Shown here: positions 1-64,000 of the stretch, piece by piece
Layout of the letters: the number at the start of each line of letters is the position of its first letter
Position numbering within the stretch: position 1 is the stretch's first letter
NCBI RefSeq assembly: GCF_000026545.1
Contig: NC_011601.1
Length of the DNA: 64,000 bases
DNA from: Escherichia coli O127:H6 str. E2348/69
Lineage (GTDB): Bacteria; Pseudomonadota; Gammaproteobacteria; Enterobacterales; Enterobacteriaceae
Direction: 5' to 3' (one strand)
Made by a program: the position numbers and the translations under genes
Notes under the pieces: model-generated
Told to the model about the DNA's origin: nothing
Databases searched by the model: none
The model's input: only the letters and a program-made list of their open reading frames with translations

Positions 1-970
1 ACGCCGGTGTAGGTTTCTTTATCTTTACCCTGCATTACCCATAGACTGGCTCCGCCGATAATGGCGTTTTGCGGCGCGTCTTTCGCATCGGCGTCGTAAG
101 GCATCATGCCTACGCCATAGTTAAATTTGGCGTACTCGCGAATGTTGGCAAGAGAACCGGAAGAGGCGGTCGTCATCGCGCAATCACCGTTATAGAACTT
201 CTCGGTGGATTCATCCTTACGCCCAACGTAGCTGAAATCGCCCTTCTTGTTCATCTCTTCGAGCATGGCGATGTGTTTCACCTGCTCCGGCTTGTTGAAC
301 TCAAGCACCGCGTCTGTGCCGTCAAAACCGTTGTTTTTGCTGGCAAACGGCAGACCGTTCCAGGCGCTAAAGTTTTCCAGTTGGATCCAGCCCTGCCAGC
401 CGCTGGCGTAGCCGCACTTCATGCCGGAGGCTTTTAGTTTTGCGGCATAGTCCGCCAGATCCTGCCAGGTTTTCGGCGGTTGTTCCGGGTCTAATCCTGC
501 TTTCTTGAAGGCGTCTTTGTTGTAATAGAGAACGGGGGTCGAACTGTTGAACGGCTGGGAAAGTAAGTGCCCAGTTTTGCTGTCGGAGTAGTAACCGGAA
601 ACCGTCGGCACAAACTGCGACTCATCGAATTGAATCCCTGCCTCTTTAAATACGTCATACACCGGTTTAATGGCTTTCGACGCCATCATGGTGGCGGTGC
701 CAACTTCATAAACCTGCAAAATAGCCGGAGCGTTGCCGGTACGAAATGCGGCAATCCCCGCGCTTAAATTCTGTTCGTAGTTGCCTTTATAGGTCGGTAC
801 AATTTTGTAATCCGGGTTTTCGGCGTTAAAACGTTGGGCCAGAGAATCCACCTCTTTACCCAGTTCCCCTTCCATAGAATGCCAGAACGGAATGGTCGTC
901 ACTGCCTGCGCATTTGCCATTAAAGCCAGTCCGAGCGCCAGTGCTGAAGCTGTATAACGTAACGGTTTCA
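1..970 (-). CDS. ugpB: sn-glycerol-3-phosphate ABC transporter periplasmic binding protein UgpB (N-terminal part; gene runs off the window start)
   Basis: Reverse-strand reading from ATG at 970..968 gives [23 protein letters not shown]... with signal peptide; matches UgpB; open frame continues to position 1. Confidence 0.93.
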
Positions 971-1207
971 TTGATTATCTCTCTTGTTGTACCGAATGCG
1001 CGAATTCACGCGTTTTATGCTCGCGGAGTAACATGACATGCTCGAATTACAGAAAAATAACTATTTTGTTACATTTTTAAGATAGTAAGGTGTCAGAAAG
1101 ATGACAAGGCGGTGACGGCGCGAGCGAGGGAAAATGGGAGATGGGGCACGGATAAGCGGAAAAATAGAAGGTCTGAATCAAACTCTACAGATTACTCATC
1201 GTTTCAT

Positions 1208-1242
<35 letters not shown>

Positions 1243-1367
1243 AGATCGTGCAAATTCAATATATTGCAACTCACCCAGTAGGACTGATAAGCGCAGCGCA
1301 TCAGGCAATTTTACATTTGTCACCTGTCTCAAAGGAGTCTTTTGACTCCTTATCAATCAACGTGTTA

Positions 1368-2081
1368 TTACCCGCCTAAATACGCACTTCTCACCGCTTC
1401 ATTCGCCAGCAGCGCGTCGCCAGTATCGGAGAGCACTACATGGCCGTTTTCCAGCACGTAGCCGCGATCCGCCAGCTTTAGCGCCTGGTTGGCGTTCTGC
1501 TCGACAAGGAAGATGGTCATCCCCTGCTCGCGCAGTTGTTCGATGGTGTCGAAAATTTGCTGGATGATAATCGGTGCCAGCCCGAGCGATGGCTCATCAA
1601 GCAACAACAAACGCGGGTTACTCATCAAAGCGCGACCAATCGCCAGCATCTGCTGTTCACCGCCAGACATAGTGCCCGCTCGCTGAACACGGCGCTCATG
1701 CAGACGCGGAAACAGTTCATAGACCCACTTTATGCGCTCCTGGAACTGGTCGCGTTCGGCAAAAAAGCCGCCCATCGCCAGGTTCTCTTCCACCGTCATC
1801 CGCGAGAAGACGCGACGCCCTTCCGGGACAATCGCTACCGCTTCGCGCATGATTTTCGCCGTCTGCCAGTCGGTAATGTCTTTATCATCAAACACAATTC
1901 GCCCGCTGGTGGCGCGCGGATCGCCGCATAACGTGCCGAGCAAGGTGGTTTTCCCCGCCCCGTTCGCGCCAATGAGGGTGACAATCTCGCCCTGATTGAT
2001 ATGCAGGCTCACCTCATGCAGCGCCTGGATTTTGCCGTAGTGGGCGCTGACTTTGTCAAAGGACAACATGACTTTTTCCAT
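1368..2081 (-). CDS. livF: branched-chain amino acid ABC transporter ATPase LivF
   Basis: 237 aa from MEKVMLSFDKV; Walker A GANGAGKTT, ABC signature LSGGEQQ; ORF track extended 4 codons upstream by alternative start. Confidence 0.95.
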   Translation of the reverse strand: MEKVMLSFDKVSAHYGKIQALHEVSLHINQGEIVTLIGANGAGKTTLLGTLCGDPRATSGRIVFDDKDITDWQTAKIMREAVAIVPEGRRVFSRMTVEENLAMGGFFAERDQFQERIKWVYELFPRLHERRVQRAGTMSGGEQQMLAIGRALMSNPRLLLLDEPSLGLAPIIIQQIFDTIEQLREQGMTIFLVEQNANQALKLADRGYVLENGHVVLSDTGDALLANEAVRSAYLGG

Positions 2082-2082
2082 C

Positions 2083-2850
2083 TTATGCCTCACCTAAATA
2101 GGCACGGATCACGTCCGGGTTATTACGGATCTGCTCCGGTGTACCGTTTGCCAGCGGCGTCCCCTGATTGACCACGTAAATTCTGTCTGAAATCCCCATC
2201 ACCAGCTTCATATCATGTTCAATCAACAAGATAGTGATGTTGTGATGGTTACGCAGTTCGGCAATCAGCTCATCCAGCTCTTTCGTCTCTTTCGGGTTAA
2301 GACCTGCTGCCGGTTCGTCGAGCATTAAAATCTCCGGCTGCGTTACCATACAGCGGGCAATCTCCAGACGGCGCTGGTCACCATAGGCCAGGTTACTCGC
2401 CTGACGGTTGGCATGTTCCAGCAAACCAATGCGCTCAAGCCAGGTGGCGGCGCGGTCGAGCGCTTCGCTCTGGGCGCGACGGAAAGAGGGTGTTTTCAAC
2501 AGGCCGGAGAACAGCCCGGTTTTCAGTTGCTGATGCTGTCCCACCAGCAGGTTTTCAATCACCGTCATTTCACGGAACAGACGTACATGCTGGAAGGTGC
2601 GCACCACGCCCATGCGGGCAATTTGCTGCCCCGGTAAACCTTCCAGGTGCTGATCGCGCAGTAAAATGGTGCCGCCGGTGGGTTTATAGAATCCGGTCAG
2701 GCAGTTGAAGACCGTGGTTTTTCCGGCACCGTTAGGGCCGATTAACGAGACGATCTCCTGCGGGTACAGTTCAAGATTGACGTTGTTCACCGCCAGCAGG
2801 CCGCCGAAGCGCATCATCAGGCCGTTAACAGATAATAATGGCTGACTCAT
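2083..2850 (-). CDS. livG: branched-chain amino acid ABC transporter ATPase LivG
   Basis: 255 aa [11 protein letters not shown]...; Walker [10 protein letters not shown]; operon context. Confidence 0.95.
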
Positions 2851-4124
2851 GCCTGCTCTCCTTTTGCTGCGCCGTTTTTCAGCTTGAGTTGCGGGCGCGT
2901 CATGGGCAGCAAGCCCTGCGGACGCCAGATCATCATCAGCACCATCAAACCACCGAGCATTAACATGCTGTATTCGTTGAAATCACGCATCAACTCGCGC
3001 GATACCACCAGCAAAACAGCCGCCAGAATCACTGCAAACTGCGAGCCCATACCGCCGAGCACCACTATCGCCAGCACAAACGCCGATTCGGCAAAAGTGA
3101 AGGATTCAGGGCTGACAAAGCCCTGGCGCGCAGCAAACAACGTTCCGGCAAAACCGGCAAACGCAGCGCTGATGGTAAAGGCAGTCAGCTTGATACGACG
3201 CGGGCTTAAGCCCAGCGAACGACAAGCGATTTCATCTTCACGCAACGCTTCCCACGCACGCCCCAGCGGCATCCGCAGCAGGCGGTTAATGACAAACAGG
3301 CTTAACGCCACCAGCAGCAACGCCACCAGGTAGAGGAAAATGACGCGATCGGAGGGATCGTATTTCAGGCCAAAGAAATTACTGAACGTGTCCCAGCCGC
3401 CTTCACGGGCGGTACGGCTGAACTCGAGTCCGAAGAGCGTCGGTTTCGGAATCTGACTGATACCGTTCGGTCCGCCGGTAATTTCGGTGTTATTGAGCAG
3501 CAATATGCGCACAATTTCGCCGAACCCGAGGGTAACGATCGCCAGATAGTCACCGCGCAGACGCAGCACCGGAAAACCGAGCAGGAAGCCCGCCGCCGCC
3601 GCCATTAACCCGGCAATCGGCAGACAGGTCCAGAAGCCCAGACCGTAATAGTGATTGAGCAGCGCAAAAGTGTAAGCGCCGATGGCGTAAAAGCCGCCGT
3701 ATCCCAGCACCAGCAGACCAGAAAGACCAACAACCACGTTCAGCCCGAGACCGAGAATAATGTAGATCATGGTCAGAGTGGCGATATCCACCGTCCCACG
3801 CGACACCATAAATGGCCACGCCACTGCAAGCACCAGCAGCGCCACGAGGAACAGTTTCTGCTTCACCGTGGAGCCATCAATCGCGGGCAGAATAAACTTC
3901 GGCCCGGAAACGCTTTTTAGCCCTTTCTGGAAAGCAGGCCGCACAAGCTGGAAGAAAAAGACCACCGCCGTGCCGATAAACACCCACTGCCAACGGATCT
4001 CTGAAGCCGTGTCGACCACCAGTTTGGTGCCATCCAGCTCCAGTTGCACGCCCATAAAGACGCCCGCCAGCACAAAGAACATAGCGGCAGAGAGCAGCGC
4101 CATTGCAATATGCATCGGTTTCAT
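2847..4124 (-). CDS. livM: branched-chain amino acid ABC transporter permease LivM
   Basis: 425 aa polytopic membrane protein; 4-nt overlap with livG start. Confidence 0.94.
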
Positions 4125-5047
4125 ACTTTCTCTACCTCCGGGCGCCCCAGAATACCGGTCGGCATCACCAGCAGCACCAGGATCAGCAGGGCGAATGAGA
4201 CCACATCTTTATATTCCGTACTCAGATAGGCAGAAGAGAGCGCCTCCGCAATCCCCAGGATCAGCCCGCCAATCATCGCCCCCGGAATGCTGCCAATCCC
4301 ACCGAGCACCGCAGCGGTAAAGGCTTTCATCCCGGCCATAAAGCCGATGTAGGGGTTAATTACGCCGTAGAACTGACCGAGCAGCACGCCCGCCACTGCC
4401 GCCATCGCCGCGCCAATCACAAAGGTCAGCGCAATCACCCGGTCGGTGTTGATGCCAAGCAGGCTCGCCATTTTCAGATCTTCCGCGCAGGCACGGCAGG
4501 CTCGCCCCATACGGGAATAGCGAATGAAAATCGTCAGTGCCAGCATGGCGAGGAAGGTGACAATCCAGATAACCGCCTGCATGGTAGTAATAGAGGCAGA
4601 GAAGTTTTCGCTATGACCCACTACCCACTGACCGTTAAACAGGCTGGGCAGCGCCACGTCGCGCGAACCTTCGGTCAGGCTAACGTAGTTTTGCAGGAAG
4701 ATAGACATACCGATTGCCGAGATGAGTGCAATCAGGCGCTTAGAGTTGCGCACCGGGCGATAGGCTACCCGTTCGATACTCCAGCCGTAGGCGCTGGCAA
4801 TGACGATTGCGCCGACGAATCCCGCCGCCACCAGCAGCCAGCCGGTATCAATGCCCAGCATCATCAGTGCGGCGATGATCATAAAGGAGACGTAGCTGCC
4901 AATCATGTAAACCTCGCCGTGGGCGAAGTTGATCATGCCGATAATGCCGTAAACCATGGTGTAGCCGATGGCTATCAGCGCGTAGGTACTGCCCAGCGTG
5001 ACGCCGTTAAACATCTGCTGCAAGAAATACAAAAACTGCTCAGACAT
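4121..5047 (-). CDS. livH: branched-chain amino acid ABC transporter permease LivH
   Basis: 308 aa hydrophobic protein [11 protein letters not shown]...; overlaps livM start by 4 nt. Confidence 0.94.
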
Positions 5048-5094
5048 AAGGTAACCTTTCTAAACCCGCCCGTTTTTCACGAACGGTGGGATGA

Positions 5095-6204
5095 TCACTT
5101 GGCTGCCGTGGATGAACCGTCGGCATGCCACTGGAAGACACCAAAATCGAATCCCTTAAGATCGCCTTTTTCATCCCAGTTCAGCGGCCCAATTACGGTG
5201 TTTGCACCGTTAGCTTTTAAATCTTTCACCAGCGCCAGCGGCTCATCGCTGCCAGTACGTTCAAGGGCAGTTGCCAGAGATTGCACCGCCGCGTAGGTGA
5301 TCCAGACATAGGGCCCGGACGGATCTTTCTTGTCTGCTTTCAGCGCATCAACGATGCCCTGGTTTGTCGGCTCCTGGTCATAGCGTTTTGGCATGGTGAC
5401 CAACATGCCTTCAGCGGCATCACCGGCAATGTTCGACAGTGACGCATTACCGACACCTTCCGGCCCCATAAACTGGGTTTTCAGGCCAACGGAACGGGCC
5501 TGGCGCAGCATCTGCCCCATTTCCGGGTAGTAACCGCCGTAGTAAACGAAGTCGATGTTTTCTTTTTTCAGGCGGGCGATCAGCGCGGAGAAATCTTTCT
5601 CTCCAGCGGTAATGCCGTCGAAGAAGACGACGTTGGCGTTAGCCGCTTTCAGCCCGTCCTGCACCGAACGTGCCAGCCCTTCGCCATACTGTTGTTTGTC
5701 GTGAATGATGGCGATGCGCTGGGGCTTCACCGTCTCAAGAATGTATTTTGCCGCCGTTGGCCCCTGGGAAGAGTCCAGCCCGGCAGTACGCATGATGTAT
5801 TGATAACCGCGTTGGGTCAGCTCCGGATTGGTCGCTCCCGGCGAGATCATCAGAATACCTTCGTCTTCATAGATATCTGATGCAGGTTGGGTAGAGGAGG
5901 AACACAGATGACCAATAACATATTTAATGCCGTCGTTAACGATTTTGTTGGCGACCGCAACGGCTTGTTTCGGGTCGCAGGCGTCGTCATATTCCACGCC
6001 AACCAGTTTATCGCCCTTAATTCCCCCTTTGGCATTAATGTCTTTAATTGCCTGACGCGCGCCGTTAAATTCCATATCGCCCCACTGGGCAATCGGGCCG
6101 GACATCGCGCCGACAACGGCGACTTTAATATCGTCAGCCATAGCGGTGTGTGAAATTGTCAGTGCAATCATCCCTGCGATGATCGTTTTCGCATTCCGTT
6201 TCAT
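5095..6204 (-). CDS. livK: leucine-specific periplasmic binding protein LivK
   Basis: 369 aa from [11 protein letters not shown] (ATG rc at 6204..6202); signal peptide then [14 protein letters not shown]; paralog of livJ product. Confidence 0.94.
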
Positions 6205-6627
6205 AGTCAAAAATCCCCATTCGTGATGTTGTGTTGCTTTGTTCTTATGTGTTAACAAATCAGACTGTTCTTTTTTTATACTGCACTGTTTTTACCTGTC
6301 TGATTAAGGGTTTAGCGCAGTATTTTGTGATGATAGCGATTAAAATCCCTATTTTTCAGTCGATTAAGAACAGATAATATTCTGAATTTATTGATAGATA
6401 AACAGAAAAAAGCGCCCTTGTCAGCATAAAATAACGGTACAAAGGGCAGAATAATTCACTACCATTTAGGGGATTATGCTGGATATTTTTCATTCTCTAA
6501 TGTTTTAACTTTGTAATTATTGCTGAAAAAAAATTAATCACCTGCCAAAAGAAATAAAAAAGAGAAAGCCTCCGATTAAATTATTTCGCTACACTGGTTC
6601 CACTTTTGTGATTTACACGGGTTCCCC

Positions 6628-7011
6628 ATGAAGCTGACCATCATTCGATTAGAAAACTTTAGCGACCAGGACCGGATTGACCTGCAAAAGATCTGGCCGG
6701 AGTATTCCCCTTCCTCTTTACAGGTTGACGATAACTACCGTATCTACGCCGCGCGTTTTAACGAGCGCCTGCTCGCTGCCGTGCGGGTAACCTTAAGCGG
6801 CACCGAGGGGGCACTGGATTCTCTACGCGTGCGGGAAGTCACCCGACGTCGCGGTGTGGGGCAATATCTGCTGGAAGAGGTTTTGCGTAACAATCCTGGC
6901 GTTTCATGTTGGTGGATGGCGGATGCTGGCGTGGAAGATCGCGGCGTGATGACAGCGTTTATGCGAGCACTGGGATTTACGGCACAACAGGGTGGCTGGG
7001 AGAAGCATTAA
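6628..7011 (+). CDS. panM: PanD maturation/regulatory factor PanM (PanZ, YhhK), GNAT-fold
   Basis: 127 aa MKLTIIRLENFSDQDRIDLQKIWPEY...; position between livK and livJ. Confidence 0.9.
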   Translation: MKLTIIRLENFSDQDRIDLQKIWPEYSPSSLQVDDNYRIYAARFNERLLAAVRVTLSGTEGALDSLRVREVTRRRGVGQYLLEEVLRNNPGVSCWWMADAGVEDRGVMTAFMRALGFTAQQGGWEKH

Positions 7012-7040
7012 TCGTCAAGTTTGATTTCAAAAGTGATATT

Positions 7041-7140
<100 letters not shown>

Positions 7141-7198
7141 TGAAGCAACGTACTCGATATTAGCAATTTGGCGGCAACCCAAAGTTGCCGATTAATGA

Positions 7199-8302
7199 TT
7201 ACTTCGCATCAGTCGCCGTGCCGTTGGCGTGCCAGTCAAACACACCGAACTCAAAGCCTTTCAGATCGCCTTTCTCATCCCAGGTCAGCGGCCCCATCAC
7301 GGTATCCACCGAGTTCGCTTTCAGGTATTTAGCGATCTCCGCCGGATCGTCAGACTGATTCAGCCCCGCTTGCAAAGATTGCAGCGCGGCGTAGGTGGTC
7401 CAGACGAACGCGCCGCTTGGGTCCTGTTTTTTCGCTTTGATCGCGTCAACAATCGGTTTGTTCGCCGGAACCTGATCGTAGTTCTTCGGCTTGGTCACCA
7501 GCAGCCCTTCCGCTGATTCGCCCGCAATGTTAGACAGCGAGACGTTAGCCACGCCTTCTGGCCCCATAAACTGAGTTTTCAGCCCTGCCGCGCGTGCCTG
7601 ACGCAGGATTTGCCCCATTTCCGGGTGATAACCGCCGTAGTAAACGAAATCGATATTCTCTTTCTTCAAACGCGCCACCAGGGTAGAGAAATCTTTTTCC
7701 CCGGCGGTGATGCCATCAAAGAACACCACGTTAGCATTGCCTTTCTTCAGGCCGTCCTGCACTGCACGCGCCAGACCTTCGCCGTACTGCTGTTTGTCGT
7801 GAACGATAGCAATGCGTTGCGGTTTCACTTTCTCAAGAATATATTTCGCCGCCGTCGGCCCCTGGTCGGAGTCCAGGCCGGTGGTGCGCAGGATCAGCTG
7901 ATAGCCACGGGCGGTCAGCTCTGGTGCGGTTGCCGCTGGGGTGATCATTAAAATGCCTTCGTCTTCGTAGATGTCAGACGCTGGCTGCGTTGATGAAGAG
8001 CAGAGGTGACCAATCACGTATTTAATGCCGTCGTTAACGACTTTGTTCGCCACCGCAACCGCCTGTTTCGGGTCACAGGCATCGTCATATTTTACGATTT
8101 GCAGTTTGTTACCTTTGATACCACCTTTAGCATTGATATCCGCAACCGCCTGCTCTGCGCCAGTAAACTCCTGGTCACCGTACTGCGCCACCGGACCGGT
8201 CATTGCGCCTACGACGGCGACTTTAATATCTTCTGCCAGAGCCATATTGCTGAATGCCAGCGCGATACATCCTGCCAGTAACGCTTTACCCTTTATGTTC
8301 AT
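7199..8302 (-). CDS. livJ: Leu/Ile/Val periplasmic binding protein LivJ
   Basis: 367 aa from [32 protein letters not shown] (ATG rc at 8302..8300); ORF track start is an upstream extension. Confidence 0.94.
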
Positions 8303-8520
8303 CCTGAGAATCCCCACTCTTCTGGTTATTACGTGTGTTGTGATGTTGTTGTGCAGCACTTTATTTCGTTTTATACGTAGCTACCCGTGCTTTAGCAGCA
8401 TACTCTGCTAAAACATACCCCATTTTTATGATATTGGAATAGCTATTTTGACAGTTTATTAACAATCTGCGTGGGGATTGGCGTTTTGCCGGAAGGGGAA
8501 TTGATTATTGTAGAGGCCCA

Positions 8521-8560
8521 AAAAACAAAAACCCCGGACTCTGATCCAGGGTTCTCTGCT
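8521..8560 (-). terminator. putative intrinsic terminator of rpoH
   Basis: On the minus strand ccctgga...tccgggg stem (one G-U pair) followed by tttttgtttttt, immediately after the rpoH stop. Confidence 0.5.
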
Positions 8561-8572
8561 TAATAGCGGAAA

Positions 8573-9427
8573 TTACGCTTCAATAGCAGCGCGCAATTTT
8601 TTCATCGCGTTCTTTTCCAGCTGGCGCACACGCTCAGCGGAAACACCGTAACGGTCAGCCAGTTCCTGCAACGTGGACTTGTTGTCTTCGTCCAGCCAGC
8701 GCGCGCGGATGATATCTTGGCTACGCTCGTCCAGACCTTGCATCGCGTCGGTCAGACGGTTTGCCGCCTGCTCTTCCCAGTTATCATCTTCAATACCGTC
8801 GGCAAAGTTAGATGATTTATCCTGCAGATAGAGCACCGGAGCCATCGGCTGGCTGTCGGAATCGTCGTCGGAAGACAGGTCAAAGGTCATGTCCTGTGCC
8901 GCCATACGTGATTCCATCTCACGTACGTCTTTGCTGGTTACGCCCAGCTCACGGGCCACCATCTCGACTTCATCCTGGTTAAACCAGCCCAGACGCTGCT
9001 TGGTTTTACGCAGGTTGAAGAACAGTTTGCGTTGCGCTTTGGTGGTCGCAACTTTGACGATACGCCAGTTACGCAGAACATATTCGTGGATCTCTGCTTT
9101 GATCCAGTGAACGGCGAAGGAGACCAGGCGCACACCCACTTCCGGGTTAAAACGGCGCACTGCTTTCATCAGGCCGATGTTACCTTCCTGAATCAAATCC
9201 GCCTGTGGCAGGCCATAGCCCGCATAATTACGAGCAATATGAACAACAAACCGCAGGTGAGACAGGATCAGCGTTTTAGCTGCTTCCAGATCGCCATGGT
9301 AATGCAGCTTTTCAGCCAGCGCCCGCTCCTCGTCAGCCGACAACATCGGCCACGCGTTAGCTGCCCGGATGTAGGAATCCAGGTTGCCAACTGGGGCTAA
9401 GGCTAAACTTTGCATTTTGTCAGTCAT
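8573..9427 (-). CDS. rpoH: RNA polymerase sigma-32 (heat shock sigma factor)
   Basis: 284 aa [53 protein letters not shown]...; sigma-70 family regions 2 and 4; RpoH box QRKLFFNLR. Confidence 0.97.
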
Positions 9428-9671
9428 TCAAATCCTCTCAATCGATATCTTCTGGCGCTTCAGTGGTAGCAACAACTGTGCCAGAGCTTAAGAGCAACGA
9501 GGTTATCATTCACTGTTTTATCAGACAGTGATTTTATCCACAAGTTCAATGCAACGCTGTGAATAAATTACGCACAAAATGTGACATAGAGATGAAATAC
9601 CGGGAAGAGACAACGGGGTCTCTTTCCCTGCTACGGAACCCATTGCAGGGAAAGAGTATAACACGCTTTTA
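9428..9671 (-). promoter_or_regulatory. rpoH upstream multi-promoter region (individual promoters not resolved)
   Basis: 244-bp intergenic region upstream of rpoH and downstream of ftsX; rpoH is known to have several promoters here; individual -35/-10 elements were not mapped. Confidence 0.4.
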
Positions 9672-10730
9672 TTATTCAGGCGTAAAGTGGCGTAAATGTT
9701 GTACCGTGGCAAGCCACGCTGCCACCCAGCCAATCATCGAGCATACCAGCAGCAATAGCAGGCATTCATCGAACGATAAGCCATTGATATCAAACTTCGT
9801 TCCGAAAACCTGTGCCACTTCCGCAACCGCCGATGACAAACGCAGCACCAGAATTTCTGACAAAATTAGTGACAACAATGCGCCAGAAAATCCCAGCAAT
9901 GCGCCACCGTACAGGAACGGACGCAGGATGAAACCATCCGTCGCACCAATCAGTTTCTGCACGTTAATAGAATCACGGCGAGCAAAGATACTCAGGCGCA
10001 CACTGTTACCGATGACGAGGAACACTGCCGCCACCATCAATACGCCGATCATTGCCGAAACGCGCCCGACCAGCCCGGTCAACGCCGCCAGGCGGGCAAA
10101 CCAGCTGTCATCCATCCGCACTTCGTCAATGCCGTTAATCTGCGTGATACGATCACGCAGCGTATTCAGTGACTCCGTCCCCTGAAAATCGAGTTTCGGG
10201 ATCACCACCGCTACTGCCGGAAGCGGGTTTTCTTCCAGCATATCCAGCGCACCACCAAAACCAGACCAGTTACGGAACTCGCCCAGTGCGTCTTCACGAG
10301 AAAGATAATTCACTTTCTCCACGCCTTGCTCGGCCTGCAACTGTGCCACCACGCCCGCAGCGGCGTCATCATCCAGCGTTTTTTGCAGATAAACAGTGAT
10401 TTGCGGTGACGGATAATATTGCGTCGCCGCCTGGTTAACGTTTTTGTACACCATATAACAGACGCTGGGCAGCGTCAGGGAGATGGCGATAACCATCACC
10501 GTTAAAAACGTGGCGAACGGTTTGCTTTTCAGATCCTGCAATGCGCCGTGGAAGGCATAGCGTACCTGTTCGTTGAAAACGTTGGTTTTGCGATTTACCG
10601 GTTTTGGCGAGGATTTCGCGCGTTTCGGCGCGTTACGACCGCCGTCGCCAGAGCCGCCGACCGATTTACGGAAGCGATCCAGACGCCCGCCAAACTGCCG
10701 AATATGATTGATTGCATCGCGCTTATTCAT
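9672..10730 (-). CDS. ftsX: cell division ABC transporter permease-like protein FtsX
   Basis: 352 aa from [15 protein letters not shown] (ATG rc at 10730..10728); four TM segments at C-terminus; overlaps ftsE end. Confidence 0.94.
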
Positions 10731-11391
10731 GGCCCACGCCTCCATGCAAGTGACCATCGCTCAGGGTGAGCATACGATAGGAACGTCGCGAAATCAGGTT
10801 GATGTCGTGCGTTGCCATCAATACGGTTACCCCAACGCGGTTAAACTCTTCAAACAGACGTAAAATGCCTTCCGACAGCGCGTCGTCCAGGTTACCAGTC
10901 GGTTCGTCCGCCAGCAGTACCGCGGGCTTGTTCACCACCGCGCGGGCAATGCCAACACGCTGTTGTTCACCGCCGGAAAGCTGAATAGGGAAGTTCTTCG
11001 CTTTGTCCAGTAGCCCGACTTTATCCAGCGCCGCCGACACCCGGCGACGAATGTCATCACCGCTGGCACCGGCGATAATCAGCGGGATCGCCACGTTATC
11101 ATAGACAGTACGGTCCATCAGTAGATGGTGATCCTGGAAAATCATGCCAATCTGGCGGCGCAGAAACGGAACTTCACGGTTTTTCAGACGCGTGATGTCA
11201 TGGCCGCTAAACCAGATTTTCCCGGCGCTGGGCCGCTCAATCCCACAGATCAGCTTCAGGAGGGTACTTTTCCCTGCGCCGGAATGACCGGTCAGAAACG
11301 CCATCTCACCCGGCTGCATATGGAACGTAACGCCCTGCAGCGCCTGTCTCCCACCGAGATAAGCCTTGCTGACATGTTCAAAGCGAATCAT
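10723..11391 (-). CDS. ftsE: cell division ATP-binding protein FtsE
   Basis: 222 aa [14 protein letters not shown]...; Walker [24 protein letters not shown] signature. Confidence 0.96.
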
Positions 11392-11393
11392 TG

Positions 11394-12890
11394 TTAATCC
11401 TCTCGGGCAAAAAGTGCCTCTATAAAGTCGTCCGCCTTAAACGGACGCAAATCCTCAATACGTTCGCCGACACCAATGTAGCGGATAGGGATACCAAACT
11501 GGTCAGCCACCGAGAAAATTACCCCGCCTTTCGCCGTGCCGTCCAGTTTCGTTAGCGTGATGCCGGTTAAGCCAACGGCTTCGTGGAACAGTTTGGCCTG
11601 GCTTACCGCATTCTGCCCGGTGCTGGCATCGATGGTCAGCATAACTTCATGCGGAGCTTCAACGTCGAGTTTCTTCATCACGCGGACGATTTTCTTCAAC
11701 TCTTCCATCAGGTGCGATTTGTTTTGCAGGCGTCCGGCGGTATCGGCAATCAGGACGTCGATGTTACGCGCTTTAGCGGCCTGAATGGCGTCGAAGATAA
11801 CAGAAGCGGAATCCGCACCGGTATGCTGGGCAATCACCGGAATATTGTTGCGCTGACCCCAGACCTGAAGCTGTTCAACCGCTGCCGCACGGAAAGTATC
11901 GCCTGCCGCCAGCATCACCGATTTACCCTGCTGCTCAAACTGACGCGCCAGCTTACCAATCGTCGTGGTTTTACCCACACCGTTGACGCCCACCATCAGG
12001 ATCACGAACGGCGTTTTACCTTCAACATTCAGCGGCTCATCGACTTTCGCCAGAATCTCGCCCATCTCTTCTTTCAGCAGGCCATAGAGCGCCTCGGCAT
12101 CACGAAGCTGCTTGCGGGATGCGCCTTCTGTCAGATTGGTGATAATTTTACGTGTGGTTTCCACGCCCACATCGGCGATCAACAGCTGTTCTTCCAGCTC
12201 TTCAAACAGATCATCGTCGATTTTTTTACCGCGGAACAGGCTGATAAATCCGGAGCCGAGATTTTCTTTGGTTTTTAACAGGCTGCGTTTCAGGCGCGCG
12301 AAGAAACCTTCTTTGGTCGGTTTTTCCTGCTCCTGAGCGATTTCTTCCACCGGCTGCTCTTCTTCTGCCGGAGAAACCACCATTACCGCCTCTTCTGCCG
12401 CTTCGGCAGCCAGCGCCTGTGCCTCCGGCTCTTCGTCGGTGATTTCTTCTTTAGCCGCTTCTTCTTCCGCCGCTTCGACAATCTCTACGGTTTCCGCTTC
12501 GGCCTGCCACTCTTCTGGCGAAACCGCTTCGGCGTTGACGTCTTCCGGCAACGGCAGTTCTTCACGTTCGATAGCCACTGGCTCCGGCGTTTCTTCTACG
12601 ACCGGTTCCGGCTGAGCAACGACTTCCGCTTCAGGCTGCGCTTTTTCACTTTCAGCAACCTGTTCAGTAACTTCCACAACGTCGGCAGCAAAAGTTTCCG
12701 CCTCGGCTTCAGTATGCGCCTGCGGCTGCTCTTCAACGGCGTGTTCAGAAGCCTTCACAGGCTCTTGCGCCTGAACGATTTCTTCTACAACTGGTTGTTC
12801 ATTCTGAACTTCTGTCTCTTTTTCCGGGGTCTGCTCTTTTTGACCAAAGCCCAGCCAGGAAAAAAAGCCACGTTTTTTTTCTTTCGCCAT
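11394..12890 (-). CDS. ftsY: signal recognition particle receptor FtsY
   Basis: 498 aa; long acidic N-terminal domain (E/A/Q/V-rich) then SRP-GTPase NG domain with GVNGVGKTT and DTAGR motifs. Confidence 0.96.
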   Translation of the reverse strand: MAKEKKRGFFSWLGFGQKEQTPEKETEVQNEQPVVEEIVQAQEPVKASEHAVEEQPQAHTEAEAETFAADVVEVTEQVAESEKAQPEAEVVAQPEPVVEETPEPVAIEREELPLPEDVNAEAVSPEEWQAEAETVEIVEAAEEEAAKEEITDEEPEAQALAAEAAEEAVMVVSPAEEEQPVEEIAQEQEKPTKEGFFARLKRSLLKTKENLGSGFISLFRGKKIDDDLFEELEEQLLIADVGVETTRKIITNLTEGASRKQLRDAEALYGLLKEEMGEILAKVDEPLNVEGKTPFVILMVGVNGVGKTTTIGKLARQFEQQGKSVMLAAGDTFRAAAVEQLQVWGQRNNIPVIAQHTGADSASVIFDAIQAAKARNIDVLIADTAGRLQNKSHLMEELKKIVRVMKKLDVEAPHEVMLTIDASTGQNAVSQAKLFHEAVGLTGITLTKLDGTAKGGVIFSVADQFGIPIRYIGVGERIEDLRPFKADDFIEALFARED

Positions 12891-13039
12891 TTGCGACTAC
12901 ACTCCTCGCTGTTGCTTCATGGCACAGCGTTAACGCTATGTACATAGCAGCTAAAAAAATGATGAAATAGTCTATCACTTAACTTAATTCACATCACCGC
13001 CTGCAAGTATGTGTTATCTGGCGGATTGAGCAATTTATC

Positions 13040-13636
13040 ATGAAAAAACCGAATCATTCCGGCAGCGGCCAAATCCGCATTATTGGCGGGCAGTGGCGAG
13101 GCCGTAAACTCCCGGTTCCTGATAGTCCAGGTCTGCGCCCCACCACCGACCGCGTACGCGAAACGTTGTTTAACTGGCTGGCTCCGGTCATTGTTGACGC
13201 CCAATGTCTGGATTGCTTCGCCGGGAGCGGCGCGCTGGGGCTGGAAGCGTTATCGCGCTACGCTGCGGGGGCCATGTTGATTGAGATGGATCGTGCGGTT
13301 TCTCAGCAGTTAATTAAGAATCTGGCGACACTAAAAGCAGGCAATGCACGCGTGGTGAACAGCAACGCGATGTCATTCCTGGCGCAAAAAGGCACACCGC
13401 ATAATATCGTGTTTGTCGATCCACCGTTCCGCCGTGGCTTGTTAGAAGAGACGATAAATTTACTGGAAGATAACGGCTGGCTGGCTGACGAAGCCCTGAT
13501 TTATGTCGAAAGCGAAGTCGAAAACGGTCTGCCCACTGTTCCGGCAAACTGGTCATTACATCGGGAAAAAGTGGCGGGTCAGGTGGCTTATCGGCTGTAT
13601 CAACGCGAAGCACAAGGAGAAAGTGATGCTGATTAA
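13040..13636 (+). CDS. rsmD: 16S rRNA m2G966 methyltransferase RsmD
   Basis: 198 aa; SAM-binding DCFAGSGALGLEALSR and DPPF motif. Confidence 0.93.
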   Translation: MKKPNHSGSGQIRIIGGQWRGRKLPVPDSPGLRPTTDRVRETLFNWLAPVIVDAQCLDCFAGSGALGLEALSRYAAGAMLIEMDRAVSQQLIKNLATLKAGNARVVNSNAMSFLAQKGTPHNIVFVDPPFRRGLLEETINLLEDNGWLADEALIYVESEVENGLPTVPANWSLHREKVAGQVAYRLYQREAQGESDAD

Positions 13637-13895
13637 TATTGGTCGTTTGTTAATGCTCTGTGTTTGGGGATTTTTAATCCTCAACCTGGTGCATCCCTTC
13701 CCACGCCCGCTGAATATTTTCGTTAACGTGGCGCTGATTTTTACCGTGCTGATGCATGGTATGCAGCTGGCGCTATTGAAATCCACTTTACCGAAAGATG
13801 GCCCGCAGATGACCACCGCCGAAAAGGTGCGGATTTTCCTTTTCGGCGTGTTTGAACTGCTGGTCTGGCAGAAGAAATTTAAAGTTAAAAAATAA
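13626..13895 (+). CDS. yhhL: small inner membrane protein YhhL (DUF1145)
   Basis: 89 aa from MLINIGRLLMLCVWGFLILN; start overlaps rsmD end; ORF track shows an upstream in-frame extension. Confidence 0.85.
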   Translation: MLINIGRLLMLCVWGFLILNLVHPFPRPLNIFVNVALIFTVLMHGMQLALLKSTLPKDGPQMTTAEKVRIFLFGVFELLVWQKKFKVKK

Positions 13896-13897
13896 CC

Positions 13898-14257
13898 TTA
13901 TTGTTCGCCTACAAAGCTGACAAAGCGCGTTCCTTTATAGCTCAGCGTACCTTTATCACCCACTGTCAGGGCGTGGTACTGCTGGGCGTCGAGGCGAAAC
14001 GTCTGCTCCATTCCTCCGCTTTGCGGTTTGAAGCTTGCCTCATAGCGCATACTGGTGCCTGCCGGAGTCACTTCCTGCTGGCGCGAACGGCGATCGTTAA
14101 TCGGTTTTTCCCGCTTGTTGCTCACCACCACCAGCTTTTGCTGTAGCGGTGCCATATCATTATCAGCTTTTTCCCGTCGTTGTTGCATAAAACGAAACGA
14201 TGCGGCGACGATGATTAAGCCAATGATAACAATAAAGAAAAGAGGTGGTTTACTCAT
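13898..14257 (-). CDS. yhhM: DUF2500 family protein YhhM
   Basis: 119 aa MSKPPLFFIVIIGLIIVAASF... with one N-terminal TM segment. Confidence 0.88.
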   Translation of the reverse strand: MSKPPLFFIVIIGLIIVAASFRFMQQRREKADNDMAPLQQKLVVVSNKREKPINDRRSRQQEVTPAGTSMRYEASFKPQSGGMEQTFRLDAQQYHALTVGDKGTLSYKGTRFVSFVGEQ

Positions 14258-14397
14258 CTTTATCCCTCATCGGAAAATGCGGAAATAAGCATACCCTGCC
14301 AGTTATGGTGTTGTCATCCGTCCACCCTCGCCACTAAACTGGAAGCAAGACCGTAGGCATTCCGCTTACGAAAAAATAACGAATTCAAGGAACTAAG

Positions 14398-15024
14398 ATG
14401 CTTTGGTCGTTTATCGCTGTCTGTCTTTCCGCATGGCTATCTGTGGATGCATCGTATCGTGGGCCAACCTGGCAACGCTGGGTGTTTAAACCGTTAACCC
14501 TTCTTCTCCTGCTGTTGCTGGCCTGGCAAGCGCCGATGTTCGACGCCATTAGCTATCTGGTGCTGGCGGGGCTGTGTGCCTCACTGCTGGGCGATGCGCT
14601 AACCCTGTTGCCACGTCAACGTCTGATGTACGCCATCGGCGCGTTTTTCCTCTCGCACCTGCTGTACACCATCTATTTCGCCAGTCAGATGACGCTCTCT
14701 TTCTTCTGGCCTCTGCCGTTGGTGCTGCTGGTTCTGGGCGCGCTGTTACTGGCGATTATCTGGACGCGTCTGGAAGAGTATCGTTGGCCTATCTGCACGT
14801 TTATCGGCATGACGCTGGTGATGGTGTGGCTGGCAGGTGAACTGTGGTTCTTCCGTCCGACCGCTCCGGCGCTCTCTGCGTTTGTCGGCGCTTCGTTGCT
14901 GTTTATCAGTAACTTTGTCTGGCTGGGTAGTCACTATCGCCGACGCTTCCGTGCGGACAACGCGATTGCTGCGGCCTGCTACTTTGCTGGTCACTTCCTC
15001 ATCGTCCGCTCGCTGTATCTCTGA
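14398..15024 (+). CDS. yhhN: YhhN family inner membrane protein
   Basis: 208 aa polytopic membrane protein [22 protein letters not shown]... Confidence 0.9.
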
Positions 15025-15030
15025 TAAAAC

Positions 15031-15062
15031 TTGACTCTGGAGTCGACTCTAGAGTGTATCCT
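15031..15062 (+). promoter_or_regulatory. zntA promoter with ZntR (MerR-type) operator
   Basis: TTGACT -35 followed by dyad ctctggagtcgactctagag and -10-like gtgtatcct; long spacer typical of MerR-family promoters; 36 bp upstream of zntA ATG. Confidence 0.7.
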
Positions 15063-15097
15063 TCGGTTAATGAGAAAAAACTTAACCGGAGGATGCC

Positions 15098-17296
15098 ATG
15101 TCGACTCCTGACAATCACGGCAAGAAAGCCCCTCAATTTGCTGCGTTCAAACCGCTAACTACGGTACAGAACACCAACGACTGTTGCTGCGACGGCGCAT
15201 GTTCCAGCACGCCAACTCTCTCTGAAAACGTCTCCGGCACCCGCTATAGCTGGAAAGTCAGCGGTATGGACTGCGCCGCCTGTGCGCGCAAAGTGGAAAA
15301 TGCCGTGCGCCAGCTTGCAGGCGTGAATCAGGTACAGGTGTTGTTCGCCACCGAAAAACTGGTGGTGGATGCCGACAATGACATACGGGCACAAGTTGAA
15401 TCTGCGGTGCAAAAAGCGGGCTATTCCCTGCGCGATGAACAGGCCTCCGACGAACCACAAGAATCACGCCTGAAAGAGAATCTGCCGCTGATTACGCTTA
15501 TCGTGATGATGGCAATCAGTTGGGGGCTGGAGCAGTTCAATCATCCGTTTGGTCAACTGGCGTTTATCGCGACCACGCTGGTTGGGCTGTACCCAATTGC
15601 TCGTCAGGCATTACGGCTGATCAAATCTGGCAGCTACTTCGCCATTGAAACCTTAATGAGCGTAGCCGCTATTGGTGCGCTGTTTATTGGCGCAACGGCT
15701 GAAGCTGCGATGGTGTTGCTGCTGTTTTTGATTGGCGAACGACTGGAAGGCTGGGCCGCCAGCCGCGCGCGTCAAGGGGTCAGCGCGTTAATGGCGCTGA
15801 AGCCAGAAACCGCCACGCGTCTGCGTAACGGTGAGCGTGAAGAGGTGGCAATAAACAGCCTGCGGCCTGGCGATGTGATTGAAGTTGCGGCAGGTGGGCG
15901 TTTGCCTGCCGACGGTAAACTGCTCTCACCGTTTGCCAGTTTTGATGAAAGCGCCCTGACCGGAGAATCCATTCCTGTGGAGCGCGCGACGGGCGATAAA
16001 GTTCCTGCAGGCGCCACCAGCGTAGACCGTCTGGTAACGCTGGAAGTGCTGTCAGAACCGGGTGCCAGCGCCATTGACCGGATTCTGAAACTGATTGAAG
16101 AAGCCGAAGAGCGCCGCGCACCTATTGAGCGGTTTATCGACCGTTTCAGCCGTATTTACACGCCAGCGATTATGGCCGTCGCCCTGCTGGTAACGCTGGT
16201 GCCGCCGCTGCTGTTTGCCGCCAGCTGGCAGGAGTGGATTTATAAAGGGCTGACGCTGCTGCTGATTGGTTGCCCGTGTGCTTTAGTTATCTCCACGCCC
16301 GCGGCGATTACCTCCGGGCTGGCGGCAGCAGCGCGTCGTGGGGCGTTGATTAAAGGCGGCGCGGCGCTGGAGCAGCTGGGTCGTGTTACCCAGGTGGCGT
16401 TTGATAAAACCGGTACGCTGACCGTCGGTAAACCGCGCGTTACCGCGATTCATCCGGCAACGGGTATTAGTGAATCTGAACTGCTGACACTGGCGGCGGC
16501 GGTCGAGCAAGGCGCGACGCATCCACTGGCACAGGCCATTGTGCGCGAAGCACAGGTTGCTGAACTCGCCATTCCCACCGCCCAATCACAGCGGGCGCTG
16601 GTCGGGGCTGGCATTGAAGCGCAGGTTAACGGTGAGCGCGTGTTGATATGCGCTGCCGGAAAACATCCTGCTGATGCATTTGCTGGTTTGATTAATGAAC
16701 TGGAAAGCGCCGGGCAAACGGTAGTGCTGGTAGTACGTAATGATGACGTGCTGGGTGTCATTGCGTTGCAGGATACCCTGCGCGCCGATGCTGCAACTGC
16801 TATCAGTGAACTGAACGCGCTGGGTGTCAAAGGGGTGATCCTCACCGGCGATAATCCACGCGCAGCAGCGGCAATCGCCGGGGAACTGGGGCTGGAATTT
16901 AAAGCGGGCCTCTTGCCGGAAGATAAAGTCAAAGCGGTGACCGAGCTGAATCAACATGCGCCGCTGGCGATGGTCGGTGATGGTATTAACGACGCGCCAG
17001 CGATGAAAGCTGCCGCCATCGGGATTGCAATGGGTAGCGGCACAGACGTGGCGCTGGAAACCGCCGATGCAGCATTAACCCATAACCACCTGCGCGGTCT
17101 GGTGCAAATGATTGAACTGGCACGCGCCACTCACGCCAATATCCGCCAGAACATCACTATTGCGCTGGGGCTGAAAGGCGTTTTCCTCGTCACGACGCTG
17201 TTAGGGATGACCGGACTGTGGCTGGCAGTGCTGGCAGATACCGGTGCGACGGTGCTGGTGACGGCGAATGCGTTACGGTTATTGCGCAGGAAATAA
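15098..17296 (+). CDS. zntA: Zn(II)/Cd(II)/Pb(II)-translocating P-type ATPase ZntA
   Basis: 732 aa; N-terminal metal-binding GMDCAAC, CPC transmembrane motif (GCPCALV), DKTGTLT phosphorylation site, GDGINDAP hinge. Confidence 0.97.
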   Translation: MSTPDNHGKKAPQFAAFKPLTTVQNTNDCCCDGACSSTPTLSENVSGTRYSWKVSGMDCAACARKVENAVRQLAGVNQVQVLFATEKLVVDADNDIRAQVESAVQKAGYSLRDEQASDEPQESRLKENLPLITLIVMMAISWGLEQFNHPFGQLAFIATTLVGLYPIARQALRLIKSGSYFAIETLMSVAAIGALFIGATAEAAMVLLLFLIGERLEGWAASRARQGVSALMALKPETATRLRNGEREEVAINSLRPGDVIEVAAGGRLPADGKLLSPFASFDESALTGESIPVERATGDKVPAGATSVDRLVTLEVLSEPGASAIDRILKLIEEAEERRAPIERFIDRFSRIYTPAIMAVALLVTLVPPLLFAASWQEWIYKGLTLLLIGCPCALVISTPAAITSGLAAAARRGALIKGGAALEQLGRVTQVAFDKTGTLTVGKPRVTAIHPATGISESELLTLAAAVEQGATHPLAQAIVREAQVAELAIPTAQSQRALVGAGIEAQVNGERVLICAAGKHPADAFAGLINELESAGQTVVLVVRNDDVLGVIALQDTLRADAATAISELNALGVKGVILTGDNPRAAAAIAGELGLEFKAGLLPEDKVKAVTELNQHAPLAMVGDGINDAPAMKAAAIGIAMGSGTDVALETADAALTHNHLRGLVQMIELARATHANIRQNITIALGLKGVFLVTTLLGMTGLWLAVLADTGATVLVTANALRLLRRK

Positions 17297-17324
17297 AGAG
17301 GCTATCAGTCTACGGTCCAACAAT

Positions 17325-17460
17325 GCCGGATGCGGCGTGAACATCTTATCCGGCCTACACAGAGCATCGAACTCGTAGGCATGATAAGACGCGACAGCGT
17401 CGCATCAGGCATTGTGCACCGTATCGCCAGATGCAGCTTGAACGCCTTATCCGGCCTACA
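17325..17460. repeat. BIME cluster (three REP-like palindromic units)
   Basis: gccggatgcggcgtgaacatcttatccggcctaca ... gacgcgacagcgtcgcatcaggc ... cgccttatccggcctaca. Confidence 0.8.
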
Positions 17461-17510
17461 AACCGGTTTCAAGCAGCAACATTGAGCGCGATCGGTCCCC
17501 TCGCTCCTCT

Positions 17511-19060
17511 CTGTCTCTTATACACAAATCCCCACCCGGGGATTTGTGATGTCTGTCAGTCTGCTTTAGGGGGACTCTTTCCATCCGGTAGTTTCCTTCC
17601 TCCCCGGCAGCGATTTTTTGAACTTTTTCCTCACCCGTTGATCTTCTCTTATATTTCATTTTCTTCGGGTCTGTTATGGTACTTTCTGATTGTTATTCAT
17701 GGGCTAACGAGCAGTTTGGACATGCCCGTCTCGGTGATCCGCGTCGTACACGACGCCTTGTGTCACTGGCCTCTTCTCTCGCTCAGCATGCAGGTCTTTC
17801 TATTGTGAAATCATCCCAGTCCACTGCTCAGGTTGAAGGTGCGTACCGCCTGATACGTAACCCGTCTGTGTCCCCGCAAGCCATTGCCGAAGCCGGATTT
17901 ACCGCCACTGTAAGGGCATGTGAGGCTCATCCGCTGCTCCTCGCGCTGGAAGACACCACCACCATTAACTTCAGTCACAGTACGGCATCTGATGACCTGG
18001 GGAATACCACCACTAACCCGAAGACGCGCGGGCTGCTGGCTCACTCTGTCCTGATGTACGCCCCCGACAGCGCCCTGCCAGTCGGTCTTATCGAACAGCA
18101 GCGCTGGAGTCGTGCCACGGACACCTACGGTGTTAAGCACCAGCGAAAAGAACGTCCCTATGAAGAAAAAGAAAGTTACCGCTGGCAGCAGGCTTCGGAG
18201 CGCATGGCCGAACGGCTGGGGGAGATACAGAAACGGGTAATCACTGTCTGTGACCGGGAAGCGGATATCTGGCATTACCTGCATTATAAAGTCAGCCACG
18301 GGCAGCGCTTCGTGGTGCGTGCAGCACAGAATCGCCGGCTGGAAGAAGCACCCGGCAAGCTCTTCGAACTGCCGGAAGTCCTGGCAACCGCGGGAAGCCA
18401 CACGCTGAATGTGATGCAAAAAGGCGGGCGGGCAGCCCGCCAGGCCCGGATGTTCATCAGTTACAGCGAAGTCAGCATAAAAAATCCCGACAACAGCGGC
18501 CAGGCGCTCCCGCTCACGTATGTCTGTTGCCGGGAGCAGGCAGAGGACGGCGCCTGCTGGCATCTGCTGACGTCAGAAAAAGTGGCGAGTGCCGCCGATG
18601 CGCGACGTATCGTCAGCCATTACGAGCGACGCTGGCTGATAGAGGAATACCACAAGGCGTGGAAAAGTGGTGGTACATGTGTGGAATCGCTGCGAATGCA
18701 GACCCGGGATAACCTCGAGCGCATGGTGGTTATCAAGGCGTTTATCGCGGTGCGGGTGCTGGGCCTGCGGCAGGGCGGTATCAGTGAAGAAACACAAAAT
18801 GACAGCTGTGAGAAAATACTGACGCCGACAGAGTGGAAACTGCTGTGGGTTAAGCTGGAAGGAAAACCGCTTCCGTCACAGATGCCGACACTGAAATGGG
18901 CCTGTCTGAAACTGGCGAAACTGGGGCGATGGCATGACAGCAAACGCACCGGTCGCCCCGGTTGGGTAGTCATGTGGGATGGCTGGTTCAGACTTCAGGA
19001 TATGGTTGAGGGTTACCTGGTGATGAAGTCTCTTGATCAGGAGATCTGATCAAGAGACAG
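17511..19060 (+). mobile_element. IS50-like (IS4 family) insertion sequence, apparently intact, flanked by 9-bp target-site duplication CGCTCCTCT
   Basis: Left end ctgtctcttatacacaaat (17511..17529) and right end agatctgatcaagagacag (19042..19060) are inverted repeats of each other over the terminal CTGTCTCTT and closely resemble Tn5/IS50 outside and inside ends; identical 9-mer cgctcctct at 17502..17510 and 19061..19069. Confidence 0.88.
17676..19049 (+). CDS. IS4-family (Tn5/IS50-like) DDE transposase
   Basis: 457 aa; collinear similarity to Tn5 Tnp (LGDPRRT.RLV, EGAYR.IRNP, LALEDTT, CDREADI, RFVVR, LLTSE, RRWLIEEYHKAWKSG, DNLERMV, KRTG); stop lies inside the right inverted repeat. Confidence 0.9.
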   Translation: MVLSDCYSWANEQFGHARLGDPRRTRRLVSLASSLAQHAGLSIVKSSQSTAQVEGAYRLIRNPSVSPQAIAEAGFTATVRACEAHPLLLALEDTTTINFSHSTASDDLGNTTTNPKTRGLLAHSVLMYAPDSALPVGLIEQQRWSRATDTYGVKHQRKERPYEEKESYRWQQASERMAERLGEIQKRVITVCDREADIWHYLHYKVSHGQRFVVRAAQNRRLEEAPGKLFELPEVLATAGSHTLNVMQKGGRAARQARMFISYSEVSIKNPDNSGQALPLTYVCCREQAEDGACWHLLTSEKVASAADARRIVSHYERRWLIEEYHKAWKSGGTCVESLRMQTRDNLERMVVIKAFIAVRVLGLRQGGISEETQNDSCEKILTPTEWKLLWVKLEGKPLPSQMPTLKWACLKLAKLGRWHDSKRTGRPGWVVMWDGWFRLQDMVEGYLVMKSLDQEI

Positions 19061-19123
19061 CGCTCCTCTGGGGAGAGGGTTAGGGTGAGGGGAAAAGGCG
19101 GCATCGAAGCCCATCTTCCCCCA

Positions 19124-19369
19124 TTAACCGCCTTTACGAATCAAATAACGATAAGGCAGTCCATCCGTCTCTTTAGCAACCAGTTCGTGTTCCATAAAGG
19201 TACAAAACCCAGGAATATCGCGGGTCGTCGCCGGATCGTCGGCAATAATCAACAACGTTTCGCCTGGTTGCATATTGCGCACCGTTTTACGCACCATCAT
19301 CACCGGTTCCGGGCAGCGCAAGCCAAGCGCGTCGAGTGTATGGTCAGGACTGGAAAAGAGATCGGTCAT
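19124..19369 (-). CDS. tusA: sulfurtransferase TusA (tRNA 2-thiouridine synthesis)
   Basis: 81 aa [28 protein letters not shown]... with conserved CPxP cysteine motif. Confidence 0.95.
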
Positions 19370-19589
19370 TTTCTTCTCATCACATAAAAAAACGGCGCTA
19401 GTTTACGCCCTGTGAGTCCGTAAGCAAACCAGGTTAACGATTGCGTGAAAATTAACCATTGCATTGTCAACGTAAAGCAGTATCATGCGGCGGCTCGAAA
19501 AAAGGGTCAGCACGTTATTATGTTAAGGTAACAGACGTGTCGTACGTATTGGGTTCCCTCACCCCAATGGTTAATCAAAAAGGTACAAT

Positions 19590-20255
19590 ATGAACGTTTT
19601 CTCGCAAACGCAACGCTATAAGGCGTTGTTCTGGTTATCGTTATTTCATCTGCTGGTGATCACCTCCAGTAACTATCTGGTTCAGCTTCCCGTCTCCATT
19701 TTTGGTTTCCATACCACCTGGGGCGCGTTTAGCTTTCCGTTTATCTTTCTCGCTACTGACCTGACCGTGCGTATTTTTGGCGCGCCGCTGGCTCGTCGCA
19801 TCATCTTTGCGGTAATGATCCCCGCATTGCTGATCTCCTACGTCATCTCATCGCTGTTTTATATGGGGTCATGGCAAGGATTCGGCGCGCTCGCCCACTT
19901 CAACCTGTTTGTCGCCCGTATCGCCACCGCCAGTTTCATGGCCTACGCGCTGGGGCAGATCCTCGACGTGCACGTTTTTAACCGCCTGCGTCAGAGTCGT
20001 CACTGGTGGCTGGCACCGACAGCGTCCACACTGTTCGGTAACGTCAGCGACACGCTGGCCTTCTTCTTCATTGCCTTCTGGCGTAGCCCGGATGCCTTTA
20101 TGGCTGAACACTGGATGGAAATCGCGCTGGTCGATTACTGTTTCAAAGTGTTAATCAGTATCGTTTTCTTCCTGCCAATGTATGGCGTACTACTCAATAT
20201 GCTGTTGAAAAGACTGGCAGATAAATCCGAAATCAACGCTTTGCAGGCGAGTTAA
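19590..20255 (+). CDS. yhhQ: queuosine precursor transporter YhhQ
   Basis: 221 aa polytopic membrane protein MNVFSQTQRYKALFWLSLFHLLVITSSNYLVQLP... Confidence 0.92.
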   Translation: MNVFSQTQRYKALFWLSLFHLLVITSSNYLVQLPVSIFGFHTTWGAFSFPFIFLATDLTVRIFGAPLARRIIFAVMIPALLISYVISSLFYMGSWQGFGALAHFNLFVARIATASFMAYALGQILDVHVFNRLRQSRHWWLAPTASTLFGNVSDTLAFFFIAFWRSPDAFMAEHWMEIALVDYCFKVLISIVFFLPMYGVLLNMLLKRLADKSEINALQAS

Positions 20256-20327
20256 AGGTTCGTTATCAGAGTTGTGATAAGATGGATGAATGAGCCGTTA
20301 TGGCCGTTTATCGAAAGGAAGAAGTCA

Positions 20328-20885
20328 ATGCGCAATCTGGTTAAATATGTCGGAATTGGCCTGCTGGTTATGGGGCTTGCGGCCTGTGATGATAAAGACA
20401 CTAACGCTACGGCGCAGGGTTCGGTCGCAGAAAGTAACGCGACCGGGAATCCCGTCAACCTGCTTGATGGCAAGTTAAGTTTCTCGCTGCCAGCGGATAT
20501 GACCGACCAGAGCGGTAAGCTGGGAACGCAGGCCAATAACATGCATGTCTGGTCCGACGCCACCGGGCAGAAAGCAGTCATTGTCATCATGGGCGATGAT
20601 CCGAAAGAAGATCTGGCGGTGCTGGCGAAGCGTCTGGAAGATCAGCAACGTAGCCGCGATCCGCAGCTGCAAGTGGTAACCAATAAAGCCATTGAGCTGA
20701 AAGGTCACAAAATGCAGCAGTTAGACAGCATTATCTCCGCGAAAGGCCAGACGGCGTACTCTTCCGTTATTCTGGGTAACGTGGGTAATCAACTGCTAAC
20801 CATGCAAATTACGCTGCCCGCTGACAATCAGCAAAAAGCACAGACCACCGCAGAAAACATCATTAATACGCTGGTTATTCAGTAA
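20328..20885 (+). CDS. dcrB: periplasmic lipoprotein DcrB
   Basis: 185 aa from [22 protein letters not shown] (lipobox LAAC); ORF track start is an upstream GTG extension. Confidence 0.9.
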
Positions 20886-20888
20886 GTT

Positions 20889-22106
20889 TTAAGATGATGA
20901 GGCGGCCTCAGGTATTTCCACCGGGGGCCGTTTTTTTAATCGCCACGTCAGTAATAACGCGATTGCGACCAGTCCCGCCGCCGCCAGATAAATCACCGGG
21001 ACGCCCGCCCAACTCATCACCAGCCCAGCCAGTGGTCCGGTCACGCCAAGCGATAAATCCATAAATACGGTGTAAGTTGCCAGCGCCGCCCCCTGATTTT
21101 GCTGCGGAACCGCTTTTACCGCCACTACGCCCAATGCCGGGAACACCAGCGAAAACCCCGCCCCCGCGAGTAAGACGCCGATTTTCGCCATCCACGGCAT
21201 AGTCGCCACGCCAACCAGTAGCAGGCCGATTATCTCAACGCTAAAGCAAATCATCGCCACATTTAAGCCGCCGATCCGGTTAATGCCGTTAGGAAATAAC
21301 AAACGCGTACCGACAAACGCACAGCTAAACAGCGTCAGCGCGAAAGCCGCACCGTCCCAACCTTTAGCGTCATAAAACAGCGTGATAAAGGTGGCGATAA
21401 CGCCAAATCCGGCGGAAGCCAGTGCCAGCGCCATACCGTACAGCCAGACGCGCCCAAGCACCGCACGAAACGGCAGCGGTTTGCCTTTACTGGCTTTTAC
21501 CGTCGGACGCGGGATCGCCAACAAAATGGCCACCAGCGCCACGCCCATAATGATTAACGCTAACGCCTGCAATCCGCCCCAGTGATAAAACACGACACCT
21601 AACGGCGCACCCATCGCCATCGCCCCGTAAGTGACAATACCGTTCCACGAAATCACCCGCCCGATATGTAGCGAACCAACCACGCCAACACCCCACAGGG
21701 TCGATCCCGTTCCGGCAAAACTTTGTCCAATCCCAAGGATTACGCGCCCAAGGCACAGTAATAACAGGCTGATGACGGGCAGACTGGCGGTTAATCCTGC
21801 CGTCAGATATCCCAAACCGCTCAAAAAGCAGCCGCATAAACCGAAGACGACAATCTTTTTGGGTCCCAGCAAATCGGCGTAACGTCCGGCATGAGGACGG
21901 CTCAGCAAGGTGGCAAAATATTGCAGGCTGATAACCAACCCTGCCCAGAAGGCACTAAATCCCATTACATCATGGACATAGCCCGGTAATACAGCGAGCG
22001 GCAACCCGATGGTAAGGTAGCTGGCGAAGTTAAACATGACAATGGAGACAATGCGCAAATTCAGGCGCAATCCGTTTAGCGCGGGTTCGGCTACGGGTTC
22101 GGGCAT
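20889..22106 (-). CDS. yhhS: MFS transporter YhhS
   Basis: 405 aa from MPEPVAEPALNGLRLNLRIVSIVMFNF...; 12-TM MFS topology. Confidence 0.9.
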   Translation of the reverse strand: MPEPVAEPALNGLRLNLRIVSIVMFNFASYLTIGLPLAVLPGYVHDVMGFSAFWAGLVISLQYFATLLSRPHAGRYADLLGPKKIVVFGLCGCFLSGLGYLTAGLTASLPVISLLLLCLGRVILGIGQSFAGTGSTLWGVGVVGSLHIGRVISWNGIVTYGAMAMGAPLGVVFYHWGGLQALALIIMGVALVAILLAIPRPTVKASKGKPLPFRAVLGRVWLYGMALALASAGFGVIATFITLFYDAKGWDGAAFALTLFSCAFVGTRLLFPNGINRIGGLNVAMICFSVEIIGLLLVGVATMPWMAKIGVLLAGAGFSLVFPALGVVAVKAVPQQNQGAALATYTVFMDLSLGVTGPLAGLVMSWAGVPVIYLAAAGLVAIALLLTWRLKKRPPVEIPEAASSS

Positions 22107-22237
22107 GAGGATCACCACATTTTTACAACAGTGTTTCATTTTTACCATGTGCTGACGTGAAAATCAGCAGTAAGAATCAGAATATTGCTGGCGTGACTCC
22201 CGCTACACTTAATACAAAAAGTCACAAGGAAGCCCCA

Positions 22238-23287
22238 ATGGAAACCCCTCAACCCGATAAAACGGGCATGCACATTCTGCTCAAGTTGGCCTCGCTGGTA
22301 GTGATCCTCGCGGGCATTCACGCAGCGGCAGATATCATTGTGCAGCTATTACTGGCGCTGTTTTTTGCCATCGTTCTCAACCCGCTCGTCACCTGGTTTA
22401 TTCGTCGGGGAGTACAACGCCCCGTTGCCATTACGATTGTGGTTGTGGTGATGCTGATCGCACTCACCGCGCTGGTCGGCGTACTGGCGGCATCGTTTAA
22501 CGAATTTATCTCTATGCTGCCGAAGTTTAATAAGGAGCTGACGCGCAAACTTTTTAAATTGCAGGAGATGTTGCCTTTTCTTAATTTGCATATGTCGCCG
22601 GAGCGAATACTACAGCGGATGGACTCGGAAAAAGTGGTTACCTTCACCACGGCGCTAATGACCGGGCTTTCCGGGGCAATGGCGAGCGTGCTTTTGCTGG
22701 TGATGACCGTAGTTTTTATGCTGTTTGAAGTGCGCCACGTCCCTTACAAAATGCGTTTCGCGTTGAATAATCCACAGATTCACATCGCCGGACTACACCG
22801 CGCACTTAAAGGCGTTTCGCATTATCTGGCGTTAAAGACGCTACTCAGTTTATGGACAGGCGTAATCGTCTGGCTGGGGCTGGAGCTGATGGGGGTGCAG
22901 TTTGCGCTGATGTGGGCAGTACTGGCGTTTTTGCTCAACTACGTGCCCAACATCGGTGCGGTAATTTCCGCCGTACCGCCAATGATTCAGGTGCTGCTGT
23001 TTAATGGTATTTACGAATGTATTCTGGTCGGCGCATTGTTTTTAGTGGTCCATATGGTCATCGGCAATATTTTAGAACCACGGATGATGGGCCATCGCCT
23101 GGGGATGTCCACCATGGTGGTATTTCTTTCATTGTTAATTTGGGGATGGCTGCTCGGCCCGGTAGGGATGCTACTTTCGGTGCCATTAACCAGCGTGTGT
23201 AAAATCTGGATGGAAACCACCAAAGGCGGCAGCAAACTGGCGATTCTACTGGGGCCAGGCAGACCGAAAAGTCGGTTACCGGGATGA
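22238..23287 (+). CDS. yhhT: AI-2E/PerM family transporter YhhT
   Basis: 349 aa from METPQPDKTGMHILLKLASLVVILAG...; start chosen by homology, ORF track has a longer upstream frame. Confidence 0.88.
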   Translation: METPQPDKTGMHILLKLASLVVILAGIHAAADIIVQLLLALFFAIVLNPLVTWFIRRGVQRPVAITIVVVVMLIALTALVGVLAASFNEFISMLPKFNKELTRKLFKLQEMLPFLNLHMSPERILQRMDSEKVVTFTTALMTGLSGAMASVLLLVMTVVFMLFEVRHVPYKMRFALNNPQIHIAGLHRALKGVSHYLALKTLLSLWTGVIVWLGLELMGVQFALMWAVLAFLLNYVPNIGAVISAVPPMIQVLLFNGIYECILVGALFLVVHMVIGNILEPRMMGHRLGMSTMVVFLSLLIWGWLLGPVGMLLSVPLTSVCKIWMETTKGGSKLAILLGPGRPKSRLPG

Positions 23288-36981: not shown

Positions 36982-38175
36982 TTATTCTGCCACCAAATCC
37001 TGCGCACAAGCCCACGCACTCGACCACGCCCACTGGAAATTATAGCCCCCCAGCCAACCGGTGACGTCCATCACTTCGCCGATGAAGTACAGCCCAGGCA
37101 CTTTGCGCGCTTCCATCGTCCGTGAAGAGAGTTCGTTGGTGTCCACGCCGCCGAGCGTCACTTCAGCAGTACGATAGCCTTCAGTGCCGTTGGGTTGTAC
37201 GCGCCAGTCGGTCAATGTGCTAATCAGTGCCTGTTGGTCACGCACGTTGAGCTGTTTTAGCGAAACATCCGGGATTTGCCCGAGTTGCTGTAAACGTTCA
37301 ACCAACCGCTTCGGTAGATGAACCGCCAGTGTGTTTTTCAGGCTCTGATTCGGATGTGCATTACGCTGCTCATTCAGGAAGGTTTCGAGGTCCACATCCG
37401 GTAGCAGATTGATGCTGACAAATTCACCCGGTTGCCAGTAGCTGGAAATCTGCAACACCGCCGGTCCAGATAAGCCGCGGTGGGTGAAGAGTAAGTTCTC
37501 ACGGAAAACGGTACCGTTTTCAGCGGTAATCACGGAAGGCACCGCCACGCCCGCCAGCACCTGTAACTCTTCAAGCAACGGTTTATGCAGAGTGAATGGC
37601 ACCAGACCCGCACGGGTCGGCAGCACGTTGAGGCCAAATTGTTCGGCAATCTTATAACCAAACGGCGATGCGCCCAGCCCCGGCATTGACAGTCCACCGG
37701 TCGCGATGACCAGCTTTTCGCAACCGACAGTCATGCCGTTCAGTTCAAGCGTGAAGCCTGTATCATCCTTCGCCACGCTCAGCACTTCGCTACGCAATCT
37801 GAAGGCCACATTGCCCTTCTCGCACTCATCCACCAGCATGTCGACAATCTGCTGCGCGGAGTCATCGCAGAAGAGTTGCCCTAACGTTTTCTCGTGCCAG
37901 GCGATGCCGTGTTTATTGACCAGATCAATGAAATCCCACTGGGTAAAACGCGCGAGTGCAGACTTACAAAAATGCGGATTCTGGCTCAGATAAGCGCCCG
38001 GTTCGACATAAAGGTTGGTAAAGTTGCAGCGCCCACCGCCAGACATGAGGATTTTACGCCCTGGTTTTTTACCATTATCGATCAGCAGAACCCGGCGTCC
38101 TGCCTGACCTGCCAGCGCAGAACAGAACATCCCTGCCGCACCAGCGCCTATAATAATGGCATCAAACCTTTCCAC
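36982..38175 (-). CDS. yhiN: NAD(P)/FAD-dependent oxidoreductase YhiN (HI0933 family flavoprotein)
   Basis: 397 aa MERFDAIIIGAGAAGMFCSALAGQAGRRVLLID (Rossmann GxGxxG). Confidence 0.92.
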   Translation of the reverse strand: MERFDAIIIGAGAAGMFCSALAGQAGRRVLLIDNGKKPGRKILMSGGGRCNFTNLYVEPGAYLSQNPHFCKSALARFTQWDFIDLVNKHGIAWHEKTLGQLFCDDSAQQIVDMLVDECEKGNVAFRLRSEVLSVAKDDTGFTLELNGMTVGCEKLVIATGGLSMPGLGASPFGYKIAEQFGLNVLPTRAGLVPFTLHKPLLEELQVLAGVAVPSVITAENGTVFRENLLFTHRGLSGPAVLQISSYWQPGEFVSINLLPDVDLETFLNEQRNAHPNQSLKNTLAVHLPKRLVERLQQLGQIPDVSLKQLNVRDQQALISTLTDWRVQPNGTEGYRTAEVTLGGVDTNELSSRTMEARKVPGLYFIGEVMDVTGWLGGYNFQWAWSSAWACAQDLVAE

Positions 38176-38406
38176 GTTGCGCTCCTCTAAGAAAAAACGG
38201 GCGTGAATTGTAAAGATTCCTCAGTAGTCGCACCAGCATCAATATTACTAAAAGGAAGTATTTGCCTGAATTATATAAGATAATTATTTTTTGAGTGGAA
38301 TCCATACAGGAGGCAAATCAAAAAAAGTCTATATTTCACTTTGCCCGCGCCGCGAAAGTCACTGATAATGCGCCGCGTTCATGTCCTCAAAATGGCGTAA
38401 CGTCCT

Positions 38407-39906
38407 ATGCTACATTTGTTTGCTGGCCTGGATTTGCATACCGGGCTGTTATTATTGCTTGCACTGGCTTTTGTGCTGTTCTACGAAGCCATCAATGGTT
38501 TCCATGACACAGCCAACGCCGTGGCAACCGTTATCTATACCCGCGCGATGCGTTCTCAGCTCGCCGTGGTTATGGCGGCGGTATTCAACTTTTTGGGTGT
38601 TTTGCTGGGTGGTCTGAGTGTTGCCTATGCCATTGTGCATATGCTGCCGACGGATCTGCTGCTTAATATGGGATCGTCTCATGGCCTTGCCATGGTGTTC
38701 TCTATGTTGCTGGCGGCGATTATCTGGAACCTGGGTACCTGGTACTTTGGTTTACCTGCATCCAGCTCTCATACGCTGATTGGCGCGATCATCGGGATTG
38801 GTTTAACCAATGCGTTGATGACCGGGACGTCAGTGGTGGATGCACTCAATATCCCGAAAGTATTAAGTATTTTCGGTTCTCTGATCGTTTCCCCTATTGT
38901 CGGCCTGGTGTTTGCTGGCGGTCTGATTTTCTTGCTGCGTCGCTACTGGAGCGGCACCAAGAAACGCGCCCGTATCCACCTGACCCCAGCGGAGCGTGAA
39001 AAGAAAGACGGCAAGAAAAAGCCGCCGTTCTGGACGCGTATTGCGCTGATCCTTTCCGCTATCGGCGTGGCGTTTTCGCATGGCGCGAACGATGGTCAGA
39101 AAGGCATTGGTCTGGTTATGTTGGTATTGATTGGTGTCGCACCAGCAGGCTTCGTGGTGAACATGAATGCCACTGGCTACGAAATCACCCGTACCCGTGA
39201 TGCCATCAACAACGTCGAAGCTTACTTTGAGCAGCATCCTGCGCTGCTGAAACAAGCGACCGGTGCTGATCAGTTAGTACCGGCTCCGGAAGCTGGCGCA
39301 ACGCAACCCGCGGAGTTCCATTGCCATCCGTCGAATACCATTAACGCGCTCAACCGCCTGAAAGGCATGTTGACTACCGATGTGGAAAGCTACGACAAGC
39401 TGTCGCTTGATCAACGTAGCCAGATGCGCCGCATTATGCTGTGCGTTTCTGACACTATCGACAAAGTGGTGAAGATGCCTGGCGTGAGTGCTGACGATCA
39501 GCGCCTGTTGAAGAAACTGAAGTCCGACATGCTTAGCACCATCGAGTATGCGCCGGTGTGGATCATCATGGCGGTCGCGCTGGCGTTAGGTATCGGTACG
39601 ATGATTGGCTGGCGTCGTGTGGCAACGACTATCGGTGAGAAAATCGGTAAGAAAGGCATGACCTACGCTCAGGGGATGTCTGCCCAGATGACGGCGGCAG
39701 TGTCTATCGGCCTGGCAAGTTATACCGGGATGCCGGTTTCCACTACTCACGTACTCTCCTCTTCTGTCGCGGGGACGATGGTGGTAGATGGCGGCGGCTT
39801 ACAGCGTAAAACCGTAACCAGTATTCTGATGGCCTGGGTATTTACCCTTCCGGCTGCGGTACTGCTTTCCGGCGGGCTGTACTGGCTCTCCTTGCAGTTC
39901 CTGTAA
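38407..39906 (+). CDS. pitA: low-affinity inorganic phosphate transporter PitA
   Basis: 499 aa [44 protein letters not shown]... Confidence 0.96.
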
Positions 39907-39922
39907 TCGTACGCACCAAAAC

Positions 39923-39953
39923 GAGCGGGTCAGTTTACTGGCCCGCTTTTTTT
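39923..39953 (+). terminator. intrinsic terminator after pitA (also serves convergent uspB)
   Basis: gagcgggtcag ttta ctggcccgct followed by ttttttt. Confidence 0.7.
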
Positions 39954-39976
39954 ATGCGTCATTATTGCTGAAGTGC

Positions 39977-40312
39977 TTAATGCCAAATCATCAATGCAAT
40001 CAGGCTGACCACCACCAGACCACACAATGCGCTGGTCAGAATAAACTGCCGACGCACCCGCTCACAGCGGCGAATAAACTCATCATCGTGATGATCGCGA
40101 TAACGTTGGGCATAGATATACCAAACGAGACGCACCTGTTTGTTGGGTTGGCCATGTGAGGTAAAAAAGCCCCCTCCATCAACATATTGATAGAGCAATG
40201 GATCGCAGTTACGCAGTACCACTAACAACGCGCGTAGTGATGAGAAATAGCGCGCCATGTTAACAATGCAAACGACACATAAAGCCCAAAATAATGCGAC
40301 GGTGCTTATCAT
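39977..40312 (-). CDS. uspB: universal stress protein B
   Basis: 111 aa [35 protein letters not shown]... Confidence 0.94.
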
Positions 40313-40702
40313 ACCTCCTCCCCGGCGACCTGCCCGCGGAGTTCCACCCCGGGGCTACCGCTCCCGATACGCTGCCAATCAGTTAACACCAGGTCCTGGA
40401 GAAACCGCTTTTGTGGTGACCAACATCCGAGCGGCTCTATAGATAGTGTAGGAGATCAGGTTGTTTTTTTTCCAGAAGGTTAACCACTATCAATATATTC
40501 ATGTCGAAAATTTGTTTATCTAACGAGTAAGCAAGGCGGATTGACGGATCATCCGGGTCGCTATAAGGTAAGGATGGTCTTAACACTGAATCTTTACGGC
40601 TGGGTTAGCCCCGCGCACGTAGTTCGCAGGACGCGGGTGACGTAACGGCACAAGAAACGCTAGCTGGCCAGTCATCGACAACTTTATGGAAGGAGTAACA
40701 CT

Positions 40703-41137
40703 ATGGCTTATAAACACATTCTCATCGCGGTCGACCTCTCCCCGGAAAGCAAAGTTCTGGTAGAGAAAGCAGTCTCTATGGCTCGCCCCTACAATGCGAA
40801 AGTTTCTCTGATCCACGTAGATGTAAACTACTCTGACCTATACACCGGGCTTATCGATGTGAATCTGGGTGATATGCAGAAACGCATCTCTGAAGAGACA
40901 CATCATGCACTGACCGAGCTTTCAACCAATGCAGGCTACCCAATCACTGAAACCCTGAGCGGCAGCGGCGATCTGGGCCAGGTACTGGTCGATGCAATCA
41001 AGAAATACGATATGGATCTGGTGGTTTGTGGTCACCACCAGGACTTCTGGAGCAAACTGATGTCTTCCGCACGTCAGCTGATCAACACCGTTCACGTTGA
41101 TATGCTGATTGTTCCGCTGCGCGACGAAGAAGAATAA
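40703..41137 (+). CDS. uspA: universal stress protein A
   Basis: 144 aa [49 protein letters not shown]... Confidence 0.97.
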
Positions 41138-41161
41138 TCTTCCCTCCACGACGTGTTCCTG

Positions 41162-41192
41162 AACGCCCGCATATGCGGGCGTTTTGCTTTTT
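41162..41192 (+). terminator. intrinsic terminator of uspA
   Basis: aacgcccgc atat gcgggcgtt followed by ttgcttttt. Confidence 0.7.
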
Positions 41193-41195
41193 GGC

Positions 41196-41241
41196 GCGCC
41201 TTGTTACCTGATGCAGCGTAAACGCCTTATCTGGCCTGCGG
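41196..41241. repeat. REP-like palindromic unit
   Basis: gcgccttgttacctgatgcagcgtaaacgccttatctggcctgcgg. Confidence 0.6.
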
Positions 41242-41453
41242 TCTGCGTACGCAATCAAAACCCCTGCCAATACAACATTTAACACCATTATATTTTCTAT
41301 CATTAGTGTGATCAGCTGGTTATTTTCTGTTGTAATAGTGTATTAATCTATTCGCCGCATCAATATTAAGAATCTCTGACAGATGTAAACTTTTTCGCGC
41401 GTTATCCCTTACGCGTTCATACTTTTCAGGATGGTATTGGAAGGTTAATAAAT

Positions 41454-42923
41454 ATGAATACAACAACACCCATGGGGATGCTGCAGCAACCTCGCCCATT
41501 TTTCATGATCTTTTTTGTCGAGTTATGGGAGCGATTCGGCTACTACGGCGTGCAGGGCGTACTGGCGGTTTTCTTCGTTAAACAGCTTGGGTTCTCGCAA
41601 GAGCAGGCTTTTGTCACTTTTGGTGCTTTTGCTGCGCTGGTCTATGGCCTCATTTCCATTGGTGGCTATGTTGGCGACCACCTGCTGGGAACCAAACGCA
41701 CCATTGTTCTCGGAGCACTTGTGCTGGCGATTGGCTACTTCATGACCGGCCTGTCGCTACTTAAGCCTGACCTGATTTTCATCGCCCTGGGGACTATCGC
41801 TGTCGGTAACGGCCTGTTTAAAGCTAACCCAGCCAGCTTGCTTTCGAAGTGCTATCCGCCGAAAGATCCGCGGCTTGATGGCGCATTTACCCTGTTCTAT
41901 ATGTCGATCAACATCGGCTCGTTGATAGCGTTATCGCTGGCCCCTGTGATCGCTGATAAATTCGGCTATTCAGTCACCTACAACCTGTGCGGTGCGGGAT
42001 TAATTATCGCGCTATTGGTTTACATCGCCTGTCGCGGAATGGTGAAAGATATTGGTTCTGAACCCGACTTCTGCCCGATGAGCTTCAGTAAACTGTTGTA
42101 CGTGTTACTTGGCAGCGTGGTGATGATCTTCGTCTGTGCATGGCTGATGCACAACGTAGAAGTCGCCAATCTGGTGCTGATTGTTCTCTCCATCGTCGTC
42201 ACCATCATTTTCTTTCGTCAGGCATTCAAGCTGGATAAAACCGGGCGCAATAAAATGTTTGTCGCCTTTGTCCTGATGCTCGAAGCGGTGGTGTTTTACA
42301 TTCTCTACGCCCAGATGCCAACGTCGCTGAACTTCTTTGCCATCAACAACGTGCATCATGAAATTCTCGGCTTTTCCATCAACCCGGTCAGCTTCCAGGC
42401 GCTTAACCCGTTCTGGGTGGTACTCGCCAGCCCAATACTGGCAGGCATTTACACGCATCTGGGTAACAAAGGCAAAGATCTCTCGATGCCGATGAAGTTT
42501 ACTCTCGGCATGTTTATGTGCTCACTGGGCTTTTTGACGGCTGCAGCGGCTGGAATGTGGTTTGCGGATGCCCAGGGGCTGACATCGCCATGGTTTATCG
42601 TGCTGGTGTACTTATTCCAGAGCTTAGGTGAACTGTTTATTAGCGCCCTTGGCCTGGCGATGATTGCTGCCCTGGTGCCGCAGCATTTGATGGGCTTTAT
42701 TCTCGGGATGTGGTTCCTGACGCAGGCTGCCGCGTTCTTGCTGGGCGGCTATGTGGCAACATTTACCGCAGTACCAGACAACATTACCGATCCACTTGAG
42801 ACGTTGCCCGTCTATACCAACGTGTTTGGTAAGATTGGCCTGGTTACGCTGGGCGTTGCGGTGGTGATGCTGCTGATGGTGCCGTGGCTGAAACGAATGA
42901 TTGCGACGCCCGAAAGCCATTAA
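41454..42923 (+). CDS. dtpB: dipeptide/tripeptide:H+ symporter DtpB (POT family)
   Basis: 489 aa [41 protein letters not shown] (POT signature ExxERFxYY). Confidence 0.95.
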
Positions 42924-42937
42924 TTATTCTTGCAGAA

Positions 42938-42965
42938 AGCAGGGTAGCGATAACGCTACCCTGCT
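42938..42965 (+). terminator. hairpin terminator between convergent dtpB and rsmJ
   Basis: agcagggtagcg ataa cgctaccctgct followed by ttactttt. Confidence 0.6.
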
Positions 42966-42971
42966 TTACTT

Positions 42972-43724
42972 TTACACCGGCGTTCCGGCATAAATATCAA
43001 AGCGATGCCCTTTGGTCACTACCGCGTTTGGCGTGGCGACATTCGCCAGCGGCGGCGCGTAGTTCGGGCGCTTTACCACAACGCGTTTGGTCGCCAGCAA
43101 GCGTGCAGGCTCCAGTAATCCATCGGCATCAAGATCCGGCCCCACCAGCGACTGAAACACGCGCATCTCTTTTTTCACCAGCGCGCTTTTCTGCTTATGC
43201 GGGAACATTGGGTCAAGATAAACTACCTGCGGACGCGGGGTGATATCGCTCAGCGCCGTCAGGCTGGAAGCGTGAATTAACTGCAACCGCTCCTGCAACC
43301 AGCCGCCGATTTCCGCATCCGCATAACCACGCGCCAGGCCGTCGTCGAGCAATGCGGCAACGACTGGATTACGCTCCAGCATCCGCACGCGGCAGCCGGC
43401 TGAAGCCAGCACAAAGGCATCGCGCCCCAGCCCTGCGGTGGCGTCCACCACATCCGGCAAATAATCGCCTTTAATGCCCACCGCTTTCGCCACCGCCTCT
43501 CCGCGACCACCGCCGAATTTGCGTCGGTGCGCCATCGCCCCGCCAACAAAATCAACAAAGATGCCGCCAAGTTTCGGCTCATCACGCTTGCGCAGTTCCA
43601 GATGCTCCGGCGTTAACACCAGCGCCATCAGGTTGTCTTCATCGTGTTCCAGCCCCCAGCGGGCCGCCAGAACAGATAAGGCGCCGTCTCCGGCGCCTGT
43701 TTCATCAATTAAGCAGATTTTCAC
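42972..43724 (-). CDS. rsmJ: 16S rRNA m2G1516 methyltransferase RsmJ
   Basis: 250 aa from (GTG)[23 protein letters not shown]; start chosen by homology, ORF track shows a 35-codon upstream extension overlapping prlC. Confidence 0.88.
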
Positions 43725-43731
43725 TGAATGT

Positions 43732-45774
43732 TCAGCCCTTAATGCCGTAATGCTCCAGCATCGCATCCAGCTGTGGTTCACGACCACGGAAGCGTTTGAA
43801 CAGCTCCATCGGCTCTTCTGAACCGCCACGGCTCAGAATGTTGTCGAGGAACGACTGCCCAGTTTCACGGTTGAAAATGCCCTCTTCCTCAAAACGCGAG
43901 AAGGCATCTGCTGCCAGCACATCGGCCCACAGGTAGCTGTAGTAACCTGCCGCATAACCACCGGCAAAAATGTGGCTGAAAGCATGCGGGAAACGGCCCC
44001 ATGACGGAGACGGTACTACGGCAACCAGTTTCTTGATTTCTGCCAGAGTTTCGAGGATTTTCGCCCCCTGATCCGGACGGAACTCGGCATGGAGGCGGAA
44101 ATCGAACAGGCCGAACTCCAGCTGGCGCAGAATAAACAGCGCCGCCTGGTAATTTTTCGCTGCCAGCATTTTATCCAGCAGCTCCTTCGGCAGCGGCTCG
44201 CCGGTTTCATAGTGACCGGAGATAAACGCCAGCGCCTCCGGCTCCCAGCACCAGTTTTCCATAAACTGGCTCGGCAGTTCGACCGCATCCCACGGCACCC
44301 CACTGATCCCGGAAACACCAGCGGTTTCAATGCGGGTCAGCATATGGTGCAGGCCGTGACCGAACTCGTGGAACAGGGTGATCACTTCGTCATGGGTAAA
44401 CAGCGCCGGTTTACCATTTACCGGGCGGTTGAAGTTGCAGGTCAGATACGCGACCGGTTTTTGCAGCGAACCGTCGGCTTTACGCATCTGGCCTACGCAG
44501 TCATCCATCCACGCCCCGCCGCGTTTGTTTTCACGGGCATACAGGTCGAGGTAGAAGCTGCCGCGCAGTTCGTCGTTCTCGTCATACAGCTCGAAGAAAC
44601 GTACATCCGGATGCCAGACATCAACATCTTTACGCTCTTTAGCGGTGATGCCGTAAATACGTTTCACCACTTCAAACAGGCCGTTAACCGCTTTGTTTTC
44701 CGGGAAGTACGGACGCAGTTGTTCATCGCTGATGCTGTAGAGGTGCTGTTTCTGTTTTTCGCTGTAGTAAGCGATATCCCACGGTTGTAACTCATCGACG
44801 CCAAATTCGGCTTTGGCGAAGGCGCGCAGTTGCGCCAGCTCTTTTTCGCCTTGCGGGCGCGCGCGTTTTGCCAGATCGGTTAAGAAATCCAGCACCTGCT
44901 GCGGGTTTTCTGCCATTTTAGTGGCAAGTGATTTGAAGGCGTAGTTTTCAAAGCCCAGCAGTTGCGCCAGTTCGTGACGCAGCGCGAGGATCTCTTCCAT
45001 CACCTTGCTGTTGTCCCACTTACCGGCGTTCGGACCTTGATCGGAAGCACGAGTGCTATAAGCGCGATACATCTCTTCACGCAGGGCCTGGTTGTCGCAG
45101 TAGGTCATTACCGGCAGGTAGCTTGGGATATCCAGCGTCAGCAAATAACCTTCCAGCTCTTTCGCTTCGGCCTGGGCTTTTGCCGCAGCCAGCGCGCTTT
45201 CTGGCATCCCCGCCAGCTCCGCTTCGTCGGTAACGAGTTTGGTCCAGCCCATCGTCGCATCGAGGACGTTGTTGCTGTACTGGTTGCCCAGTTCAGAAAG
45301 ACGGGTAGCAATTTCGCCGTAACGCTGCTGTTTCTCTTTCGGCAGACCGATGCCAGAGAGTTCGAAGTCGCGCAGTGCGTTATCAACCGCTTTTTTCTGC
45401 GCCGTGTTCAGCGTGGCGTAATGATCGCCATCGCGCAGGTCGCGATATGCCTTATACAGCCCTTCATGTTGCCCTACCCAGGTGCTGTATTCTGACAGCA
45501 GCGGCAGGGTTTGTTCATACGCTTCACGCAGCTCCGGGCTATTTTTCACCGAGTTCAGATGGCTGACCGGGGAGAAGATACGCCCCAGCACATCGTCCAC
45601 TTCCGCCAACGGCTGGCAGAGATTTTCCCAGGTGTACGGTGCCCCTTGCGCTACTACGCGCTCCACATTTTCGCGGCAGTCGTTCAGCGCCTTAGTCACG
45701 GCTGGAACGACATGTTCCGGGAGAATTTTAGAAAACGGAGGCAATTCAAAGGGAGTCAGTAACGGATTCGTCAT
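43732..45774 (-). CDS. prlC: oligopeptidase A (zinc metallopeptidase M3)
   Basis: 680 aa from [26 protein letters not shown]; zinc-binding HEFGHGLHH motif. Confidence 0.96.
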
Positions 45775-45839
45775 TAGCGCAGTCCTGGTTAAAGAGGTTA
45801 AGGAAGCGCTCAACAGGCGCTTTACATAATGTTTGTAGC

Positions 45840-45866
45840 ATGGGGTTAAGTGTAGTGAATTTCAAT
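45840..45866 (-). promoter_or_regulatory. sigma-32 heat-shock promoter of prlC
   Basis: On the minus strand TTGAAA-14 nt-CCCCATGCT, matching the sigma-32 consensus TTGAAA-N13-15-CCCCATnT, about 70 nt upstream of the prlC ATG. Confidence 0.55.
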
Positions 45867-45976
45867 GAGAAACGTTACGCTTTCGCGGCGGCGGCCTCTT
45901 TTCGGTATACTGTCCTGATAGGCTTTTGTGCGCCCCGAATACGGGCCGATTTTTACTTACCGGAACACCTTTACCC

Positions 45977-46819
45977 ATGCTCAGTTATCGCCACAGCTTT
46001 CACGCTGGCAACCACGCCGACGTCCTTAAACATACCGTTCAGAGCCTGATCATCGAGTCGCTGAAAGAGAAAGATAAACCGTTTCTCTATCTCGACACCC
46101 ACGCAGGGGCCGGGCGTTATCAGTTAGGCAGCGAACATGCCGAGCGTACCGGCGAATATCTTGAAGGTATCGCCCGTATCTGGCAGCAGGACGATTTGCC
46201 TGCGGAGCTGGAGGCGTACATCAATGTGGTAAAACACTTCAACCGTAGCGGGCAGTTGCGTTATTACCCCGGTTCGCCGTTGATTGCTCGCCAGCTACTG
46301 CGTGAACAGGACAGCCTGCAACTGACCGAACTGCACCCGAGCGATTACCCGTTGCTGCGTTCTGAATTTCAGAAAGACAGCCGTGCGCGCGTCGAAAAAG
46401 CCGACGGTTTCCAGCAGCTTAAGGCCAAGCTGCCGCCGGTTTCCCGCCGTGGTTTAATCCTTATCGACCCGCCGTATGAAATGAAAACCGACTATCAGGC
46501 GGTGGTCAGCGGGATAGCAGAAGGTTACAAACGTTTCGCCACTGGCACTTACGCATTGTGGTATCCAGTGGTGCTGCGCCAGCAAATTAAGCGCATGATC
46601 CACGAACTGGAAGCGACCGGCATTCGCAAAATTCTGCAAATTGAACTGGCGGTGCTGCCAGACAGCGATCGCCGTGGCATGACCGCTTCCGGCATGATTG
46701 TGATTAACCCGCCGTGGAAGCTGGAACAGCAGATGAATAACGTGCTGCCGTGGCTGCACAGCAAACTGGTTCCGGCAGGCACCGGGCACGCCACCGTAAG
46801 CTGGATCGTGCCAGAGTAA
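45977..46819 (+). CDS. rlmJ: 23S rRNA m6A2030 methyltransferase RlmJ
   Basis: 280 aa from MLSYRHSFHAGNHADVLKH; ORF track start is an upstream extension. Confidence 0.92.
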   Translation: MLSYRHSFHAGNHADVLKHTVQSLIIESLKEKDKPFLYLDTHAGAGRYQLGSEHAERTGEYLEGIARIWQQDDLPAELEAYINVVKHFNRSGQLRYYPGSPLIARQLLREQDSLQLTELHPSDYPLLRSEFQKDSRARVEKADGFQQLKAKLPPVSRRGLILIDPPYEMKTDYQAVVSGIAEGYKRFATGTYALWYPVVLRQQIKRMIHELEATGIRKILQIELAVLPDSDRRGMTASGMIVINPPWKLEQQMNNVLPWLHSKLVPAGTGHATVSWIVPE

Positions 46820-46890
46820 TTGCAGCCATTGCTGGCACCTATTACGTCTCGCGCTACAATCGCGGTAATCAACGATAAGGACAATATGTC

Positions 46891-48243
46891 ATGACTAAAC
46901 ACTATGATTACATCGCCATCGGCGGCGGCAGCGGCGGTATCGCCTCCATCAACCGCGCGGCTATGTACGGCCAGAAATGCGCACTGATTGAAGCCAAAGA
47001 GCTGGGCGGCACCTGCGTAAATGTTGGCTGTGTGCCGAAAAAAGTGATGTGGCACGCGGCGCAAATCCGTGAAGCGATCCATATGTACGGCCCGGATTAT
47101 GGTTTTGATACCACTATCAATAAATTCAACTGGGAAACGTTGATCGCCAGCCGTACCGCCTATATCGACCGTATTCATACTTCCTATGAGAACGTGCTCG
47201 GTAAAAATAACGTTGATGTAATCAAAGGCTTTGCCCGCTTCGTTGATGCCAAAACCATTGAAGTCAACGGCGAAACCATCACGGCCGATCATATTCTGAT
47301 CGCCACCGGTGGTCGTCCGAGCCACCCGGATATTCCGGGCGTGGAATACGGTATTGATTCTGATGGCTTCTTCGCCCTTCCGGCTTTGCCAGAGCGTGTA
47401 GCGGTTGTTGGCGCGGGTTACATCGCCGTTGAACTGGCGGGCGTGATTAACGGCCTCGGTGCGAAGACGCATCTGTTTGTGCGTAAACATGCGCCGCTGC
47501 GCAGCTTCGACCCGATGATCTCTGAAACGCTGGTTGAAGTGATGAACGCTGAAGGCCCACAGTTGCATACCAACGCCATCCCGAAAGCGGTAGTGAAAAA
47601 TGCCGATGGTAGCCTGACGCTGGAGCTGGAAGATGGTCGCAGTGAAACGGTGGATTGCCTGATTTGGGCGATTGGTCGCGAGCCTGCCAATGACAACATC
47701 AACCTGGAAGCTGCTGGCGTTAAAACCAACGAAAAAGGCTATATCGTCGTCGATAAATATCAAAACACCAACGTTGAAGGTATTTACGCGGTGGGCGATA
47801 ACACGGGTGCAGTGGAACTGACACCGGTGGCTGTTGCAGCAGGTCGCCGTCTCTCTGAACGCCTGTTTAATAACAAGCCGGATGAGCATCTGGATTACAG
47901 CGACATTCCGACCGTGGTCTTCAGCCATCCGCCGATTGGTACTGTTGGTTTAACGGAGCCGCAGGCGCGCGAGCAGTACGGCGACGATCAGGTGAAAGTG
48001 TATAAATCCTCTTTCACCGCGATGTATACCGCCGTCACCACTCACCGCCAGCCGTGCCGCATGAAACTGGTATGCGTTGGACCGGAAGAGAAGATTGTCG
48101 GTATTCACGGCATTGGTTTTGGTATGGACGAAATGTTGCAGGGCTTCGCGGTGGCGCTGAAGATGGGTGCAACCAAAAAAGACTTCGACAACACGGTTGC
48201 CATTCACCCGACAGCGGCAGAAGAGTTCGTGACAATGCGTTAA
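46891..48243 (+). CDS. gor: glutathione reductase
   Basis: 450 aa [51 protein letters not shown] (FAD-binding fold and redox-active CVNVGC disulfide). Confidence 0.97.
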
Positions 48244-48249
48244 ATGTTA

Positions 48250-48283
48250 AAGGGCTAAGAGTAGTGTGCTCTTAGCCCTTAGC
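48250..48283. terminator. bidirectional hairpin terminator between convergent gor and dinQ
   Basis: aagggctaagag tagtgtg ctcttagccctt perfect 12-bp stem. Confidence 0.6.
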
Positions 48284-48296
48284 TACGTTTCCGCTA

Positions 48297-48380
48297 TCAG
48301 TTCAGAAGCTGAAGCAGAAAGCGGATCAGTTCCAGCAGCGCAATTAACGCCCCAAGAACGATGATTGCTTTATCAATCAC
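48297..48380 (-). CDS. dinQ: type I toxin peptide DinQ (single-TM membrane peptide, SOS-inducible)
   Basis: Minus-strand GTG-initiated 27-codon ORF (M)IDKAIIVLGALIALLELIRFLLQLLN; below the 60-aa ORF-track cutoff, found by direct translation; LexA box upstream. Confidence 0.8.
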   Translation of the reverse strand: MIDKAIIVLGALIALLELIRFLLQLLN

Positions 48381-48419
48381 CCGTTTTCTCCATGCGATGG
48401 AGTGAGAATGCATCCGCTT

Positions 48420-48510
48420 ACTCATCCATTGCCTGTCACGGCGCATGTCTCATTGTTAGATGACGACTATCTCACTCCGGCCAGAGCATCAGTTAACGGC
48501 ACCACCCGTA
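48420..48510 (+). ncRNA. agrA: putative agrA antisense sRNA (approximate bounds)
   Basis: First copy of a direct repeat (ttagatgacgactatctcactccggccagagca, about 48455..48490) that lies inside the dinQ 5' leader on the opposite strand; boundaries not determinable from sequence alone. Confidence 0.3.
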
Positions 48511-48573
48511 CTTCAGACCAGGACTTTGAAAGCGTTTATGCGCATTGCCAGAGTGAAAATGTCTCAGAACCAA

Positions 48574-48589
48574 CTGGATAATCATACAG
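48574..48589 (-). promoter_or_regulatory. LexA box in dinQ promoter
   Basis: Minus strand CTGTATGATTATCCAG, close to the CTGT-N8-ACAG SOS box consensus, about 190 nt upstream of the dinQ start. Confidence 0.6.
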
Positions 48590-48619
48590 TACTTGCGGGT
48601 TATAAAACCAGCATGTCCT

Positions 48620-48737
48620 TGCAATAGTTTCAGTATGGTATTAGCATTGATGCGTTAGATGATGGCTATCTCACTCCAGCCAGAGCCACCAACTCAGGGC
48701 TGAACAGTAAAAAAACCGACGCGAAGTCGGTTTTTTT
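48620..48737 (+). ncRNA. agrB: putative agrB antisense sRNA (approximate bounds) ending at an intrinsic terminator
   Basis: Second copy of the repeat (ttagatgatggctatctcactccagccagagcca, about 48655..48690) followed by hairpin ccgac gcgaa gtcgg and ttttttt at 48709..48737. Confidence 0.4.
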
Positions 48738-48913
48738 ACGTCCTGATTCAGACCTCCTTTCAAATGAATGCCCAACGCTTAATTCACACCTACACCTTTC
48801 TCTACACTTACATATTCGTTAAACCATATGTGTTTTTGACTTGTCCGCTTTGGTTTGTAACGCTGGTGGCGCTGGCGCTACACCTCTCTTTCACATCGTA
48901 ATGAGATACTGAT

Positions 48914-49339
48914 ATGAGCAACATTACCATTTATCACAACCCGGCCTGCGGTACGTCGCGTAATACGCTGGAGATGATCCGCAACAGCGGTACAGAACCG
49001 ACCATTATCTATTATCTGGAAACACCACCGACGCGCGATGAGCTGGTAAAACTCATTGCCGATATGGGGATTACCGTACGCGCGTTGCTGCGTAAAAACG
49101 TCGAGCCGTATGAGAAACTGGGCCTTGCAGAAGATAAATTTACTCACGATCAGTTAATCGACTTTATGCTTCAGCACCCGATTCTGATTAATCGCCCGAT
49201 TGTGGTGACGCCACAGGGAACTCGCCTGTGCCGCCCTTCAGAAGTCGTGCTGGAAATTCTGCCAGATGCGCAAAAAGGCGCGTTCACCAAGGAAGATGGC
49301 GAGAAAGTGGTTGATGAGGCGGGTAATCGCCTGAAATAA
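48914..49339 (+). CDS. arsC: arsenate reductase ArsC (glutaredoxin-coupled)
   Basis: 141 aa MSNITIYHNPACGTSRNTLEMIRNSG... with catalytic Cys in HNPACGTSR. Confidence 0.95.
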   Translation: MSNITIYHNPACGTSRNTLEMIRNSGTEPTIIYYLETPPTRDELVKLIADMGITVRALLRKNVEPYEKLGLAEDKFTHDQLIDFMLQHPILINRPIVVTPQGTRLCRPSEVVLEILPDAQKGAFTKEDGEKVVDEAGNRLK

Positions 49340-49387
49340 AGCGGCTATATTCCCCCACAGGTTGTTAGAAAAATGCGCTTTATTTAT

Positions 49388-49488
49388 GTCGGATGCGACG
49401 CTGGCGCGTTTTATCCGACCTACAAAGTTATGATAATTCGATGAATTGTATGTTATTTGTAGGCCTGACAGTCGTAGCGCATCAGGCG
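49388..49488. repeat. BIME (two REP units in inverted orientation)
   Basis: gtcggatgcgacgctggcgcgttttatccgacctaca ... gtaggcctgacagtcgtagcgcatcaggc. Confidence 0.75.
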
Positions 49489-49955
49489 ATTTTGCTATTT
49501 ACACAGTACTCCCTGCGTGAGATTCCAATTATCGCGTCCAGCATGGTGTATCAGTGAGCTGCTTAGTTATCAGCGATACAGTGCAGCAGTTTAAAGATGT
49601 ACTGGATTATGATCTATCAGTGGTTTACACAATAAATAATTTCAACATACGTTAACCTATTTTATTATTACATATCTAAAACATCACAAAAATATCACTT
49701 CACACACTATCAGAGAACATCATACCTTTTTAAAACGAGCATTTTCGATAGTTGTTAACGTTTTCTTTTGCGATATTATTATTGCCTTTTTTTGCACTCA
49801 AATATTACCAGATGGAAATAAAAGAGAAGTCAAAGGTAATTATATCAGGAAGATATGACGCATTATATTTACTGTATGTAGAAGAAAATCCATTCCTGTT
49901 CTAATTATCCAATTTAAAAATCTTAGCATAAAACAAATGATGAATAAGGAATGTT

Positions 49956-50340
49956 ATGTCAATTGACTTTACCCCAGGTGTAATAAATACATATAACGGT
50001 GATATTTATAACTGCACAACAAATACCGATAATGTTAAAACGCCAGACACACCGAAGTGGCCTTGTGATAACCGGGAAGAACAACACCCCATGAATGCCC
50101 CATTCTCTGGAGAATGGATACACCTCTGAACAATTTGATTTAGCGCAACAACGCCAACAAATTAATGCGTGCCATACGAACACCACATATACAAATGCAG
50201 ACTACTCAAAGTTGAGGCTCAACTTGTAAGTCTTATTAATAACATTGAAACGATAAGCTCGACACCACTTCCGCAAAAGACACAATCAATACTTAATCAG
50301 ATAAATAACATTAGACACGAAAAGATTAAAAACCTCTGAA
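49956..50340 (+). pseudogene. degenerate AT-rich coding remnant (possibly yhiS-like); frameshifted fragments
   Basis: 58-codon [46 protein letters not shown]... then protein-like reading ([35 protein letters not shown]) continues only in other frames with stops; low GC. Confidence 0.3.
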
Positions 50341-50522
50341 TATAGATTATGGAACAATGGATACTCATGCCACGCCCAAAAATTAACTGAGCTCAACTAA
50401 ACAGAAGAGATATAAACATCAGACAGGTTTACGTTACTATCAGGCATATCGCCTCAGAATCAGATGAAAACTATAAAGAAATATCTATTATGGTTTTAAT
50501 ATTTGTTGATAAGGATAGTAAC

Positions 50523-51089
50523 ATGAACATGACAAAAGGTGCACTCATCCTCAGCCTTTCATTTTTGCTTGCCGCATGTAGTTCAATTCCGCAAAATATC
50601 AAAGGCAATAACCAACCTGATATTCAAAAAAGTTTTGTTGCTGTTCATAACCAGCCGGGGTTATATGTTGGTCAACAAGCGCGCTTTGGCGGGAAGGTTA
50701 TCAACGTTATCAATGGCAAAACGGATACGTTGTTAGAAATCGCTGTATTACCGTTGGATAGCTATGCGAAGCCTGATATTGAAGCCAACTATCAGGGCCG
50801 ACTGCTCGCCAGACAAAGCGGCTTCCTTGATCCAGTGAACTATCGTAATCACTTTGTTACCATCCTCGGTACCATTCAGGGTGAACAACCTGGCTTTATC
50901 AATAAAGTCCCGTATAACTTCCTGGAAGTGAATATGCAGGGCATCCAGGTGTGGCATTTGAGAGAAGTGGTTAATACCACCTATAACTTGTGGGATTACG
51001 GCTATGGTGCATTCTGGCCGGAACCGGGCTGGGGGGCTCCTTACTACACCAATGCGGTGAGTCAGGTAACACCTGAGCTGGTCAAATAA
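50523..51089 (+). CDS. slp: outer membrane starvation lipoprotein Slp
   Basis: 188 aa from MNMTKGALILSLSFLLAACSS (lipobox LAAC). Confidence 0.94.
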   Translation: MNMTKGALILSLSFLLAACSSIPQNIKGNNQPDIQKSFVAVHNQPGLYVGQQARFGGKVINVINGKTDTLLEIAVLPLDSYAKPDIEANYQGRLLARQSGFLDPVNYRNHFVTILGTIQGEQPGFINKVPYNFLEVNMQGIQVWHLREVVNTTYNLWDYGYGAFWPEPGWGAPYYTNAVSQVTPELVK

Positions 51090-51241
51090 CACCACCGAAA
51101 GATGCAGATGCTTTCTCAGTATCTGCATCATGCATTACATCAAATTAATACACAGTAAGCTAACTATTATTATAAGCCCTGTCCTGTTAATTACCTTTGG
51201 CAAACTTATTATAAAGTTAATGTACGTACCAGGAGTCGGTT

Positions 51242-51772
51242 ATGTTTCTTATAATTACCAGGGATACGATGTTTTTCACCGCGATGAAAAACATTCTGAG
51301 TAAAGGTAATGTCGTTCATATACAGAACGAAGAAGAGATCGACGTAATGTTGCATCAGAATGCCTTCGTCATTATTGATACATTAATGAATAATGTATTT
51401 CATTCTAATTTTCTCACTCAAATTGAACGATTAAAACCTGTCCATGTAATTATTTTCTCCCCCTTTAATATTAAACGCTGCCTGGGGAAAGTACCGGTGA
51501 CCTTTGTTCCGCGAACTATCGCCATCATCGATTTTGTCGCACTCATCAATGGCAGTTACTGCTCTGTGCCTGAAGCGGATGTGTCCCTCTCGCGCAAGCA
51601 GCATCAGGTTCTGAGCTGCATTGCGAATCAAATGACAACGGAAGATATTCTGGAGAAACTGAAAATATCGCTAAAAACGTTCTACTGCCATAAACACAAT
51701 ATCATGATGATCCTCAATCTTAAGCGGATCAATGAGCTGGTACGCCATCAGCATATTAATTATCTGGTGTGA
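51242..51772 (+). CDS. dctR: LuxR-family regulator DctR (YhiF)
   Basis: 176 aa MFLIITRDTMFFTAMKNILSKG...; C-terminal HTH (LSRKQHQVLSCIANQMTTEDILEKL). Confidence 0.92.
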   Translation: MFLIITRDTMFFTAMKNILSKGNVVHIQNEEEIDVMLHQNAFVIIDTLMNNVFHSNFLTQIERLKPVHVIIFSPFNIKRCLGKVPVTFVPRTIAIIDFVALINGSYCSVPEADVSLSRKQHQVLSCIANQMTTEDILEKLKISLKTFYCHKHNIMMILNLKRINELVRHQHINYLV

Positions 51773-51828
51773 ACGATTGAACAATATAAAGAGGCCCAGC
51801 AACAGCCAGACCTCCCGTTAATTATACG

Positions 51829-52857
51829 TTATGCAGTAACGCCTTCCGGTATCAACGAAGCAATTTGCTTACGCCATTGCGCTTGCTCCTGTTCACCTTC
51901 TGTACGTTGACCATAAAGTTGCGCTATCTGCGTACCATCATGGGCAAACAATTCCAGACTGGTTACGTGACCATCGCTGGTCGGTTTACGGGTAACCCAG
52001 GCTTCAGCAATGCTCTCTTCTAATAGATGAAGGGTAAACGTCGGGTTGAAAATATTCAGCCAACCTTTCATTGGCACCACTTTTTCTACCACACCGGTGA
52101 AAATCTGTACGCAGCCACGGTTGCCAACAAACACCATGATTTCATTGCCATCCTGCTGTGCAGATTCAAGAATTTGCGCCAACGCACTGTTGGATACTTT
52201 GCAGGCCAAATCGTCTGCCACCAGATTGAACGCCTGTTGGCGCGTCAGGTTGTGGCGCTTGAGCAACGTAAAAAACTGATGAACGTCGGTCATCGCCCGC
52301 CACTCTTGCTCGACCACACTGGCATCGGCTCGCGTTTGAACAACTGGCGCATCAACGGCTTTTAACTCAAGCGGCGTATTCTCATCGGTGATAAACCGTG
52401 CCAGAAGCTCACTCCATGCCGCCATATCGGTATTGTCGGTGGCATAAACTTTTAGTAATGCATCGCCCTGATGATCAAAGAACTGAATACTCTGGCGTTC
52501 GCCACGAGCCGTGTTTTCTTTGATGTGGAAAACACTGGCCCATTGATTGAGAAACAGACGTAAATCCAGCGCGCGCGGATTGAGGATCAATCCGGCATGT
52601 CCGTTCAAATGCTGGTTTGTGAACGAGCCAACTTGCTCATGGACTGCATATTCATTACGACAAATACATTTGGTTTCACCAACGCTTTCCAGCGCCGCCA
52701 GAATTTCACGAATATCGCCGCGCATCCGCCACGCGTCGTGCGTGACGCGTGCAAATGCCAGTTCTGCTTCGCTGATATTCATTAAACCTGCGATGTCACG
52801 CGCGTACTTTCCGGGATTTTGTTCTTTTAACTCAAGCCAGCGTGTGTAGTGGTTCAT
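51829..52857 (-). CDS. chuS: haem oxygenase / haem degrading protein ChuS
   Basis: 342 aa MNHYTRWLELKEQNPGKYARDIAGLMNISEAELAFARVTHDAW...; downstream of chuA on the same strand. Confidence 0.93.
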   Translation of the reverse strand: MNHYTRWLELKEQNPGKYARDIAGLMNISEAELAFARVTHDAWRMRGDIREILAALESVGETKCICRNEYAVHEQVGSFTNQHLNGHAGLILNPRALDLRLFLNQWASVFHIKENTARGERQSIQFFDHQGDALLKVYATDNTDMAAWSELLARFITDENTPLELKAVDAPVVQTRADASVVEQEWRAMTDVHQFFTLLKRHNLTRQQAFNLVADDLACKVSNSALAQILESAQQDGNEIMVFVGNRGCVQIFTGVVEKVVPMKGWLNIFNPTFTLHLLEESIAEAWVTRKPTSDGHVTSLELFAHDGTQIAQLYGQRTEGEQEQAQWRKQIASLIPEGVTA

Positions 52858-52905
52858 TGTCTCTCTTCCTTCCAGATAAATGCCCCGAAATATCGGGGCA
52901 GATGA

Positions 52906-54888
52906 TTACCATTGATAACTCACGAAAATTTTTCCGTTACGACCATCCTGTGGGATGCCTTGCGGCGACCAGTACTCTTTATCGAAGGCGTTGCCCAATA
53001 CCAGAGTAGTGGTCATGCCTTTGAGCGCCTGCTGCCCTTGATAACTGACGTAGAAATCATTCACACCATAGCCAGGTTGTTTGCTGTAGCTGCTGCTGAT
53101 ATGTGTTGAGCGATCGGCAAACGTACCGACCCAACCAACAGAGAAGCCACTGTGAGCGATCGGAATATTCAGGGTACTGGTAACGGTATCCGGGTTAATG
53201 CTGGAGATATATTCCCCGGTATCGGTGTCTTTGCCGCGGGTACGGTTATAGGCCACATCAAGGCTAAACAGATCAGTGGTATATTTCGTCATCACATCCC
53301 AGCCCCAGATTTTGGCGTTCGGGACGTTATACGACATAGTTGTCGCCGCCGCGAAATCGACGGTCGTGGAGATATAATCTTTCGCTTTGGTATCAAAGTA
53401 GCTGGCTTTAAATTCCAGAGCATCATTGGACAACATCAGGTCATCAAAACGCAGCCCAAAACCGTACTCCTGAGTTTCGTTAGTTTCCGGACGTAAGTTC
53501 GGGTTTGGCACCCAATAGTTGGTATAGAAGCGACCAATCGAGAAGTGTTTAGAATCGTTATACATTTCGCCCATCGTCGGGGCGCGGAATGCCTGAGCAT
53601 ATGAGCCAAATAACATCAGCCAGTTGGTCGGGTTGATAGTCATCCCCGCACGAGATGACCATTTGTCGGCATCAACATCTTTGTAGCCGTCGCTGCTACC
53701 GCGATAACTGTCATAGCGGGTTCCGCCAAGCAGGGTAATCGGCAGATCGCGTAAGGTGATCTCATCTTGTAGCCAGCCAGAGCTAAAATCGATTTTTGCT
53801 TGCGGGAAGCCCGTCGTCGCGCCACCCGGATGTTGTTCCTGACGATAATACTCACCGCCATATGTCAGTAAGTGAGAAGCGAAACTGTCGGCAAATAGAG
53901 TGGAACGGTTCTCCAGCCTTGCTCCTTTTGTTATCTGTTCACGATACTCGCCTGAACTCCCCGTGTTTTGCGCATTAATACGGACTTCCGACCAGTAAAT
54001 TTTTGCATCTGCATTTAACCAGTCGTTACCCTGCGGGGCGAGTTTATAAGAAAGCTGCGCATCGCGTTGAATTGTTGAACGATCGACCATCGGGTTGCTG
54101 CTATCAGAAGCTTCAACGGTCTGCGGATTTTTTGGTTCACGCGCGTCGTTGTTGTAGTAACGCACTAAACCGCTCAGAGACTGGGCTGAATCAATTTGCC
54201 AGGTCCCTTTCGCCAGCATGTTATTAATGGACTCGTCATTCGGCGCGGTTTCACCATTGCTCTGGCGTAAATCACCCCGATCGCGACTGGACCAGGCCAC
54301 AATACCATCCAGATTTTCAGTTCGCCCAAACGCGCTCGCGCCTAATCCCAGGCTATGGTCCCCCGTGCCGCCAGTACCAAAGACACTAAAACCACTACTT
54401 TGTCCTTCCTGCAATAAATCTTTTGCATCGACCGTATCGTAGGAGATCACCCCACCCAGCGCGCCACTGCCATACAGTAATGCTGAAGGTCCGCGAACAA
54501 TCTCAACACGCTTGATCAGCGCCGGATCAAGAAAAGTACCATTCAGGTGTCCGGTATCCGTTCCCTGGCGAACACCATCGACAAGAACCAGCACGCCGCG
54601 ATGATCATAGCCACGCATATTTACATCCTGACCGTTGGTTCGTCCGGTACCATCAAGAGTAATTCCAGGAACATGACGCAGCAAATCAGTGGCTGAAGTA
54701 GCCGTTTGATTTTCAGGAGCGGAAGTGTCGATAACGCTGACCATCATAGGCGCTTCGAAGGAACTACGTGCATTCCCCGTTGCCGTAACGGTCATGGTTT
54801 CAGTAGCAAAAGCAAACGTTGGCAAGGTGGCAGAAACAGCCAAAGCCAACAAACTCAAACGCAACGAGGTAAATTGCGGACGTGACAT
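52906..54888 (-). CDS. chuA: TonB-dependent outer membrane haem/haemoglobin receptor ChuA
   Basis: 660 aa; signal peptide MSRPQFTSLRLSLLALAVSATLPTFAFA, TonB-box-like ETMTVTA, C-terminal ...KIFVSYQW terminal aromatic. Confidence 0.95.
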   Translation of the reverse strand: MSRPQFTSLRLSLLALAVSATLPTFAFATETMTVTATGNARSSFEAPMMVSVIDTSAPENQTATSATDLLRHVPGITLDGTGRTNGQDVNMRGYDHRGVLVLVDGVRQGTDTGHLNGTFLDPALIKRVEIVRGPSALLYGSGALGGVISYDTVDAKDLLQEGQSSGFSVFGTGGTGDHSLGLGASAFGRTENLDGIVAWSSRDRGDLRQSNGETAPNDESINNMLAKGTWQIDSAQSLSGLVRYYNNDAREPKNPQTVEASDSSNPMVDRSTIQRDAQLSYKLAPQGNDWLNADAKIYWSEVRINAQNTGSSGEYREQITKGARLENRSTLFADSFASHLLTYGGEYYRQEQHPGGATTGFPQAKIDFSSGWLQDEITLRDLPITLLGGTRYDSYRGSSDGYKDVDADKWSSRAGMTINPTNWLMLFGSYAQAFRAPTMGEMYNDSKHFSIGRFYTNYWVPNPNLRPETNETQEYGFGLRFDDLMLSNDALEFKASYFDTKAKDYISTTVDFAAATTMSYNVPNAKIWGWDVMTKYTTDLFSLDVAYNRTRGKDTDTGEYISSINPDTVTSTLNIPIAHSGFSVGWVGTFADRSTHISSSYSKQPGYGVNDFYVSYQGQQALKGMTTTLVLGNAFDKEYWSPQGIPQDGRNGKIFVSYQW

Positions 54889-55178
54889 AGCGATTCTCCA
54901 TGAGGAAAATAAAAAATGCTGGCTGCCTGGGTTAATACCGGGGTGGCTGGCGAAAAATAAATTTATTTACAATTCAAATGATTAGATATCACCACGGGAA
55001 GCTATTAGCGTATATATCCCGTAAAATTGCCGAATATTTCTGATAATTCAGCAAAAGCACGCCCTCTTTGTCAGGCAAAGTAGTACGCCACGTCTGAAGT
55101 GAAGAGTGCTGTGCGTTTTCCCTTACAAAAGATATGATTTTGTTATCCATGATGTCATATTTTGTTAAACTCAAACGT

Positions 55179-55197
55179 GATAATGAGAATTATTATC
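55179..55197. promoter_or_regulatory. Fur box upstream of chuA
   Basis: gataatgagaattattatc versus Fur consensus GATAATGATAATCATTATC; about 290 bp upstream of the chuA ATG, implying a long 5' leader. Confidence 0.7.
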
Positions 55198-55529
55198 GAT
55201 CAATTTTTTATGATCAAGCTTTTTTTAACCGCCATTAACGCAATAAACAGGGGGTTATGAAATCTATCCAGCATCCAGAAAACCATCCTGTGTTTATGGC
55301 TATCCCCCCACAACCTCATCACAAAACGTTGTCGTTAACAGTGATAATTTTCTCTTCTCTTTGCTCTGCAAGCCGCGATATCTCCGGGTTCTCAGCTTTT
55401 TCCCGCGCTGAAATTTAATCGGTAACAAGAACATTAGCTGACGAAGCATCTTGATAAAAATCAAAAATAAATACGCTTGTAACGCCGTGCGTATTGAATC
55501 GACGGTTGTATTTCATATATAACTCAAAT

Positions 55530-55548
55530 GATAATCATAATCATTCTC
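55530..55548. promoter_or_regulatory. Fur box upstream of chuT
   Basis: gataatcataatcattctc, near-consensus Fur box, about 105 bp upstream of the chuT ATG. Confidence 0.7.
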
Positions 55549-55652
55549 AATTTGATAAGAGTTCTCACATTATGCCAAGGATCATCACCAGGCCGTTTCT
55601 TTTTTCCCCACTAACGTTATGTATTTCAGCCGTGGCCTCTGCCGCGAAGACC

Positions 55653-56486
55653 ATGGTAAAACGAAAAAAATTGTTTACGGCATTACTGGCTTTTAGCTGG
55701 ACTTTTAGCGTAACGGCTGCCGAACGTATCGTGGTCGCAGGAGGATCGCTGACGGAGCTAATCTACGCGATGGGCGCTGGCAAACGCGTGGTTGGTGTCG
55801 ATGAAACGACATCTTATCCACCAGAAACCGCCAAACTGCCGCATATTGGTTACTGGAAACAACTCAGCAGCGAAGGCATTTTGTCACTTCGCCCGGATAG
55901 CGTAATTACCTGGCAGGATGCAGGACCGCAAATTGTGCTCGACCAACTGCGGGCGCAAAAAGTCAACGTCGTCACTCTGCCGCGTGTACCAGCCACCCTT
56001 GAGCAGATGTACGCCAACATTCGCCAACTGGCAAAAACGTTACAGGTTCCTGAACAAGGCGAGGCGCTGGTGACACAGATCAACCAACGCCTGGAGCGAG
56101 TACAGCAAAACGTGACGGCCAAAAAAGCCCCGGTTAAAGCCATGTTTATTCTCTCCGCAGGCGGAAGTGCGCCACAGGTTGCCGGTAAAGGCAGCGTCGC
56201 GGACGCCATTCTTTCGCTTGCCGGAGCAGAAAACGTCGCTACCCACCAGCAGTACAAAAGCTACAGCGCGGAATCGCTGATTGCGGCTAACCCTGAAGTG
56301 ATTGTCGTCACCTCACAAATGGTCGATGGCGATATTAATCGGCTACGTTCTATTGCCGGAATTACCCACACTGCCGCCTGGAAAAACCAGCGCATTATCA
56401 CCGTTGATCAAAACCTGATTCTGGGAATGGGTCCGCGTATTGCTGATGTCGTTGAGTCTTTACACCAGCAGCTTTGGCCGCAATAA
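55653..56486 (+). CDS. chuT: periplasmic haem-binding protein ChuT (ABC transporter substrate-binding)
   Basis: About 277 aa from MVKRKKLFTALLAFSWTFSVTAAERIVVAGGSL (signal peptide); ORF track shows a longer in-frame extension from 55494, which cannot be excluded. Confidence 0.85.
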   Translation: MVKRKKLFTALLAFSWTFSVTAAERIVVAGGSLTELIYAMGAGKRVVGVDETTSYPPETAKLPHIGYWKQLSSEGILSLRPDSVITWQDAGPQIVLDQLRAQKVNVVTLPRVPATLEQMYANIRQLAKTLQVPEQGEALVTQINQRLERVQQNVTAKKAPVKAMFILSAGGSAPQVAGKGSVADAILSLAGAENVATHQQYKSYSAESLIAANPEVIVVTSQMVDGDINRLRSIAGITHTAAWKNQRIITVDQNLILGMGPRIADVVESLHQQLWPQ

Positions 56487-56505
56487 ATGGATTTAAATCA
56501 GACGA

Positions 56506-57843
56506 ATGAACACAAATAACACCCTGGATCTCACGCCACATTTTGCTTTAGACGGTGATCAGCCATTTAAAGACAGGCGCGCCATGATGCCGTTTCGTGG
56601 GGCCATTCCGGTTGCCAAAGAGCAACTGGCACAGACCTGGCAAGAGATGATCAATCAAACGGTATCACCACGTAAGCGACTGGTTTACCTACACATTCCT
56701 TTTTGTGCGACACACTGCACGTTTTGTGGTTTTTATCAGAACCGTTTTAATGAAGATGCGTGTGCTCATTATACCGACGCCCTGATTCGTGAAATAGAAC
56801 TGGAAGCAGACAGCGTATTGCATCAGTCTGCCCCCATCCACGCGGTCTATTTCGGTGGCGGTACGCCTTCCGCGCTTTCAGCACACGATTTGGCCAGAAT
56901 CATCACCACATTACGAGAAAAGCTGCCACTGGCCCCTGATTGTGAAATCACTATTGAAGGCCGGGTACTGAATTTTGACGCTGAGCGAATCGATGCTTGC
57001 CTTGATGCAGGAGCAAACCGCTTCTCAATTGGTATTCAGTCGTTTAACAGCAAAATCCGCAAGAAAATGGCCCGCACCTCGGATGGCCCAACCGCTATTG
57101 CGTTTATGGAAAGCCTGGTCAAACGCGATCGTGCCGCGGTGGTCTGTGACCTGCTGTTTGGTCTGCCGGGTCAGGATGCGCAAACCTGGGGAGAAGATCT
57201 GGCTATTGCCCGCGATATCGGTCTCGACGGCGTCGATCTCTATGCGCTCAATGTCCTGCCCAATACACCGCTGGGCAAAGCCGTGGAAAATGGGCGTACT
57301 ACCGTGCCCTCTCCGGCAGAACGTCGCGATCTTTACCTGCAAGGGTGTGATTTTATGGACGATGCCGGTTGGCGCTGCATCAGTAACAGCCACTGGGGCC
57401 GTACCACACGCGAACGCAATCTCTATAACCTGCTGATTAAACAAGGTGCCGATTGTCTGGCCTTTGGTTCCGGAGCCGGCGGTTCGATTAATGGTTACTC
57501 CTGGATGAACGAACGCAATCTTCAGACCTGGCATGAATCCGTCGCAGCAGGCAAAAAACCGCTGATGATGATCATGCGTAACGCCGAACGTAACGCGCAG
57601 TGGCGTCATACCTTGCAGTCGGGCATTGAAACGGCGCGTGTACCGCTGGACGAACTTACGCCACATGCCGAAAAACTCGCGCCGTTACTGGCCCAGTGGC
57701 ACCAAAAAGGCTTAAGCCGCGATGCGTCAACGTGTCTGCGGTTGACCAATGAAGGTCGTTTCTGGGCAAGCAACATTTTGCAGTCTCTTAATGAACTGAT
57801 TCAGGTACTTAATGCGCCAGCAATTGCGCTTGAAAAACCATAA
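56506..57843 (+). CDS. chuW: radical SAM anaerobilin synthase ChuW (HemN-like)
   Basis: 445 aa; radical SAM CxxxCxxC motif (FCATHCTFCGF). Confidence 0.92.
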   Translation: MNTNNTLDLTPHFALDGDQPFKDRRAMMPFRGAIPVAKEQLAQTWQEMINQTVSPRKRLVYLHIPFCATHCTFCGFYQNRFNEDACAHYTDALIREIELEADSVLHQSAPIHAVYFGGGTPSALSAHDLARIITTLREKLPLAPDCEITIEGRVLNFDAERIDACLDAGANRFSIGIQSFNSKIRKKMARTSDGPTAIAFMESLVKRDRAAVVCDLLFGLPGQDAQTWGEDLAIARDIGLDGVDLYALNVLPNTPLGKAVENGRTTVPSPAERRDLYLQGCDFMDDAGWRCISNSHWGRTTRERNLYNLLIKQGADCLAFGSGAGGSINGYSWMNERNLQTWHESVAAGKKPLMMIMRNAERNAQWRHTLQSGIETARVPLDELTPHAEKLAPLLAQWHQKGLSRDASTCLRLTNEGRFWASNILQSLNELIQVLNAPAIALEKP

Positions 57844-57855
57844 CAGGAGTGATTT

Positions 57856-58350
57856 ATGAGCCATGTCTCGTTACAGGAATTTTTGAAAACGGAGCCAGAC
57901 GGTACGCTGGAGGCGATCGCCGAACAATACAACACCACGCTGCTGGAGGTAGTGAAAAATCTGCCCTCTCCGACTGTTGTGCCAGGTGATAAATTCGATA
58001 CTGTCTGGGATACCGTCTGCGAATGGGGCAACGTCACCACGTTAGTACATACTACCGATATAATACTCGAATTTAGCGGCGAACTGCCTTCGGGTTTCCA
58101 TCGCCACGGCTATTTCAACCTACGCGGAAAGCACGGCATGTCCGGGCATATCAAAGCAGAAAACTGCACGCATATTGCCTTGATCGAACGTAAATTTATG
58201 GGCATGGACACCGCCTCTATTCTCTTTTTCAATAAGGAAGGCAGCGCAATGCTGAAAATCTTCCTCGGTAGGGATGATCATCGTCAGCTCCTGAGCGAAC
58301 AAGTCAGCGCCTTCCATGCTCTGGCAGCATCGTTAAAGGAACACGCCTGA
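57856..58350 (+). CDS. chuX: haem-binding protein ChuX
   Basis: 164 aa MSHVSLQEFLKTEPDGTLEAIAEQYNTTLLEVV...; chu operon position. Confidence 0.9.
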   Translation: MSHVSLQEFLKTEPDGTLEAIAEQYNTTLLEVVKNLPSPTVVPGDKFDTVWDTVCEWGNVTTLVHTTDIILEFSGELPSGFHRHGYFNLRGKHGMSGHIKAENCTHIALIERKFMGMDTASILFFNKEGSAMLKIFLGRDDHRQLLSEQVSAFHALAASLKEHA

Positions 58351-58973
58351 TGACACCGTGGCTACTCTTTGGCGCAGGCGGAAAAGGTGTGGGTGCCAGA
58401 ACGCTTGAACTGGCGCTGGCGGAACAACGTCCGGTCGTTGCTGTCATTCGTCATGCCAATGCCGCCATGAAACTGGCGCAACAAGGCGTACAGGTTTTTA
58501 CAGGCGACGCCTGTGATGCCAGCGTAGTCGCGGCTGCTTGCCGCGCAGCTGGCCCGGATGCGCTTATCATCTCAACAATGGGCGGAGCTCAGGATTATCT
58601 GGCGCACAGAACAGTGATTGATGAGGCCGAGAAGGCTGGCATCAGTCGCATGATTCTGGTGACCTCTTTGGGATGCAGCGATAGCTGGCCGTTTTTATCA
58701 GAGCGGGCAAAGGCTGCGTTTGGTCAGGCGGTACGGGAAAAAACGCTGGCGGAAACCTGGTTGCAAACCAGCCAGCTTGATTATGCCATTCTCCGCCCCG
58801 GCGGTCTGCTTGATGGTGCGGCAACGGGCAAAGCACAACGGATACAAAATCAGGAGTGTCATGGTTTTGTTAACCGTGCTGATGTCGCCGCACATATCCA
58901 TGAACTGGCAAATGCGCCAGCACTTAACCAGCAGGTCTACAGTCTGATTGAACCGGACCTGAAACCGGCGTGA
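58350..58973 (+). CDS. chuY: NAD(P)H-dependent anaerobilin reductase ChuY (Rossmann fold)
   Basis: 207 aa MTPWLLFGAGGKGVGART... glycine-rich dinucleotide loop. Confidence 0.9.
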   Translation: MTPWLLFGAGGKGVGARTLELALAEQRPVVAVIRHANAAMKLAQQGVQVFTGDACDASVVAAACRAAGPDALIISTMGGAQDYLAHRTVIDEAEKAGISRMILVTSLGCSDSWPFLSERAKAAFGQAVREKTLAETWLQTSQLDYAILRPGGLLDGAATGKAQRIQNQECHGFVNRADVAAHIHELANAPALNQQVYSLIEPDLKPA

Positions 58974-59021
58974 TCCCCCGGCGCGGCATATCCGCGCCGT
59001 AATGTCGTAACGGAGTTTTGC

Positions 59022-60014
59022 GTGCTCAAGGATTCACTCTCTTCCGCCAGGATCTTTATGGGGCTATCACTATTATTGCTCGCTCTGGTGCTGTTCAGTG
59101 CCAGTCAGGGAGCGTTAAAGATCAGTTTTGATGCCCTTTTTGATGAGGAATACCGCGATATCTGGCTCAATATTCGTCTACCACGGGTTTTGCTGGCGGT
59201 GCTGGTAGGTGCAGCGTTGGCAACCGCAGGGGTAATTATGCAGGGGCTTTTTCGCAACCCAATGGCTGACCCTGGATTACTTGGCGTCAGTAGCGGTTCT
59301 GCATTAATGGTTGGCGTTGCTATTGTGCTGCCCTTCTCCTTCCCAGTGGTGCTGGTGCTCTATGAGCAAATGGTGTTTGCCATTGCCGGAAGTTTAGTGG
59401 TCTGCACCATCATTTTTCTCATCACGCAGCGCCATCGCGATGGCAGCATGATGCAATTATTACTCGCCGGTATCGCCATCAATGCCCTGTGCGGCGCAGC
59501 GATCGGCATCCTGAGCTATATCGGCGATGAGCAGCAGCTACGACAACTCACATTGTGGATGATGGGCAATCTTGGACAGGCGCAATGGCCGACGTTATTG
59601 GTTGCCAGTTCATTCATCCTACCGGCCATTATCGCAACAACTTGTCTCGCCGGAACGCTGAATTTACTGCAGCTCGGTGATGAAGAAGCCCACTACCTCG
59701 GCGTGAACGTGAAGCGTAAACGCCAGCAATTACTGTTAGTGAGCTCACTGCTCGTTGGTGCTGCCGTATCGGTAAGCGGCATTATCGGCTTTATTGGCCT
59801 GGTGATCCCGCATCTGATTCGCATGACTACCGGGGCAAATCACCGCTGGCTAATCCCTTGTTCCGCCCTCGCCGGAGCCTGTTTATTGCTGATGGCAGAC
59901 ACGCTTGCCCGCACGCTGGTACAGCCAGCAGAAATGCCCGTGGGATTATTAACCAGCCTGCTTGGTGGCCCTTATTTTATGTGGTTGATTCTGCGCAACC
60001 GGAGGATCACATGA
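59022..60014 (+). CDS. chuU: haem ABC transporter permease ChuU (FecCD family)
   Basis: 330 aa hydrophobic protein; non-ATG start in ORF track; 4-nt overlap with chuV start. Confidence 0.88.
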
Positions 60015-60781
60015 TCAGCGCCCAGAATCTGGTTTATAGCCTTCAGGGGCGGCGTCTGACTGATAATGTCTCGCTGACTTTTCCCGGTGGGGAAATTGTT
60101 GCCATCCTCGGCCCTAATGGTGCGGGAAAATCTACGCTGCTTCGCCAGCTAACCGGCTATCTTCAACCTGATAGCGGCGAATGTTGGTTGTTTAATAAGC
60201 CATTAAATGAATGGTCGATTACTGAACTGGCGAAACACCGGGCCGTGATGCGTCAAAATAGCCACATGGCGTTTCCATTCAGCGTACAAGAAGTTATCCA
60301 GATGGGGCGGCATCCGCATCGTACTGGTAATCAGGATAATGAAACAGCACAAATAATGGCGTTATGTGACTGTCAGGCGTTAGCAAACCGCGACTATCGG
60401 CAATTATCCGGTGGTGAACAACAGCGCGTGCAATTAGCGCGCCTGCTGGTGCAACTCTGGGAACCTACTCCCTCACCGAAATGGTTATTTCTTGATGAAC
60501 CAACTTCGGCGCTGGATATTCACCATCAGCAGCACTTGTTTCGTTTATTACGCCAGTTAGTTCACGAACGGCAGTTCAATGTTTGCTGCGTATTGCACGA
60601 TCTAAATCTTGCCGCGCGTTATGCAGACCGTGTTGTATTAATGCAAAAAGGAAAGGTTATCGCAAATGGTAAGCCGCAGGACGTATTGACACAGCAGGCG
60701 CTGACAATGCTCTACGGCGCGGATATTACCGTACTTAAAGATCCTGCCAACCATTCACCACTGATCGTCCTCGATCATTAA
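60011..60781 (+). CDS. chuV: haem ABC transporter ATPase ChuV
   Basis: 256 aa from [16 protein letters not shown]; Walker [18 protein letters not shown]; ORF track upstream extension rejected. Confidence 0.92.
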
Positions 60782-60787
60782 AACCAA

Positions 60788-60812
60788 CAGGAGTACCGCC
60801 CTGGTACTCCTG
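60788..60812. terminator. hairpin between convergent chuV and yhiD
   Basis: caggagtacc gccct ggtactcctg perfect 10-bp stem; weak U-tract. Confidence 0.45.
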
Positions 60813-60832
60813 CGAATAAATAACTATACAGA

Positions 60833-61480
60833 TTAGCTAATTGAAACGCCTTTCACCCCTGCCATACCTTTTAATAATCGCAACAGATCTTCTATCGACG
60901 TTGTGGCATGAAGCTGGATATCAATGGCGACCACTTCATGATCTTCATTTTCCTGCAACGAAACTAAATCCGTTTTTATTTTTTGCTGCTTAAACCAGTC
61001 GAGCATTGATACCGTATTACCGTTCACTAATGTCAGCTGTAAATGGTAATTTTTGTTCATCAGGCGGAAGGTTAATTGATGGAAGACTTCCAGCACCAGC
61101 AAGGTCATCACTGAACCATAAATACCCAGTTCGTACATACCGCTGCCAATAACCATACCAATGGCTGCGGTCACCCAGATATCCGCTGCCGTCGTCAGAC
61201 CTACAATATTTTGGTTACGAACGAGAATGTTACCTGCACCGATAAACCCGACGCCCGTCACAACCTGAGCAGCAATACGGCTGGGATCCAGTCCGACGTG
61301 ACCTAAAGACAGCACGTCAGCAAAACCATATTTCGAAACAATCATAAACAGGGCGCTTCCCATGCCAATTAATACATGTGTACGTAACCCTGCTCCTTTG
61401 CCGCGCATTTGCCTTTCCATGCCAATAGCGCCACAGGCAATTACCGCAAGTATAAGTCGTATAATAAATTCTGCTGTCAT
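60833..61480 (-). CDS. yhiD: MgtC-family inner membrane protein YhiD
   Basis: 215 aa from MTAEFIIRLILAVIACGAIGMERQMRGKGAGLRTH. Confidence 0.93.
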   Translation of the reverse strand: MTAEFIIRLILAVIACGAIGMERQMRGKGAGLRTHVLIGMGSALFMIVSKYGFADVLSLGHVGLDPSRIAAQVVTGVGFIGAGNILVRNQNIVGLTTAADIWVTAAIGMVIGSGMYELGIYGSVMTLLVLEVFHQLTFRLMNKNYHLQLTLVNGNTVSMLDWFKQQKIKTDLVSLQENEDHEVVAIDIQLHATTSIEDLLRLLKGMAGVKGVSIS

Positions 61481-61543
61481 ATAAAAATGCAAAAAGGAGC
61501 AGCAAGATGGCTCAACTTGCTACTCCTTTTTACTTGTACCTTA

Positions 61544-61870
61544 TTAATTCGGCAAGTCATTAGATGCTTGATTTTTGAAGGTATACAAATTTTTCTGCGG
61601 GTTTTTCTTGCAGTATTCGATCACTTTAGGAATTTGAGTGAGATCGGTTTCATTTAAAGTAACGGTATCGCCACCTTTATATACTGTTTCTTCATGCAGC
61701 ATCCACCACGCAACTGGTGTCATTGCTTTTGGATTCAGATCAATAAATTCCTGGCAGGTCATATCTTTAGCGGATTCATTGGCTGCCAGCGCAGATTGTG
61801 CGTTCACCAGTGACAAAGCCGCTACAGCGCCCATAAAAATAAACGCTTTACGGAGAGATGAAATGTTCAT
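61544..61870 (-). CDS. hdeB: periplasmic acid-stress chaperone HdeB
   Basis: 108 aa from MNISSLRKAFIFMGAVAALSLVNAQSALA. Confidence 0.94.
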   Translation of the reverse strand: MNISSLRKAFIFMGAVAALSLVNAQSALAANESAKDMTCQEFIDLNPKAMTPVAWWMLHEETVYKGGDTVTLNETDLTQIPKVIEYCKKNPQKNLYTFKNQASNDLPN

Positions 61871-61985
61871 TTTGTAACCCATTCAATATAGAGATTATAT
61901 ACAAACAGGAGGAATAGCTGCTTTTAAAGAAGATATTCCGGCCTGTTCAATATGCAAGGAAATACGATGTAACGCATTCCCGGAA

Positions 61986-62318
61986 TTACATATCTTTCTT
62001 AATTTTGTCCCATTCGCCTTTAACTTTATCTTTAAAGCTGGCTTTTTTATCCTGAGTACAAGCCTGAACGATAGCTGGGGTTACGGTTGCAATACCCTGA
62101 ACATCTAAAACCGCATCTTCTGGTTTATCTTTGTTGTTCAGTGCTTCAGCAAAACCAACTGCAGTTGGCTGGAAGGATTCGTCCACAGCCAGGAAATCTT
62201 CACAGGTCCAGGAGTTGACCGGTTTTTTGTTATCAGCTGCTTTTTGTGCATCCGCTGCATTGCTCACTACTGGCAGAAGAAGCAGACCACCAAGAATAAC
62301 GCCTAATACTTTTTTCAT
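61986..62318 (-). CDS. hdeA: periplasmic acid-stress chaperone HdeA
   Basis: 110 aa MKKVLGVILGGLLLLPVVSNAADAQKAADNKKPVNSWTCEDF... Confidence 0.96.
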   Translation of the reverse strand: MKKVLGVILGGLLLLPVVSNAADAQKAADNKKPVNSWTCEDFLAVDESFQPTAVGFAEALNNKDKPEDAVLDVQGIATVTPAIVQACTQDKKASFKDKVKGEWDKIKKDM

Positions 62319-62572
62319 CGTAATATCCTCAACTATAAAGTGAAAGAGCCGTCACGAATCAATTTCGACACTGAGGTTATAACCTGGTTTTCTGTATATG
62401 TCATGTTGATGGAAAATATCAAAATCAGATATTTTTATTTCAATACAATGAGTTACAGATGCATCAGATACTGTAATTAGGAAATTTTTATTAAATCGAC
62501 TGCATTCTTAGACGCGTTTTTGGCATAGATTGATAGCAGGGGATTTTCTTCTTAATTTTATAGGGTGGTTCT

Positions 62573-63145
62573 ATGTTATATATAGATAAGGCAACAATTT
62601 TGAAGTTTGATCTGGAGATGCTTAAAAAACATCGCAGAGCAATCCAGTTTATTGCCGTGCTGCTGTTTATCGTCGGGTTGCTGTGTATCAGTTTTCCGTT
62701 CGTCTCTGGCGACATTTTAAGCACAGTAGTGGGTGCATTATTAATCTGCTCGGGCATTGCGCTTATTGTCGGGCTATTCAGCAACCGCAGTCATAATTTC
62801 TGGCCGGTATTATCCGGTTTCCTCGTCGCAGTCGCCTATTTATTGATCGGCTATTTCTTCATCCGTGCACCAGAGCTGGGCATTTTTGCCATTGCGGCAT
62901 TTATTGCCGGTTTGTTCTGTGTGGCAGGGGTTATTCGCCTGATGAGTTGGTATCGTCAGCGTTCAATGAAAGGCAGTTGGCTACAGCTCGTTATTGGTGT
63001 GCTGGATATCGTCATTGCCTGGATATTCCTTGGTGCTACGCCGATGGTGTCGGTAACGCTGGTTTCCACACTGGTGGGAATTGAACTGATATTTAGCGCC
63101 GCCAGTCTGTTCAGCTTCGCCAGTTTGTTCGTTAAAAAGCAATAA
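62573..63145 (+). CDS. hdeD: acid-resistance membrane protein HdeD
   Basis: 190 aa MLYIDKATILKFDLEMLKKHRRAIQFIAVLLFIVGLL... Confidence 0.94.
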   Translation: MLYIDKATILKFDLEMLKKHRRAIQFIAVLLFIVGLLCISFPFVSGDILSTVVGALLICSGIALIVGLFSNRSHNFWPVLSGFLVAVAYLLIGYFFIRAPELGIFAIAAFIAGLFCVAGVIRLMSWYRQRSMKGSWLQLVIGVLDIVIAWIFLGATPMVSVTLVSTLVGIELIFSAASLFSFASLFVKKQ

Positions 63146-63161
63146 TTATCCCTATTTCCAC

Positions 63162-63196
63162 CTGGATCATAGTCACATTAAGTGACTATGATCCAG
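63162..63196. repeat. perfect 15-bp inverted repeat immediately downstream of hdeD
   Basis: ctggatcatagtcac attaa gtgactatgatccag. Confidence 0.6.
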
Positions 63197-63943
63197 TTAA
63201 TACTCTCTTAGCTATACAGTGTTTCAGTTCAATTACGCACTATCATTGAAACAATTGCCTGCTGTTGATTATTTCAACCTACTGAATTTAATCTGATTTT
63301 TTTCGTTCCATGGCAAATTAGCCATTTCAAACATTATCATGGCTGATATTTTCCGTGGTCAGGTTTAATGTTTTAAAAGTGCTGTGGGAAAGTGAACAAA
63401 GAGTTCCGTAAGCGTTGATGCTATGGGCGGTTAAATAAGCAATCCGGGTTCATTTTTTTGCAACTGGCGTTGATTACATTGCATAAATATCCGTGTCTCC
63501 AGACGCTATATAAAAACCTGAAGACATGAATGAGTTATTTAATCAGGTAATTTTAATGCGTTAAAAGAAAGCTGGCAATCCAATTGCCAGCCTAAGTCGA
63601 AACAAGGAGACTCGATATTTAAATCGGATTACATTTTAACTTTAGTAATATTCTTCAGAGATCACAAACTGGTTATTGATAACTTATTCTTGGGCAGCAA
63701 TCCGCAAAAGTTAACCTTTTGTTTACTAGTTACAAATTGATAACAACCAGGAATCTTACTTAGGACCAATATATGGAGTGCGTGATGGATAAATCTGAAG
63801 TATTGATTAGTGTTAATAGACGTATTAGTTCACGAAGGGCAAAGTTCTTATAGGCGTTTACTATATTGAACAACGATTCGGACAAGGATGTAAATAATGG
63901 AAAGGATGACATGTTCGAAACGATAACGGCTAAGGAGCAAGTT

Positions 63944-64000
63944 ATGATTTTTCTCATGACGAAAGATTCTTTTCTTTTACAGGGCTTTTGGCAGTTGAAA
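63944..64000 (+). CDS. gadE: acid-resistance transcriptional activator GadE (first 19 codons; gene runs off the window end)
   Basis: ATG at 63944 then MIFLMTKDSFLLQGFWQLK; preceded by the long AT-rich regulatory region expected for gadE. Confidence 0.85.
   Translation, partial: MIFLMTKDSFLLQGFWQLK

Follow-up and report, generated by a model that had tools for sequence, protein, structure and literature searches.

A rare C-to-T allele interrupts the palindrome of the ZntR operator at the zntA promoter of Escherichia coli E2348/69

Positions 15031 to 15062 of the window, the whole 64,000-nucleotide stretch of E. coli O127:H6 E2348/69 DNA that was analyzed, are, as read from the sequence, the known MerR-type ZntR operator-promoter of zntA, and the T at position 15050 breaks the perfect palindrome of the corresponding K-12 operator. 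The T allele is rare in E. coli and had a single origin. The operator is likely to remain functional, and any shift in ZntR affinity, repression by apo-ZntR, or induction is expected to be modest at most. The ZntR/PzntA system is already known, and the T allele appears to be undescribed in the literature searched. The features of the locus are as follows.

14398-15024: yhhN, upstream neighbor of PzntA (RefSeq annotation)
15031-15036, plus strand: -35 hexamer of PzntA, TTGACT (from the sequence; the same in K-12)
15037-15056, plus strand: 20-bp spacer, ctggagtcgactctagagtg, overlong as in MerR-type promoters (counted from the sequence)
15034-15055, strand neutral: ZntR operator, a dyad of 11 + 11 bp with 21 of 22 bases matching the consensus ACTCTGGAGTCGACTCCAGAGT
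15034-15044, plus strand: left, -35-proximal half-site, ACTCTGGAGTC, identical to the consensus
15045-15055, plus strand: right, -10-proximal half-site, GACTCtAGAGT (GACTCTAGAGT), bearing the variant
15050, plus strand: C-to-T polymorphism at the sixth base pair from the dyad center in the -10-proximal arm (C in K-12)
15057-15062, plus strand: -10 hexamer, TATCCT (from the sequence; the same in K-12)
15088-15092, plus strand: putative Shine-Dalgarno sequence of zntA, GGAGG, read from the sequence 5 nt before the ATG at 15098
15098-17296, plus strand: zntA, the regulated gene, intact, encoding a 732-residue P-type ATPase that exports zinc, cadmium, and lead (open reading frame list; RefSeq annotation)

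The dyad in the window consists of ACTCTGGAGTC followed by GACTCTAGAGT, and the ZntR consensus operator has been published as ACTCTGGAGTCGACTCCAGAGT (PMC1526738). The match of 21 of 22 bases, the position of zntA downstream, and the RefSeq annotation of yhhN and zntA on either side bear out the first-pass annotation, which had named this element as the ZntR operator at the zntA promoter. Its range of 15031 to 15062 spans exactly the -35 hexamer, the 20-bp spacer, and the -10 hexamer, and the dyad string it gave, ctctggagtcgactctagag, was found at 15035 to 15054. It had also placed the dyad in the interval from the -35 to the -10 element, which holds insofar as the dyad lies inside the promoter but not strictly, since the dyad shares its first three bases with the -35 hexamer. 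A repeat search of the window recovered the dyad as a 92% complementary palindrome, and when up to three mismatches to the ZntR consensus were allowed, the dyad was the sole match in the 64 kb, with zero matches expected by chance. In 22-bp sites of MerR/HMRTR regulators, a distance of 8 bp separates the dyad center from the 3' end of the -35 element (PMC5045206); in PzntA, the center likewise lies between 15044 and 15045, 8 bp past the end of the -35 hexamer at 15036. The published promoter call for PzntA is TTGACt-(20)-TATccT (PMC1526738 supplement). A standard sigma-70 scan allowing spacers of 16 to 18 bp returned no promoter at 15031 to 15062, as expected for an overlong MerR-type spacer where ZntR-induced distortion of the DNA is needed.

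ZntR/PzntA is a textbook MerR-type metal sensor, common in zinc, cadmium, and lead biosensors, and the mechanism of ZntR at PzntA was reportedly established in 1999 by Outten and by Brocklehurst. ZntR occupies the dyad as a dimer, and its Zn(II)-bound form deforms the spacer such that the -35 and -10 elements are aligned for RNA polymerase (PMC9909328). Applied to the window, a ZntR dimer would sit on the dyad, whose 22 bp take up the overlong 20-bp spacer, and, when zinc is absent, would keep the promoter in a poor conformation; on binding Zn(II), ZntR would underwind and kink the center of the dyad, bringing the hexamers into alignment for sigma-70 RNA polymerase. The single-origin change from C to T would leave the -10-proximal half-site somewhat weaker, and with the left half-site, the center, the spacing, and both hexamers intact, the promoter would most likely still be bound by ZntR and inducible by zinc.

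Across the whole yhhN-zntA intergenic region, a single difference separates the window from K-12 MG1655, namely, the T at 15050 in place of C; an alignment of 121 bp contained two differences, this one and another in the coding end of yhhN. The K-12 dyad, ACTCTGGAGTC followed by GACTCCAGAGT, is a perfect 22-bp palindrome, whereas the two-fold symmetry of the dyad in the window is interrupted by one mismatch, at 15050. The first-pass annotation had taken the K-12 operator to be a perfect palindrome, in agreement with both the MG1655 alignment and the published consensus (PMC1526738), and its reading of one mismatch in the right arm (ctagag versus ccagag) was upheld by the same alignment. The comparison with the K-12 promoter that it had proposed was run, and K-12 differs from the window at this position. 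Its assessment of the T as minor, one that could slightly alter ZntR-dependent activation, agrees with the evidence, the portion concerning activation being a prediction.

The T allele is rare. The sample comprised 5,426 complete E. coli genomes, of which 5,425 contained the locus, and the 61-mer bearing T was found exactly in seven of the latter, corresponding to approximately four independent strains: three assemblies of E2348/69 (EPEC O127:H6), A25 (monkey, Mexico), DCE7 (pig, China), and 2022H047 and 2022H048 (human, Japan), such that the carrier strains derive from the United Kingdom, Mexico, China, and Japan. The K-12 61-mer was present exactly in 5,396 of the 5,425 genomes and the K-12 33-bp core promoter, from the -35 to the -10 element, in 5,414. 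Changes in the central core promoter were confined to approximately 11 genomes, seven of which have T at 15050 and roughly four of which have other variants, while the coding DNA beside the promoter differs from the window by 1 to 5% in most genomes. A core that is nearly invariant next to coding DNA that varies indicates much stronger constraint on the promoter than on its surroundings, and the near-invariance of the base at 15050 could mean that T is more harmful than we have assumed.

Carriers of the T allele share more than this one base. The window is 100% identical to E2348/69 over 12,270 bp, and in a multiple alignment of 3.1 kb the T-allele genomes were identical over 14151 to 16606 (2,456 bp), with the nearest C-allele genomes, of phylogroup B2, differing at several nearby sites. 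A search with the 2,456-bp haplotype returned the same seven genomes at 100% identity and a next best match of 99.6%; the 2.46-kb haplotype is set apart from its closest relatives by roughly 10 differences, 15050 among them. Sharing of one exact 2,456-bp haplotype indicates a single origin of the T allele on a haplotype that is itself rare. The presence of this haplotype in all carriers and in no C-allele genome rules out repeated mutation at a hotspot, and an assembly or sequencing error is ruled out by the occurrence of T in seven assemblies from approximately four unrelated strains. Beyond the shared block, the carriers have diverged, with 49 to 78 differences over 12 kb (0.4 to 0.7%). The allele has had time to reach different continents and hosts, and this spread argues against a strongly harmful effect of T.

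The K-12 context at 15050, as read from its bases, is not a Dcm CCWGG site, which also counts against a hotspot. The T creates a CTAG tetranucleotide and an XbaI site, TCTAGA, at 15048 to 15053. No tetranucleotide is known to be rarer in E. coli than CTAG, and repair by the very-short-patch pathway tends to restore CCAG; a mutation that creates CTAG therefore runs against the bias of this repair pathway.

The gap between yhhN and zntA measures 73 bp and contains PzntA, the zntA start lies 36 bp downstream of the -10 hexamer, and ZntA is identical to its K-12 counterpart at 721 of 732 residues (98%). The leader contains an inverted repeat, TCGGTTAA...TTAACCGG, at 15063 to 15092, which is identical in K-12 and stops just short of, or overlaps the start of, the Shine-Dalgarno sequence GGAGG. 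The hairpin predicted from this 5'-UTR repeat around the Shine-Dalgarno sequence, GGTTAA...TTAACC, was considered and rejected, as its stability was no better than that of shuffled sequence (z = -1.0). Just 3' of zntA is a REP/BIME-like block of approximately 160 to 170 bp (17300-17480), in which GCCGGATGCGGCGTGAAC..CTTATCCGGCCTACA occurs twice, along with a partner in inverted orientation; both the window and A25 have the block, and K-12 lacks it. Further downstream, between zntA and tusA and 215 bp past the zntA stop, an IS4-family element annotated as ISEc13 (1,550 bp, 17511-19060; transposase open reading frame, 17676-19049) has ends reading CTGTCTCTT.../...AAGAGACAG and is bordered by a 9-bp target duplication, CGCTCCTCT, at 17502 to 17510 and 19061 to 19069. 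K-12, A25, DCE7, and 2022H047 are without ISEc13 at this site, and the insertion could affect termination of zntA or expression of tusA.

The C-to-T change converts the CTCCA core of the right arm to CTCTA, and the predicted ZntR sites of Salmonella, Yersinia, Photorhabdus, and Shewanella retain TGGAG...CTCCA, with variation in the outer and central bases (PMC1526738 supplement). Korostelev et al. (2016; PMC5045206) assembled 776 MerR-family protein-site pairs in an alignment of 20 columns, numbered from 0, from which the two central bases of 22-mers had been removed. We mapped the operator to these columns, checking the mapping with the MerR, CueR, and ZntR sequences against the table in that study, which gave, for ZntR, A0 C1 T2 C3 T4 G5 G6 A7 G8 T9 and A10 C11 T12 C13 C14 A15 G16 A17 G18 T19. 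The T at 15050 falls in column 14, which mirrors column 5 and adjoins column 13. The strongest covariation in the family joins columns 6 and 13 with residue 14 of the recognition helix (D16 of ZntR), where the gammaproteobacterial group has G-D and C-D pairs, and columns 5 and 14 are also significantly correlated with this residue (PMC5045206). D16 and K23 were invariant in all 120 ZntR cluster representatives. No structure of a ZntR-DNA complex was found among solved structures, which include ZntR as the fragment of residues 43 to 141 (1Q08); from the covariation, we infer that the base pair at 15050 is probably read by the N terminus of the ZntR recognition helix, within a two-base core. Since the C-to-T change falls at a base pair probably read by ZntR, one half-site should be somewhat weaker, and the effect would be modest at most.

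The same change is found at zntA in other species. A scan for TTGACYYTNNAGTNGNCTNNARRGT, with one genome per species, returned at least 120 loci, a sample that takes in only sites agreeing with the remainder of the pattern, and in 49 of the 120 matches listed a zntA orthologue lies directly downstream. Among the matches listed, 46 of these 49 zntA-linked loci have the consensus core GG/CC (left arm/right arm); one, in Vibrio sinaloensis (L098), has GG/CT, the same change as in the window, and two, in Photorhabdus tasmaniensis (L105) and a Photobacterium sp. (L097), have AG/CC, its mirror image. The inner columns, 6 and 13, were invariant in 49 of 49 zntA-linked loci among the matches listed, and the combination of fixed columns 6 and 13 with variation at columns 5 and 14 in three of the 49 points to greater tolerance at the outer core position. 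An operator with one CTCTA arm thus serves zntA elsewhere, and perfect symmetry is typical rather than required. The 120 matches listed (L015-L134) also include numerous further MerR-family operator-promoters whose spacer measures 20 bp, and in these the two core bases of one arm shift jointly with those of the other (AA/TT in Burkholderia and Halomonas, CG/CG in Rhodococcus, and GT/AC and CC/GG elsewhere). Core pairs were palindromic in 91 of the 120 matches listed, which clearly depicts coevolution between operator and regulator. The zntA operator of Escherichia albertii, CTGGAGTCGGCTCCAGAGT (L032:6218-6242), has a single asymmetry of another kind, with G rather than A at the second base pair of the right arm, near the dyad center.

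These replacements, fixed in three of 49 other species among the matches listed, would also be seen if C and T here were equivalent to ZntR and the allele were strictly neutral, hitchhiking on a rare haplotype of the zntA region. Such neutrality is consistent with 15050 being only one of the roughly 10 differences that mark the 2.46-kb haplotype and with the coexistence of T with wild-type ZntR. It is nevertheless possible rather than probable, as neighboring synonymous sites vary freely while 5,414 of 5,425 genomes retain the exact 33-bp core and as columns 5 and 14 covary with the recognition-helix residue across the family. The likely reading is a functional operator with a slightly weaker right half-site and a quantitative effect that is modest at most.

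Alternatively, T may substantially weaken binding to the -10-proximal arm, such that zntA is poorly induced, or less repressed without zinc, and tolerance to zinc, cadmium, and lead is altered. The operator position is conserved, and in PaCadR, a homologue of ZntR, point mutations in the 11-bp arms all led to a significant loss of binding (PMC12301328); in those mutants, however, both arms were mutated together, whereas in the window the change is confined to one arm. Furthermore, the downstream-bound subunit of CueR touches the sigma-70 non-conserved region as an auxiliary contact (PMC8169799), and by analogy the ZntR subunit on the -10-proximal arm, which bears the polymorphism, may also lie against this region. 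Weighing against substantial impairment are the persistence of T in diverged strains from the United Kingdom, Mexico, China, and Japan and the fixation of the same change at zntA in other species. In addition, in 0.5 mM zinc acetate the doubling time of E2348/69 rose from 93 to 104 min, compared with 41 to 77 min for K-12 MC4100 (PMC3438133), so E2348/69 was slowed less than K-12; this growth argues against crippled zinc efflux, albeit indirectly, as other exporters and strain background contribute. We therefore consider marked impairment very unlikely.

The regulator itself also differs from that of K-12. In E2348/69, zntR lies outside the window, approximately 147 kb away, and is intact (L010:2772-3197), encoding a protein of 141 residues that is identical to K-12 ZntR at 139 of 141 positions, the differences being E28G and S60T. 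Threonine at residue 60 was found in 101 of 120 ZntR cluster representatives and is thus the common state in other genera. Residue 28, in the DNA-binding domain just past the recognition helix, was D or E in 116 of the 120 and G in none, and of 5,426 E. coli genomes only 10 contained the exact 61-mer bearing E28G. Taken together, a weakened half-site and ZntR E28G could in principle shift the zinc concentration at which zntA is switched on in E2348/69, although we regard such a joint shift as highly improbable; if true, it would bear on the response of this strain to therapeutic zinc. The operator T and E28G coincide only in E2348/69: the ZntR proteins of A25, DCE7, and 2022H047 are identical to that of K-12, and seven other E28G genomes are without the operator T allele. 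As the two do not co-occur beyond E2348/69, there is no covariation, and compensation by ZntR is possible but unsupported. The further proposal that the two changes form a coadapted pair, resetting the set point of zinc efflux in this EPEC lineage, could draw on the rarity of E28G, on the S60T that accompanies it, and on the absence of G at residue 28 among the cluster representatives, but it is scarcely credible given the three other T strains with K-12-identical ZntR, the seven E28G genomes lacking T, and the absence of residue 28 from the positions correlated with DNA in the family (PMC5045206).

As a natural, palindrome-breaking allele at a probable contact base, the T offers a ready test of the share that a single half-site base has in repression and activation. 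E2348/69 is a reference EPEC strain for studies of zinc and virulence, and when this strain or its PzntA is used as a zinc reporter, both the operator and ZntR differ from those of K-12. Otherwise, the T allele is a rare polymorphism of an ordinary, minor kind, carried by an element that is already known.

In comparison with known systems, PzntA of E2348/69 resembles that of K-12 in its locus, -35 and -10 hexamers, 20-bp spacer, dyad center, 21 of 22 dyad bases, and downstream gene; it differs in the C-to-T change at the sixth base pair of the -10-proximal arm, which makes the palindrome imperfect, and in being served in trans by a ZntR with E28G and S60T. The operators of V. sinaloensis, P. 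tasmaniensis, and the Photobacterium sp. share with the window a ZntR-type dyad, a promoter with a 20-bp spacer, a zntA orthologue directly downstream, and a transition that is confined to one arm and falls at the equivalent symmetric position (CTCTA in the right arm or, as its mirror, TAGAG in the left). Unlike the window, they belong to other genera, differ in the outer and central dyad bases, and have the change apparently fixed in the species representative rather than as a rare allele. More distantly, ZntR and CadR are homologous (E = 1e-24), and the P. aeruginosa CadR consensus is AACCCTGTAGTTACTACAGGGTT (PMC12301328). CadR/PbrR operators have the same promoter design as ZntR sites and the same G/C pair at columns 5 and 14 but differ in having a 21-bp site, a 19-bp spacer, and T/A at columns 6 and 13, matched to Glu rather than Asp in the recognition helix (PMC5045206).

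Follow-up and report, generated by a model that had tools for sequence, protein, structure and literature searches.

A complete ISEc13 copy between zntA and tusA of enteropathogenic Escherichia coli E2348/69 and the target preference of the element

The zntA-tusA locus and its insertion sequence

The 64-kb stretch of the E2348/69 chromosome analysed here (the window) contains the convergent genes zntA and tusA, and the DNA between them harbors a 1550-bp insertion sequence with CTGTCTCTT termini and a single intact transposase gene (see the table below). With a GC content of 55.5% the element is richer in G and C than the window (51.5%). It matches, over 1550 of 1550 bp, E2348/69 copies that are annotated as 'IS4-like element ISEc13 family transposase', and the RefSeq annotation puts an ISEc13 transposase gene at exactly this locus, the RefSeq protein of ISEc13 (WP_000244358.1) being the same protein as the one encoded here. 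The name ISEc13 is used on the basis of this annotation and of the 100% identity to the RefSeq copies labelled 'ISEc13 family'. By the convention of ISfinder, elements sharing more than 95% protein or more than 90% DNA identity are considered the same element. Compared with ISEc13 as annotated in RefSeq nothing is different in the E2348/69 element itself, and the feature is almost certainly a full-length, apparently transposition-competent ISEc13 of enteropathogenic E. coli E2348/69 (O127:H6). The element is already known: it is catalogued, named and annotated in RefSeq at the same position. As annotation there is thus nothing new in a named insertion sequence at a known position that breaks no gene.

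Table. Features of the zntA-tusA locus (positions in the window)
Feature	Position	Strand	Basis or remark
zntA	15098-17296	+	convergent with tusA
Left arm of target inverted repeat, CCCCT, host DNA	17497-17501	.	single motif in 62.4 kb
Left 9-bp target-site duplication CGCTCCTCT	17502-17510	.	empty sites L002 and L003 hold a single copy
Complete ISEc13 copy (IS4 family, IS50 subgroup)	17511-19060	+	100% over 1550 bp against RefSeq-annotated copies
Left terminal inverted repeat CTGTCTCTTATACACAAAT	17511-17529	+	Tn5 outside end 17/19; mosaic end 17/19
Perfect 11-bp hairpin CACAAATCCCC-ACCC-GGGGATTTGTG	17523-17548	+	overlaps inner left repeat; RNA fold -22.1 kcal/mol, z = -5.1
Transposase gene, 457 aa, uninterrupted	17676-19049	+	ORF list; Pfam; NCBIfam
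Perfect 13-bp hairpin, right-repeat positions 3-15 and inverted subterminal copy	19028-19058	+	fold -24.4 kcal/mol, z = -3.5
Right terminal inverted repeat CTGTCTCTTGATCAGATCT	19042-19060	-	two GATC sites and the transposase stop codon inside
Right 9-bp target-site duplication CGCTCCTCT	19061-19069	.	same 9-mer as left
Right arm of target inverted repeat, GGGGA, host DNA	19070-19074	.	starts short GC-rich repeat GGGGAGAGGGTTAGGGTGAGGGG
tusA	19124-19369	-	convergent with zntA

The initial annotation had described an apparently intact IS50-like element with a 9-bp target-site duplication spanning 17502-19069, and the duplication is borne out by strains in which the site is empty. In A25 and MCJCHV-1 the uninterrupted site reads ...GGTCCCCT-CGCTCCTCT-GGGGAGAGGG..., with the 9-mer present once and the sequence otherwise collinear. 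The duplication is a genuine product of insertion; in a region rich in repeats (REP elements and a GC-rich repeat) an older repeat or mere coincidence could be imagined as the origin of the flanking 9-mers, but this has practically no probability left given the single CGCTCCTCT in these otherwise collinear empty sites. The reconstructed empty site is matched in one piece by 611 complete E. coli genomes, and a 2150-bp query across both junctions finds a full match in three E2348/69 assemblies only. The duplication had also been taken as a hallmark of IS4/IS50 insertion, which holds for the 9 bp found here but not as a fixed length for ISEc13, as the duplication measures 8 bp in 11 and 9 bp in 6 of 17 insertions with a clean duplication. 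Elements of the IS50 subgroup have 5'-CT ends, direct repeats of 8-9 bp and lengths of 1350-1550 bp (PMC2266710, Table 1), and ISEc13 falls within these ranges: its termini are CTG, its length is 1550 bp, and its duplication, 9 bp long at this locus, measures 8 or 9 bp in 16 further copies.

Since the insertion point lies 214 bp beyond the stop codon of zntA and 54 bp beyond that of tusA, no reading frame is broken, in agreement with the earlier view that the convergent neighbors flank the element undisrupted, both stop codons lying outside it. The proposal of a fresh insertion into the zntA-tusA terminator region stood in its first part, the insertion being confined to the E2348/69 lineage, but not in its second, as a consensus scan of the zntA-tusA intergenic DNA found no intrinsic terminator at the insertion spot. 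An outward promoter, which had been considered possible, did not emerge from a scan for sigma-70 consensus sites (0 sites, 1.2 expected), and the same scan yielded no consensus promoter for the transposase gene. Rfam matches are limited to the REP-derived naRNA4 at 17314-17456, with no known RNA family inside the element. A search of the window for the terminal 19-mers, allowing up to three mismatches, returned the zntA-tusA element only, each 19-mer occurring once (0.01 and 0 expected by chance); a composite transposon or a second copy within the window was thereby ruled out.

Transposase, ends and copies in comparison with IS50/Tn5

The transposase contains, in this order, the Pfam domains Tnp_DNA_bind (PF14706, E = 2.8e-19), DDE_Tnp_1 (PF01609) and Dimer_Tnp_Tn5 (PF02281), and scores 514 bits against NCBIfam NF033590 (cut-off 160). 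It aligns over its full length with Tn5 transposase at 42% identity (E = 6e-84); the enzyme had been called only distantly related to Tn5 transposase, and while the relationship is real, its remoteness was overstated for two proteins of the same subgroup. The IS4 family is defined by a DDE triad and a Y-(2)-R-(3)-E-(6)-K motif (PMC2266710). Both are conserved in the ISEc13 protein, D93, D193 and E323 aligning with D97, D188 and E326 of Tn5, and Y316, R319, E323 and K330 aligning with Y319, R322, E326 and K333. The DNA-binding domain at the N-terminus and the dimerization domain at the C-terminus are of the Tn5 type and encoded in a single ORF which, as initially reported, is full length: the 457 codons are uninterrupted, the catalytic residues are present and the protein is not truncated.

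The two ends of the element, with CTGTCTCTTGATCAGATCT read as reverse complement, share their 9 initial bp and 13 of 19 bp in all. The right end agrees in 19 of 19 positions with the inside end of L071, a true IS50 copy with an ORF for Tn5 transposase, confirming the identity noted earlier; the Tn5 outside-end and engineered mosaic-end sequences used for comparison with the left end were taken from PMC3347997. Relatives from Vibrio, Alishewanella and Alteromonas have a left end identical over 19 of 19 bp. The earlier remark that conservation is stronger at the ends than in the enzyme proved right too, 19/19 and 17/19 at the ends standing against 42% for the transposase and about 59-66% for the DNA of the whole element in comparison with IS50; whole-element DNA identity to the relatives is 54-60%. 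Several Dam sites had been noticed at the right end, and GATC is indeed found close to it at 19035, 19043 and 19048, with others at 17640 and 17736. The left end also includes TTATACACA, which we take to be a DnaA-box-like motif as in IS50/Tn5.

ISEc13 thus resembles IS50/Tn5 in its three-domain transposase with DDE and YREK residues, in its ends, in the position of the stop codon within the right end and the GATC sites of that end, and in the possibility of a 9-bp duplication. It differs by lacking an internal methionine at the position that begins the Tn5 inhibitor protein (Q52 stands opposite residue 56 of Tn5 in the alignment), by duplications that are more commonly 8 bp long, and by long hairpins at both ends, which IS50 does not have. 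An inside end matched in 19 of 19 bp and a left end whose initial 16 bases equal the mosaic end could be read as IS50/Tn5 itself, or as an artefact, for instance a scar of Tn5 mutagenesis or contamination of the assembly by Nextera mosaic ends. Against this stand a transposase with 42% identity to that of Tn5, whereas the true IS50 copy L071 scores 1026 bits against Tn5 structures, a whole-element DNA identity to IS50 of only 59-66%, the same insertion in three independent assemblies and the hundreds of genomes of wild E. coli that carry the element, which together leave this explanation a negligible chance. IS50 proper, as in the arms of Tn5, was rejected on the 42% transposase identity.

The copy-number count that the initial annotation had proposed gives 30 ISEc13 copies on the E2348/69 chromosome and 2 on plasmid pMAR2, the sampled copies being 99.8-100% identical to each other; the chromosomal number differs between the three E2348/69 assemblies (30, 29 and 27). 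In a survey of 5426 genomes some ISEc13 match was found in 2991 and a copy covering at least 80% of the element in 873. Degenerate remnants are therefore very common, and fixed truncated forms occur in metagenome contigs, comprising bases 1-452 only, a deletion of 532-1120 or a solo 50-bp left end, raising the question of whether the element at zntA-tusA is likewise a dead ISEc13-like remnant that is no longer mobile. This is very improbable, as neither the length nor the ends nor the 457-aa reading frame of the E2348/69 copy are impaired and every catalytic residue is retained; the copy also shares the genome with about 30 identical ones, and the insertion is absent from all other lineages. 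The lineage-specific insertion, the 30 + 2 near-identical copies, the varying counts and the intactness of ends and ORF point, at the level of sequence, to recent movement of ISEc13.

Target preference of ISEc13

ISEc13 strongly prefers sites in which a C-run is followed about 10 bp further on by a G-run and inserts into the spacer between them; its insertion site is not random. A C-run is found 10-13 bp outside each end in about 85% of 52 half-sites. At least three C at positions -13 to -10 occur in 24 of 27 left and 20 of 25 right flanks, compared with a background of 4.7% (P about 1e-29 and 1e-22), C accounting for 73-88% of the half-sites at each of the four positions and purines for no more than 4 of 52 at any. 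The target thus takes the form CCCC-N10-GGGG, and the duplication of 8 or 9 bp lies in the loop. The empty-site version of the window (62.4 kb) contains a single CCCC-N10-GGGG, CCCCTCGCTCCTCTGGGG, and this is the occupied site, a short inverted repeat beside REP elements. A paralogous copy of the GC-rich repeat in strain TUM14697 holds ISEc13 at the same position; this host repeat is suspected to be 'Box C', though a literature search on this was unproductive. In the E2348/69 copy the runs lie asymmetrically about the 9-bp duplication, at -14 to -11 on the left (C) and +10 to +13 on the right (G).

The pattern is derived from insertions that survived in genomes, and later selection could have added to it. 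Most sampled copies sit between convergent genes or in prophages, and since all data come from natural genomes, it could be imagined that the C-run/G-run pattern merely records survival in harmless intergenic hairpins rather than a choice made by the transposase. This seems unlikely. Selection for intergenic positions would not by itself keep the distance between C-runs and element ends constant, and here the runs are in single-base register with the ends; the same target sites are occupied in both orientations in independent contigs, and even a copy inserted within the gene dgoD (L068), which it disrupts, fits the pattern loosely. The preference accounts for the accumulation of copies between convergent genes. 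Tn5, in contrast, selects its targets nearly at random, and flanking arms are absent from L071, the single site of IS50 examined.

Symmetric target blocks are found elsewhere among insertion sequences. For IS231A a target consensus GGG-N5-CCC was reportedly described by Hallet and colleagues in 1994. Its insertion specificity is also cited in PMC2266710. Like ISEc13, IS231A belongs to the IS4 family and has a symmetric G/C-block target flanking the duplication, but it is a member of another subgroup with 5'-CAT ends and 10-12-bp duplications, and the polarity of the blocks is reversed (GGG...CCC instead of CCCC...GGGG). IS1397 and ISKpn1 of the IS3 family enter the loops of REP palindromes and thereby spare genes. 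They differ from ISEc13 in their unrelated transposase family, their copy-out-paste-in mechanism and their specific targeting of REP/BIME, whereas ISEc13 left the REP elements of the zntA-tusA spacer, at a distance of 50-190 bp, unused. The searchable literature names ISEc13 only in passing, in 8 papers, reports no transposition assay for it and describes neither its target preference nor the 8-or-9-bp duplications nor the subterminal hairpins; literature on the end sequence and on terminator-targeting insertion sequences yielded nothing about ISEc13.

Subterminal hairpins, relatives and a possible mode of insertion

How far does this preference extend among related elements? A peptide-based scan for the species range found relatives at 39-53% identity only, and the exact left-end 38-mer had no match in 100,044 GTDB representative genomes. 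Terminator hairpins are the insertion sites of relatives with 42-53% transposase identity, and these elements have a hairpin of their own just inside the left end. The left-end hairpin is found at the same place in four relatives, there followed by a T-run, a comparison among five elements that were folded separately. In the Vibrio relative the hairpin qualifies as an intrinsic terminator with 13 pairs and TTTTT; in the Alishewanella, Alteromonas and Pseudoalteromonas elements hairpin and T-run were recognized by eye, the one from Alishewanella not being called by the scan. The ISEc13 hairpin, with its tail AUGUCUGU, was not called as an intrinsic terminator either. At the right end the inverted subterminal copy within the hairpin encodes the C-terminus of the transposase. 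This hairpin is conserved, with a G/C change that is paired, in both the Vibrio element and a remnant from Shigella. An insertion sequence with its own stem-loop terminator is also known in IS1181 of Staphylococcus aureus, which lies in 3' untranslated regions and whose stem-loop stops transcription that enters from the neighboring gene (PMC7049690).

We infer present-day activity and a reading of the target pattern by the transposase itself, and, by analogy with the Tn5 paradigm, cut-and-paste chemistry. The Tn5-type DDE transposase would excise ISEc13 at its CTGTCTCTT termini, both ends would be joined to staggered positions of the target, and gap repair would leave the 9-bp duplication. The zntA-tusA spacer does hold the C-run/G-run motif, inside a small GC-rich intergenic repeat, and the element lies between the two runs. 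More broadly, but tentatively, as a possibility to which we give somewhat less than even weight, ISEc13 and a wide clade of the IS50 subgroup in Gamma- and Betaproteobacteria, not including IS50, might be hairpin-loop-seeking elements, a proposal that joins three linked points. First, the transpososome would recognize a symmetric pair of GC-rich arms, CCCC...GGGG in the case of ISEc13, and cut at the base of the stem, in which case the duplication would equal the loop. Second, the length of the duplication would track the spacing of the arms instead of being fixed by the enzyme, consistent with 8-9 bp in ISEc13 and apparently 8-12 bp in Alishewanella-type relatives. Third, many targets would be Rho-independent terminators that are split by the insertion, and the terminator which the relatives carry 16-45 bp inside their left end would replace the destroyed one and also shield the transposase gene from read-through; in ISEc13 this left-end terminator may have decayed to a hairpin without U-run.

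For work with E2348/69 the ends may matter in practice. The initial 16 bases of the left end match what we take to be the Nextera/mosaic-end adapter (CTGTCTCTTATACACATCT). Trimming software may therefore cut reads wherever they cross an ISEc13 junction, which would have consequences for read mapping and genome assembly in a strain that is widely used as a reference. Moreover, since the ends are near-invariant (16-19 of 19 bp) despite enzymes that are 42-52% identical, the 32 resident copies might act on Tn5 constructs; if so, constructs with Tn5 inside ends or mosaic ends could be substrates for ISEc13 in E2348/69. As a naturally target-selective relative of Tn5, ISEc13 could help to explain target capture by transpososomes of the Tn5 type, or to bias tagmentation enzymes.

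Identity and setting of the element

Going by RefSeq annotation, the element between zntA and tusA is a named insertion sequence, ISEc13 (IS4 family, IS50 subgroup), and as a find it is ordinary. RefSeq copies labelled 'IS4-like element ISEc13 family transposase' (WP_000244358.1), among them the copy at the zntA-tusA locus, match at 100% identity over the full length. The transposase is built like that of Tn5, from Tnp_DNA_bind, DDE_Tnp_1 and Dimer_Tnp_Tn5 domains, and scores 514 bits against NCBIfam NF033590 (cut-off 160). Its full-length alignment to structures of the Tn5 enzyme (E = 6e-84) shows 42% identity over 436 aligned residues. Conservation extends to catalytic D93, D193 and E323, to the YREK residues and to several positions that contact DNA (Tn5 numbering: R26, R27, R30, R62, R210, W298, K330 and K439). 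The element fits the IS50 subgroup as defined in PMC2266710 by its size, its 5'-CT ends and its 8-9-bp repeats. IS50 itself is ruled out: in L071, a genuine IS50 copy, the encoded protein is the Tn5 transposase (1026 bits), and the whole-element DNA identity of this copy to ISEc13 reaches only 59-66%.

The first 9 bp of the two ends are the same and 13 of 19 positions agree overall; neither terminal 19-mer recurs in the window, even with up to three mismatches (chance expectation ~0). The initial annotation had described an intact IS50-like element with a 9-bp target-site duplication, an observation that is confirmed and an interpretation that is supported: ends and reading frame are intact, and GATC sites lie near the right end (19035, 19043 and 19048) as it had noted. 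Its proposed comparison with the empty site was made by joining both flanks via one copy of the 9-mer and searching 5,426 complete E. coli genomes, 611 of which gave a one-piece match. Strains A25 and MCJCHV-1 show the sequence ...GATCGGTCCCCT-CGCTCCTCT-GGGGAGAGGGTTAGGG..., with the 9-mer present once, and the duplication is genuine. A 2150-bp query over both junctions was fully covered only in three assemblies, all of EPEC E2348/69 (O127:H6) and at 100% identity; the insertion is therefore younger than the lineage.

Features of the ISEc13 locus (window coordinates unless stated otherwise)
Feature	Position	Strand	Remarks
zntA	15098-17296	+	converges on element
REP-type units (n=2)	17314-17456		downstream of zntA; Rfam naRNA4 matches
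Target arms, host DNA	within 17497-17510 and 19070-19074		C-run left, mirrored G-run right
9-mer CGCTCCTCT	17502-17510 and 19061-19069		directly adjoins both element ends
ISEc13 element	17511-19060	+	1550 bp
Left terminus CTGTCTCTTATACACAAAT	starts 17511		
Left-end hairpin	17523-17548		-22 kcal/mol
GATC sites	17640, 17736, 19035, 19043, 19048		
Transposase gene (tnp)	17676-19049	+	457 aa, unbroken; stop codon within right repeat
Antisense terminator-like hairpins	18423-18441, 18486-18504, 18584-18596, 18179-18191	-	
Right-end hairpin	19028-19058		13-bp perfect; right-end positions 3-15 pair with inverted subterminal copy
Right terminus AGATCTGATCAAGAGACAG	ends 19060		reverse complement CTGTCTCTTGATCAGATCT
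tusA	19124-19369	-	converges on element
Left-end hairpin in relatives	410-438 of L072		same offset in L074, L078 and L095

The insertion lies 214 bp past the zntA stop codon and 54 bp past that of tusA and, as anticipated for this convergent pair, interrupts no open reading frame. Relative to zntA it sits beyond both REP-type units, one of which exceeds the naRNA4 gathering score (65 bits, minus strand); ISEc13 passed these units over as a target. A terminator scan recognised no intrinsic terminator at the insertion spot and a promoter scan at the element detected no sigma-70-type promoter, inward or outward, so that neither of the effects first suggested, a change in termination and an outward promoter, has support. 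Read-through from zntA, if any, would run in the sense of tnp into the left-end hairpin, and read-through from tusA would be antisense to tnp. On the antisense strand of tnp the scanned region has seven terminator-like hairpins with T-runs, where 2.3 would be expected; GGCGGGC-TGCCC-GCCCGCC followed by TTTTT is the strongest. Such hairpins might block transcription arriving from the tusA side.

Abundance, activity and remnants

Copies were counted with a 571-bp internal segment that is missing from common remnants. In E2348/69 this count, likewise proposed initially, gave 30 chromosomal copies and two on the plasmid pMAR2, the highest number among 5,426 genomes; in two further assemblies of the strain the count is 29 and 27. 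Ten copies drawn from a different genome match the window copy at 99.8-99.9% identity. Among complete E. coli genomes about 16% carry a copy that spans at least 80% of the element and 55% some fragment. Because frame and ends are intact, copies are near-identical and many, and counts differ between lineages, the sequence data argue for ISEc13 being currently active, as had been suggested.

Old fixed remnants of 93-98% identity, widespread in E. coli, are found in metagenome contigs (L014-L054) and consist of bases 1-452 only, of forms with an internal deletion of 532-1120, or of a solo 50-bp left end with repeat and hairpin. They recur at the same few sites across many metagenome samples. In E2348/69 some copies do damage genes (L068 and L069), one splitting dgoD (galactonate dehydratase) and one truncating a fructose PTS IIA gene. 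L069 and the pMAR2 copy L070 have no matching duplications, suggesting later rearrangement. In E. coli CP148541.1 two copies (L010 and L011) have swapped right flanks, the duplication of each matching the other's, which indicates inversion through recombination between copies; the same exchange is seen between L077 and L085 in Alishewanella.

Target sites of ISEc13 and its relatives

Flanks were taken from ten further sites in one E. coli genome, 41 metagenome contigs, 13 IMG/VR contigs and four RefSeq copies (three from E2348/69, one from TUM14697); the TUM14697 site was looked at after the half-site statistics and enters the duplication tally only. Removal of duplicates left 27 left and 25 right half-sites, that is host flanks of one element end, with negative positions counted outward from that end. 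From either end C occupies positions -13 to -10 in 73-88% of half-sites and purines are almost absent there (never more than 4 of 52 at a given position), while -9 is frequently T and -1 mainly G. Three or more C in this block were found in 24/27 left and 20/25 right half-sites, compared to 4.7% of background positions (P ~1e-29 and ~1e-22, respectively).

ISEc13 is thus sharply selective, placing its duplication in the loop between a C-run and a mirrored G-run. Target sites, once reconstructed, have the form CCCC(T)-[duplication]-(A)GGGG, with complementary arms directly adjoining the duplication in 10 of the first 16 clean-duplication sites, and some are textbook terminators (ATCCCC[CCGCTCGG]GGGGATTTTTTT; AAAACCCTCT[GTAGTAAC]AGAGGGTTTT). 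Since the arms are already present in empty sites, they are host DNA and no part of the element. The 62.4-kb empty-site window contains exactly one CCCC-N10-GGGG motif, the occupied one, which lies within a small GC-rich repeat (GGTCCCCTCGCyCCTyTGGGGAGAGGGTTAGGGTGAGGGG). In TUM14697 a paralogous repeat, located between lptG and yjgR, is occupied by ISEc13 at the equivalent position (duplication CGCCCCTTT), and another strain has a second, offset insertion in that repeat. Independent contigs show the same site taken in both orientations. With TUM14697 included, 11 sites have an 8-bp and six a 9-bp duplication, the length apparently tracking the spacing of the flanking arms; the 9 bp first regarded as a hallmark hold at the window site and are the minority outcome for ISEc13.

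In 39 distinct half-sites of relatives C prevails at -14 to -10 (21-30 of 39) and the bases beyond are A-rich, a pattern characteristic of terminator stems flanked by A and U tracts. These elements (L072, L074-L102) occupy the loops of Rho-independent terminator hairpins, for example GATACCCG[GCCACTGC]CGGGTATTTTTTT, AAAAAAGCCA[CCGTCAGG]TGGCTTT and AAAAGGCC[GCTCGATAG]CGGCTTTTTT, and their apparent duplications of 8-12 bp match the loop. Unlike ISEc13 and its relatives, IS50 has no such arms at the one site examined (L071). At L089 (a Rhodanobacteraceae MAG) and L087 the flanking 9-mers are mutual reverse complements (GGCAAAGCC and GGCTTTGCC), not direct repeats, within a long perfect palindrome; either the elements recombined or an unusual event occurred at a palindromic target.

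Conserved ends and subterminal hairpins

The right end is identical to the IS50 inside end (19/19), and the left end matches the Tn5 outside end and the engineered mosaic end at 17/19 positions each (sequences from PMC3347997); with 42% transposase identity to Tn5, the ends are indeed more conserved than the enzyme, as first noticed. Relatives with 42-53% transposase identity to ISEc13 occur in Vibrio owensii, Alishewanella, Alteromonas, Pseudoalteromonas and several metagenome-assembled genomes, and six compared in full share 14-19 of 19 end positions with ISEc13 at a whole-element DNA identity of 54-60%. Tn5 ends serve both transposase and host factors, the outside end through a DnaA box and the inside end through Dam sites, and such dual use is a likely cause of end conservation. 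The first 16 bases of the left end (17511-17526) equal the Nextera/Tn5 mosaic-end adapter, and at every left junction of ISEc13 reads would be cut back by adapter trimmers that look for CTGTCTCTTATA.

Elements of the sub-clade with the ISEc13-type left end have a strong hairpin (z = -4.5 to -6.1) that begins near their base 16. A T-run follows this hairpin in the relatives, and its inner stems vary in sequence yet remain complementary; the Vibrio hairpin passes the terminator scan. In ISEc13 the T-run is degraded and the scan makes no call at this hairpin. The inverted subterminal copy in the right-end hairpin encodes the last transposase residues, and both the Vibrio element and a remnant on a Shigella plasmid (L073) preserve this hairpin, with a paired compensatory G/C change.

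An element that splits terminators would gain by carrying its own, which would block read-through into tnp and give the neighbouring gene its termination back. For an insertion sequence equipped with a terminator, as proposed here for the ISEc13 relatives, IS1181 of S. aureus provides a documented precedent (PMC7049690). As far as the literature is searchable, neither the target rule nor the clade's terminator-related anatomy has been described; though no discovery, they form a plausible and modestly interesting addition.

Follow-up and report, generated by a model that had tools for sequence, protein, structure and literature searches.

A conserved sigma-32 heat-shock promoter upstream of prlC in Escherichia coli O127:H6, with a -10-like element in its spacer

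The promoter that lies upstream of prlC in the 64,000-nucleotide stretch of Escherichia coli DNA analyzed here (the window) is, with a probability that we put at about 0.93, prlCp, the heat-shock promoter from which sigma-32 (RpoH) directs transcription of the prlC-rsmJ operon. It is an already documented promoter; it is real, conserved and ordinary, and the sequence-only reading from which this analysis started had interpreted it correctly. Our searches established the motif, its single occurrence in the window and its deep conservation, and the mapped transcription start and the in vivo occupancy by sigma-32 are taken from published data. The dependence of the prlC transcript on sigma-32 and its induction by heat we infer from the literature.

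The prlC locus

The 801 bases around the promoter showed 100% identity with E. coli E2348/69 and matched at 95% identity or more in 5421 of the 5426 complete E. coli genomes. The gene prlC, coding for oligopeptidase A (680 aa), occupies positions 43732–45774 of the minus strand and begins with an ATG at 45774. The open reading frame list, the RefSeq annotation and NCBIfam agree on this assignment, the protein scoring 1544 bits with the oligopeptidase A equivalog model NF008159. On the same strand is rsmJ (yhiQ; 42972–43724), recognized by the RefSeq annotation, by the NCBIfam RsmJ equivalog and by full-length SMRT-Cappable-seq reads covering b3498|b3497, which place it on a shared transcript with prlC. 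In the RefSeq annotation of E2348/69, whose sequence is identical here, rlmJ diverges from prlC; it starts at 45977 on the plus strand. The gene gor is found at 46891–48243, also on the plus strand. The plus-strand hexamer TATACT at 45906–45911, which precedes the ATG of rlmJ by 66 nt, is a candidate -10 element for a divergent rlmJ promoter; a consensus scan found no matching -35 for it.

The gene for the trans-acting factor is present in the same window, as the sequence-only reading had stated: rpoH, which encodes sigma-32 (284 aa), is located at 8573–9427 on the minus strand, and its product scored 430 bits with the NCBIfam equivalog TIGR02392, for which the cutoff is 323.

Sigma-32 recognition elements

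Read on the minus strand, the promoter region is cattgaaattcactacacttaaccccatgctacaaacattatg. It is composed of the -35 element TTGAAA (45865–45860), a 14-nt spacer, ttcactacacttaa (45859–45846), and the -10 element CCCCATGCT (45845–45837). The -35 matches the sigma-32 consensus in 6 of 6 positions, although it is preceded by an A where the consensus has a C. In the -10 octamer, CCCCATGC, the CCCCAT core is likewise complete (6/6), and position 8 of CCCCATnT is a C instead of the consensus T. The spacer length fits the 13–15 nt expected for sigma-32, and the octamer ends 63 nt from the prlC ATG, in the correct orientation.

A pattern search for TTGAAA-N13-15-CCCCAT on both strands returned this site as the single exact match in the 64 kb, and 0.05 matches were expected from dinucleotide shuffles. 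The site was also scored by a consensus count over 14 positions (CTTGAAA plus CCCCATNT, with a spacer of 13–15 nt), in which it reached 12/14, the highest value in the window; the runners-up had 11. Ten textbook heat-shock promoters from MG1655, those of dnaK, clpP, lon, htpG, clpB, grpE, fxsA, groS, ibpA and hslV, served as positive controls and scored 12–14 of 14, with spacers of 13–14 nt. The prlC site is therefore inside the range of the accepted members. Thus, the near-consensus sigma-32 motif that had been proposed upstream of prlC on the minus strand, TTGAAA-N14-CCCCAT, was confirmed. The interval given for it, 45840–45866, was right within 3 nt: it holds the motif plus one base, and the trailing GCT extends the -10 to 45837.

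The architecture of two blocks separated by 13–14 nt is shared with dnaK P1, groSL, grpE, htpG, clpB, lon, ibpA and hslVU, but the prlC promoter differs from the canonical sigma-32 promoters in that its TTGAAA is not preceded by a C and that position 8 of its -10 is not a T.

Transcription start

SMRT-Cappable-seq captures 5′-triphosphate ends and sequences whole transcripts, giving starts at single-base resolution; starts were merged only if 5 nt or less apart, and more than four reads were needed for each (PMC6131387). In these data, the start of both the prlC and the prlC-rsmJ transcripts is position 3645238 of NC_000913.3, in M9 as well as in rich medium. The operon table contains a reverse-strand transcript covering b3498 (3643082–3645238), which is listed twice, and another covering b3498|b3497 (3642342–3645238), which is listed once (PMC6131387). 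We take the double listing to represent the M9 and rich-medium tables.

Since the alignment of MG1655 with the window is free of indels in the prlC promoter stretch, MG1655 position 3645238 corresponds to window position 45830. This base, an A on the minus strand, is at -56 from the prlC ATG. The sequence-only reading had predicted that transcription would begin about 7 nt past the -10, and the mapped start is exactly the 7th nucleotide after CCCCATGCT; this is inside the interval of approximately 6–8 nt downstream of the -10 block that is typical of sigma-32. The cultures from which it was obtained were unstressed and grown at 37°C (PMC6131387).

Sigma-32 occupancy and regulon membership

A re-examination of sigma-32 ChIP-chip with a cleaned-up protocol reported, 5 min after heat shock, a log2 value of 2.4 at prlC, compared with 2.2 for groS, 2.3 for grpE and 2.4 for ibpA (PMC2996942). 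In the same paper, prlC is one of the 38 sigma-32 targets common to Wade 2006 and to non-ChIP methods (Nonaka 2006, Zhao 2005), and the probe midpoint at prlC is given as 3643241 in the MG1655 coordinates used there (PMC2996942). Further support is found in a review that places PrlC under sigma-32 control, and in expression studies in which prlC went up under translational stress together with other sigma-32 genes and went down after a cold shift together with the RpoH regulon. Assuming an offset of 1977 bp between the MG1655 sequence versions, the ChIP-chip probe midpoint would presumably fall near window position 45810, some tens of bases away from the motif.

The membership of prlC in the sigma-32 regulon, also part of the initial proposal, is thus supported by the ChIP-chip signal, by the mapped start and by the regulon papers (PMC2996942, PMC6131387). 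The supplements of a Salmonella RpoH ChIP-exo paper and of Kim 2012 were searched as well, and nothing on prlC was found in them.

The ChIP-chip and start-site data come from E. coli K-12, in which the promoter is the same from the -35 through the -10 (the motif of MG1655 is identical) and the gene order, rlmJ divergent from prlC-rsmJ, is also the same; it is this K-12 promoter that shows the ChIP-chip signal (PMC2996942) and the start at 3645238 (PMC6131387). The two strains differ by one A/C substitution at window position 45833 and by another just before the ATG, neither of them in a recognition element. The former is situated between the -10 and the +1, where the window reads ACAAAC and MG1655 reads ACACAC. 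For Salmonella, the orthologous opdA-yhiQ operon is reported as heat-shock regulated in the title of Conlin & Miller 2000 (J Bacteriol 182:518). The likeness to that operon was judged from this title and from Citrobacter and Enterobacter sequences, the 80 loci described below being from genera other than Salmonella; Citrobacter and similar close relatives have TTGAAA-N14-CCCCATT.

Conservation of the promoter

Of the 5426 complete E. coli genomes, 5418 contained the 45-mer spanning the promoter, 1719 of them with an identity of at least 99% and 3699 with 95–99%; the lowest match sampled had 95.1% identity over 41 nt. Most E. coli genomes differ from the 45-mer of the window, plausibly at base 45833.

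Beyond the species, one genome per species was scanned, which yielded 80 prlC loci with 70–100% protein identity from Enterobacterales, Orbales, Pasteurellaceae and Vibrio. In 75 of the 80, TTGAnn-N13/14-CnnCAT was present in the 300 nt that precede the prlC start codon. The form of the motif varies with the lineage: it is TTGAAA-N14-CCCCAT in Enterobacteriaceae, TTGATT-N14-CC(T/G)CATGT in Erwiniaceae, Yersiniaceae, Hafniaceae and their relatives, CTTGATA-N13-CGTCATAT in Pasteurellaceae, and TTGAAA-N14-CTA(T/C)ATTT in Vibrio. The spacer is 14 nt long in most Enterobacterales and 13 nt in Pasteurellaceae and Orbales. A consensus score of 12 or higher was reached by 37% of the real upstream regions, against 0.3% of the shuffles and none of 632 coding controls.

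When 63 distinct upstream sequences from the prlC loci were anchored on the motif, the -35 hexamer had 1.6–2.0 bits per position, with an invariant TTGA, and the C..CAT core of the -10 had 1.2–1.6. The 30 nt on either side were randomized (0.2–0.6 bits per position), so that the two blocks were 3–8 times above their flanks. The two Cs upstream of CAT are conserved across orders and are dispensable for sigma-70, which argues for recognition by sigma-32.

With a relaxed pattern, no sigma-32-type motif was found in the 300 nt upstream of prlC in Pantoea sp. Mb-10, the Nezara viridula symbiont and Haemophilus sp. CCUG 60358. These cases could be losses or relocations of the promoter.

Alternative readings of the site

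The same stretch could also be read as mainly a sigma-70 promoter, consisting of TTGAAA, a 17-nt spacer and CATGCT, which resembles the sigma-32 consensus by accident and is used by sigma-32 to a minor degree. TTGAAA matches TTGACA in 5 of 6 positions, and a 17-nt spacer is optimal for sigma-70. By eye, CATGCT (minus strand, in the stretch 45837–45865) matches in 3 of 6 positions and keeps -11A and -7T, and the +1 predicted from it is the same base, 45830; that this start was mapped in unstressed cells (PMC6131387) also fits. However, a sigma-70 consensus scan did not call TTGAAA-17-CATGCT, which was below threshold, and sigma-32 is found at prlC after heat shock at a level like that of groS and ibpA (PMC2996942). 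The CC upstream of CAT, which sigma-70 does not need, is conserved across orders, and prlC tracks the RpoH regulon in expression studies. Sigma-70 is therefore quite improbable as the main user of the promoter. Because the sigma-32 promoter would share its +1 with a weak sigma-70 promoter, the start alone does not identify the holoenzyme responsible for the 37°C transcripts, which could come from basal sigma-32, from sigma-70 or from both.

Another reading concerns the spacer. Inside it, at 45855–45846 of the minus strand, is CTACACTTAA, a -10 element of the sigma-S/sigma-70 type, and according to this alternative the functional promoter would be the nested one, with its start at -67 (45841), the sigma-32 match being secondary. 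CTACACTTAA fits the -10 motif of sigma-S (sigma-38), CTAtacT, with a C at -13 and a downstream TAA (motif per PMC3923258). In Table S1 of Mendoza-Vargas 2009, one 454 read for prlC starts at -67, and a sigma-38 -10 was called on attcACTACACTTAaccc with a PATSER score of 7.07 and flagged as new; only sigma-70 and sigma-38 matrices were scanned in that study (PMC2760140). In the window, -67 is the A within CCCCAT, seven nucleotides after TACACT, and the read thus begins at the predicted spot. Conservation of the element in Enterobacteriaceae, described in the next section, is a further point in favor.

On the other side, the -67 start is backed by a single read, which departs from the -56 start, and SMRT-Cappable-seq, in two media, lists only 3645238 for prlC and calls no start at -67 (PMC6131387). 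Moreover, CTACACTTAA is without a recognizable -35, and CTACACT is lost in most of the non-Enterobacteriaceae that keep the sigma-32 elements. The supplement of the sigma-S ChIP-seq study of Peano 2015 does not contain prlC, and in 13 papers naming both prlC and rpoS we found no sigma-S data on prlC. A promoter in which the nested element does the work and the sigma-32 match is secondary is highly improbable.

A chance match with no promoter function, for which it could be said that 5 of the 100 shuffled windows held at least one exact match, has a negligible probability, the mapped start and the conservation having refuted it: the site is correctly oriented and stands 63 nt before a gene known to belong to the regulon, a capped transcript begins 7 nt downstream of the site (PMC6131387), and the motif is kept from Escherichia to Vibrio amid randomized flanks.

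A conserved -10-like element in the spacer

Next to the sigma-32 promoter, which we retain as the main reading, the spacer element deserves consideration on its own. In 25 distinct Enterobacteriaceae sequences, CTACACT had 1.62 bits per position, equal to the -10 octamer, and in 29 other Enterobacterales it had 0.28. The exact heptamer also occurs in two Erwinia species, in Hafnia and in one Pantoea, with unrelated flanks.

A promoter of the divergent rlmJ could have explained this conservation. Where rlmJ adjoins prlC, however, its distance from the -35 is variable, from 77 to 123 nt. CTACACT is also kept in Pluralibacter, Cedecea and Erwinia endophytica, which have no rlmJ in the 1.5 kb upstream, and in Phytobacter, Hafnia and E. 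mallotivora, in which rlmJ is 600–1200 nt away. The rlmJ promoter was thus rejected as the cause of the spacer conservation, and, since CTACACT is kept regardless of rlmJ, the element belongs to prlC and not to an rlmJ promoter. A general preference of sigma-32 for such spacers was rejected too, as none of the spacers of the 10 canonical sigma-32 promoters resembles CTACACTTAA.

To judge from these comparisons, selection appears to maintain the nested element in Enterobacteriaceae, and also in some of the Erwiniaceae and Hafniaceae, independently of the upstream context. That a second, functional promoter is nested in the sigma-32 promoter of prlC at CTACACTTAA, with a start at -67 inside CCCCAT, is a tentative proposal that we consider somewhat more doubtful than probable. 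If it is true, two holoenzymes would compete for overlapping DNA at the prlC promoter; one start would serve stationary-phase or basal expression, and the other expression under heat shock.

The 5′ leader and the operon ends

The 5′ UTR of prlC (45775–45829, minus strand) includes a putative GCGC/GCGC hairpin and the Shine-Dalgarno sequence AGGA. The hairpin would be formed by AAGCGC-N7-GCGCTT (45822–45804, minus strand), and its GCGC/GCGC core is present in 24 of 25 leaders from Enterobacteriaceae and Erwiniaceae. This 4-bp stem is essentially invariant, with one compensatory change in one pair, and so there is almost no covariation for or against it; the conserved AAGCGC-N7-GCGCTT may act either as a stem in the RNA or as a palindrome in the DNA. 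A third conserved GCGC is found between the Shine-Dalgarno and the prlC ATG, at about 45777–45780. The whole leader folds no better than its shuffles (z = -1.0). An RNA thermometer in the 5′ UTR is not supported, given this value and the fact that the sole consensus helix is the 4-bp GCGC/GCGC.

At the other end, a scan found a terminator-like, G+C-rich hairpin with a T-rich tail at 43698–43679 of the minus strand, in the initial 50 nt of the rsmJ coding sequence. Transcripts that cover only prlC have their 3′ end at MG1655 3643082, which corresponds to window position 43674, 5 nt past this hairpin (data from PMC6131387). The hairpin (43679–43698) may act as a partial terminator and in this way set the ratio of prlC to rsmJ. 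The prlC-rsmJ transcripts end at 3642342, or window position 42934 (data from PMC6131387), just past a 13-bp hairpin located directly downstream of the rsmJ stop codon, at about 42937–42966 of the minus strand. On the other strand, dtpB converges on this second hairpin, which may therefore terminate both.

Proposed mode of action and significance

In the mechanism that we propose, RNA polymerase carrying sigma-32 would bind TTGAAA as the -35 and CCCCAT(GCT) as the -10, 14 nt apart, and would begin transcription at the A at window position 45830, which is -56 relative to the prlC ATG. The transcripts either end at the hairpin just inside rsmJ or continue to a terminator downstream of rsmJ. Upon heat shock or protein misfolding, the rise in sigma-32 would increase the output of oligopeptidase A along with that of the other regulon members. 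At 37°C, basal transcription may be due to the basal activity of sigma-32, or to sigma-70 acting through the same -35 and the CATGCT -10.

For the locus itself, the significance goes little beyond annotation: a reading made from sequence alone located a documented heat-shock promoter with an error of a few bases, and its prediction of the start was exact. A small lead on the overlap of sigma factors at one promoter comes from the conserved -10-like element of the spacer. For the wider group, the prlC promoter is ancient, being kept across Enterobacterales, Orbales, Pasteurellaceae and Vibrio, and its deep conservation supports a place for oligopeptidase A in the core of the heat-shock regulon.

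Follow-up and report, generated by a model that had tools for sequence, protein, structure and literature searches.

The dinQ/agr locus of Escherichia coli E2348/69: a predicted type I toxin–antitoxin module with one sRNA gene

The SOS-inducible DinQ toxin and Agr antisense RNA system of E. coli is already described, and the dinQ-agrAB locus of K-12 is the subject of the papers of Weel-Sneve et al. 2013 (PMC3567139) and Kristiansen et al. 2016 (PMC5066626). In K-12, DinQ is a toxic inner-membrane peptide (PMC3567139), and dinQ is regulated by LexA, with a +1 transcript of ~330 nt that is inert and a +44 form that is translated (PMC3567139, PMC5066626). It is AgrB, not AgrA, that closes the Shine–Dalgarno (SD) hairpin, stops translation and guides cleavage by RNase III (PMC3567139, PMC5066626). 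In this study, we asked whether the DNA behind gor in E. coli E2348/69 holds the same module, and which RNA would then be its antitoxin. The whole 64-kb stretch of DNA is called the window here. The first-pass annotation had read the DNA behind gor as dinQ-agrAB with two sRNAs; the dinQ locus, SOS box, repeat placement and terminator of this reading stood, with coordinates right to within 1-4 nt, but its two repeat copies could not be kept as agrA and agrB. The alignment to K-12 that it had proposed upheld the orthology of the dinQ locus and the identity of the LexA 20-mer, but K-12's second agr gene was absent. We consider it very likely that the gor-adjacent locus of E2348/69 is an ortholog of the dinQ/agr type I toxin–antitoxin module known from E. 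coli, in a one-sRNA-gene form, and we believe with the same high confidence that it is a complete and presumably expressed module with one cognate sRNA, as predicted from its sequence. No paper naming both 'dinQ' and 'E2348' was found in our literature search. RefSeq gives dinQ in E2348/69 but leaves out the sRNA gene, which is where the annotation value lies; the system-level interest of the E2348/69 locus is low, apart from the population-level leads.

The dinQ gene and its mRNA switch

The 670-bp gor-arsC interval of the window was 100% identical to E. coli E2348/69, and gor (46891-48243) lies directly 5' of the dinQ/agr locus in window coordinates. The dinQ reading frame runs on the minus strand from GTG at 48380 to TGA at 48297, encodes VIDKAIIVLGALIALLELIRFLLQLLN, and is nested as a 27-codon frame within a listed 49-aa ORF. 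RefSeq labels 48297-48380 in E2348/69 as 'damage-inducible type I toxin DinQ', and the peptide scored 54 bits against NCBIfam NF041472 toxin_DinQ (equivalog, cut-off 30), which makes it a member of this family, and 14.9 bits against NCBIfam DqlB, below the cut-off of 35. Judged by these scores, the window peptide is dinQ proper and not DqlB. No DinQ family was found in Pfam. The exact RefSeq coordinates and the NCBIfam score confirmed the minus-strand 27-codon DinQ-like ORF proposed at first pass and, together with the Rfam match of the sRNA gene, the placement of a dinQ type I toxin–antitoxin locus just after gor. The DinQ peptide was unchanged in every Escherichia locus checked, as had been expected for related genomes, and WP_001295215.1 is annotated also in the other fetched complete E. 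coli genomes with uninterrupted dinQ. From its identity to the K-12 peptide of PMC3567139, the product would be a toxic single-pass inner-membrane peptide that causes depolarisation and ATP loss. The coordinates of the features are collected in Table 1.

Table 1. Features of the dinQ/agr locus in window coordinates, with the evidence for each.
Feature	Position	Strand	Evidence
Gor/dinQ hairpin, common to both convergent transcripts; dinQ terminator	48250..48280	.	Perfect 12-bp inverted repeat I3; identical in K-12
Primary dinQ transcript (inferred), ~330 nt, +1 at G48574	48245..48574	-	K-12 numbering transferred via alignment A1
dinQ ORF, GTG start, 27 aa + stop	48297..48380	-	RefSeq CDS WP_001295215.1 at same position in E2348/69
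SD hairpin, sequence 3 : sequence 4	48388..48408	-	PMC5066626 numbering and predicted fold of +1 transcript
Agr binding site in dinQ leader (predicted), mRNA nt 88-120, includes sequence 2	48455..48487	-	PMC5066626 site and repeat alignment
Sequence 1, U16-C28, UUUUCACUCUGGC	48547..48559	-	1:2 duplex in minimum-free-energy fold
LexA operator TACTGTATGATTATCCAGTT	48572..48591	-	Identical to K-12 dinQ operator region in alignment A1
agr promoter, -35 TTGCAA (48619-48624), 17-nt spacer, -10 TAGCAT (48642-48647)	48619..48647	+	Identical upstream of K-12 agrA
agr sRNA gene	48655..48739	+	Rfam RF02891 AgrB 91.5 bits, gathering score 40, full model 1-84
agr Rho-independent terminator	48707..48739	+	Perfect 14-bp inverted repeat I2, 5-nt loop, T7 run
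Junction of 1,686-bp deletion relative to K-12	48850..48853	.	BLAST: homology ends K-12 L001:2490, resumes L001:4177

The LexA operator overlaps the dinQ -10 element (TATGAT, 48586..48581) and the +1 position, and the minus strand carries a LexA-like 16-mer, CTGTATGATTATCCAG, at 48589..48574. The bare CTGT-N8-CCAG motif, on which the SOS box had been proposed, gave 2 matches in the window versus 1.3 expected, which is not significant alone, and it was dropped as stand-alone evidence. The evidence for the SOS box is therefore the full 20-mer shared with the K-12 operator, and with this 20-mer the proposal of an SOS box upstream of dinQ held. The heterology index of the K-12 dinQ operator is 4.83 (PMC3567139). 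As its operator overlaps the promoter, dinQ would belong to the LexA (SOS) regulon, with LexA binding predicted. The -35 element of the dinQ promoter is poor and allowed no confident placement. A second, weak LexA site has been reported in K-12 (HI 13.82); it may be affected by two SNPs just upstream of the operator in the window.

The inferred dinQ transcript differs from that of K-12 at 12 of 330 positions (318/330 nt identical), and four leader differences (nt 106, 110, 111 and 113) fall within the sRNA target. The switch elements of K-12 are sequence 1 (U16-C28), sequence 2 (G94-G106), sequence 3 (U167-U178) and sequence 4 with the SD (A182-G187) (PMC5066626); in the window, sequence 3, sequence 4 and the SD GGAG occupy 48408..48397, 48393..48388 and 48391..48388, respectively. 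The minimum-free-energy fold of the +1 RNA contained the 1:2 duplex (nt 17-28 with 94-105) and the 3:4 SD hairpin, as published, and the fold z-score of the transcript was -5.4. In the fold of the +44 RNA, the 2:3 duplex was formed, and when nt 88-120 were blocked as a mimic of the bound sRNA, the SD hairpin was restored in silico. In the +44 minimum-free-energy fold, the SD pairs with nt 89-92 instead of being open. The thermodynamic folds seem to reproduce the SHAPE-based model only partly, and we take them as support, not proof. The dinQ terminator of K-12 lies just past the gor stop codon (PMC3567139).

A plus-strand ORF (48402-48581) runs antisense to the dinQ leader, and PGAP annotates its 57-aa equivalent as 'hypothetical protein' in several genomes, e.g., L004 2165-2338 and L034 565-738. 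This ORF overlaps the structured RNA leader and is probably spurious.

The agr gene and its pairing with the dinQ leader

A 33-nt direct repeat (48455-48487 and 48654-48686, 30/33 identical) links the leader of dinQ with the agr gene. The 64-kb window contained only these two copies, shuffles gave an expectation of 0, and the binomial estimate of chance occurrence within 800 nt was ~7e-10. The duplicated repeat described at first pass, with its second copy followed by a strong terminator (14-bp stem and T-run), was thus recovered, and so was its placement, with copy 1 inside the dinQ leader and copy 2 upstream of the dinQ promoter. On K-12 dinQ mRNA, the AgrB binding site is G88-A119 (PMC5066626).

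Rfam AgrB gave one above-threshold match only in the whole window (48655-48739). In this sRNA, a 5' part of 32 nt antisense to dinQ is followed by stem-loop 1 and then by the terminator; its fold energy was -30.5 kcal/mol, with a z-score of -5.2. The start at 48655 falls, in the alignment, on the 5' end annotated for K-12 agrA, and the gene consists of the K-12 agrA promoter and the first 25 nt of the AgrA seed, joined to the agrB 3' flank. A weak 5-bp hairpin is possible in the 5' tail of the window sRNA, whereas K-12 AgrB is without such a hairpin. Our promoter and terminator consensus scan missed both the agr promoter and the agr terminator. The promoter was missed because its 8/12 consensus matches are under the scan threshold, and the terminator was probably missed because its A/T-rich lower stem falls outside the scan rule. 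The only plus-strand promoter-like match from the scan (48553-48582) overlaps the LexA box, had no support and was rejected.

The window agr:dinQ duplex of 33 nt contained 30 Watson-Crick pairs, 2 G·U pairs and 1 mismatch, with an energy of -59.0 kcal/mol. For K-12, the AgrB:dinQ duplex had 32 Watson-Crick pairs and 1 mismatch (-59.6 kcal/mol), and the AgrA:dinQ duplex had 26 Watson-Crick pairs, 4 G·U pairs and 3 mismatches (-44.1 kcal/mol). Net energies were obtained by full-length cofolding of each sRNA with dinQ +44 RNA. The net energies of window agr with window dinQ, K-12 AgrB with K-12 dinQ and K-12 AgrA with K-12 dinQ were -39.8, -38.9 and -24.7 kcal/mol, respectively, and those of the crossed pairs, K-12 AgrB with window dinQ and window agr with K-12 dinQ, were -21.8 and -28.2 kcal/mol, respectively. 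A prediction of agr-dinQ pairing had been proposed as a check at first pass, and the window pair gave a strong duplex and net cofold; the sRNA is thus antisense to the toxin mRNA over an extended complementary stretch, as in type I systems. The target patch of the leader is GACGACTAT in E2348/69 and AAGAACTCT in K-12, i.e., a different allele, and K-12 AgrB is predicted, from its net energy, not to match the E2348/69 leader.

The single sRNA might instead be an AgrA-type paralogue without control of DinQ, so that dinQ would be held only by LexA and its own mRNA folding. The sRNA does share its promoter and its first 25 nt with K-12 AgrA, which does not close the SD hairpin and does not inhibit translation (PMC5066626). 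However, K-12 AgrA fails because of its mismatches to the K-12 leader, and the window leader has changed at the four target positions given above, so that the pairing now has 30 Watson-Crick pairs and its duplex energy equals that of the functional K-12 AgrB pair. We consider the paralogue explanation unlikely. Since the allele in the window leader matches, binding of the pair is predicted to be as tight as that of K-12 AgrB:dinQ, and the window sRNA, though AgrA-like by promoter and seed, is the predicted cognate antitoxin. The in-silico restoration of the SD hairpin on blocking nt 88-120 suggests that this antitoxin would repress the translation or stability of dinQ.

By homology to the K-12 experiments, we propose that LexA would repress dinQ via the operator over -10 and +1, and that DNA damage would give the ~330 nt dinQ transcript. 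The +1 form would be untranslatable because sequence 1 locks sequence 2 and the SD is sequestered in the 3:4 hairpin. After removal of the first 44 nt, sequence 2 would pair with sequence 3, which would free the SD, so that the 27-aa inner-membrane DinQ could be made. A constitutive sRNA of ~85 nt, divergent from dinQ and starting at 48655, would pair through its 5' 32-33 nt with dinQ nt 88-120, sequence 2 included; this pairing would re-close the SD hairpin, block translation and expose the duplex to RNase III. All elements of this predicted module are present and intact in the E2348/69 sequence.

The tisB-istR1 pair is likewise an SOS-induced, LexA-controlled type I system of E. coli with a small membrane toxin, in which an inert primary mRNA needs 5' processing and a divergent, constitutive, trans-acting sRNA pairs in the 5' UTR. 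It is unrelated in sequence and in its peptide, and IstR-1 does not flip an SD hairpin but blocks a ribosome standby site. The dql (dinQ-like) genes of Enterobacteriaceae have a 5' UTR architecture and a peptide signature in common with dinQ (PMC5066626). Outside Escherichia, an agr-like sRNA (GTTAGATAAGGTTTGCCTCACTCCAGTCAGAGCCACC...) with a terminator was observed in Citrobacter werkmanii (L011, about 1864-1960), where it presumably partners a dinQ-like (dql) gene.

Architectures of the locus among E. coli genomes

Compared with K-12 dinQ-agrAB (PMC3567139, PMC5066626), the locus of E2348/69 lies at the same chromosomal site after gor, with an identical DinQ peptide (one synonymous change in the dinQ ORF), an identical LexA operator and the same four-element mRNA switch. 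The sRNAs of both are divergent, ~85 nt long and antisense to nt 88-120 with their 5' end, but E2348/69 has one agr gene and K-12 has two. The gene order of K-12 MG1655 is dinQ, agrA, agrB, arsR, arsB, arsC. A 1,686-bp deletion (K-12 L001:2491-4176) takes arsR and all of arsB except the last 49 nt, and arsC (48914-49339) therefore directly follows. The arsC gene is left alone in E2348/69, without repressor or pump. The -35 element of the ars promoter (TTGACT) is kept within 48740-48913, and the sequence after it is replaced by the arsB 3' end.

The dinQ locus was found in 5,422/5,426 complete E. coli genomes, and the shares of its architectures were taken from a 60-row spread sample, supplemented by fetched loci. 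Two agr genes made up ~68% of the sample, one agr gene with arsRB retained ~8%, the window type with one agr gene and arsRB deleted ~4%, and a deletion of 199 bp exactly between the repeats of leader and agr ~13%. The window type was matched by 232 genomes at at least 99% identity. T1TAdb mentions only that AgrA accompanies AgrB in some strains. A single agr was also seen in draft assemblies of E. albertii, Escherichia sp. E1V33 and SCPM-O-B-8794, where it is subject to caution for repeat collapse. In ETEC L7_E1373 (L010, 676-2457), an IS200/IS605 element (tnpA pseudogene and tnpB/insQ) lies within the dinQ leader, and the dinQ product annotated there is shorter (22 aa).

With the 199-bp deletion, the promoters of both dinQ and agr are lost together with the LexA box, and the dinQ ORF is kept. 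We found it in N39 (L003, 2001-2471), in the Nissle derivative SYNB1934 (L008, 1501-1971) and in Nissle 1917 (H91), and its junction was matched at at least 99% identity by 841 records, ~15% of complete E. coli genomes, Nissle 1917 among them. These ~15% of genomes, with the probiotic Nissle 1917 among them, have a dinQ ORF that PGAP still labels 'damage-inducible', although LexA box and promoter are gone. Because Nissle 1917, N39 and other relatives with the same arsRB deletion have also lost the dinQ promoter, LexA box and agr promoter, the E2348/69 locus could be an evolutionary remnant whose expression was lost in the B2 lineage. However, the operator, -10, sequences 1-4, SD, ORF, agr promoter and terminator are all intact in the window, the toxin peptide is unchanged, and the complementarity of sRNA and target has been kept by compensating changes, so we regard a remnant as very improbable.

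Hardly credible is the view that both copies of the repeat represent sRNA genes, agrA and agrB, after the K-12 pattern: K-12 does carry two agr genes and both copies lie on the plus strand, but copy 1 lies within the dinQ transcript, has no plus-strand promoter or terminator present for 48455-48487, reached only 22.3 bits on the plus strand against Rfam AgrB (below the gathering score of 40) and equals the K-12 dinQ target copy in position and sequence, while a third repeat copy is absent from the window and the 231-bp segment with K-12's second agr gene is missing. Two sRNA genes are already contradicted by the sequence, and the dinQ-agrAB architecture, with two agr genes between dinQ and the ars genes, was not found at this locus, which has one Rfam match and two repeat copies. 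K-12 has three repeat copies, which are the dinQ leader target, the agrA start and the agrB start (repeat search, alignment A1). Since the position and sequence of copy 1 equal those of the K-12 copy at the dinQ target site, copy 1 is not agrA, and the two copies of the window versus three in K-12 indicate a single agr gene. The first-pass assignment of both copies to sRNAs fell on this point: only copy 2 is an sRNA gene and copy 1 is its target site, and the K-12 names agrA and agrB are not applicable to the two repeat copies of the window.

Patch alleles and the cognate agr copy

The repeat contains a variable 9-nt patch at its positions 8-16, which corresponds to dinQ mRNA nt 105-113 and, in the window, to 48462-48470 and 48661-48669. 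Patch alleles were typed at loci L001-L010, L022, L031-L043 and L101-L103, and at least four classes were distinguished, namely A (GAYGRCTAT), B (AAGARCTCT), C (RATGGYATT) and D (GTGGGCATT). In 24/24 inspected complete genomes of E. coli whose leader is intact, this leader matched at least one agr copy, with duplex energies of -52.8 to -69.9 kcal/mol. The other agr copy was usually of a different class and reached -42 to -47 kcal/mol, the range of the non-functional K-12 AgrA. The exceptions were O145 RM9872, in which both agr copies bind about equally (~-59.5 kcal/mol), and SCU-102 and KKa019, with a second copy near -53 to -55 kcal/mol.

The cognate copy was the distal one (the K-12 'agrB' position) in K-12, BL21, EC17CM13, WP4-W18, 2020N21-246-1, SCU-102 and KKa019, and the proximal one (the 'agrA' position) in HR12-1, PKF4, E69, VREC0864, M11, EC93, U90, ET846, 21AR0303, isolate 648, O157 F8952 and strain 1613. 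Some genomes have the same agr pair and differ in the leader allele alone, as in (A|A,B) versus (B|A,B) and (C|C,D) versus (D|C,D), which suggests gene conversion among the three direct repeats. We give an even chance to the idea that the 9-nt patch behaves as a switchable specificity code. If this were true, the 'useless' AgrA of K-12 would represent a spare or an alternative allele of the antitoxin, and the antitoxin role that AgrB has in K-12 would not be transferable by position. The antitoxin at a dinQ locus is not assignable by position or by K-12 names; the only antitoxin of E2348/69 is AgrA-type and the predicted cognate. No paper on agr/leader allele variation was found in our literature search. 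Modest, testable leads, we believe, are allele switching at the population level and the frequency with which both promoters are lost.

Metagenome contigs had been considered as a larger haplotype sample, and ten single-copy and two two-copy contigs were apparently without a cognate sRNA. When the haplotypes of L053, L072 and L079 were queried in 5,426 complete genomes, none was found, and the complete genomes nearest to them all had a cognate copy; the other patterns, e.g., those of L044, L046, L051 and L093, lay outside this query. These exceptions are probably short-read collapse or chimerism across repeats, and because of this, and with the queried haplotypes absent from complete genomes, the metagenome counts were left out of the haplotype sample. 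Several metagenome contigs (L053, L058, L066, L067, L083, L092, L099, L072 and L079) showed K-12-type loci without agrB, or allele combinations absent from complete genomes. Collapse of repeats or chimerism between strains across the identical agr bodies (58-85 nt) probably explains such oddities, and agr copy number from draft assemblies calls for caution.

Elsewhere in the window, two other Rfam families scored above their gathering scores. These were naRNA4/CssrE (65.2 bits, 17378-17456, minus strand) and the shuA/chuA 5' UTR thermoregulator (60.1 bits, 54886-54917, minus strand), the latter near the chu haem-uptake genes.

Follow-up and report, generated by a model that had tools for sequence, protein, structure and literature searches.

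The stretch of E. coli chromosome analysed here (64 kb, in the following the window) carries its ars genes in a neighbourhood with the gene order rlmJ, gor, dinQ, agr, arsC, a yhiS remnant, slp, dctR and chuS. The gene gor occupies positions 46891-48243, dinQ encodes a peptide of 27 amino acids within an open reading frame on the minus strand (48297-48446), and downstream of arsC lie slp (within the open reading frame 50490-51089), dctR (51242-51772) and, on the minus strand, the haem utilisation gene chuS (51829-52857). Of the ars genes only arsC is present between gor and slp, which matches the published arsRB-deletion genotype of phylogroup B2. On its left, the ars remnant is bounded by a single gene for an Agr antisense sRNA together with its intrinsic terminator (48655-48739, plus strand). 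It matches the Rfam family RF02891 (AgrB) over the full length, scoring 91.5 bits where the gathering score is 40, and is the only match above threshold in the window, whereas the K-12 control gives two matches, agrA and agrB. The initial annotation, which was made from the sequence alone, had named this region dinQ-agrAB and thus counted one agr gene too many, but the distance that it gave is right, as the start codon of arsC (48914) lies 175 bp past the end of the sRNA terminator at about 48739. One agr copy is also found in UCPROB-002, where arsRBC is intact, so the copy number of agr is independent of the ars deletion described below.

The agr gene of the window is agrA-like, sharing with agrA 30 of the 31 nucleotides of the antisense region and 80 of 85 in total. 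With the repeat of its own dinQ (48456-48486) it forms 28 Watson-Crick and 2 G-U pairs out of 31, a pairing as good as that of K-12 AgrB with K-12 dinQ (30/31). The pairing of K-12 AgrA with dinQ is much poorer, at 24/31 by my count; Weel-Sneve et al. 2013 (PMC3567139) give 25/31. These pairings suggest that the dinQ toxin mRNA and the agr antitoxin may co-vary, and that the 'degenerate' agrA of K-12 resembles what would be the functional single agr of other lineages. An extra deletion of 199 bp is observed in three of the seven B2 genomes fetched (Ecol_867, Z0117EC0117 and strain 9), the agr repeat having recombined with the one internal to dinQ; this deletion is absent from the window, where the equivalent interval is approximately 48455-48654. 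The interval removed contains the agr promoter and the dinQ promoter, LexA boxes included, and without it the type I toxin-antitoxin locus is probably silent as a whole.

The arsC gene (48914-49339, plus strand) is intact and encodes a glutaredoxin-dependent arsenate reductase of 141 amino acids, recognised by the NCBIfam models NF007456 (302.5 bits, cut-off 242) and TIGR00014 (135.4 bits, cut-off 106.05) and 94% identical to ArsC of K-12. The solved ArsC of plasmid R773 (1I9D) aligns with it over residues 1-141 (E=3.7e-84). Since this alignment is free of gaps, Cys12, Arg60, Arg94 and Arg107, all present in the translation, are in place; in the R773 enzyme Cys12 is the catalytic residue and the three arginines form its arginine triad. 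By its sequence, then, the gene is predicted to encode a catalytically complete arsenate reductase. The R773 enzyme (PDB 1I9D/1J9B) is glutaredoxin-coupled and, like that of the window, 141 amino acids long with the four key residues conserved, but its gene belongs to a full arsRDABC operon that includes a pump, while arsC of the window stands alone. The GAGA ribosome-binding motif is kept in the spacer between arsB and arsC. Two substitutions were seen at non-catalytic residues: E68K, which is unique among the eight B2 sequences compared and otherwise occurs only in a 100%-identical dog isolate, RM14723, and L101Q, which the window has in common with Ecol_867 and GmM077. Directly 3' of the gene lie REP/BIME-like palindromic elements (49387-49466), with weak, sub-threshold Rfam matches to naRNA4 (27 bits) and ES036 (21 bits); a scan also flags a terminator-like hairpin at 49387-49406.

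In order to map the ars locus at the level of single bases, I compared the window with K-12 MG1655 3,645,500-3,655,500 (the reference locus) by BLAST and pairwise alignment. The arsRBC operon of K-12 (b3501-b3503) is the orthologous locus and is located between gor/dinQ-agr and yhiS/slp. A single clean deletion separates the window from K-12 at ars: the 1,686 bp from K-12 3,648,490 to 3,650,175 (positions 2991-4676 of the reference locus) have no counterpart in the window. On the left, rlmJ-gor-dinQ-agrA of K-12 is matched by window 46092-48753, and K-12 agrB with its downstream sequence, up to position 2990 of the reference locus in the arsR promoter, corresponds to window 48639-48850; on the right, the K-12 sequence from position 4677 onward, with the last 49 nt of arsB, arsC and beyond, corresponds to window 48853-50331. 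The left breakpoint is at window position 48850, 9 nt past the TTGACT -35 box, the right breakpoint at 48853, 49 nt ahead of the arsB stop, and between them the joint consists of two bases, TG (48851-48852), which can be assigned to neither flank. Exactly the same breakpoints are found when UCPROB-002, with its intact arsRBC, replaces K-12 as the reference. Inspection of the flanks of the joint revealed no IS element or long repeat beside it. Microhomology at the joint amounts to GCT(T) at most, and a plain crossover at GCT(T) yields the observed joint only with an additional 2-3 nt.

What is lost, in comparison with K-12, is the native -10 hexamer GACACT, arsR (117 codons in K-12) and codons 1-414 of arsB; what is kept is the ArsR operator, the -35 box, the last 15 arsB codons with the stop codon, the arsB-arsC spacer and arsC, and the operator, the -35 box and the arsB-arsC junction are recognisably as in K-12. 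That a deletion removed arsR and nearly all of arsB and spared arsC is thereby confirmed, and none of the results speaks against it. The absence of both genes ahead of arsC had been noticed in the initial annotation, and a tblastn search with ArsR and ArsB of K-12 found no further copy of either in the 64-kb window. Of a functional arsRBC operon, arsR is absent, arsB is far from full length and the promoter is incomplete, with operator and -35 box only. Further downstream, the yhiS remnant (49956-50343) is frameshifted and truncated, and it is shorter than in K-12 and free of IS5: positions 6171-8281 of the reference locus, comprising the rest of yhiS with its inserted IS5, are absent from the window. 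PGAP annotates the B2 equivalent of this remnant as a frameshifted, incomplete hypothetical protein.

The retained part of the intergenic region between agr and arsR (48740-48850, plus strand) is colinear with positions 2880-2990 of the reference locus and with UCPROB-002. It includes the ArsR operator (48810-48843, plus strand), whose cognate arsR gene is gone and which reads ACATATTCGTTAAACCATATGTGTTTTTGACTTG in the window; the ArsR binding sequence of K-12, as quoted in PMC6555750, is acacattcgTTAAGTCATATATGTTTTTGACTTA. In K-12 this binding sequence stops within the -35 box. The hexamer TTGACT (48836-48841, plus strand) is found with the same sequence at the same position in K-12, UCPROB-002 and NY1601, and from its agreement with the consensus and its overlap with the published operator I infer that it is the -35 box of the ars promoter. 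The promoter-like string that had been pointed out earlier, ccatatgtgtttttgacttgtccgc, contains this hexamer and is located at 48824-48848. The operator core differs from that of K-12 at three positions, and one could suspect a decay of the operator in the absence of ArsR. I reject this, as two of the three changes (GT to AC) are also present in NY1601, in which arsR is intact, leaving only one that is specific to B2.

Upstream of arsR in K-12, TTGACT is followed by a spacer of 17 nt and the -10 hexamer GACACT, with the start of arsR 24 nt after the latter. In the window the sequence brought in by the deletion places a different hexamer, AACGCT (48859-48864, plus strand), 17 nt after TTGACT, with a TG at 48856-48857. 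Read from the sequence, this is a hypothetical candidate for a hybrid -10 box, and behind TTGACT the TG and AACGCT together would form an extended -10-like arrangement and thus a weak hybrid promoter. AACGCT matches the consensus at two of six positions, it is variable within B2 (of the eight B2 sequences, five have AACTCT and the others AACGCT), and it is not called by a consensus promoter scan. The initial annotation had supposed an internal deletion that fused the ars promoter to the end of arsB; the deletion is now mapped to the base, but the promoter did not come through intact, since its native -10 box was lost.

To the right of the joint, the last 15 codons of arsB (FVTLVALALHLSFTS) and the stop codon TAA (48853-48901, plus strand) align with nucleotides 1242-1290 of K-12 arsB. 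They are all that remains of the 429 codons of the gene, and this remnant is non-functional. It is also what the initial annotation had seen as the 3' tail of a gene for a membrane protein, an open frame that ends in VTLVALALHLSFTS and TAA 12 nt before the start codon of arsC. The complete open frame is 45 codons long (48764-48901, plus strand) and arises because the arsB frame happens to extend back into the promoter region. I do not regard it as a gene for a small membrane protein: there is no Shine-Dalgarno sequence, and its ATG is upstream of the only candidate promoter. No family match was found for the 45-codon frame, and PGAP leaves it without annotation in those B2 genomes that have the same sequence. 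Within the arsB tail a B2-specific change of CT to TG extends the G+C stem of a hairpin (48866-48881) from about 4 to 6 pairs. The scan flags this hairpin as terminator-like, and a terminator here could block transcription into arsC; with a folding z of 0.3, a similar folding of K-12 and a poor T-tract, I do not assign it that role, and the hairpin is probably meaningless.

The arsB remnant is also decisive as to the direction of the event. In principle, a locus with arsC only could be ancestral, with arsR and arsB acquired by insertion in E. coli outside B2 and nothing lost in B2 itself; it is the logical alternative for any presence/absence polymorphism, but I found no evidence in its favour. 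A site that never received the insertion should hold no truncated end of a gene, and the window contains an in-frame 3' fragment of arsB of 15 codons; by its sequence, this fragment effectively refutes the insertion. Likewise, an ancestor with arsC only would have had no purpose for an operator and a -35 box in the absence of arsR and arsB, and yet both are kept. Sütterlin et al. (AAC 62:e00209-18, 2018; PMC5923176) observed that the phylogenies of arsRBC and of ribosomal genes agree, which favours a loss in B2 over a gain elsewhere. I therefore give an ancestral locus with only arsC virtually no chance, and very probably a deletion of arsRB characteristic of B2 left arsC intact behind it.

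The loss itself is known from the literature. Sütterlin and co-workers found only arsC between gor and slp in B2, with arsRB absent and arsC retained in all B2 isolates of their collection, whereas all non-B2 groups carry arsRBC or arsRDABC. For every isolate without arsRB they reported a sodium arsenite MIC of less than 128 mg/L, and three ST131 isolates negative for arsR and arsB likewise had the lowest As(III) MICs of another study (PMC9731454). The window shares with these genotypes the locus (gor, arsC, slp) and the arsC-only content, the lineages concerned (S88 and O25b:H4-ST131) carry the identical joint, and the arsenite sensitivity predicted from its genotype agrees with that measured in the published B2 isolates. 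Both papers describe the genotype in terms of which genes are present or absent, and there is no difference of substance from the window. While the gene loss and the arsenite sensitivity are thus already published, this study adds the joint at base level, the fate of the promoter, of which operator and -35 box were kept and the -10 box was lost, and the count among complete genomes.

For this count, I used a query of 311 bp spanning the joint against 5,426 complete E. coli genomes, where a match had to cover at least 80% of the query in one piece. Such a match is present in 1,111 genomes, S88 among them, and a further search showed that O25b:H4-ST131 strains bear the joint as well. The segment of K-12 that is deleted in the window is present in 4,320 of the 5,426 genomes, so that joint and segment are nearly complementary, with an overlap of at least 5, perhaps about 20, of the 1,111 joint-bearing genomes. 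The window and seven joint-bearing genomes, chosen across the range of identities and including S88 and strains of the ST131 type, were then compared base by base, and the joint is identical in all eight sequences. With the same joint in 1,111 genomes and in every sequence inspected, it is not due to chance, and the base-for-base identity of the eight apparently reflects one old, ancestral deletion event.

S88 and ST131 belong to phylogroup B2, as is also recorded in the literature, and B2 is defined in Clermont typing by chuA+, yjaA+ and TspE4.C2 +/-. Whereas yjaA and TspE4.C2 are outside the window, the presence of chuS implies a chu locus. The gene chuS follows directly after dctR; phylogroups positive for chuA (B2, D, E and F) likewise have a chu locus, and this is consistent with B2. 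By the joint that it shares with S88 and ST131, together with chuS, the strain from which the window derives would belong to B2.

The most probable history, then, is that an old deletion characteristic of B2 took 1,686 bp out of the chromosomal arsRBC operon. As the initial annotation had anticipated, this would leave the cell without both the ArsB efflux pump for arsenite and antimonite and the As(III)-sensing repressor ArsR at the ars locus, as both genes lie within the deleted segment save for the 15-codon arsB tail. A sensitivity to arsenite would follow from the missing pump and sensor, the phenotype itself being taken from the published B2 isolates. As regards arsC, the native -10 box is gone, so its transcription must use one of three routes. 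The first would be the weak hybrid promoter at the joint, composed of TTGACT, 17 nt and AACGCT with the upstream TG; the second would be read-through past the agr terminator, which is unlikely because this terminator is strong; and the third would be a start that has escaped recognition. If arsC is transcribed, it should be unresponsive to arsenic because there is no ArsR at the locus. Both the route and the level of arsC expression are inferred here; searches of the literature for expression of arsC by B2 or by UPEC strains found nothing relevant.

Why arsC was retained in all B2 isolates was left open by Sütterlin et al., who raised the possibility of an unknown function of the gene (PMC5923176). 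One could think of an adaptive rewiring, in which the deletion created a new promoter independent of ArsR and arsC is expressed constitutively and kept for a function other than arsenic resistance. The joint indeed placed TGTAACGCT exactly 17 nt past a good -35 box, TTGACT. The gene is intact in all eight B2 sequences, no pseudogene flag is found in any of the B2 entries listed, and the unknown function raised by Sütterlin et al. would fit as well. The proposal is weakened by the candidate -10 box itself, with its two matches out of six, its variation between AACGCT and AACTCT in B2 and its escape from the promoter scan, and by the silence of the literature on arsC expression in B2. Moreover, the divergence within B2 is small here (dS ~0.04), and an intact open reading frame of 426 bp is expected over such a distance even when unselected. 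I consider an adaptive rewiring unlikely.

Alternatively, arsC could be a silent relic in slow decay, with neither promoter nor function and intact only because little time has passed. The deletion of the native -10 box and the strong agr terminator directly upstream point in this direction, and the reduction of arsenate to arsenite brings no obvious benefit to a cell that has no pump. However, a full-length reading frame with its catalytic residues is present in every B2 sequence inspected, and arsC was kept in all B2 isolates of Sütterlin et al. (PMC5923176), which is not what one would expect of a relic. That arsC is such a relic is conceivable, though I regard it as rather doubtful.

The patterns of substitution bear on both explanations. 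In comparison with NY1601, the closest relative with an intact operon, 6 of 49 nucleotides differ in the arsB tail and 14 of 426 in arsC (Fisher p=0.011). The counts are small, but the faster divergence of the arsB tail is suggestive of an unconstrained drift beside a more constrained arsC; it speaks for a rewired and functional arsC and against a decaying one, as the tail next to the gene changed proportionally more. Pairwise dN/dS values for arsC between B2 and non-B2 genomes are 0.11-0.27, but most of the branches compared are older than the deletion or fall outside B2. Among the eight B2 sequences, the segregating codons are 4 synonymous and 4 non-synonymous, where about 1:3 would be neutral (binomial p=0.10). 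Neutrality is not rejected by these numbers, which counts against a rewired gene under selection and is compatible with a relic. Selection on arsC within B2 is thus suggestive at best, judged from these substitutions. In its most specific form, the proposal would be that the joint made a promoter independent of ArsR, with TGTAACGCT 17 nt from the -35 box, and that arsC is selected for a redox or thiol-linked or other role outside resistance; I hold this combination to be quite improbable. If such a role were true, it would explain why arsC is kept in every B2 isolate in spite of an arsenite that cannot be pumped out.

For the annotation of these genomes, the joint at base level is of use because the arsB fragment of 49 nt and the orphan ArsR operator could be labelled as remnants, and it could serve for the design of a junction PCR. 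The arsRB deletion is a clean lineage marker, as has already been published. The loss of the -10 box corrects the assumption, also made in the initial annotation as a possible constitutive expression, of an arsC that is simply derepressed. Finally, as is established in the literature, the loss of arsRB explains the arsenite sensitivity of the clinically dominant B2/ExPEC lineages, ST131, ST73, ST95 and others.

Follow-up and report, generated by a model that had tools for sequence, protein, structure and literature searches.

A decayed remnant of yhiS between arsC and slp in Escherichia coli O127:H6 E2348/69

The yhiS gene in K-12 and other Escherichia coli

The yhiS gene of Escherichia coli K-12 is a textbook pseudogene that lies between arsC and slp and is split by IS5/insH. 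Almost the whole gene is kept in K-12, with IS5 inserted after nt 746 and a frameshift in the 3' piece; in the K-12-like strain ER1709, yhiS accordingly appears as two pseudogene pieces flanking an IS5 transposase. Other strains carry the gene in different states. ST38-type strains encode an intact protein of 407 amino acids (WP_000020609.1), O157:H7 encodes a variant of 371 amino acids that is intact as annotated (WP_001303709.1), and ATCC 8739 carries a full-length but frameshifted yhiS, with the same layout matched by BL21 derivatives.

Here we analyse the interval between arsC and slp in E. coli O127:H6 E2348/69, within a window of 64,000 nucleotides of contig NC_011601.1 (the window being the whole stretch of DNA that was analysed, to which all coordinates refer unless a reference locus is named). 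Positions 49340-50533 are 100% identical to E2348/69. An earlier examination of the letters and open reading frames alone (hereafter, the sequence-only reading) had placed this interval at the position of the K-12 yhiS pseudogene, and the IS5-split gene at that very place in ER1709 bears this out: the E2348/69 remnant is the same gene in the same arsC-slp position. Unlike in K-12, codons 132-407 are gone from E2348/69 through a 900-bp deletion, and the rest of the gene carries three small indels. Compared with intact YhiS (WP_000020609.1), residues 132-407 are absent, including a pentapeptide-repeat-like segment at about 208-257, and the part that is retained is frameshifted. The IS5 insertion in K-12 is independent of the E2348/69 lesions. 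Altogether, at least three or four independent events have damaged yhiS: the 900-bp deletion in B2-type strains, IS5 in K-12, a frameshift in BL21/ATCC 8739, and C-terminal truncation in O157. In TUM1881, an IS1 element takes the place of the whole yhiS region (positions 5118-5865 of reference locus L006), and the slp CDS measures 525 bp, its product being shortened at the N-terminus; this is another independent loss at the locus.

We interpret the E2348/69 interval, with a probability of about 0.93, as a stack of gene remnants devoid of a function of their own, joined to an intact slp control region, in which the yhiS stump is inert and progressively decaying. The feature as such is already known, both from the public annotation of E2348/69, where RefSeq/PGAP flags a pseudogene at 49956-50333 ('hypothetical protein; frameshifted; incomplete; missing C-terminus'), and as the counterpart of the K-12 pseudogene. 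Beyond tidying the annotation of the arsC-slp interval for B2-type E. coli, and giving the order of decay behind one 900-bp junction found in about one complete E. coli genome in five, the analysis has little significance; it otherwise bears only on the function of intact YhiS and on the cause of the strong divergence between yhiS alleles.

Composition of the interval and identity of the remnant

The interval is bounded on the left by intact arsC (48914-49339) and on the right by slp (50523-51089). It falls within a GC trough of 0.28-0.39 that extends over approximately 49450-50650, compared with about 0.50 in the flanks and 0.515 in the whole window. The sequence-only reading took about 1 kb of this DNA for degenerate coding sequence. 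The low GC, the shifting frames and the stops are all there, but the coding remnant accounts for no more than about 390 of the 1023 bases; gene scraps (49485-49610), the yhiS 5' region (49633-49955) and the spacer upstream of slp (50347-50522) make up the remainder. A search of Rfam yielded no families inside 49500-50522.

The remnant proper, delimited by aligning it with O157, ST38 and further B2 strains, occupies 49956-50346 on the plus strand and corresponds to codons 1-131 of 407. Its DNA is 87-94% identical to the full-length yhiS loci of O157 and ST38, and once its indels are repaired, 49956-50333 translates into a sequence that can be aligned with residues 1-127 of intact YhiS, the tblastn match to these residues of the ST38 protein having an E value of 3e-51. 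The position between arsC and slp, judged by the annotated neighbours, is kept in E2348/69, ATCC 8739, O157, ER1709, ST38, ST131, CFT073 and HH45. On homology and position together, we identify the locus as yhiS. The suspected decayed coding remnant thus has intact homologues elsewhere, namely, the 407-aa protein of ST38-type strains and the 371-aa protein of O157:H7. Relative to these, its frame is both disrupted and shortened, by the 900-bp deletion, the three indels and a premature stop, as is expected of a pseudogene.

The lesions were mapped against the intact ST38 locus (L005). Three plus-strand ORFs follow one another in the remnant. The first, in the YhiS frame, spans 49956-50129, begins with MSIDFTPGV and encodes 57 amino acids up to the first in-frame stop at 50127-50129; the second, at 50095-50229, is in the +1 frame; the third, at 50169-50339, is back in the first frame. 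Both peptides quoted in the sequence-only reading are present, one in each of the first two ORFs. Comparison with the intact gene resolves this succession into an extra T at 50115 (a +1 insertion), the loss of 3 bp at about 50145-50148, and a -1 deletion after 50207, where a run of four A is reduced to three (AAAA to AAA). The frame pattern arises because the +1 and -1 changes cancel each other. Frameshift decay is therefore real, and the homologue search and frame reconstruction that had been proposed as a check produced both an intact YhiS and a map of three indels; the main lesion, the 900-bp C-terminal deletion, had been missed.

The deletion junction lies at 50346|50347, where homology to the left part of the reference stops at 50346 and homology to the right part starts at 50347. 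The missing segment corresponds to L005 3712-4611 and takes in yhiS from codon 132 through the stop as well as 69 bp at the start of the yhiS-slp spacer, which is 245 bp long. Low identity around 50333-50346 leaves the breakpoint uncertain by a few bases, and a further 1-bp indel near 50333 is possible, albeit uncertain. The distance from the yhiS start to slp was about 1470 bp before the deletion and is 567 bp after it.

The parent gene

In its intact form, yhiS has a GC content of 33.7% and an uninterrupted frame of 407 codons, and a comparison of two divergent alleles gives a dN/dS of 0.40; for these reasons, we read it as a real gene under weak constraint. Two intact E. coli alleles (L005 3319-4542 and L010 3001-4224) encode proteins that diverge by about 25%. 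The dS between yhiS alleles is 0.29 overall and 0.39 over codons 132-407, compared with 0.03-0.04, roughly ten times less, in the adjacent slp. Recombination from divergent sources and balancing selection are both possible causes of such deep divergence. The divergent alleles, the dN/dS of 0.40 and the repeated independent damage would fit balancing or fluctuating selection on YhiS, for example, as a host- or phage-interaction factor the loss of which is sometimes favoured. We consider such selection unlikely, and likewise the alternative of a rewiring of slp-dctR control in B2 strains by the deletion.

All YhiS matches come from sources named as E. coli or Shigella. ST38 and several large protein clusters contain the 407-aa form. 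A set of 1.84 billion cluster representatives includes one full-length YhiS cluster, and the other matches are fragments or three pentapeptide-repeat proteins; no relatives were found in this set beyond the 50% identity cluster. The three proteins are large and rich in PF00805, and they match YhiS residues 204-327 with E values of approximately 3e-5 to 2e-4 (phmmer). Like the pentapeptide-repeat (Rfr) proteins of PF00805, YhiS shows five-residue periodicity at residues 208-257 (FAGTN FIDFN MTGQN LSGFV LTLSR FYFED LLNIN FIDAN LCDTI FSHKE); the O157 protein, however, scores 12 bits where the Pfam cutoff is 20.2 (E 0.16), and the 407-aa allele gives no match. This segment is absent from the E2348/69 remnant and says nothing about the role of the latter. 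Comparison of YhiS with Pfam, NCBIfam, PADLOC, PHROGs and PDB sequences detected no significant family and no relative of solved structure, and an AlphaFold2 model of the intact protein, built from a 15-sequence alignment, was unusable (mean pLDDT 34, pTM 0.19).

The sequence-only reading described a decayed gene that had been acquired horizontally. The decay is established, as detailed above, and foreign origin of yhiS is plausible. Its atypical composition (33.7% GC compared with 51.5% in the window) and its restriction to Escherichia/Shigella fit acquisition, although searches of phages, plasmids and cluster representatives turned up neither a donor nor a mobile vector, and no phage copy of yhiS was found. 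Three matches labelled as plasmids were rejected: these are records of 4.8-4.9 Mb, that is, mislabelled chromosomes.

The slp control region

To the right of the junction, 176 bp of the native yhiS-slp spacer are retained (50347-50522, plus strand), and these contain the putative slp-dctR control region. The retained spacer is identical to that of ST38 at 177 of 187 positions, and there are no differences in it among E2348/69, ST131 and CFT073, the flanking genes of which differ by 0.4-1.4%. Across 8 strains of divergent lineages, the 114 bp before the slp start (50409-50522) contain a single variable site, at 50451, and by far surpass every other part of the interval in conservation; the sequence between the junction and 50408 is as variable as the remnant. 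The conserved block probably comprises the slp-dctR promoter and regulator sites. The best sigma-70-like match, ATGAAA-16-TATTAT, is located at 50464-50491, and AAGGA precedes the slp ATG at 50523 by 7 nt. YdeO of K-12 binds within the spacer that precedes slp and acts as an activator of slp-dctR, though not of yhiS (PMC4222967). A search of 50300-50530 for the YdeO box ATTTCA-N9-21-TGAAAT gave best matches with 3 mismatches of 12. The slp promoter had been expected in the 3' part of the degenerate gene; the control region does map to the last third of the interval, but it is outside the remnant, in native spacer past the junction. The deletion stopped 176 bp upstream of slp, leaving the conserved block intact and sparing the slp-dctR control region, which lies on the margin of the acid fitness island. 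Judging from this conservation, slp expression should be unaffected by the deletion.

A different view of the same DNA is that the remnant and the AT-rich 5' region have been co-opted for regulation of slp-dctR, either as an H-NS nucleation site on the margin of the acid fitness island or by read-through from the yhiS promoter. DNA this AT-rich (27-38% GC over the remnant and 5' region, compared with the window average of 51.5%) is a classical H-NS substrate. Moreover, no convincing intrinsic terminator is apparent between the yhiS ATG and slp, and the deletion has brought the yhiS promoter about 900 bp nearer to slp. However, conservation is confined mainly to 50409-50522, whereas the remnant and the stretch between the junction and 50408 are no less variable than the rest of yhiS. 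In addition, over-expression of YdeO in K-12 induced slp-dctR and not yhiS, indicating that the two are regulated separately there (PMC4222967). Co-option of the remnant appears improbable, and an inert stump next to an intact slp control region is the reading that we retain.

Distribution of the junction and order of the lesions

A 120-nt probe that spans the junction matches in a single piece in 1053 of the 5426 complete E. coli genomes, including CFT073, O25b:H4-ST131 and APEC IMT5155; going by strain names, we take these and similar junction-bearing strains to belong to phylogroup B2. With full-length yhiS as the query, 5416 of the 5426 genomes contain at least part of the gene, and 3998 show full-length coverage. 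The length of the match differs by group: it covers nt 1-746 in K-12 derivatives and only nt 1-380/388 in the junction group.

Strains that share the junction differ in what else has befallen the gene. HH45 carries the 900-bp deletion alone, and its ORF from the yhiS ATG is unshifted and encodes 128 amino acids. ST131 combines the deletion with the -1 change (ORF of 91 aa), and both E2348/69 and CFT073 have the deletion, the -1 and +1 changes and the 3-bp deletion (57 aa in each). Thus, the -1 frameshift is common to the three B2-type strains examined, and the +1 insertion and the 3-bp deletion are limited to E2348/69 and CFT073. As the junction is present in HH45 but the ORF of 128 aa there is unshifted, the 900-bp deletion is older than the frameshifts. 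The shared junctions show that it took place in an ancestor of the lineage of E2348/69, CFT073 and ST131, removing codons 132-407 along with 69 bp of spacer; the stump would then have decayed freely, step by step. That this decay was neutral is suggested by the nesting of the lesions and the differing lengths of the residual ORFs. Between the repaired remnant and intact alleles, dN/dS is 0.41-0.62, a range that is not clearly neutral; it is based on small counts (27-28 substitutions), most of the divergence being older than the inactivation.

The variation in the residual ORFs also bears on whether the stump could still yield a functional small protein, made up of 53 N-terminal YhiS residues and 4 out-of-frame ones and translated from the kept start codon and ribosome-binding site. 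Indeed, E2348/69 retains the entire 5' region, the AAGGA and the ATG (49956), all collinear with intact loci, and no stop interrupts the first 53 codons. Such differences among strains argue against a conserved product: those sharing the deletion would make proteins of 57, 57, 91 and 128 aa (E2348/69, CFT073, ST131 and HH45, respectively) with differing C-termini, and the three B2-type strains show several substitutions in 50087-50128, compared with none in the block upstream of slp. We regard a functional product of this kind as very improbable and adhere to the reading of an inert stump.

Still harder to credit is the proposition that the frameshifts are errors of sequencing or assembly and that the stump is in reality a single open frame. 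The -1 change does sit in a short run of A, where homopolymer errors readily arise, but the +1 and 3-bp lesions recur in the independent assemblies of E2348/69 and CFT073, the -1 change is found in ST131 as well, and the whole interval is matched at 99% identity or more by 407 genomes; two thirds of the gene would be missing even without the frameshifts. Finally, that the interval is plain AT-rich non-coding spacer with chance ORFs, the outcome that the sequence-only reading had tied to a lack of homologues anywhere, can be dismissed, even though short ORFs are common anywhere and YhiS falls in no Pfam, NCBIfam, PADLOC or PHROG family, in view of the E value of 3e-51 and of intact yhiS at the same site in thousands of genomes.

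Older gene scraps and the yhiS 5' region

Contrary to the sequence-only reading, the first 110 bp or so of the interval are not part of yhiS but derive from a lost ArsR/SmtB-ArsP gene pair. On the minus strand, 49485-49550 encodes the C-terminal 22 codons of an ArsR/SmtB-family (HTH_20) regulator, with the stop at 49482-49484. This scrap is 68% identical to the ST38 regulator (L005 1334-1630, minus strand; tblastn E 1e-6), the intact form of which matches Pfam HTH_20/HTH_5; its DNA aligns to L005 1323-1403, and in HH45, PGAP calls the same scrap a partial 'transcriptional regulator'. On the plus strand, 49563-49610 corresponds to residues 203-218 of a 333-residue ArsP_1-family permease. The match is short and weak (tblastn 62.5% identity over 16 aa, E 0.003) and is accompanied by a blastn patch of 96% identity over 23 nt to L005 2363-2385. 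Both genes, the regulator at L005 1334-1630 (minus strand) and the permease at 1738-2739 (plus strand), are intact between arsC and yhiS in the ST38-type loci L005, L010 and L011. O157, ATCC 8739 and K-12 have no intact regulator-permease module and align with the window across 49485-49610. On these alignments, 49485-49610 holds older scraps of a second arsenic-related module, one that most E. coli no longer possess.

The non-coding yhiS 5' region follows at 49633-49955 (plus strand; 26.6% GC), and a Shine-Dalgarno-like AAGGA immediately precedes the ATG. In O157 and ST38, the DNA upstream of intact yhiS is collinear with this region, as is that of ATCC 8739, at approximately 89-90% identity with small indels. 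Promoter-like matches, including those at 49752-49782 in this region, are no more common than in shuffled sequence (8 compared with 5.8 ± 2.2). A hydrophobic 50-aa ORF at 49752-49904 was considered as a gene candidate and rejected, being broken by indels at 49786 in HH45 and ATCC 8739.

Rearrangements in the neighbourhood

Between arsC and the interval, at 49380-49470, lie REP-type palindromic elements, with sub-threshold, REP-related Rfam matches to naRNA4 and ES036 at 49387-49466. These elements contain the sole terminator-like hairpin of the region (49387-49406).

On the far side of arsC, a deletion has removed arsR and almost the whole of arsB. Its junction at approximately 48850|48853 (within 48850-48914) joins position 1328 of the K-12-like locus L004 to position 3014, such that about 1685 bp are lost and the last 49 bp or so of arsB are left. 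Although intact, arsC is thereby deprived of its operon promoter and partners and comes directly after dinQ, a layout common to CFT073, ST131 and HH45. The dinQ toxin locus itself (48455-48850) has a single Agr antisense-RNA copy, detected as Rfam AgrB at 48655-48739 (91.5 bits). Two overlapping alignments to L004 (48200-48753 to L004 447-999, and 48639-48850 to L004 1117-1328) suggest that this copy is an agrA/agrB hybrid produced by recombination between repeats. In addition, the counterpart of window positions 48488-48653 is missing from CFT073 and ST131.

On the other side of slp, the heme-uptake genes chuS and chuA are located directly 3' of dctR (51829-54888), at the place where ATCC 8739 has yhiD-hdeBA; this is the chu insertion known from B2, D and E strains, in which it lies inside the acid fitness island. 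In HH45, the chu cluster is partly deleted.

Follow-up and report, generated by a model that had tools for sequence, protein, structure and literature searches.

Genes between dctR and yhiD

The window that we analysed is a 64-kb stretch of DNA in which eight haem genes lie between dctR and yhiD. Alignment with the empty site of K-12 MG1655 indicated that 51774-60827 (9,054 bp, GC 50.2%) is strain-specific relative to K-12, with junctions at 51773/51774 and 60827/60828. The first-pass annotation had described a haem-utilisation segment of about 9 kb at 51773-60832, within 1-5 bases of these limits. The same alignment confirmed that dctR and yhiD are neighbours in K-12, where they are convergent and a 35-bp filler takes the place of the chu segment. 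Positions 50500-62000 were 100% identical to EPEC E2348/69 O127:H6, in agreement with the expectation of a non-K-12, pathogen-associated strain. The genes and the features at the ends of the segment are as follows.

51242-51772, plus strand: dctR (yhiF), left flank, acid fitness island (RefSeq annotation of the identical record)
51774-60827: chu segment of eight genes, strain-specific DNA relative to K-12
51789-51816, minus strand: intrinsic terminator hairpin of chuS, left end of the segment (terminator scan)
51829-52857, minus strand: chuS, cytoplasmic haem oxygenase/haem-degrading protein, 342 aa (RefSeq annotation)
52906-54888, minus strand: chuA, TonB-dependent outer-membrane haem/haemoglobin receptor, 660 aa, intact
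55572-56486, plus strand: chuT, periplasmic haem-binding protein, 304 aa as annotated, own signal peptide from residue 28
56506-57843, plus strand: chuW, radical-SAM methyltransferase of anaerobic haem degradation (TIGR04107 equivalog)
57856-58350, plus strand: chuX, cytosolic haem carrier (TIGR04108)
58350-58973, plus strand: chuY, anaerobilin reductase
59022-60014, plus strand: chuU, haem ABC transporter permease (RefSeq annotation, FecCD/BtuC-type matches)
60011-60781, plus strand: chuV, haem ABC transporter ATPase (NF010068 equivalog)
60787-60813, minus strand: strong hairpin, right end of the segment (terminator scan; fold -19.4 kcal/mol, z -5.1)
60833-61480, minus strand: yhiD, right flank, acid fitness island (NF007431, 398 bits; RefSeq annotation)

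The proposed arrangement, with chuS-chuA on the minus and chuTWXYUV on the plus strand, was borne out by the open reading frames and the RefSeq annotation. These two sources, together with family and structure matches, showed that all eight genes of the divergent chuS-chuA and chuT-W-X-Y-U-V groups are intact members of the chu/shu system. Poor identity to chu/shu proteins or a frameshift in chuA had been named as findings that would speak against the identification. We observed neither: identity was not poor, and the 660-aa ChuA frame is uninterrupted. ChuA scored 587.7 bits with TIGR01785 (cut-off 316.85), and its residues 29-660 align with solved ChuA (PDB 9DHE) and ShuA (PDB 3FHH). For each of the other proteins, either a solved Chu/Shu protein could be aligned along the entire length or the score lay above an NCBIfam equivalog cut-off. 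Full-length alignments were obtained for ChuS with PDB 4CDP/1U9T (763 bits), for ChuY with PDB 5GUY/5FFQ (440 bits) and for ChuX with PDB 2OVI. ChuX also reached 210 bits with TIGR04108 (cut-off 110), while ChuW reached 570 bits with TIGR04107 (cut-off 400) and ChuV 393.6 bits with NF010068 (cut-off 261). ChuT residues 49-304 matched ShuT (PDB 2R7A) at 539 bits.

The chuS terminator hairpin (fold -18.3 kcal/mol, z -4.8) was kept in all chu-positive Escherichia, E. albertii included. The second hairpin, at 60787-60813, is part of the strain-specific DNA and points towards the end of chuV. A U-tract comes after it on the minus strand, so it is likely to be the terminator of hdeAB-yhiD. The identity, site and regulation of the segment are established knowledge, and its identification is ordinary. 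Beyond this, the comparisons described below add two refinements, the antiquity of the cluster in the genus and its composite origin.

Distribution and age of the cluster

At least 80% of the query was present in 2,234 of 5,426 complete E. coli genomes, and nearly all of the others carried the empty site. E2348/69, APEC O1 and O157:H7 carried the segment; K-12, E. coli C and O103:H2 lacked it. The Clermont scheme uses chuA as a marker that is present in phylogroups B2/D/E/F and absent from A/B1/C, and the distribution across E. coli strains fits this use, as had been claimed. The intact chuA of the window fits a chuA-positive phylogroup, and E2348/69 is a B2 strain; the remaining PCR markers of the scheme (yjaA, TspE4.C2, arpA) fall outside the window.

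The cluster had also been described as inserted into the acid fitness island. This is correct relative to K-12, but as a description of an event it is less likely to hold. We observed chu at the same position, with the same junctions, in E. albertii (L047) and in three other non-coli Escherichia lineages (L037, L058 and L003). Per-lineage nucleotide identity was 87-96% for the chu genes, tracking that of the flanks (84-95%). One of these lineages, L003, had independently suffered a partial deletion of the segment.

We weighed whether chu might be a recent mobile pathogenicity island, inserted by horizontal transfer into an ancestral, K-12-type dctR-yhiD arrangement. Several points would suit such an origin. 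Strains either have or lack the whole 9 kb with precise limits, and its genes serve virulence-associated iron uptake. No trace of chu was detected in the K-12 filler, and the literature describes chu as island-encoded or horizontally transferred (PMC9002310). We nevertheless consider it unlikely. No integrase or transposase was found in the segment, where all eight ORFs are haem genes; there was no tRNA in 45000-64000, and no flanking repeat of at least 8 bp was shared by the junctions. The GC content of the segment is typical for E. coli, and it is the flanks, at 38-40%, that are atypical (the rest of the window has 53.2%). The identical junctions in E. albertii and the three other lineages, the comparable divergence of chu and its flanks, and the partial deletion in L003 also argue against recent insertion.

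Since the same junctions recur in other Escherichia and no mobility signature was seen, loss in the K-12 lineage is likelier than gain here, and the deletion in L003 indicates that loss does happen at the dctR-yhiD site. We infer from these sequence comparisons that the chu cluster is an old feature of Escherichia rather than a recent mobile insertion. By parsimony over five outgroup or divergent lineages, the empty site of K-12 is probably a secondary loss, although the 35-bp filler contains no recognisable chu remnant and no deletion scar. Homologous recombination through the flanks may also have spread chu between lineages.

Promoter regions and probable traces of two haem operons

The region between chuA and chuT, including the start of chuT, was divided into the following features.

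54886-54917, minus strand: FourU RNA thermometer in the chuA leader (Rfam RF02597, shuA_thermo)
54890-54971, minus strand: chuA leader, 3' part, homologue of the hemP-hemR spacer in hemPRSTUV loci
54972-55172, minus strand: middle of the chuA leader, the position occupied by hemP in other genera
55179-55217, minus strand: chuA promoter, -35 at 55217-55212 and -10 at 55194-55189 (promoter scan)
55218-55493: AT-rich, poorly conserved spacer between the back-to-back promoters
55494-55571, plus strand: chuT promoter and leader, -35 TTGAAT at 55494-55499 and -10 TATATA at 55516-55521
55572-55652, plus strand: chuT codons 1-27, MPRIITRPFLFSPLTLCISAVASAAKT, putative relic of a receptor signal peptide, in frame with chuT

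Divergent Fur-box promoters had been proposed for this region. A Fur consensus search gave two matches with 2 mismatches each, one per promoter (55179-55197 and 55530-55548); beyond these predicted sites the 64 kb gave no further match, and the expectation from shuffled sequences was 0. The first box is overlapped by the chuA promoter, whose start site at about 55179 gives a leader of about 291 nt; a 291-nt chuA UTR has been mapped by dRNA-seq in EHEC (PMC9002310). The thermometer scored 60.1 bits with RF02597 (gathering score 58), and in its fold UUUUCCU pairs with GGAGAAU and occludes the Shine-Dalgarno sequence. The function of this FourU thermometer has been shown experimentally (PMC3660397). 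For chuT, the start site at 55530 places the second Fur box at +1 to +19 and leaves a 42-nt leader. The published shuT start site, Fur site and thermometer coincide exactly with these coordinates (PMC5458455), while a stable chuT thermometer hairpin was not reproduced by MFE folding.

From the sequence and from the published experiments on orthologues, iron limitation would cause Fur to leave the two back-to-back promoters. The first would drive chuA-chuS through the leader of about 291 nt, its last 30 or so nucleotides forming the thermometer, and the second, with its start site coinciding with the Fur box, would drive chuTWXYUV. Family assignments suggest that ChuA would move haem across the outer membrane using TonB, and that ChuT would hand it to the ChuUV ABC importer. 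They further suggest that ChuS would degrade haem aerobically, with ChuW (radical SAM), ChuY (reductase) and ChuX (carrier) handling it under anaerobic conditions. This account of haem uptake and its regulation is taken from the identity of the genes to characterised orthologues.

When we examined the related loci outside Escherichia, we observed that 74 of 74 carried hemP-R-S-T-U-V on one strand, without chuWXY. Their products were similar to ChuA (57-88% aa identity) and ChuS (61-86%), reaching about 80-88% in the closest genera (Citrobacter, Kluyvera and Enterobacter), whereas identity among the transport proteins was only 31-37% for T, 56-66% for U and 48-55% for V. With nhmmer, the chuA promoter showed homology to that of hemP (E 3.7e-4), and the 3' part of the chuA leader matched a spacer profile built from 69 of these loci (nhmmer E 1.1e-16). 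A GCCAGCC...AGCCAGC motif at 54918-54952 in the leader resembles, by eye, the published HmuP-responsive element (HPRE; PMC9131926).

The middle of the chuA leader, about 200 nt, could be a decayed hemP, that is, a pseudogene turned 5' UTR. It sits exactly at the hemP position of the 74 related loci, between the homologous promoter and the homologous hemP-hemR spacer. It contains a non-conserved ORF of 53 aa (ATG at 55150) whose truncation point differs among lineages. An ATG aligns with that of hemP, and pairwise BLASTP against Citrobacter koseri HemP gave E 0.002. In shuffle tests against relatives, z ranged from -0.4 to 3.3: it reached 2.6-3.3 against two relatives and was near 0 against six others. 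Neither the Pfam hemP model (PF10636) nor a hemP CDS DNA profile matched this stretch. A purpose-built 69-sequence HemP profile gave no match at E<=10 in the chuA leader, and when set against the leader with Z=1 it scored 0.2 bits (E 0.05). Replacement of hemP by unrelated DNA would be an equally possible source. The sequence tests thus did not demonstrate a hemP relic inside the chuA leader, and we give the decayed-hemP reading slightly less than an even chance.

The other half of the cluster resembled a different operon. In Citrobacter, chuTWXYUV has counterparts in the same order and with the same gene lengths (80/87/87/77/88/79% aa identity) downstream of a TonB-dependent receptor gene, here called R2, whose product shares only 30% identity with ChuA. 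Homology to the 5' region of the Citrobacter and Klebsiella R2 genes covered the chuT promoter, Fur box and leader, and the 5' DNA of chuT was 73% identical to Citrobacter R2 upstream DNA over 89 nt (blastn, E 2.8e-8). We built a profile from 49 unique R2 N-termini and searched it against 5,494 six-frame peptides. It detected the ChuT N-terminus at E 6.5e-8, and the corresponding sequences of three other Escherichia lineages at E 4.5e-9, 1.3e-7 and 4e-4; the next-best match had E 0.6, and the ChuA signal peptide E 4.8. The native chuT Met is kept internally in other Escherichia.

These 27 residues could instead reflect a mis-annotated start, with the real one downstream, or a chance resemblance among signal peptides. 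ChuT has its own canonical signal peptide from residue 28, residue 49 is the first of the solved ShuT chain, and signal peptides resemble one another in composition. A downstream start is also available in the window, where codon 28 is ATG; in other E. coli, codon 21 is an in-frame GTG and codon 34 a TTG. We find this very improbable. The R2 profile matched the stretch at E 6.5e-8, against E 4.8 for the ChuA signal peptide, and the -35, -10, Fur box, Shine-Dalgarno sequence and ATG of chuT are all colinear with the 5' region of R2. In seven Escherichia sequences the upstream frame is uninterrupted even with a 9-nt indel. Ahead of mature ChuT, non-B2 E. coli lack any further ATG, and the GTG at codon 21 itself falls within the receptor-derived stretch. 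In addition, the mapped shuT start site lies 42 nt upstream of the ATG, and that leader confers Fur and temperature control (PMC5458455). Judged by this homology, a deleted R2 gene appears to be the source of codons 1-27 of chuT, start codon included, and of the promoter, Fur box and leader ahead of them.

Both the hemPRSTUV-type and the R2-TWXYUV-type loci occur on one contig of one genome. In the window, no co-directional hemTUV follows chuS, which is succeeded by its terminator and then by dctR. An R2 receptor as first gene is likewise absent: about 27 N-terminal codons are left, and tblastn gave no R2 remnant in the intergenic region. We infer that chu is a head-to-head composite of the remains of two separate haem operons. 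The first, of hemPRSTUV type, would have kept its promoter, the hemP-hemR spacer, hemR (chuA) and hemS (chuS) and lost hemP and hemTUV. From the second, receptor-TWXYUV, the receptor gene would have been deleted almost entirely, a deletion that would have fused its promoter, Fur box, leader, start codon and 27 codons in frame to chuT. The spacer between the promoters was highly divergent, with a 10-bp indel in L058, and resembled neither ancestral operon context. A 53-aa ORF within it (55257-55418, plus strand) was rejected as a gene, its Pfam match being at chance level only.

Together, these comparisons give us high confidence in the view of a complete, functional-looking chu cluster that is old in Escherichia, was probably lost in K-12-type lineages and arose by the joining of two operons.

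Comparison with known systems

The closest known systems are chu of O157:H7 and UPEC and shu of Shigella dysenteriae type 1, which have the same eight genes, divergent layout and chromosomal site, flanked by dctR (yhiF) and yhiD. The window also agrees with them in its Fur boxes, in the 291-nt leader of chuA that ends in the FourU thermometer and in the 42-nt chuT/shuT leader, and other E. coli chu loci were 96.6-100% identical to it. There was no difference of substance, only a minor allele at chuT codon 28, which is ATG in the B2 window (..AAKTMVKR..) and Ala in three other E. coli (..AAKTAVKR..).

The hemPRSTUV/hmuRSTUV loci (Yersinia type; Citrobacter, Kluyvera, Enterobacter, Buttiauxella and others) share with chuA a homologous Fur-box promoter and receptor-upstream spacer. 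In contrast to them, chu has no recognisable hemP and no hemTUV after chuS, and its transport genes are on the opposite strand. The S. dysenteriae locus has also been reported to have no hemP homologue (PMC6158557).

The R2-TWXYUV operon of Citrobacter, Klebsiella, Raoultella and Kluyvera is uncharacterised, and its promoter, Fur box, Shine-Dalgarno sequence and first codons are homologous to those of chuT. It is headed by the R2 receptor of 710-714 aa, which in Escherichia would be reduced to the N-terminal codons, and its chromosomal location is another one, which in Citrobacter lies between cueR and copA. As an analogy only, the small protein MntS reportedly arose from the signal peptide of a transporter gene that was since lost (bioRxiv 10.1101/2023.06.02.543501); a signal-peptide-coding 5' end and a regulated promoter would have outlasted gene deletion in both cases. 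MntS, as described there, is free-standing, whereas the R2 relic would be fused in frame to chuT and supply its promoter and start codon.

The chu segment, its genes and its regulatory signals

We observed that window positions 50500-62000 were 100% identical to the chromosome of EPEC E2348/69 (O127:H6) over all 11,501 bases. The strain is chuA-positive, pathogen-type E. coli, as the first-pass annotation had held. In K-12 MG1655, dctR and yhiD are convergent neighbours. A base-by-base comparison with K-12 indicated that homology ends after 51773 and restarts at 60828, which leaves 51774-60827 (9,054 bp) as strain-specific DNA, in place of 35 bp found in K-12 only. The boundaries proposed earlier were right to within a few bases. 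The ORF list, the RefSeq annotation and the MG1655 comparison all agreed on chuS-chuA (minus strand) and chuTWXYUV (plus strand) lying between the two K-12 neighbours.

Genes of the region (window coordinates; ORF list and RefSeq annotation)
51242-51772, plus strand, dctR
51829-52857, minus strand, chuS
52906-54888, minus strand, chuA
55572-56486, plus strand, chuT
56506-57843, plus strand, chuW
57856-58350, plus strand, chuX
58350-58973, plus strand, chuY
59022-60014, plus strand, chuU
60011-60781, plus strand, chuV
60833-61480, minus strand, yhiD

All eight chu genes were intact. ChuA (660 aa) reached 588 bits, against a cut-off of 317, on the TonB-dependent haem receptor model, and its residues 29-660 aligned with the solved ChuA (9DHE) and ShuA (3FHH). 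ChuS, ChuX and ChuY aligned over their full length with solved Chu/Shu proteins, as did ChuT over its mature part (residues 49-304), and ChuW, ChuX and ChuV exceeded the NCBIfam equivalog cut-offs. With these structure and family matches, neither poor identity to chu/shu proteins nor a frameshift in chuA was found. The island is real and had been rightly interpreted; it is also a textbook locus, already known, and the literature already describes chu genes within the acid fitness island.

A Fur consensus search (at most 3 mismatches) gave only two sites in the 64 kb, at 55179-55197 and 55530-55548, with 0 expected by chance. Both predicted sites are at the chuA and chuT promoter regions, in agreement with the divergent Fur-box promoters that had been proposed. 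The first coincides in part with a promoter-like site on the minus strand and lies some 291 nt before the chuA ATG; the chuA 5' UTR mapped by dRNA-seq in EHEC is 291 nt long (PMC9002310). The chuT ATG comes exactly 42 nt after the start of the second, in agreement with the published shuT transcription start and its Fur site at +1 to +19 (PMC5458455). The shuA/chuA thermoregulator was matched above the Rfam gathering score at 54886-54917 (minus strand), with four uridines paired to the Shine-Dalgarno sequence in the fold. MFE folding predicted no stable hairpin in the 42-nt chuT leader (-2 kcal/mol), and because of this the published chuT/shuT thermometer was left without computational confirmation, which is unsurprising for a labile element.

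Judging from orthologues and established knowledge, iron limitation would lift Fur repression at both promoters, and the thermometer would melt at 37 C. TonB-energised ChuA would carry haem across the outer membrane, and ChuT, ChuU and ChuV would bring it into the cytoplasm. ChuS would degrade haem aerobically, and ChuW, ChuY and ChuX would process it anaerobically.

Strong terminator hairpins are present at both ends of the segment. The hairpin at 60787-60813 appears to be the terminator of the hdeAB-yhiD transcript and lies within chu-specific DNA, where K-12 has the 35-bp filler; chu-positive and chu-negative strains therefore end the hdeAB-yhiD operon with different sequences. A 53-aa ORF at 55257-55418 (plus strand), with a GGGGG ribosome-binding site, was rejected as a gene: it is in the least conserved intergenic part, has a 10-bp indel in L058 (a divergent Escherichia lineage) and matches no family. 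On NZ_LT827011.1 the RefSeq tags skip from RS20250 (chuA) to RS20265 (chuT), two calls having apparently been withdrawn in the 683-bp intergenic region. This gap fits the small non-conserved ORFs seen between the two genes.

Two observations concern the left flank. In 48381-49339, arsC (48914-49339) comes next after dinQ and an Rfam AgrB match (48655-48739, 91.5 bits); the interval contains no arsR or arsB ORF. We take arsR-arsB-arsC to be contiguous at the corresponding place in K-12, so the window strain seems to have an orphan arsC. Just upstream of slp, at 49956-50333, RefSeq records a frameshifted, incomplete 'hypothetical protein' pseudogene within strongly AT-rich DNA (GC 0.32-0.37); K-12 has a similar fragment adjoining an IS5 at the corresponding place.

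Distribution and age of the locus

At least 80% of the query was carried by 2,234 of 5,426 complete E. coli genomes, and nearly all the others had the empty site. E2348/69, APEC O1 and O157:H7 are among the carriers listed, and K-12, E. coli C and O103:H2 among the listed genomes with the empty site. This pattern is consistent with chuA being a Clermont phylogroup marker. One O157:H7 genome, Z1833, was matched in two pieces, and its permease bears only the label 'FecCD family', a sign that chuU may be disrupted there. In DA61218 only slp was matched, suggesting that most of the acid fitness island has been lost.

No integrase, transposase or tRNA was found in the chu segment. The junctions had no target-site duplications or inverted repeats of at least 8 bp, and the two 7-mers that they share are in line with chance (about 0.8 expected). 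The GC content of the segment is ordinary (50.2%); it is the acid-fitness flanks (38-40%) that form the low-GC part.

We scanned for ChuA in one genome per bacterial species and mapped the genes of the loci. The order slp-dctR / chuS-chuA and chuTWXYUV / (yhiD)-hdeB was also seen in E. albertii (L047) and in two divergent Escherichia lineages, L037 and L058, in which flank identity to the window is only 85-95%. All three, E. albertii included, keep the left junction and the chuS terminator. The right-end hairpin is kept in L037 and L058; E. albertii does not keep it and has no yhiD. (At L047 4037-4103, 65 bp separate hdeB from the end of chuV, so that the right neighbour differs from that of E. 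coli.) Within each lineage, divergence from the window was similar for chu and flanking genes, as expected under vertical descent. The block could also have been transferred between lineages by recombination through the flanks.

Deletions do happen at this site, as seen from a partial loss in a third divergent lineage, Escherichia sp. MOD1-EC7003 (L003, 5880-6530). Here chuTWXYUV and the chuT promoter are lost, and chuA-chuS and their promoter are kept. An ERIC/IRU-like repeat lies at the deletion point adjoining yhiD, and another copy interrupts the chuA leader. This strain is left with a receptor without its dedicated ABC transporter.

The most economical reading, by parsimony and not as proof, is that the common ancestor of E. 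coli and E. albertii already had chu here, the K-12-type site having arisen by deletion afterwards. We looked for a chu remnant in the 35-bp K-12 filler and rejected it: there were no shared k-mers of at least 11, and a weak 8-mer likeness to the chuS terminator was within chance. chuA is a phylogroup marker used worldwide and commonly called horizontally acquired; the evidence here points instead to loss in the A/B1/C lineage as probably the informative event.

The 5' ends of chuT and chuA

The annotated ChuT N-terminus is MPRIITRPFLFSPLTLCISAVASAAKT. After this first stretch comes a second, canonical signal peptide, MVKRKKLFTALLAFSWTFSVTAA, followed by ERIV, and the solved ShuT chain begins at residue 49. 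Residues 1-27 match the signal peptide of R2 (MLPRINQRPFILSALTLCMSGAASAATS...), the TonB-dependent receptor encoded first in an R2-TWXYUV operon of Citrobacter, Klebsiella, Raoultella and Kluyvera. A profile of 49 distinct R2 N-termini was run against the full six-frame translation (5,494 peptides) of the window together with four Escherichia loci.

Matches of the R2 N-terminal profile (E value)
ChuT N-terminus, L037: 4.5e-9
ChuT N-terminus, window: 6.5e-8
ChuT N-terminus, E. albertii (L047): 1.3e-7
ChuT N-terminus, L058: 4e-4
Next-best match anywhere: 0.6
ChuA's own signal peptide: 4.8

The homology extends upstream: the chuT -35, -10, Fur box, Shine-Dalgarno and ATG are colinear with the R2 5' region of Citrobacter and Klebsiella (blastn E 2.8e-8; alignment A6). 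From the N-terminus and the upstream DNA together, we infer that about 2 kb of R2 was deleted and that chuT came under the control of what remained, the regulated promoter, leader and start codon of R2. Derivation of the promoter region from the R2 gene would be the reason why the shuT Fur site is downstream of the promoter, a location called 'relatively unique' (PMC5458455). A remnant of the R2 receptor body was sought in the chuA-chuT intergenic region and gave chance-level tblastn matches only. None of the best 120 R2 relatives was labelled Escherichia.

The native ChuT start (..MKKLF..) survives as an internal Met in E. albertii, L037 and L058. In E. coli chuT, an in-frame 9-nt deletion (window 55653-55670) took out this start codon. 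In three E. coli of other lineages (L088-L090), codon 1 is the sole ATG before mature ChuT, which leaves GTG (codon 21) and TTG (codon 34) as the only alternative starts. Codon 28 is a new ATG (Met) in the window's B2 allele and Ala in those three. The deletion and the R2 relic would therefore give a ChuT precursor with two hydrophobic N-terminal segments and KTxVKRKK between them.

The chuA leader resembles the front end of hemP-hemR loci. Its 5' end (promoter and Fur box) matches a hemP-promoter profile (E 3.7e-4), and its last 82 nt match a hemP-hemR spacer profile (E 1.1e-16). Within these 82 nt, a GCCAGCC...AGCCAGC motif at 54918-54952 looks, by eye, like the HmuP-responsive element known from the leaders of haem receptor genes (PMC9131926).

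The middle of the leader (about 200 nt) occupies the position of hemP in other genera; one ATG aligns with the hemP ATG (MAFFT), and an initial pairwise BLASTP against HemP gave E 0.002. No match to the leader was obtained with the Pfam hemP model, with a 69-sequence HemP profile (E 0.05, 0.2 bits even with Z=1) or with a hemP coding-sequence DNA profile. In a dinucleotide-shuffle test the z score varied with the relative, from -0.4 to 3.3, and homology was not supported. Where the leader ORF is cut short differs between lineages. A hemP relic in the leader middle is thus kept as a suggestion from position only. We conclude from these searches that hemP is gone from the chu locus; the S. dysenteriae locus has already been stated to be without it (PMC6158557). 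The kept motif raises the question of whether the repressive element of the chuA leader is a leftover of HemP-dependent control.

Comparison with two haem operon types

In all 74 non-Escherichia loci with enough upstream sequence (74/74), the order hemP-hemR-hemS-hemT-hemU-hemV was found on one strand; the genera include Kluyvera, Citrobacter, Enterobacter, Lelliottia, Buttiauxella and Cedecea.

Identity of the window's Chu proteins to hemPRSTUV-type counterparts
ChuA: 57-88% (about 80-88% in the closest genera)
ChuS: 61-86%
ChuT: 31-37%
ChuU: 56-66%
ChuV: 48-55%
ChuW, ChuX, ChuY: no counterpart in these loci

Relatives of ChuW (83-88% identity) are present in the same genera but in another operon. 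This is the R2-TWXYUV operon, in which a 710-714-aa TonB-dependent receptor comes first, followed by T-W-X-Y-U-V on one strand. Its proteins are 80 (T), 87 (W), 87 (X), 77 (Y), 88 (U) and 79% (V) identical to those of the window, whereas R2 is only 30% identical to ChuA. One genome has both operon types on the same contig, separated by about 70 kb (L055, L091). These identity patterns indicate that the Escherichia cluster joins a receptor/oxygenase half to a transport/anaerobic-degradation half, head to head, and the redundant parts of each ancestral operon are missing from it.

Taken together, we consider it likely that chu/shu is as old as the genus and was formed when the stumps of two ancestral Enterobacteriaceae haem operons were fused head to head. 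The chuT/shuT regulatory region known from experiments (Fur site at +1 to +19, 42-nt thermometer leader and start codon) would be what was once the 5' end of an outer-membrane receptor gene, now deleted, hence the vestigial receptor signal peptide on the ChuT precursor, and the long chuA leader would be the remains of a hemP-hemR front end, with a motif like the HmuP-responsive element and no HemP to act on it. The probable K-12 loss, the composite origin and the receptor-derived chuT 5' end were not found in the literature searched, which took in only part of the older chu/shu papers. What is added to the known locus is its evolutionary anatomy, of moderate interest to specialists. If the origin is composite, the ChuT precursor should have tandem hydrophobic N-terminal segments. 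Such an origin would also explain two features that the experimental papers noted without explanation, the 'unusually long' 291-nt chuA leader and the 'relatively unique' place of the Fur site downstream of the shuT promoter.

Follow-up and report, generated by a model that had tools for sequence, protein, structure and literature searches.

Promoter and 5' leader of chuA in Escherichia coli O127:H6 E2348/69: a FourU thermometer at the Shine-Dalgarno below a divergent mid-leader

The interval 54889-55200, between chuA on the minus strand and the divergent chuT (ATG at 55573), is almost certainly the chuA promoter with its 5' untranslated leader, in the phylogroup-B2 (E2348/69, UPEC-type) allele and with a FourU thermometer at the Shine-Dalgarno (SD). 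The Fur box, the long leader and the thermometer are already known from two papers that treat them in detail and from a family curated in Rfam, and only the fast divergence of the B2 mid-leader and an invariant island at +102..+130 go beyond those papers. Positions are those of the window, the whole stretch of 64,000 nucleotides that was analyzed, and the features are collected in Table 1.

Table 1. Features of the chuA locus in the window, with leader positions counted from the chuA +1 unless stated otherwise.
Feature	Position	Strand	Description	Source
chuA CDS	52906..54888	(-)	660 aa; start codon 54886-54888	ORF list and 100% identity to the RefSeq-annotated E2348/69 chuA region
shuA/chuA 5' UTR thermoregulator, RF02597	54886..54917	(-)	-29..+3 relative to AUG	Rfam match
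FourU hairpin	54893..54910	(-)	5' arm A-UUUU-CC 54910-54904; loop UCAU 54903-54900; 3' arm GGAGAA-U 54899-54893
Predicted CyaR pairing site, GGCAGCCAGCAUUUU	54913..54927	(-)	leader +254..+268; ends 14 nt before the SD
Invariant 3' leader block	54889..54963	(-)	+218..+292; holds the CyaR site, thermometer and SD
Segment homologous to EHEC +177..+217	54964..55004	(-)	most divergent leader part; 59% identity to EHEC-type alleles
Conserved island, UUUGCCUGACAAAGAGGGCGUGCUUUUGC	55051..55079	(-)	+102..+130, within the divergent mid-leader
Putative chuA +1	55180	(-)	leader 55180-54889, 292 nt	alignment to the Sakai +1
Fur box of the chuA promoter, GATAATGAGAATTATTATC	55179-55197	.	17/19 against the 19-mer consensus; spans the -10 hexamer and +1
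Sigma-70-like chuA promoter	55189..55217	(-)	-35 TTGATC 55217-55212; 17-nt spacer; -10 AATAAT 55194-55189	promoter scan
Fur box of the divergent chuT promoter	55530-55548	(+)	17/19 match; outside the chuA leader

The product of chuA is a TonB-dependent haem/haemoglobin outer-membrane receptor. The gene is neighbored by chuS on its 3' side, with chuW/X/Y 3' of chuT, and 751 bases across the intergenic region have 100% identity to E2348/69, where the RefSeq annotation gives the same genes. E2348/69 is an EPEC strain that we take to belong to phylogroup B2. The chuA-chuT intergenic region was found in 2,236 of 5,426 complete E. coli genomes and falls into two main allele classes: the first, at least 99% identical to the window, comprises 1,222 genomes, and the second, at 80-95%, about 1,000, among them EHEC O157. 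Elsewhere in the window, Rfam matches at gathering level were found for AgrB (RF02891, 48655-48739 (+), 91.5 bits) and naRNA4 (RF02564, 17378-17456 (-), 65.2 bits).

The end of the leader matches the Rfam family RF02597 (release 15, cmscan) with 60.1 bits against a gathering threshold of 58, over the full model (1-32) and with 32/32 identity to the consensus; the E-value was 1e-8 when the search was local and 7e-7 when it covered the whole window, far beyond chance. The match includes the SD and finishes on the AUG of the 660-aa chuA open reading frame, and the model stem has 7 bp. As mRNA, the last part of the leader together with the start codon (54910-54886) reads A-UUUUCC-UCAU-GGAGAA-U followed by CGCU-AUG, in which the SD GGAGAA (54899-54894) pairs with UUUUCC (54909-54904) in a 7-bp hairpin with one U.G pair. 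Four consecutive uridines, U-21..U-18, are paired with A-6, A-7, G-8 and A-9, as the FourU class demands; these pairs belong to the minimum free energy structure at 15-45 °C, and when the full leader is folded each has a probability of 0.84 or higher. The initial annotation had named a known FourU thermometer for shuA/chuA and had seen a TTTTCC tract that could pair with the GGAGA SD, suggesting a comparison with the published shuA element. The thermometer is indeed the one curated as RF02597 and tested by mutation in the literature (PMC3660397), and the tract makes the same pairing as in the published hairpin, predicted here for the isolated element as well as for the full leader.

The Rfam FourU family of the agsA type (RF01795) gave no match in 54700-55700 even at E <= 10, so that "FourU" stands here for a structural class and not for sequence homology. 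Like the Salmonella agsA element, that of chuA pairs four consecutive uridines with the SD in a short hairpin with weak pairs; however, it is a single short hairpin ending a 292-nt leader of an iron-uptake gene, whereas agsA is a heat-shock gene.

The temperature response of this element has been described by Kouse et al. 2013 (PMC3660397), who showed that the thermoregulation of shuA is post-transcriptional, fused 293 nt of the UTI89 chuA leader to bgaB for assays at 25 and 37 °C, and included EPEC NC_011601.1, which is E2348/69, in their alignment figure. The UTI89 hairpin tested there is identical to that of the window. In those constructs expression fell at 37 °C with U-19>C and rose at 25 °C with U-19>A; U-19, the site of both the stabilizing and the destabilizing change, corresponds to window position 54907. 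Our in-silico mutants at 37 °C agree in direction with the published phenotypes, since U-19C strengthens the hairpin (-8.7 kcal/mol) while U-19A (-2.5 kcal/mol) and C-17A (-1.7 kcal/mol) collapse it. Compared with the shuA/chuA element of Kouse 2013 and RF02597, the 32-nt element, its position at -29..+3, the 7-bp hairpin and the gene are identical; there is no difference in the element, and the upstream mid-leader alone differs from the Shigella/EHEC allele.

Folding at 25 and 37 °C, which the initial annotation had proposed as a check, does not discriminate between the two temperatures. The isolated -29..+3 RNA forms the Rfam hairpin throughout the range of 15 to 45 °C. Its nearest-neighbor energy is -8.4 kcal/mol at 25 °C against -6.1 kcal/mol at 37 °C, a loss of about 2.3 kcal/mol that leaves the hairpin folded at both temperatures. 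The hairpin survives in the fold of the full 292-nt leader (pair probabilities 0.7-0.96), at equilibrium the SD remains paired even at 45 °C, and a linear extrapolation of the hairpin energies puts the melting point at about 70 °C. Because the unpaired probability of the SD is about 0 at 25 °C as well as at 37 °C, a switch cannot be demonstrated from the fold alone. The calculation yields only the loss of about 2.3 kcal/mol; that this loss would change ribosome access is backed by the published reporters, on which the temperature effect rests.

The high predicted stability of the hairpin at 37-45 °C would also suit a general translational damper, or a platform for small RNAs and Hfq, that does no real thermosensing and leaves the main control to Fur, Rho and the small RNAs. 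The published fold-effects are small, among them a modest 2.6-fold effect of the U273A mutant in EHEC, and Hfq, RyhB and Esr41 act on the same ribosome-binding site (PMC9002310). However, reporters with the identical hairpin respond to the shift from 25 to 37 °C with unchanged mRNA (PMC3660397), and single-base stabilizing and destabilizing mutations move expression as predicted (PMC3660397, PMC9002310), which makes a damper without thermosensing very unlikely and favors a thermometer.

A second U-rich tract (54911-54917 (-), U6 at -28..-23) adjoins the FourU arm on its 5' side. In-silico mutation of the FourU stem leads this tract to pair with AUGGAGAAU instead, over 9 bp in another register. 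In the folding model this register could serve as a backup occlusion of the SD.

According to the initial annotation, the chuA side has a single good Fur box, about 290 bp upstream of the start codon, which would imply a long untranslated leader. Counted from the A of the ATG (54888, minus strand), the near edge of the box is 291 nt away, and between this ATG and 55179 the best Fur-like match in the 19-mer consensus scan has 7 mismatches, so the first statement holds. Fur boxes with 3 mismatches or fewer occur at two sites in the 64 kb and at none in 100 shuffles.

The long leader agrees with the transcription start mapped in EHEC Sakai by dRNA-seq at 4,391,862, which gives a UTR of 291 nt (PMC9002310). 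In the Sakai record the chuA ATG lies at 4,391,571 and the +1 is the T in CATTA[T]CACG, the coordinate arithmetic having been checked. The block from -35 to +1 is identical to that of EHEC at 38/38 positions, and because of this identity the homologous +1 is placed at 55180, giving a putative leader of 292 nt transferred from EHEC by homology; the promoter found by scanning agrees in position with the mapped +1. With the start at 55180, the Fur box covers both the -10 and the +1. [quoted passage not shown]

One more promoter-like site, matching the consensus at 9/12, lies inside the leader (55158-55129 (-)) and would shorten it to about 230 nt; an ATG-proximal or internal second promoter of this kind might make most of the chuA mRNA and render the long leader largely irrelevant. 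However, promoter-like matches are at chance level (4 seen against 2.6 +/- 1.7 expected), and this site occurs in the B2 allele only, has no nearby Fur box and would still leave a long leader. The dRNA-seq of EHEC found a single +1, at -291 (PMC9002310), and the Shigella RT-PCR also points to the distal start (PMC3660397). A second promoter as the main source of chuA mRNA is thus highly improbable, and 55180 is retained as the putative start.

The divergent neighbor gene shuT/chuT is also Fur-repressed and thermoregulated (PMC5458455). It differs from chuA in its short leader (42 nt), in a Fur box just 3' of the +1 and in a different hairpin. The shuT transcription start lies 42 nt upstream of the ATG and is closely followed by the Fur site (PMC5458455), and by homology the chuT +1 lies at about 55531, with the ATG at 55573. 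In the chuT leader (55531-55590 (+)), a weak fold of -5.4 kcal/mol at 25 °C and -2.0 kcal/mol at 37 °C spans the start codon by pairing CAUAAU to AUUAUG. This predicted fold is compatible with the published shuT thermometer (PMC5458455).

Upstream of the hairpin, the leader carries elements described in EHEC. The best local duplex with the small RNA CyaR, whose sequence was checked against Rfam RF00112, joins leader +254..+268 to CyaR nucleotides 21-34, in the single-stranded part of that RNA, with -15.5 kcal/mol; it was obtained from a local scan, as whole-sequence duplex folding gave meaningless long duplexes. The predicted site agrees in position with the published one, about 15 nt upstream of the SD, and lies inside the invariant 3' block; CyaR activates a chuA fusion of the UPEC allele (PMC9002310). 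For the EHEC leader, Rho termination at +271 and Term-seq 3' ends at +129, +271 and +297 have been reported, and the segment +177..+217 is needed for Rho-dependent repression (PMC9002310). The Rho point at +271 corresponds to about 54909 here, within the U tract of the hairpin. Over +181..+220, the counterpart of that required EHEC segment, the C/G ratio is 0.83 in the window against 1.60 in EDL933, and over +201..+260 it reaches 2.1-2.25 in the window allele. No RfaH ops element GGCGGTAGnnTG was found on the minus strand of 54850-55230 when up to 3 mismatches were allowed.

Conservation along the leader is strongly uneven. The block +218..+292 is identical at 75/75 positions among the B2 allele, the EHEC-type alleles and Escherichia sp. 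MOD1-EC7003, and an 87-nt query, made of this block and the first 12 nt of the coding sequence, is found exactly in 2184 of 2235 chuA-positive complete genomes. Compared with EDL933, the window has identities of 97.3% in the chuA coding sequence, 98.2% in the chuS coding sequence and 96.3% in chuT, with 38/38 in the promoter (-35..+1) and 75/75 at +218..+292, against 75.5% for leader +2..+217 and 59% for +177..+217 within it. No other stretch of the 7-kb locus diverges as much as leader +2..+217 (54964-55179), whose divergence of 24.5% exceeds the 10.0% at the four-fold sites of chuA by 2.4 times (Fisher p ~1e-5).

The outgroup for polarizing these differences was Escherichia sp. MOD1-EC7003, the sole other species from the scan of the genome collection. 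In 194 shared columns the B2 allele has 38 private differences and the outgroup 7, which places the excess on the B2 branch. The four-fold distances in chuA follow the expected tree, with 10.0% between B2 and EDL933, 12.4% between EDL933 and MOD1-EC7003 and 14.3% between B2 and MOD1-EC7003. The mid-leader excess reflects either a lineage-specific acceleration in B2 or the import of a foreign segment. UPEC and EHEC leaders have been described as about 83% identical, with UPEC fusions 55% brighter and without ChiX repression (PMC9002310); the branch polarity and the synonymous-site comparison of the mid-leader are not reported in that paper or in PMC3660397. In the B2 mid-leader, selection could have retuned Rho- or Hfq-dependent repression in a lineage rich in extraintestinal pathogens.

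An exact 22-mer, GGTATTAACCCAGGCAGCCAGC, from the block just 5' of the hairpin was scanned through the species-representative genome collection and returned only MOD1-EC7003 and one chance match, with no hairpin variants for a covariation test. The chance match is in an unrelated Mucilaginibacter MAG, where the exact 22-mer GGTATTAACCCAGGCAGCCAGC occurs once (L005:488-509) inside a coding gene, presumably one for a TonB-dependent receptor. Within E. coli, the sole low-identity match, HS-02, keeps an intact hairpin, and its deletions are of the homopolymer type that assembly errors typically produce. The chuA leader of MOD1-EC7003 (L006:163-288, at about +165) carries a 125-nt insertion matching unannotated intergenic sites in about 2,900 E. 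coli genomes with 80-95% identity, which we take to resemble ERIC/IRU repeats; the thermometer, the CyaR site and the island are intact around it.

Within the divergent mid-leader, the 29-mer of the island is identical in all five sequences compared, by exact-string match and alignment, and its potential 5' partner at +67..+79 (55102-55114) is nearly invariant. In EHEC-type alleles, the island and this partner form the base of a stem-loop ending GUGC-UUUU-G. A scan for terminator-like patterns flags the island, and the Term-seq 3' end of EHEC at +129, left unexplained by the authors (PMC9002310), coincides with the end of the U4 tract of the island. The short U tract and an ordinary fold energy count against a functional terminator, and ARNold gave no intrinsic terminator in the EHEC leader, where truncations across the island region had little effect (PMC9002310). 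The island might act as a weak attenuator, or it might mark where a Fur-controlled leader RNA of about 129 nt ends.

Three predicted structures in this part of the leader were set aside. The stem-loop +63..+133 has an ordinary energy (z = -0.6), and its alifold registers differ between alleles. The pairing of the island with the 3' block holding the CyaR site has a probability of 0.88 in B2 and of 0-0.4 in other alleles and is not conserved. For a long-range helix of +87..+97 with the AUG region, one of three variable positions breaks the helix in EHEC-type alleles, and truncation of the EHEC leader at +116 had no extra effect (PMC9002310), which also counts against it. That the unexplained parts of the leader, namely the +102..+130 island and the B2 mid-leader, carry a function of their own is doubtful.

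The mid-leader also holds a 61-codon open reading frame (54989-55174 (-), internal ATG at 55150), which might be taken for a small protein or a regulatory upstream frame, and in the alignment this frame is open for about 33 codons from the shared ATG in both allele classes; however, it has no SD before its ATG, which is ATT in Escherichia sp. MOD1-EC7003, a 1-nt indel between alleles shifts the frame, and by count from the alignment the allele differences are mostly non-synonymous, many at the second codon position, so that a coding leader has next to no likelihood. Between the divergent promoters, a 53-aa open reading frame (55257-55418(+)) with a GGGGG SD was rejected as a gene because of stops and a frameshift in other alleles and because it has no third-position bias. 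The spacer between the chuA and chuT promoters (55218-55505, about 290 bp) is 90-93% conserved, above the chuA mid-leader.

Set against the EHEC chuA map (Sy & Tree 2022, PMC9002310), the window has an identical promoter, +1 context, CyaR site, thermometer and island. It differs in a leader of 292 instead of 291 nt, in the divergence over +2..+217 and in a +177..+217 segment that is less C-rich.

Taken together, these elements would act in sequence on chuA. With iron, Fur would sit on the box over the -10 and +1 and block initiation, a binding predicted from the DNA for a regulation that is itself published. Without iron, transcription would start at about 55180, by homology to the EHEC start, and produce the 292-nt leader. 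Some transcripts may end prematurely in the leader through Rho, as shown for the EHEC allele, although the required segment is only 59% conserved here. CyaR would pair at 54927-54913 and activate independently of the hairpin, while RyhB and Esr41 would act at the ribosome-binding site, as published. In the full-length mRNA the UUUUCC:GGAGAA hairpin would limit ribosome access at about 25 °C and, weaker by about 2.3 kcal/mol at 37 °C, would let ChuA be made mainly at host temperature, an effect published for the identical hairpin.

The haem receptor ChuA is needed in the host by pathogenic E. coli and Shigella, and the chuA element ties the output of this receptor to low iron and to body temperature, both of them cues from the host, a link that is already established.
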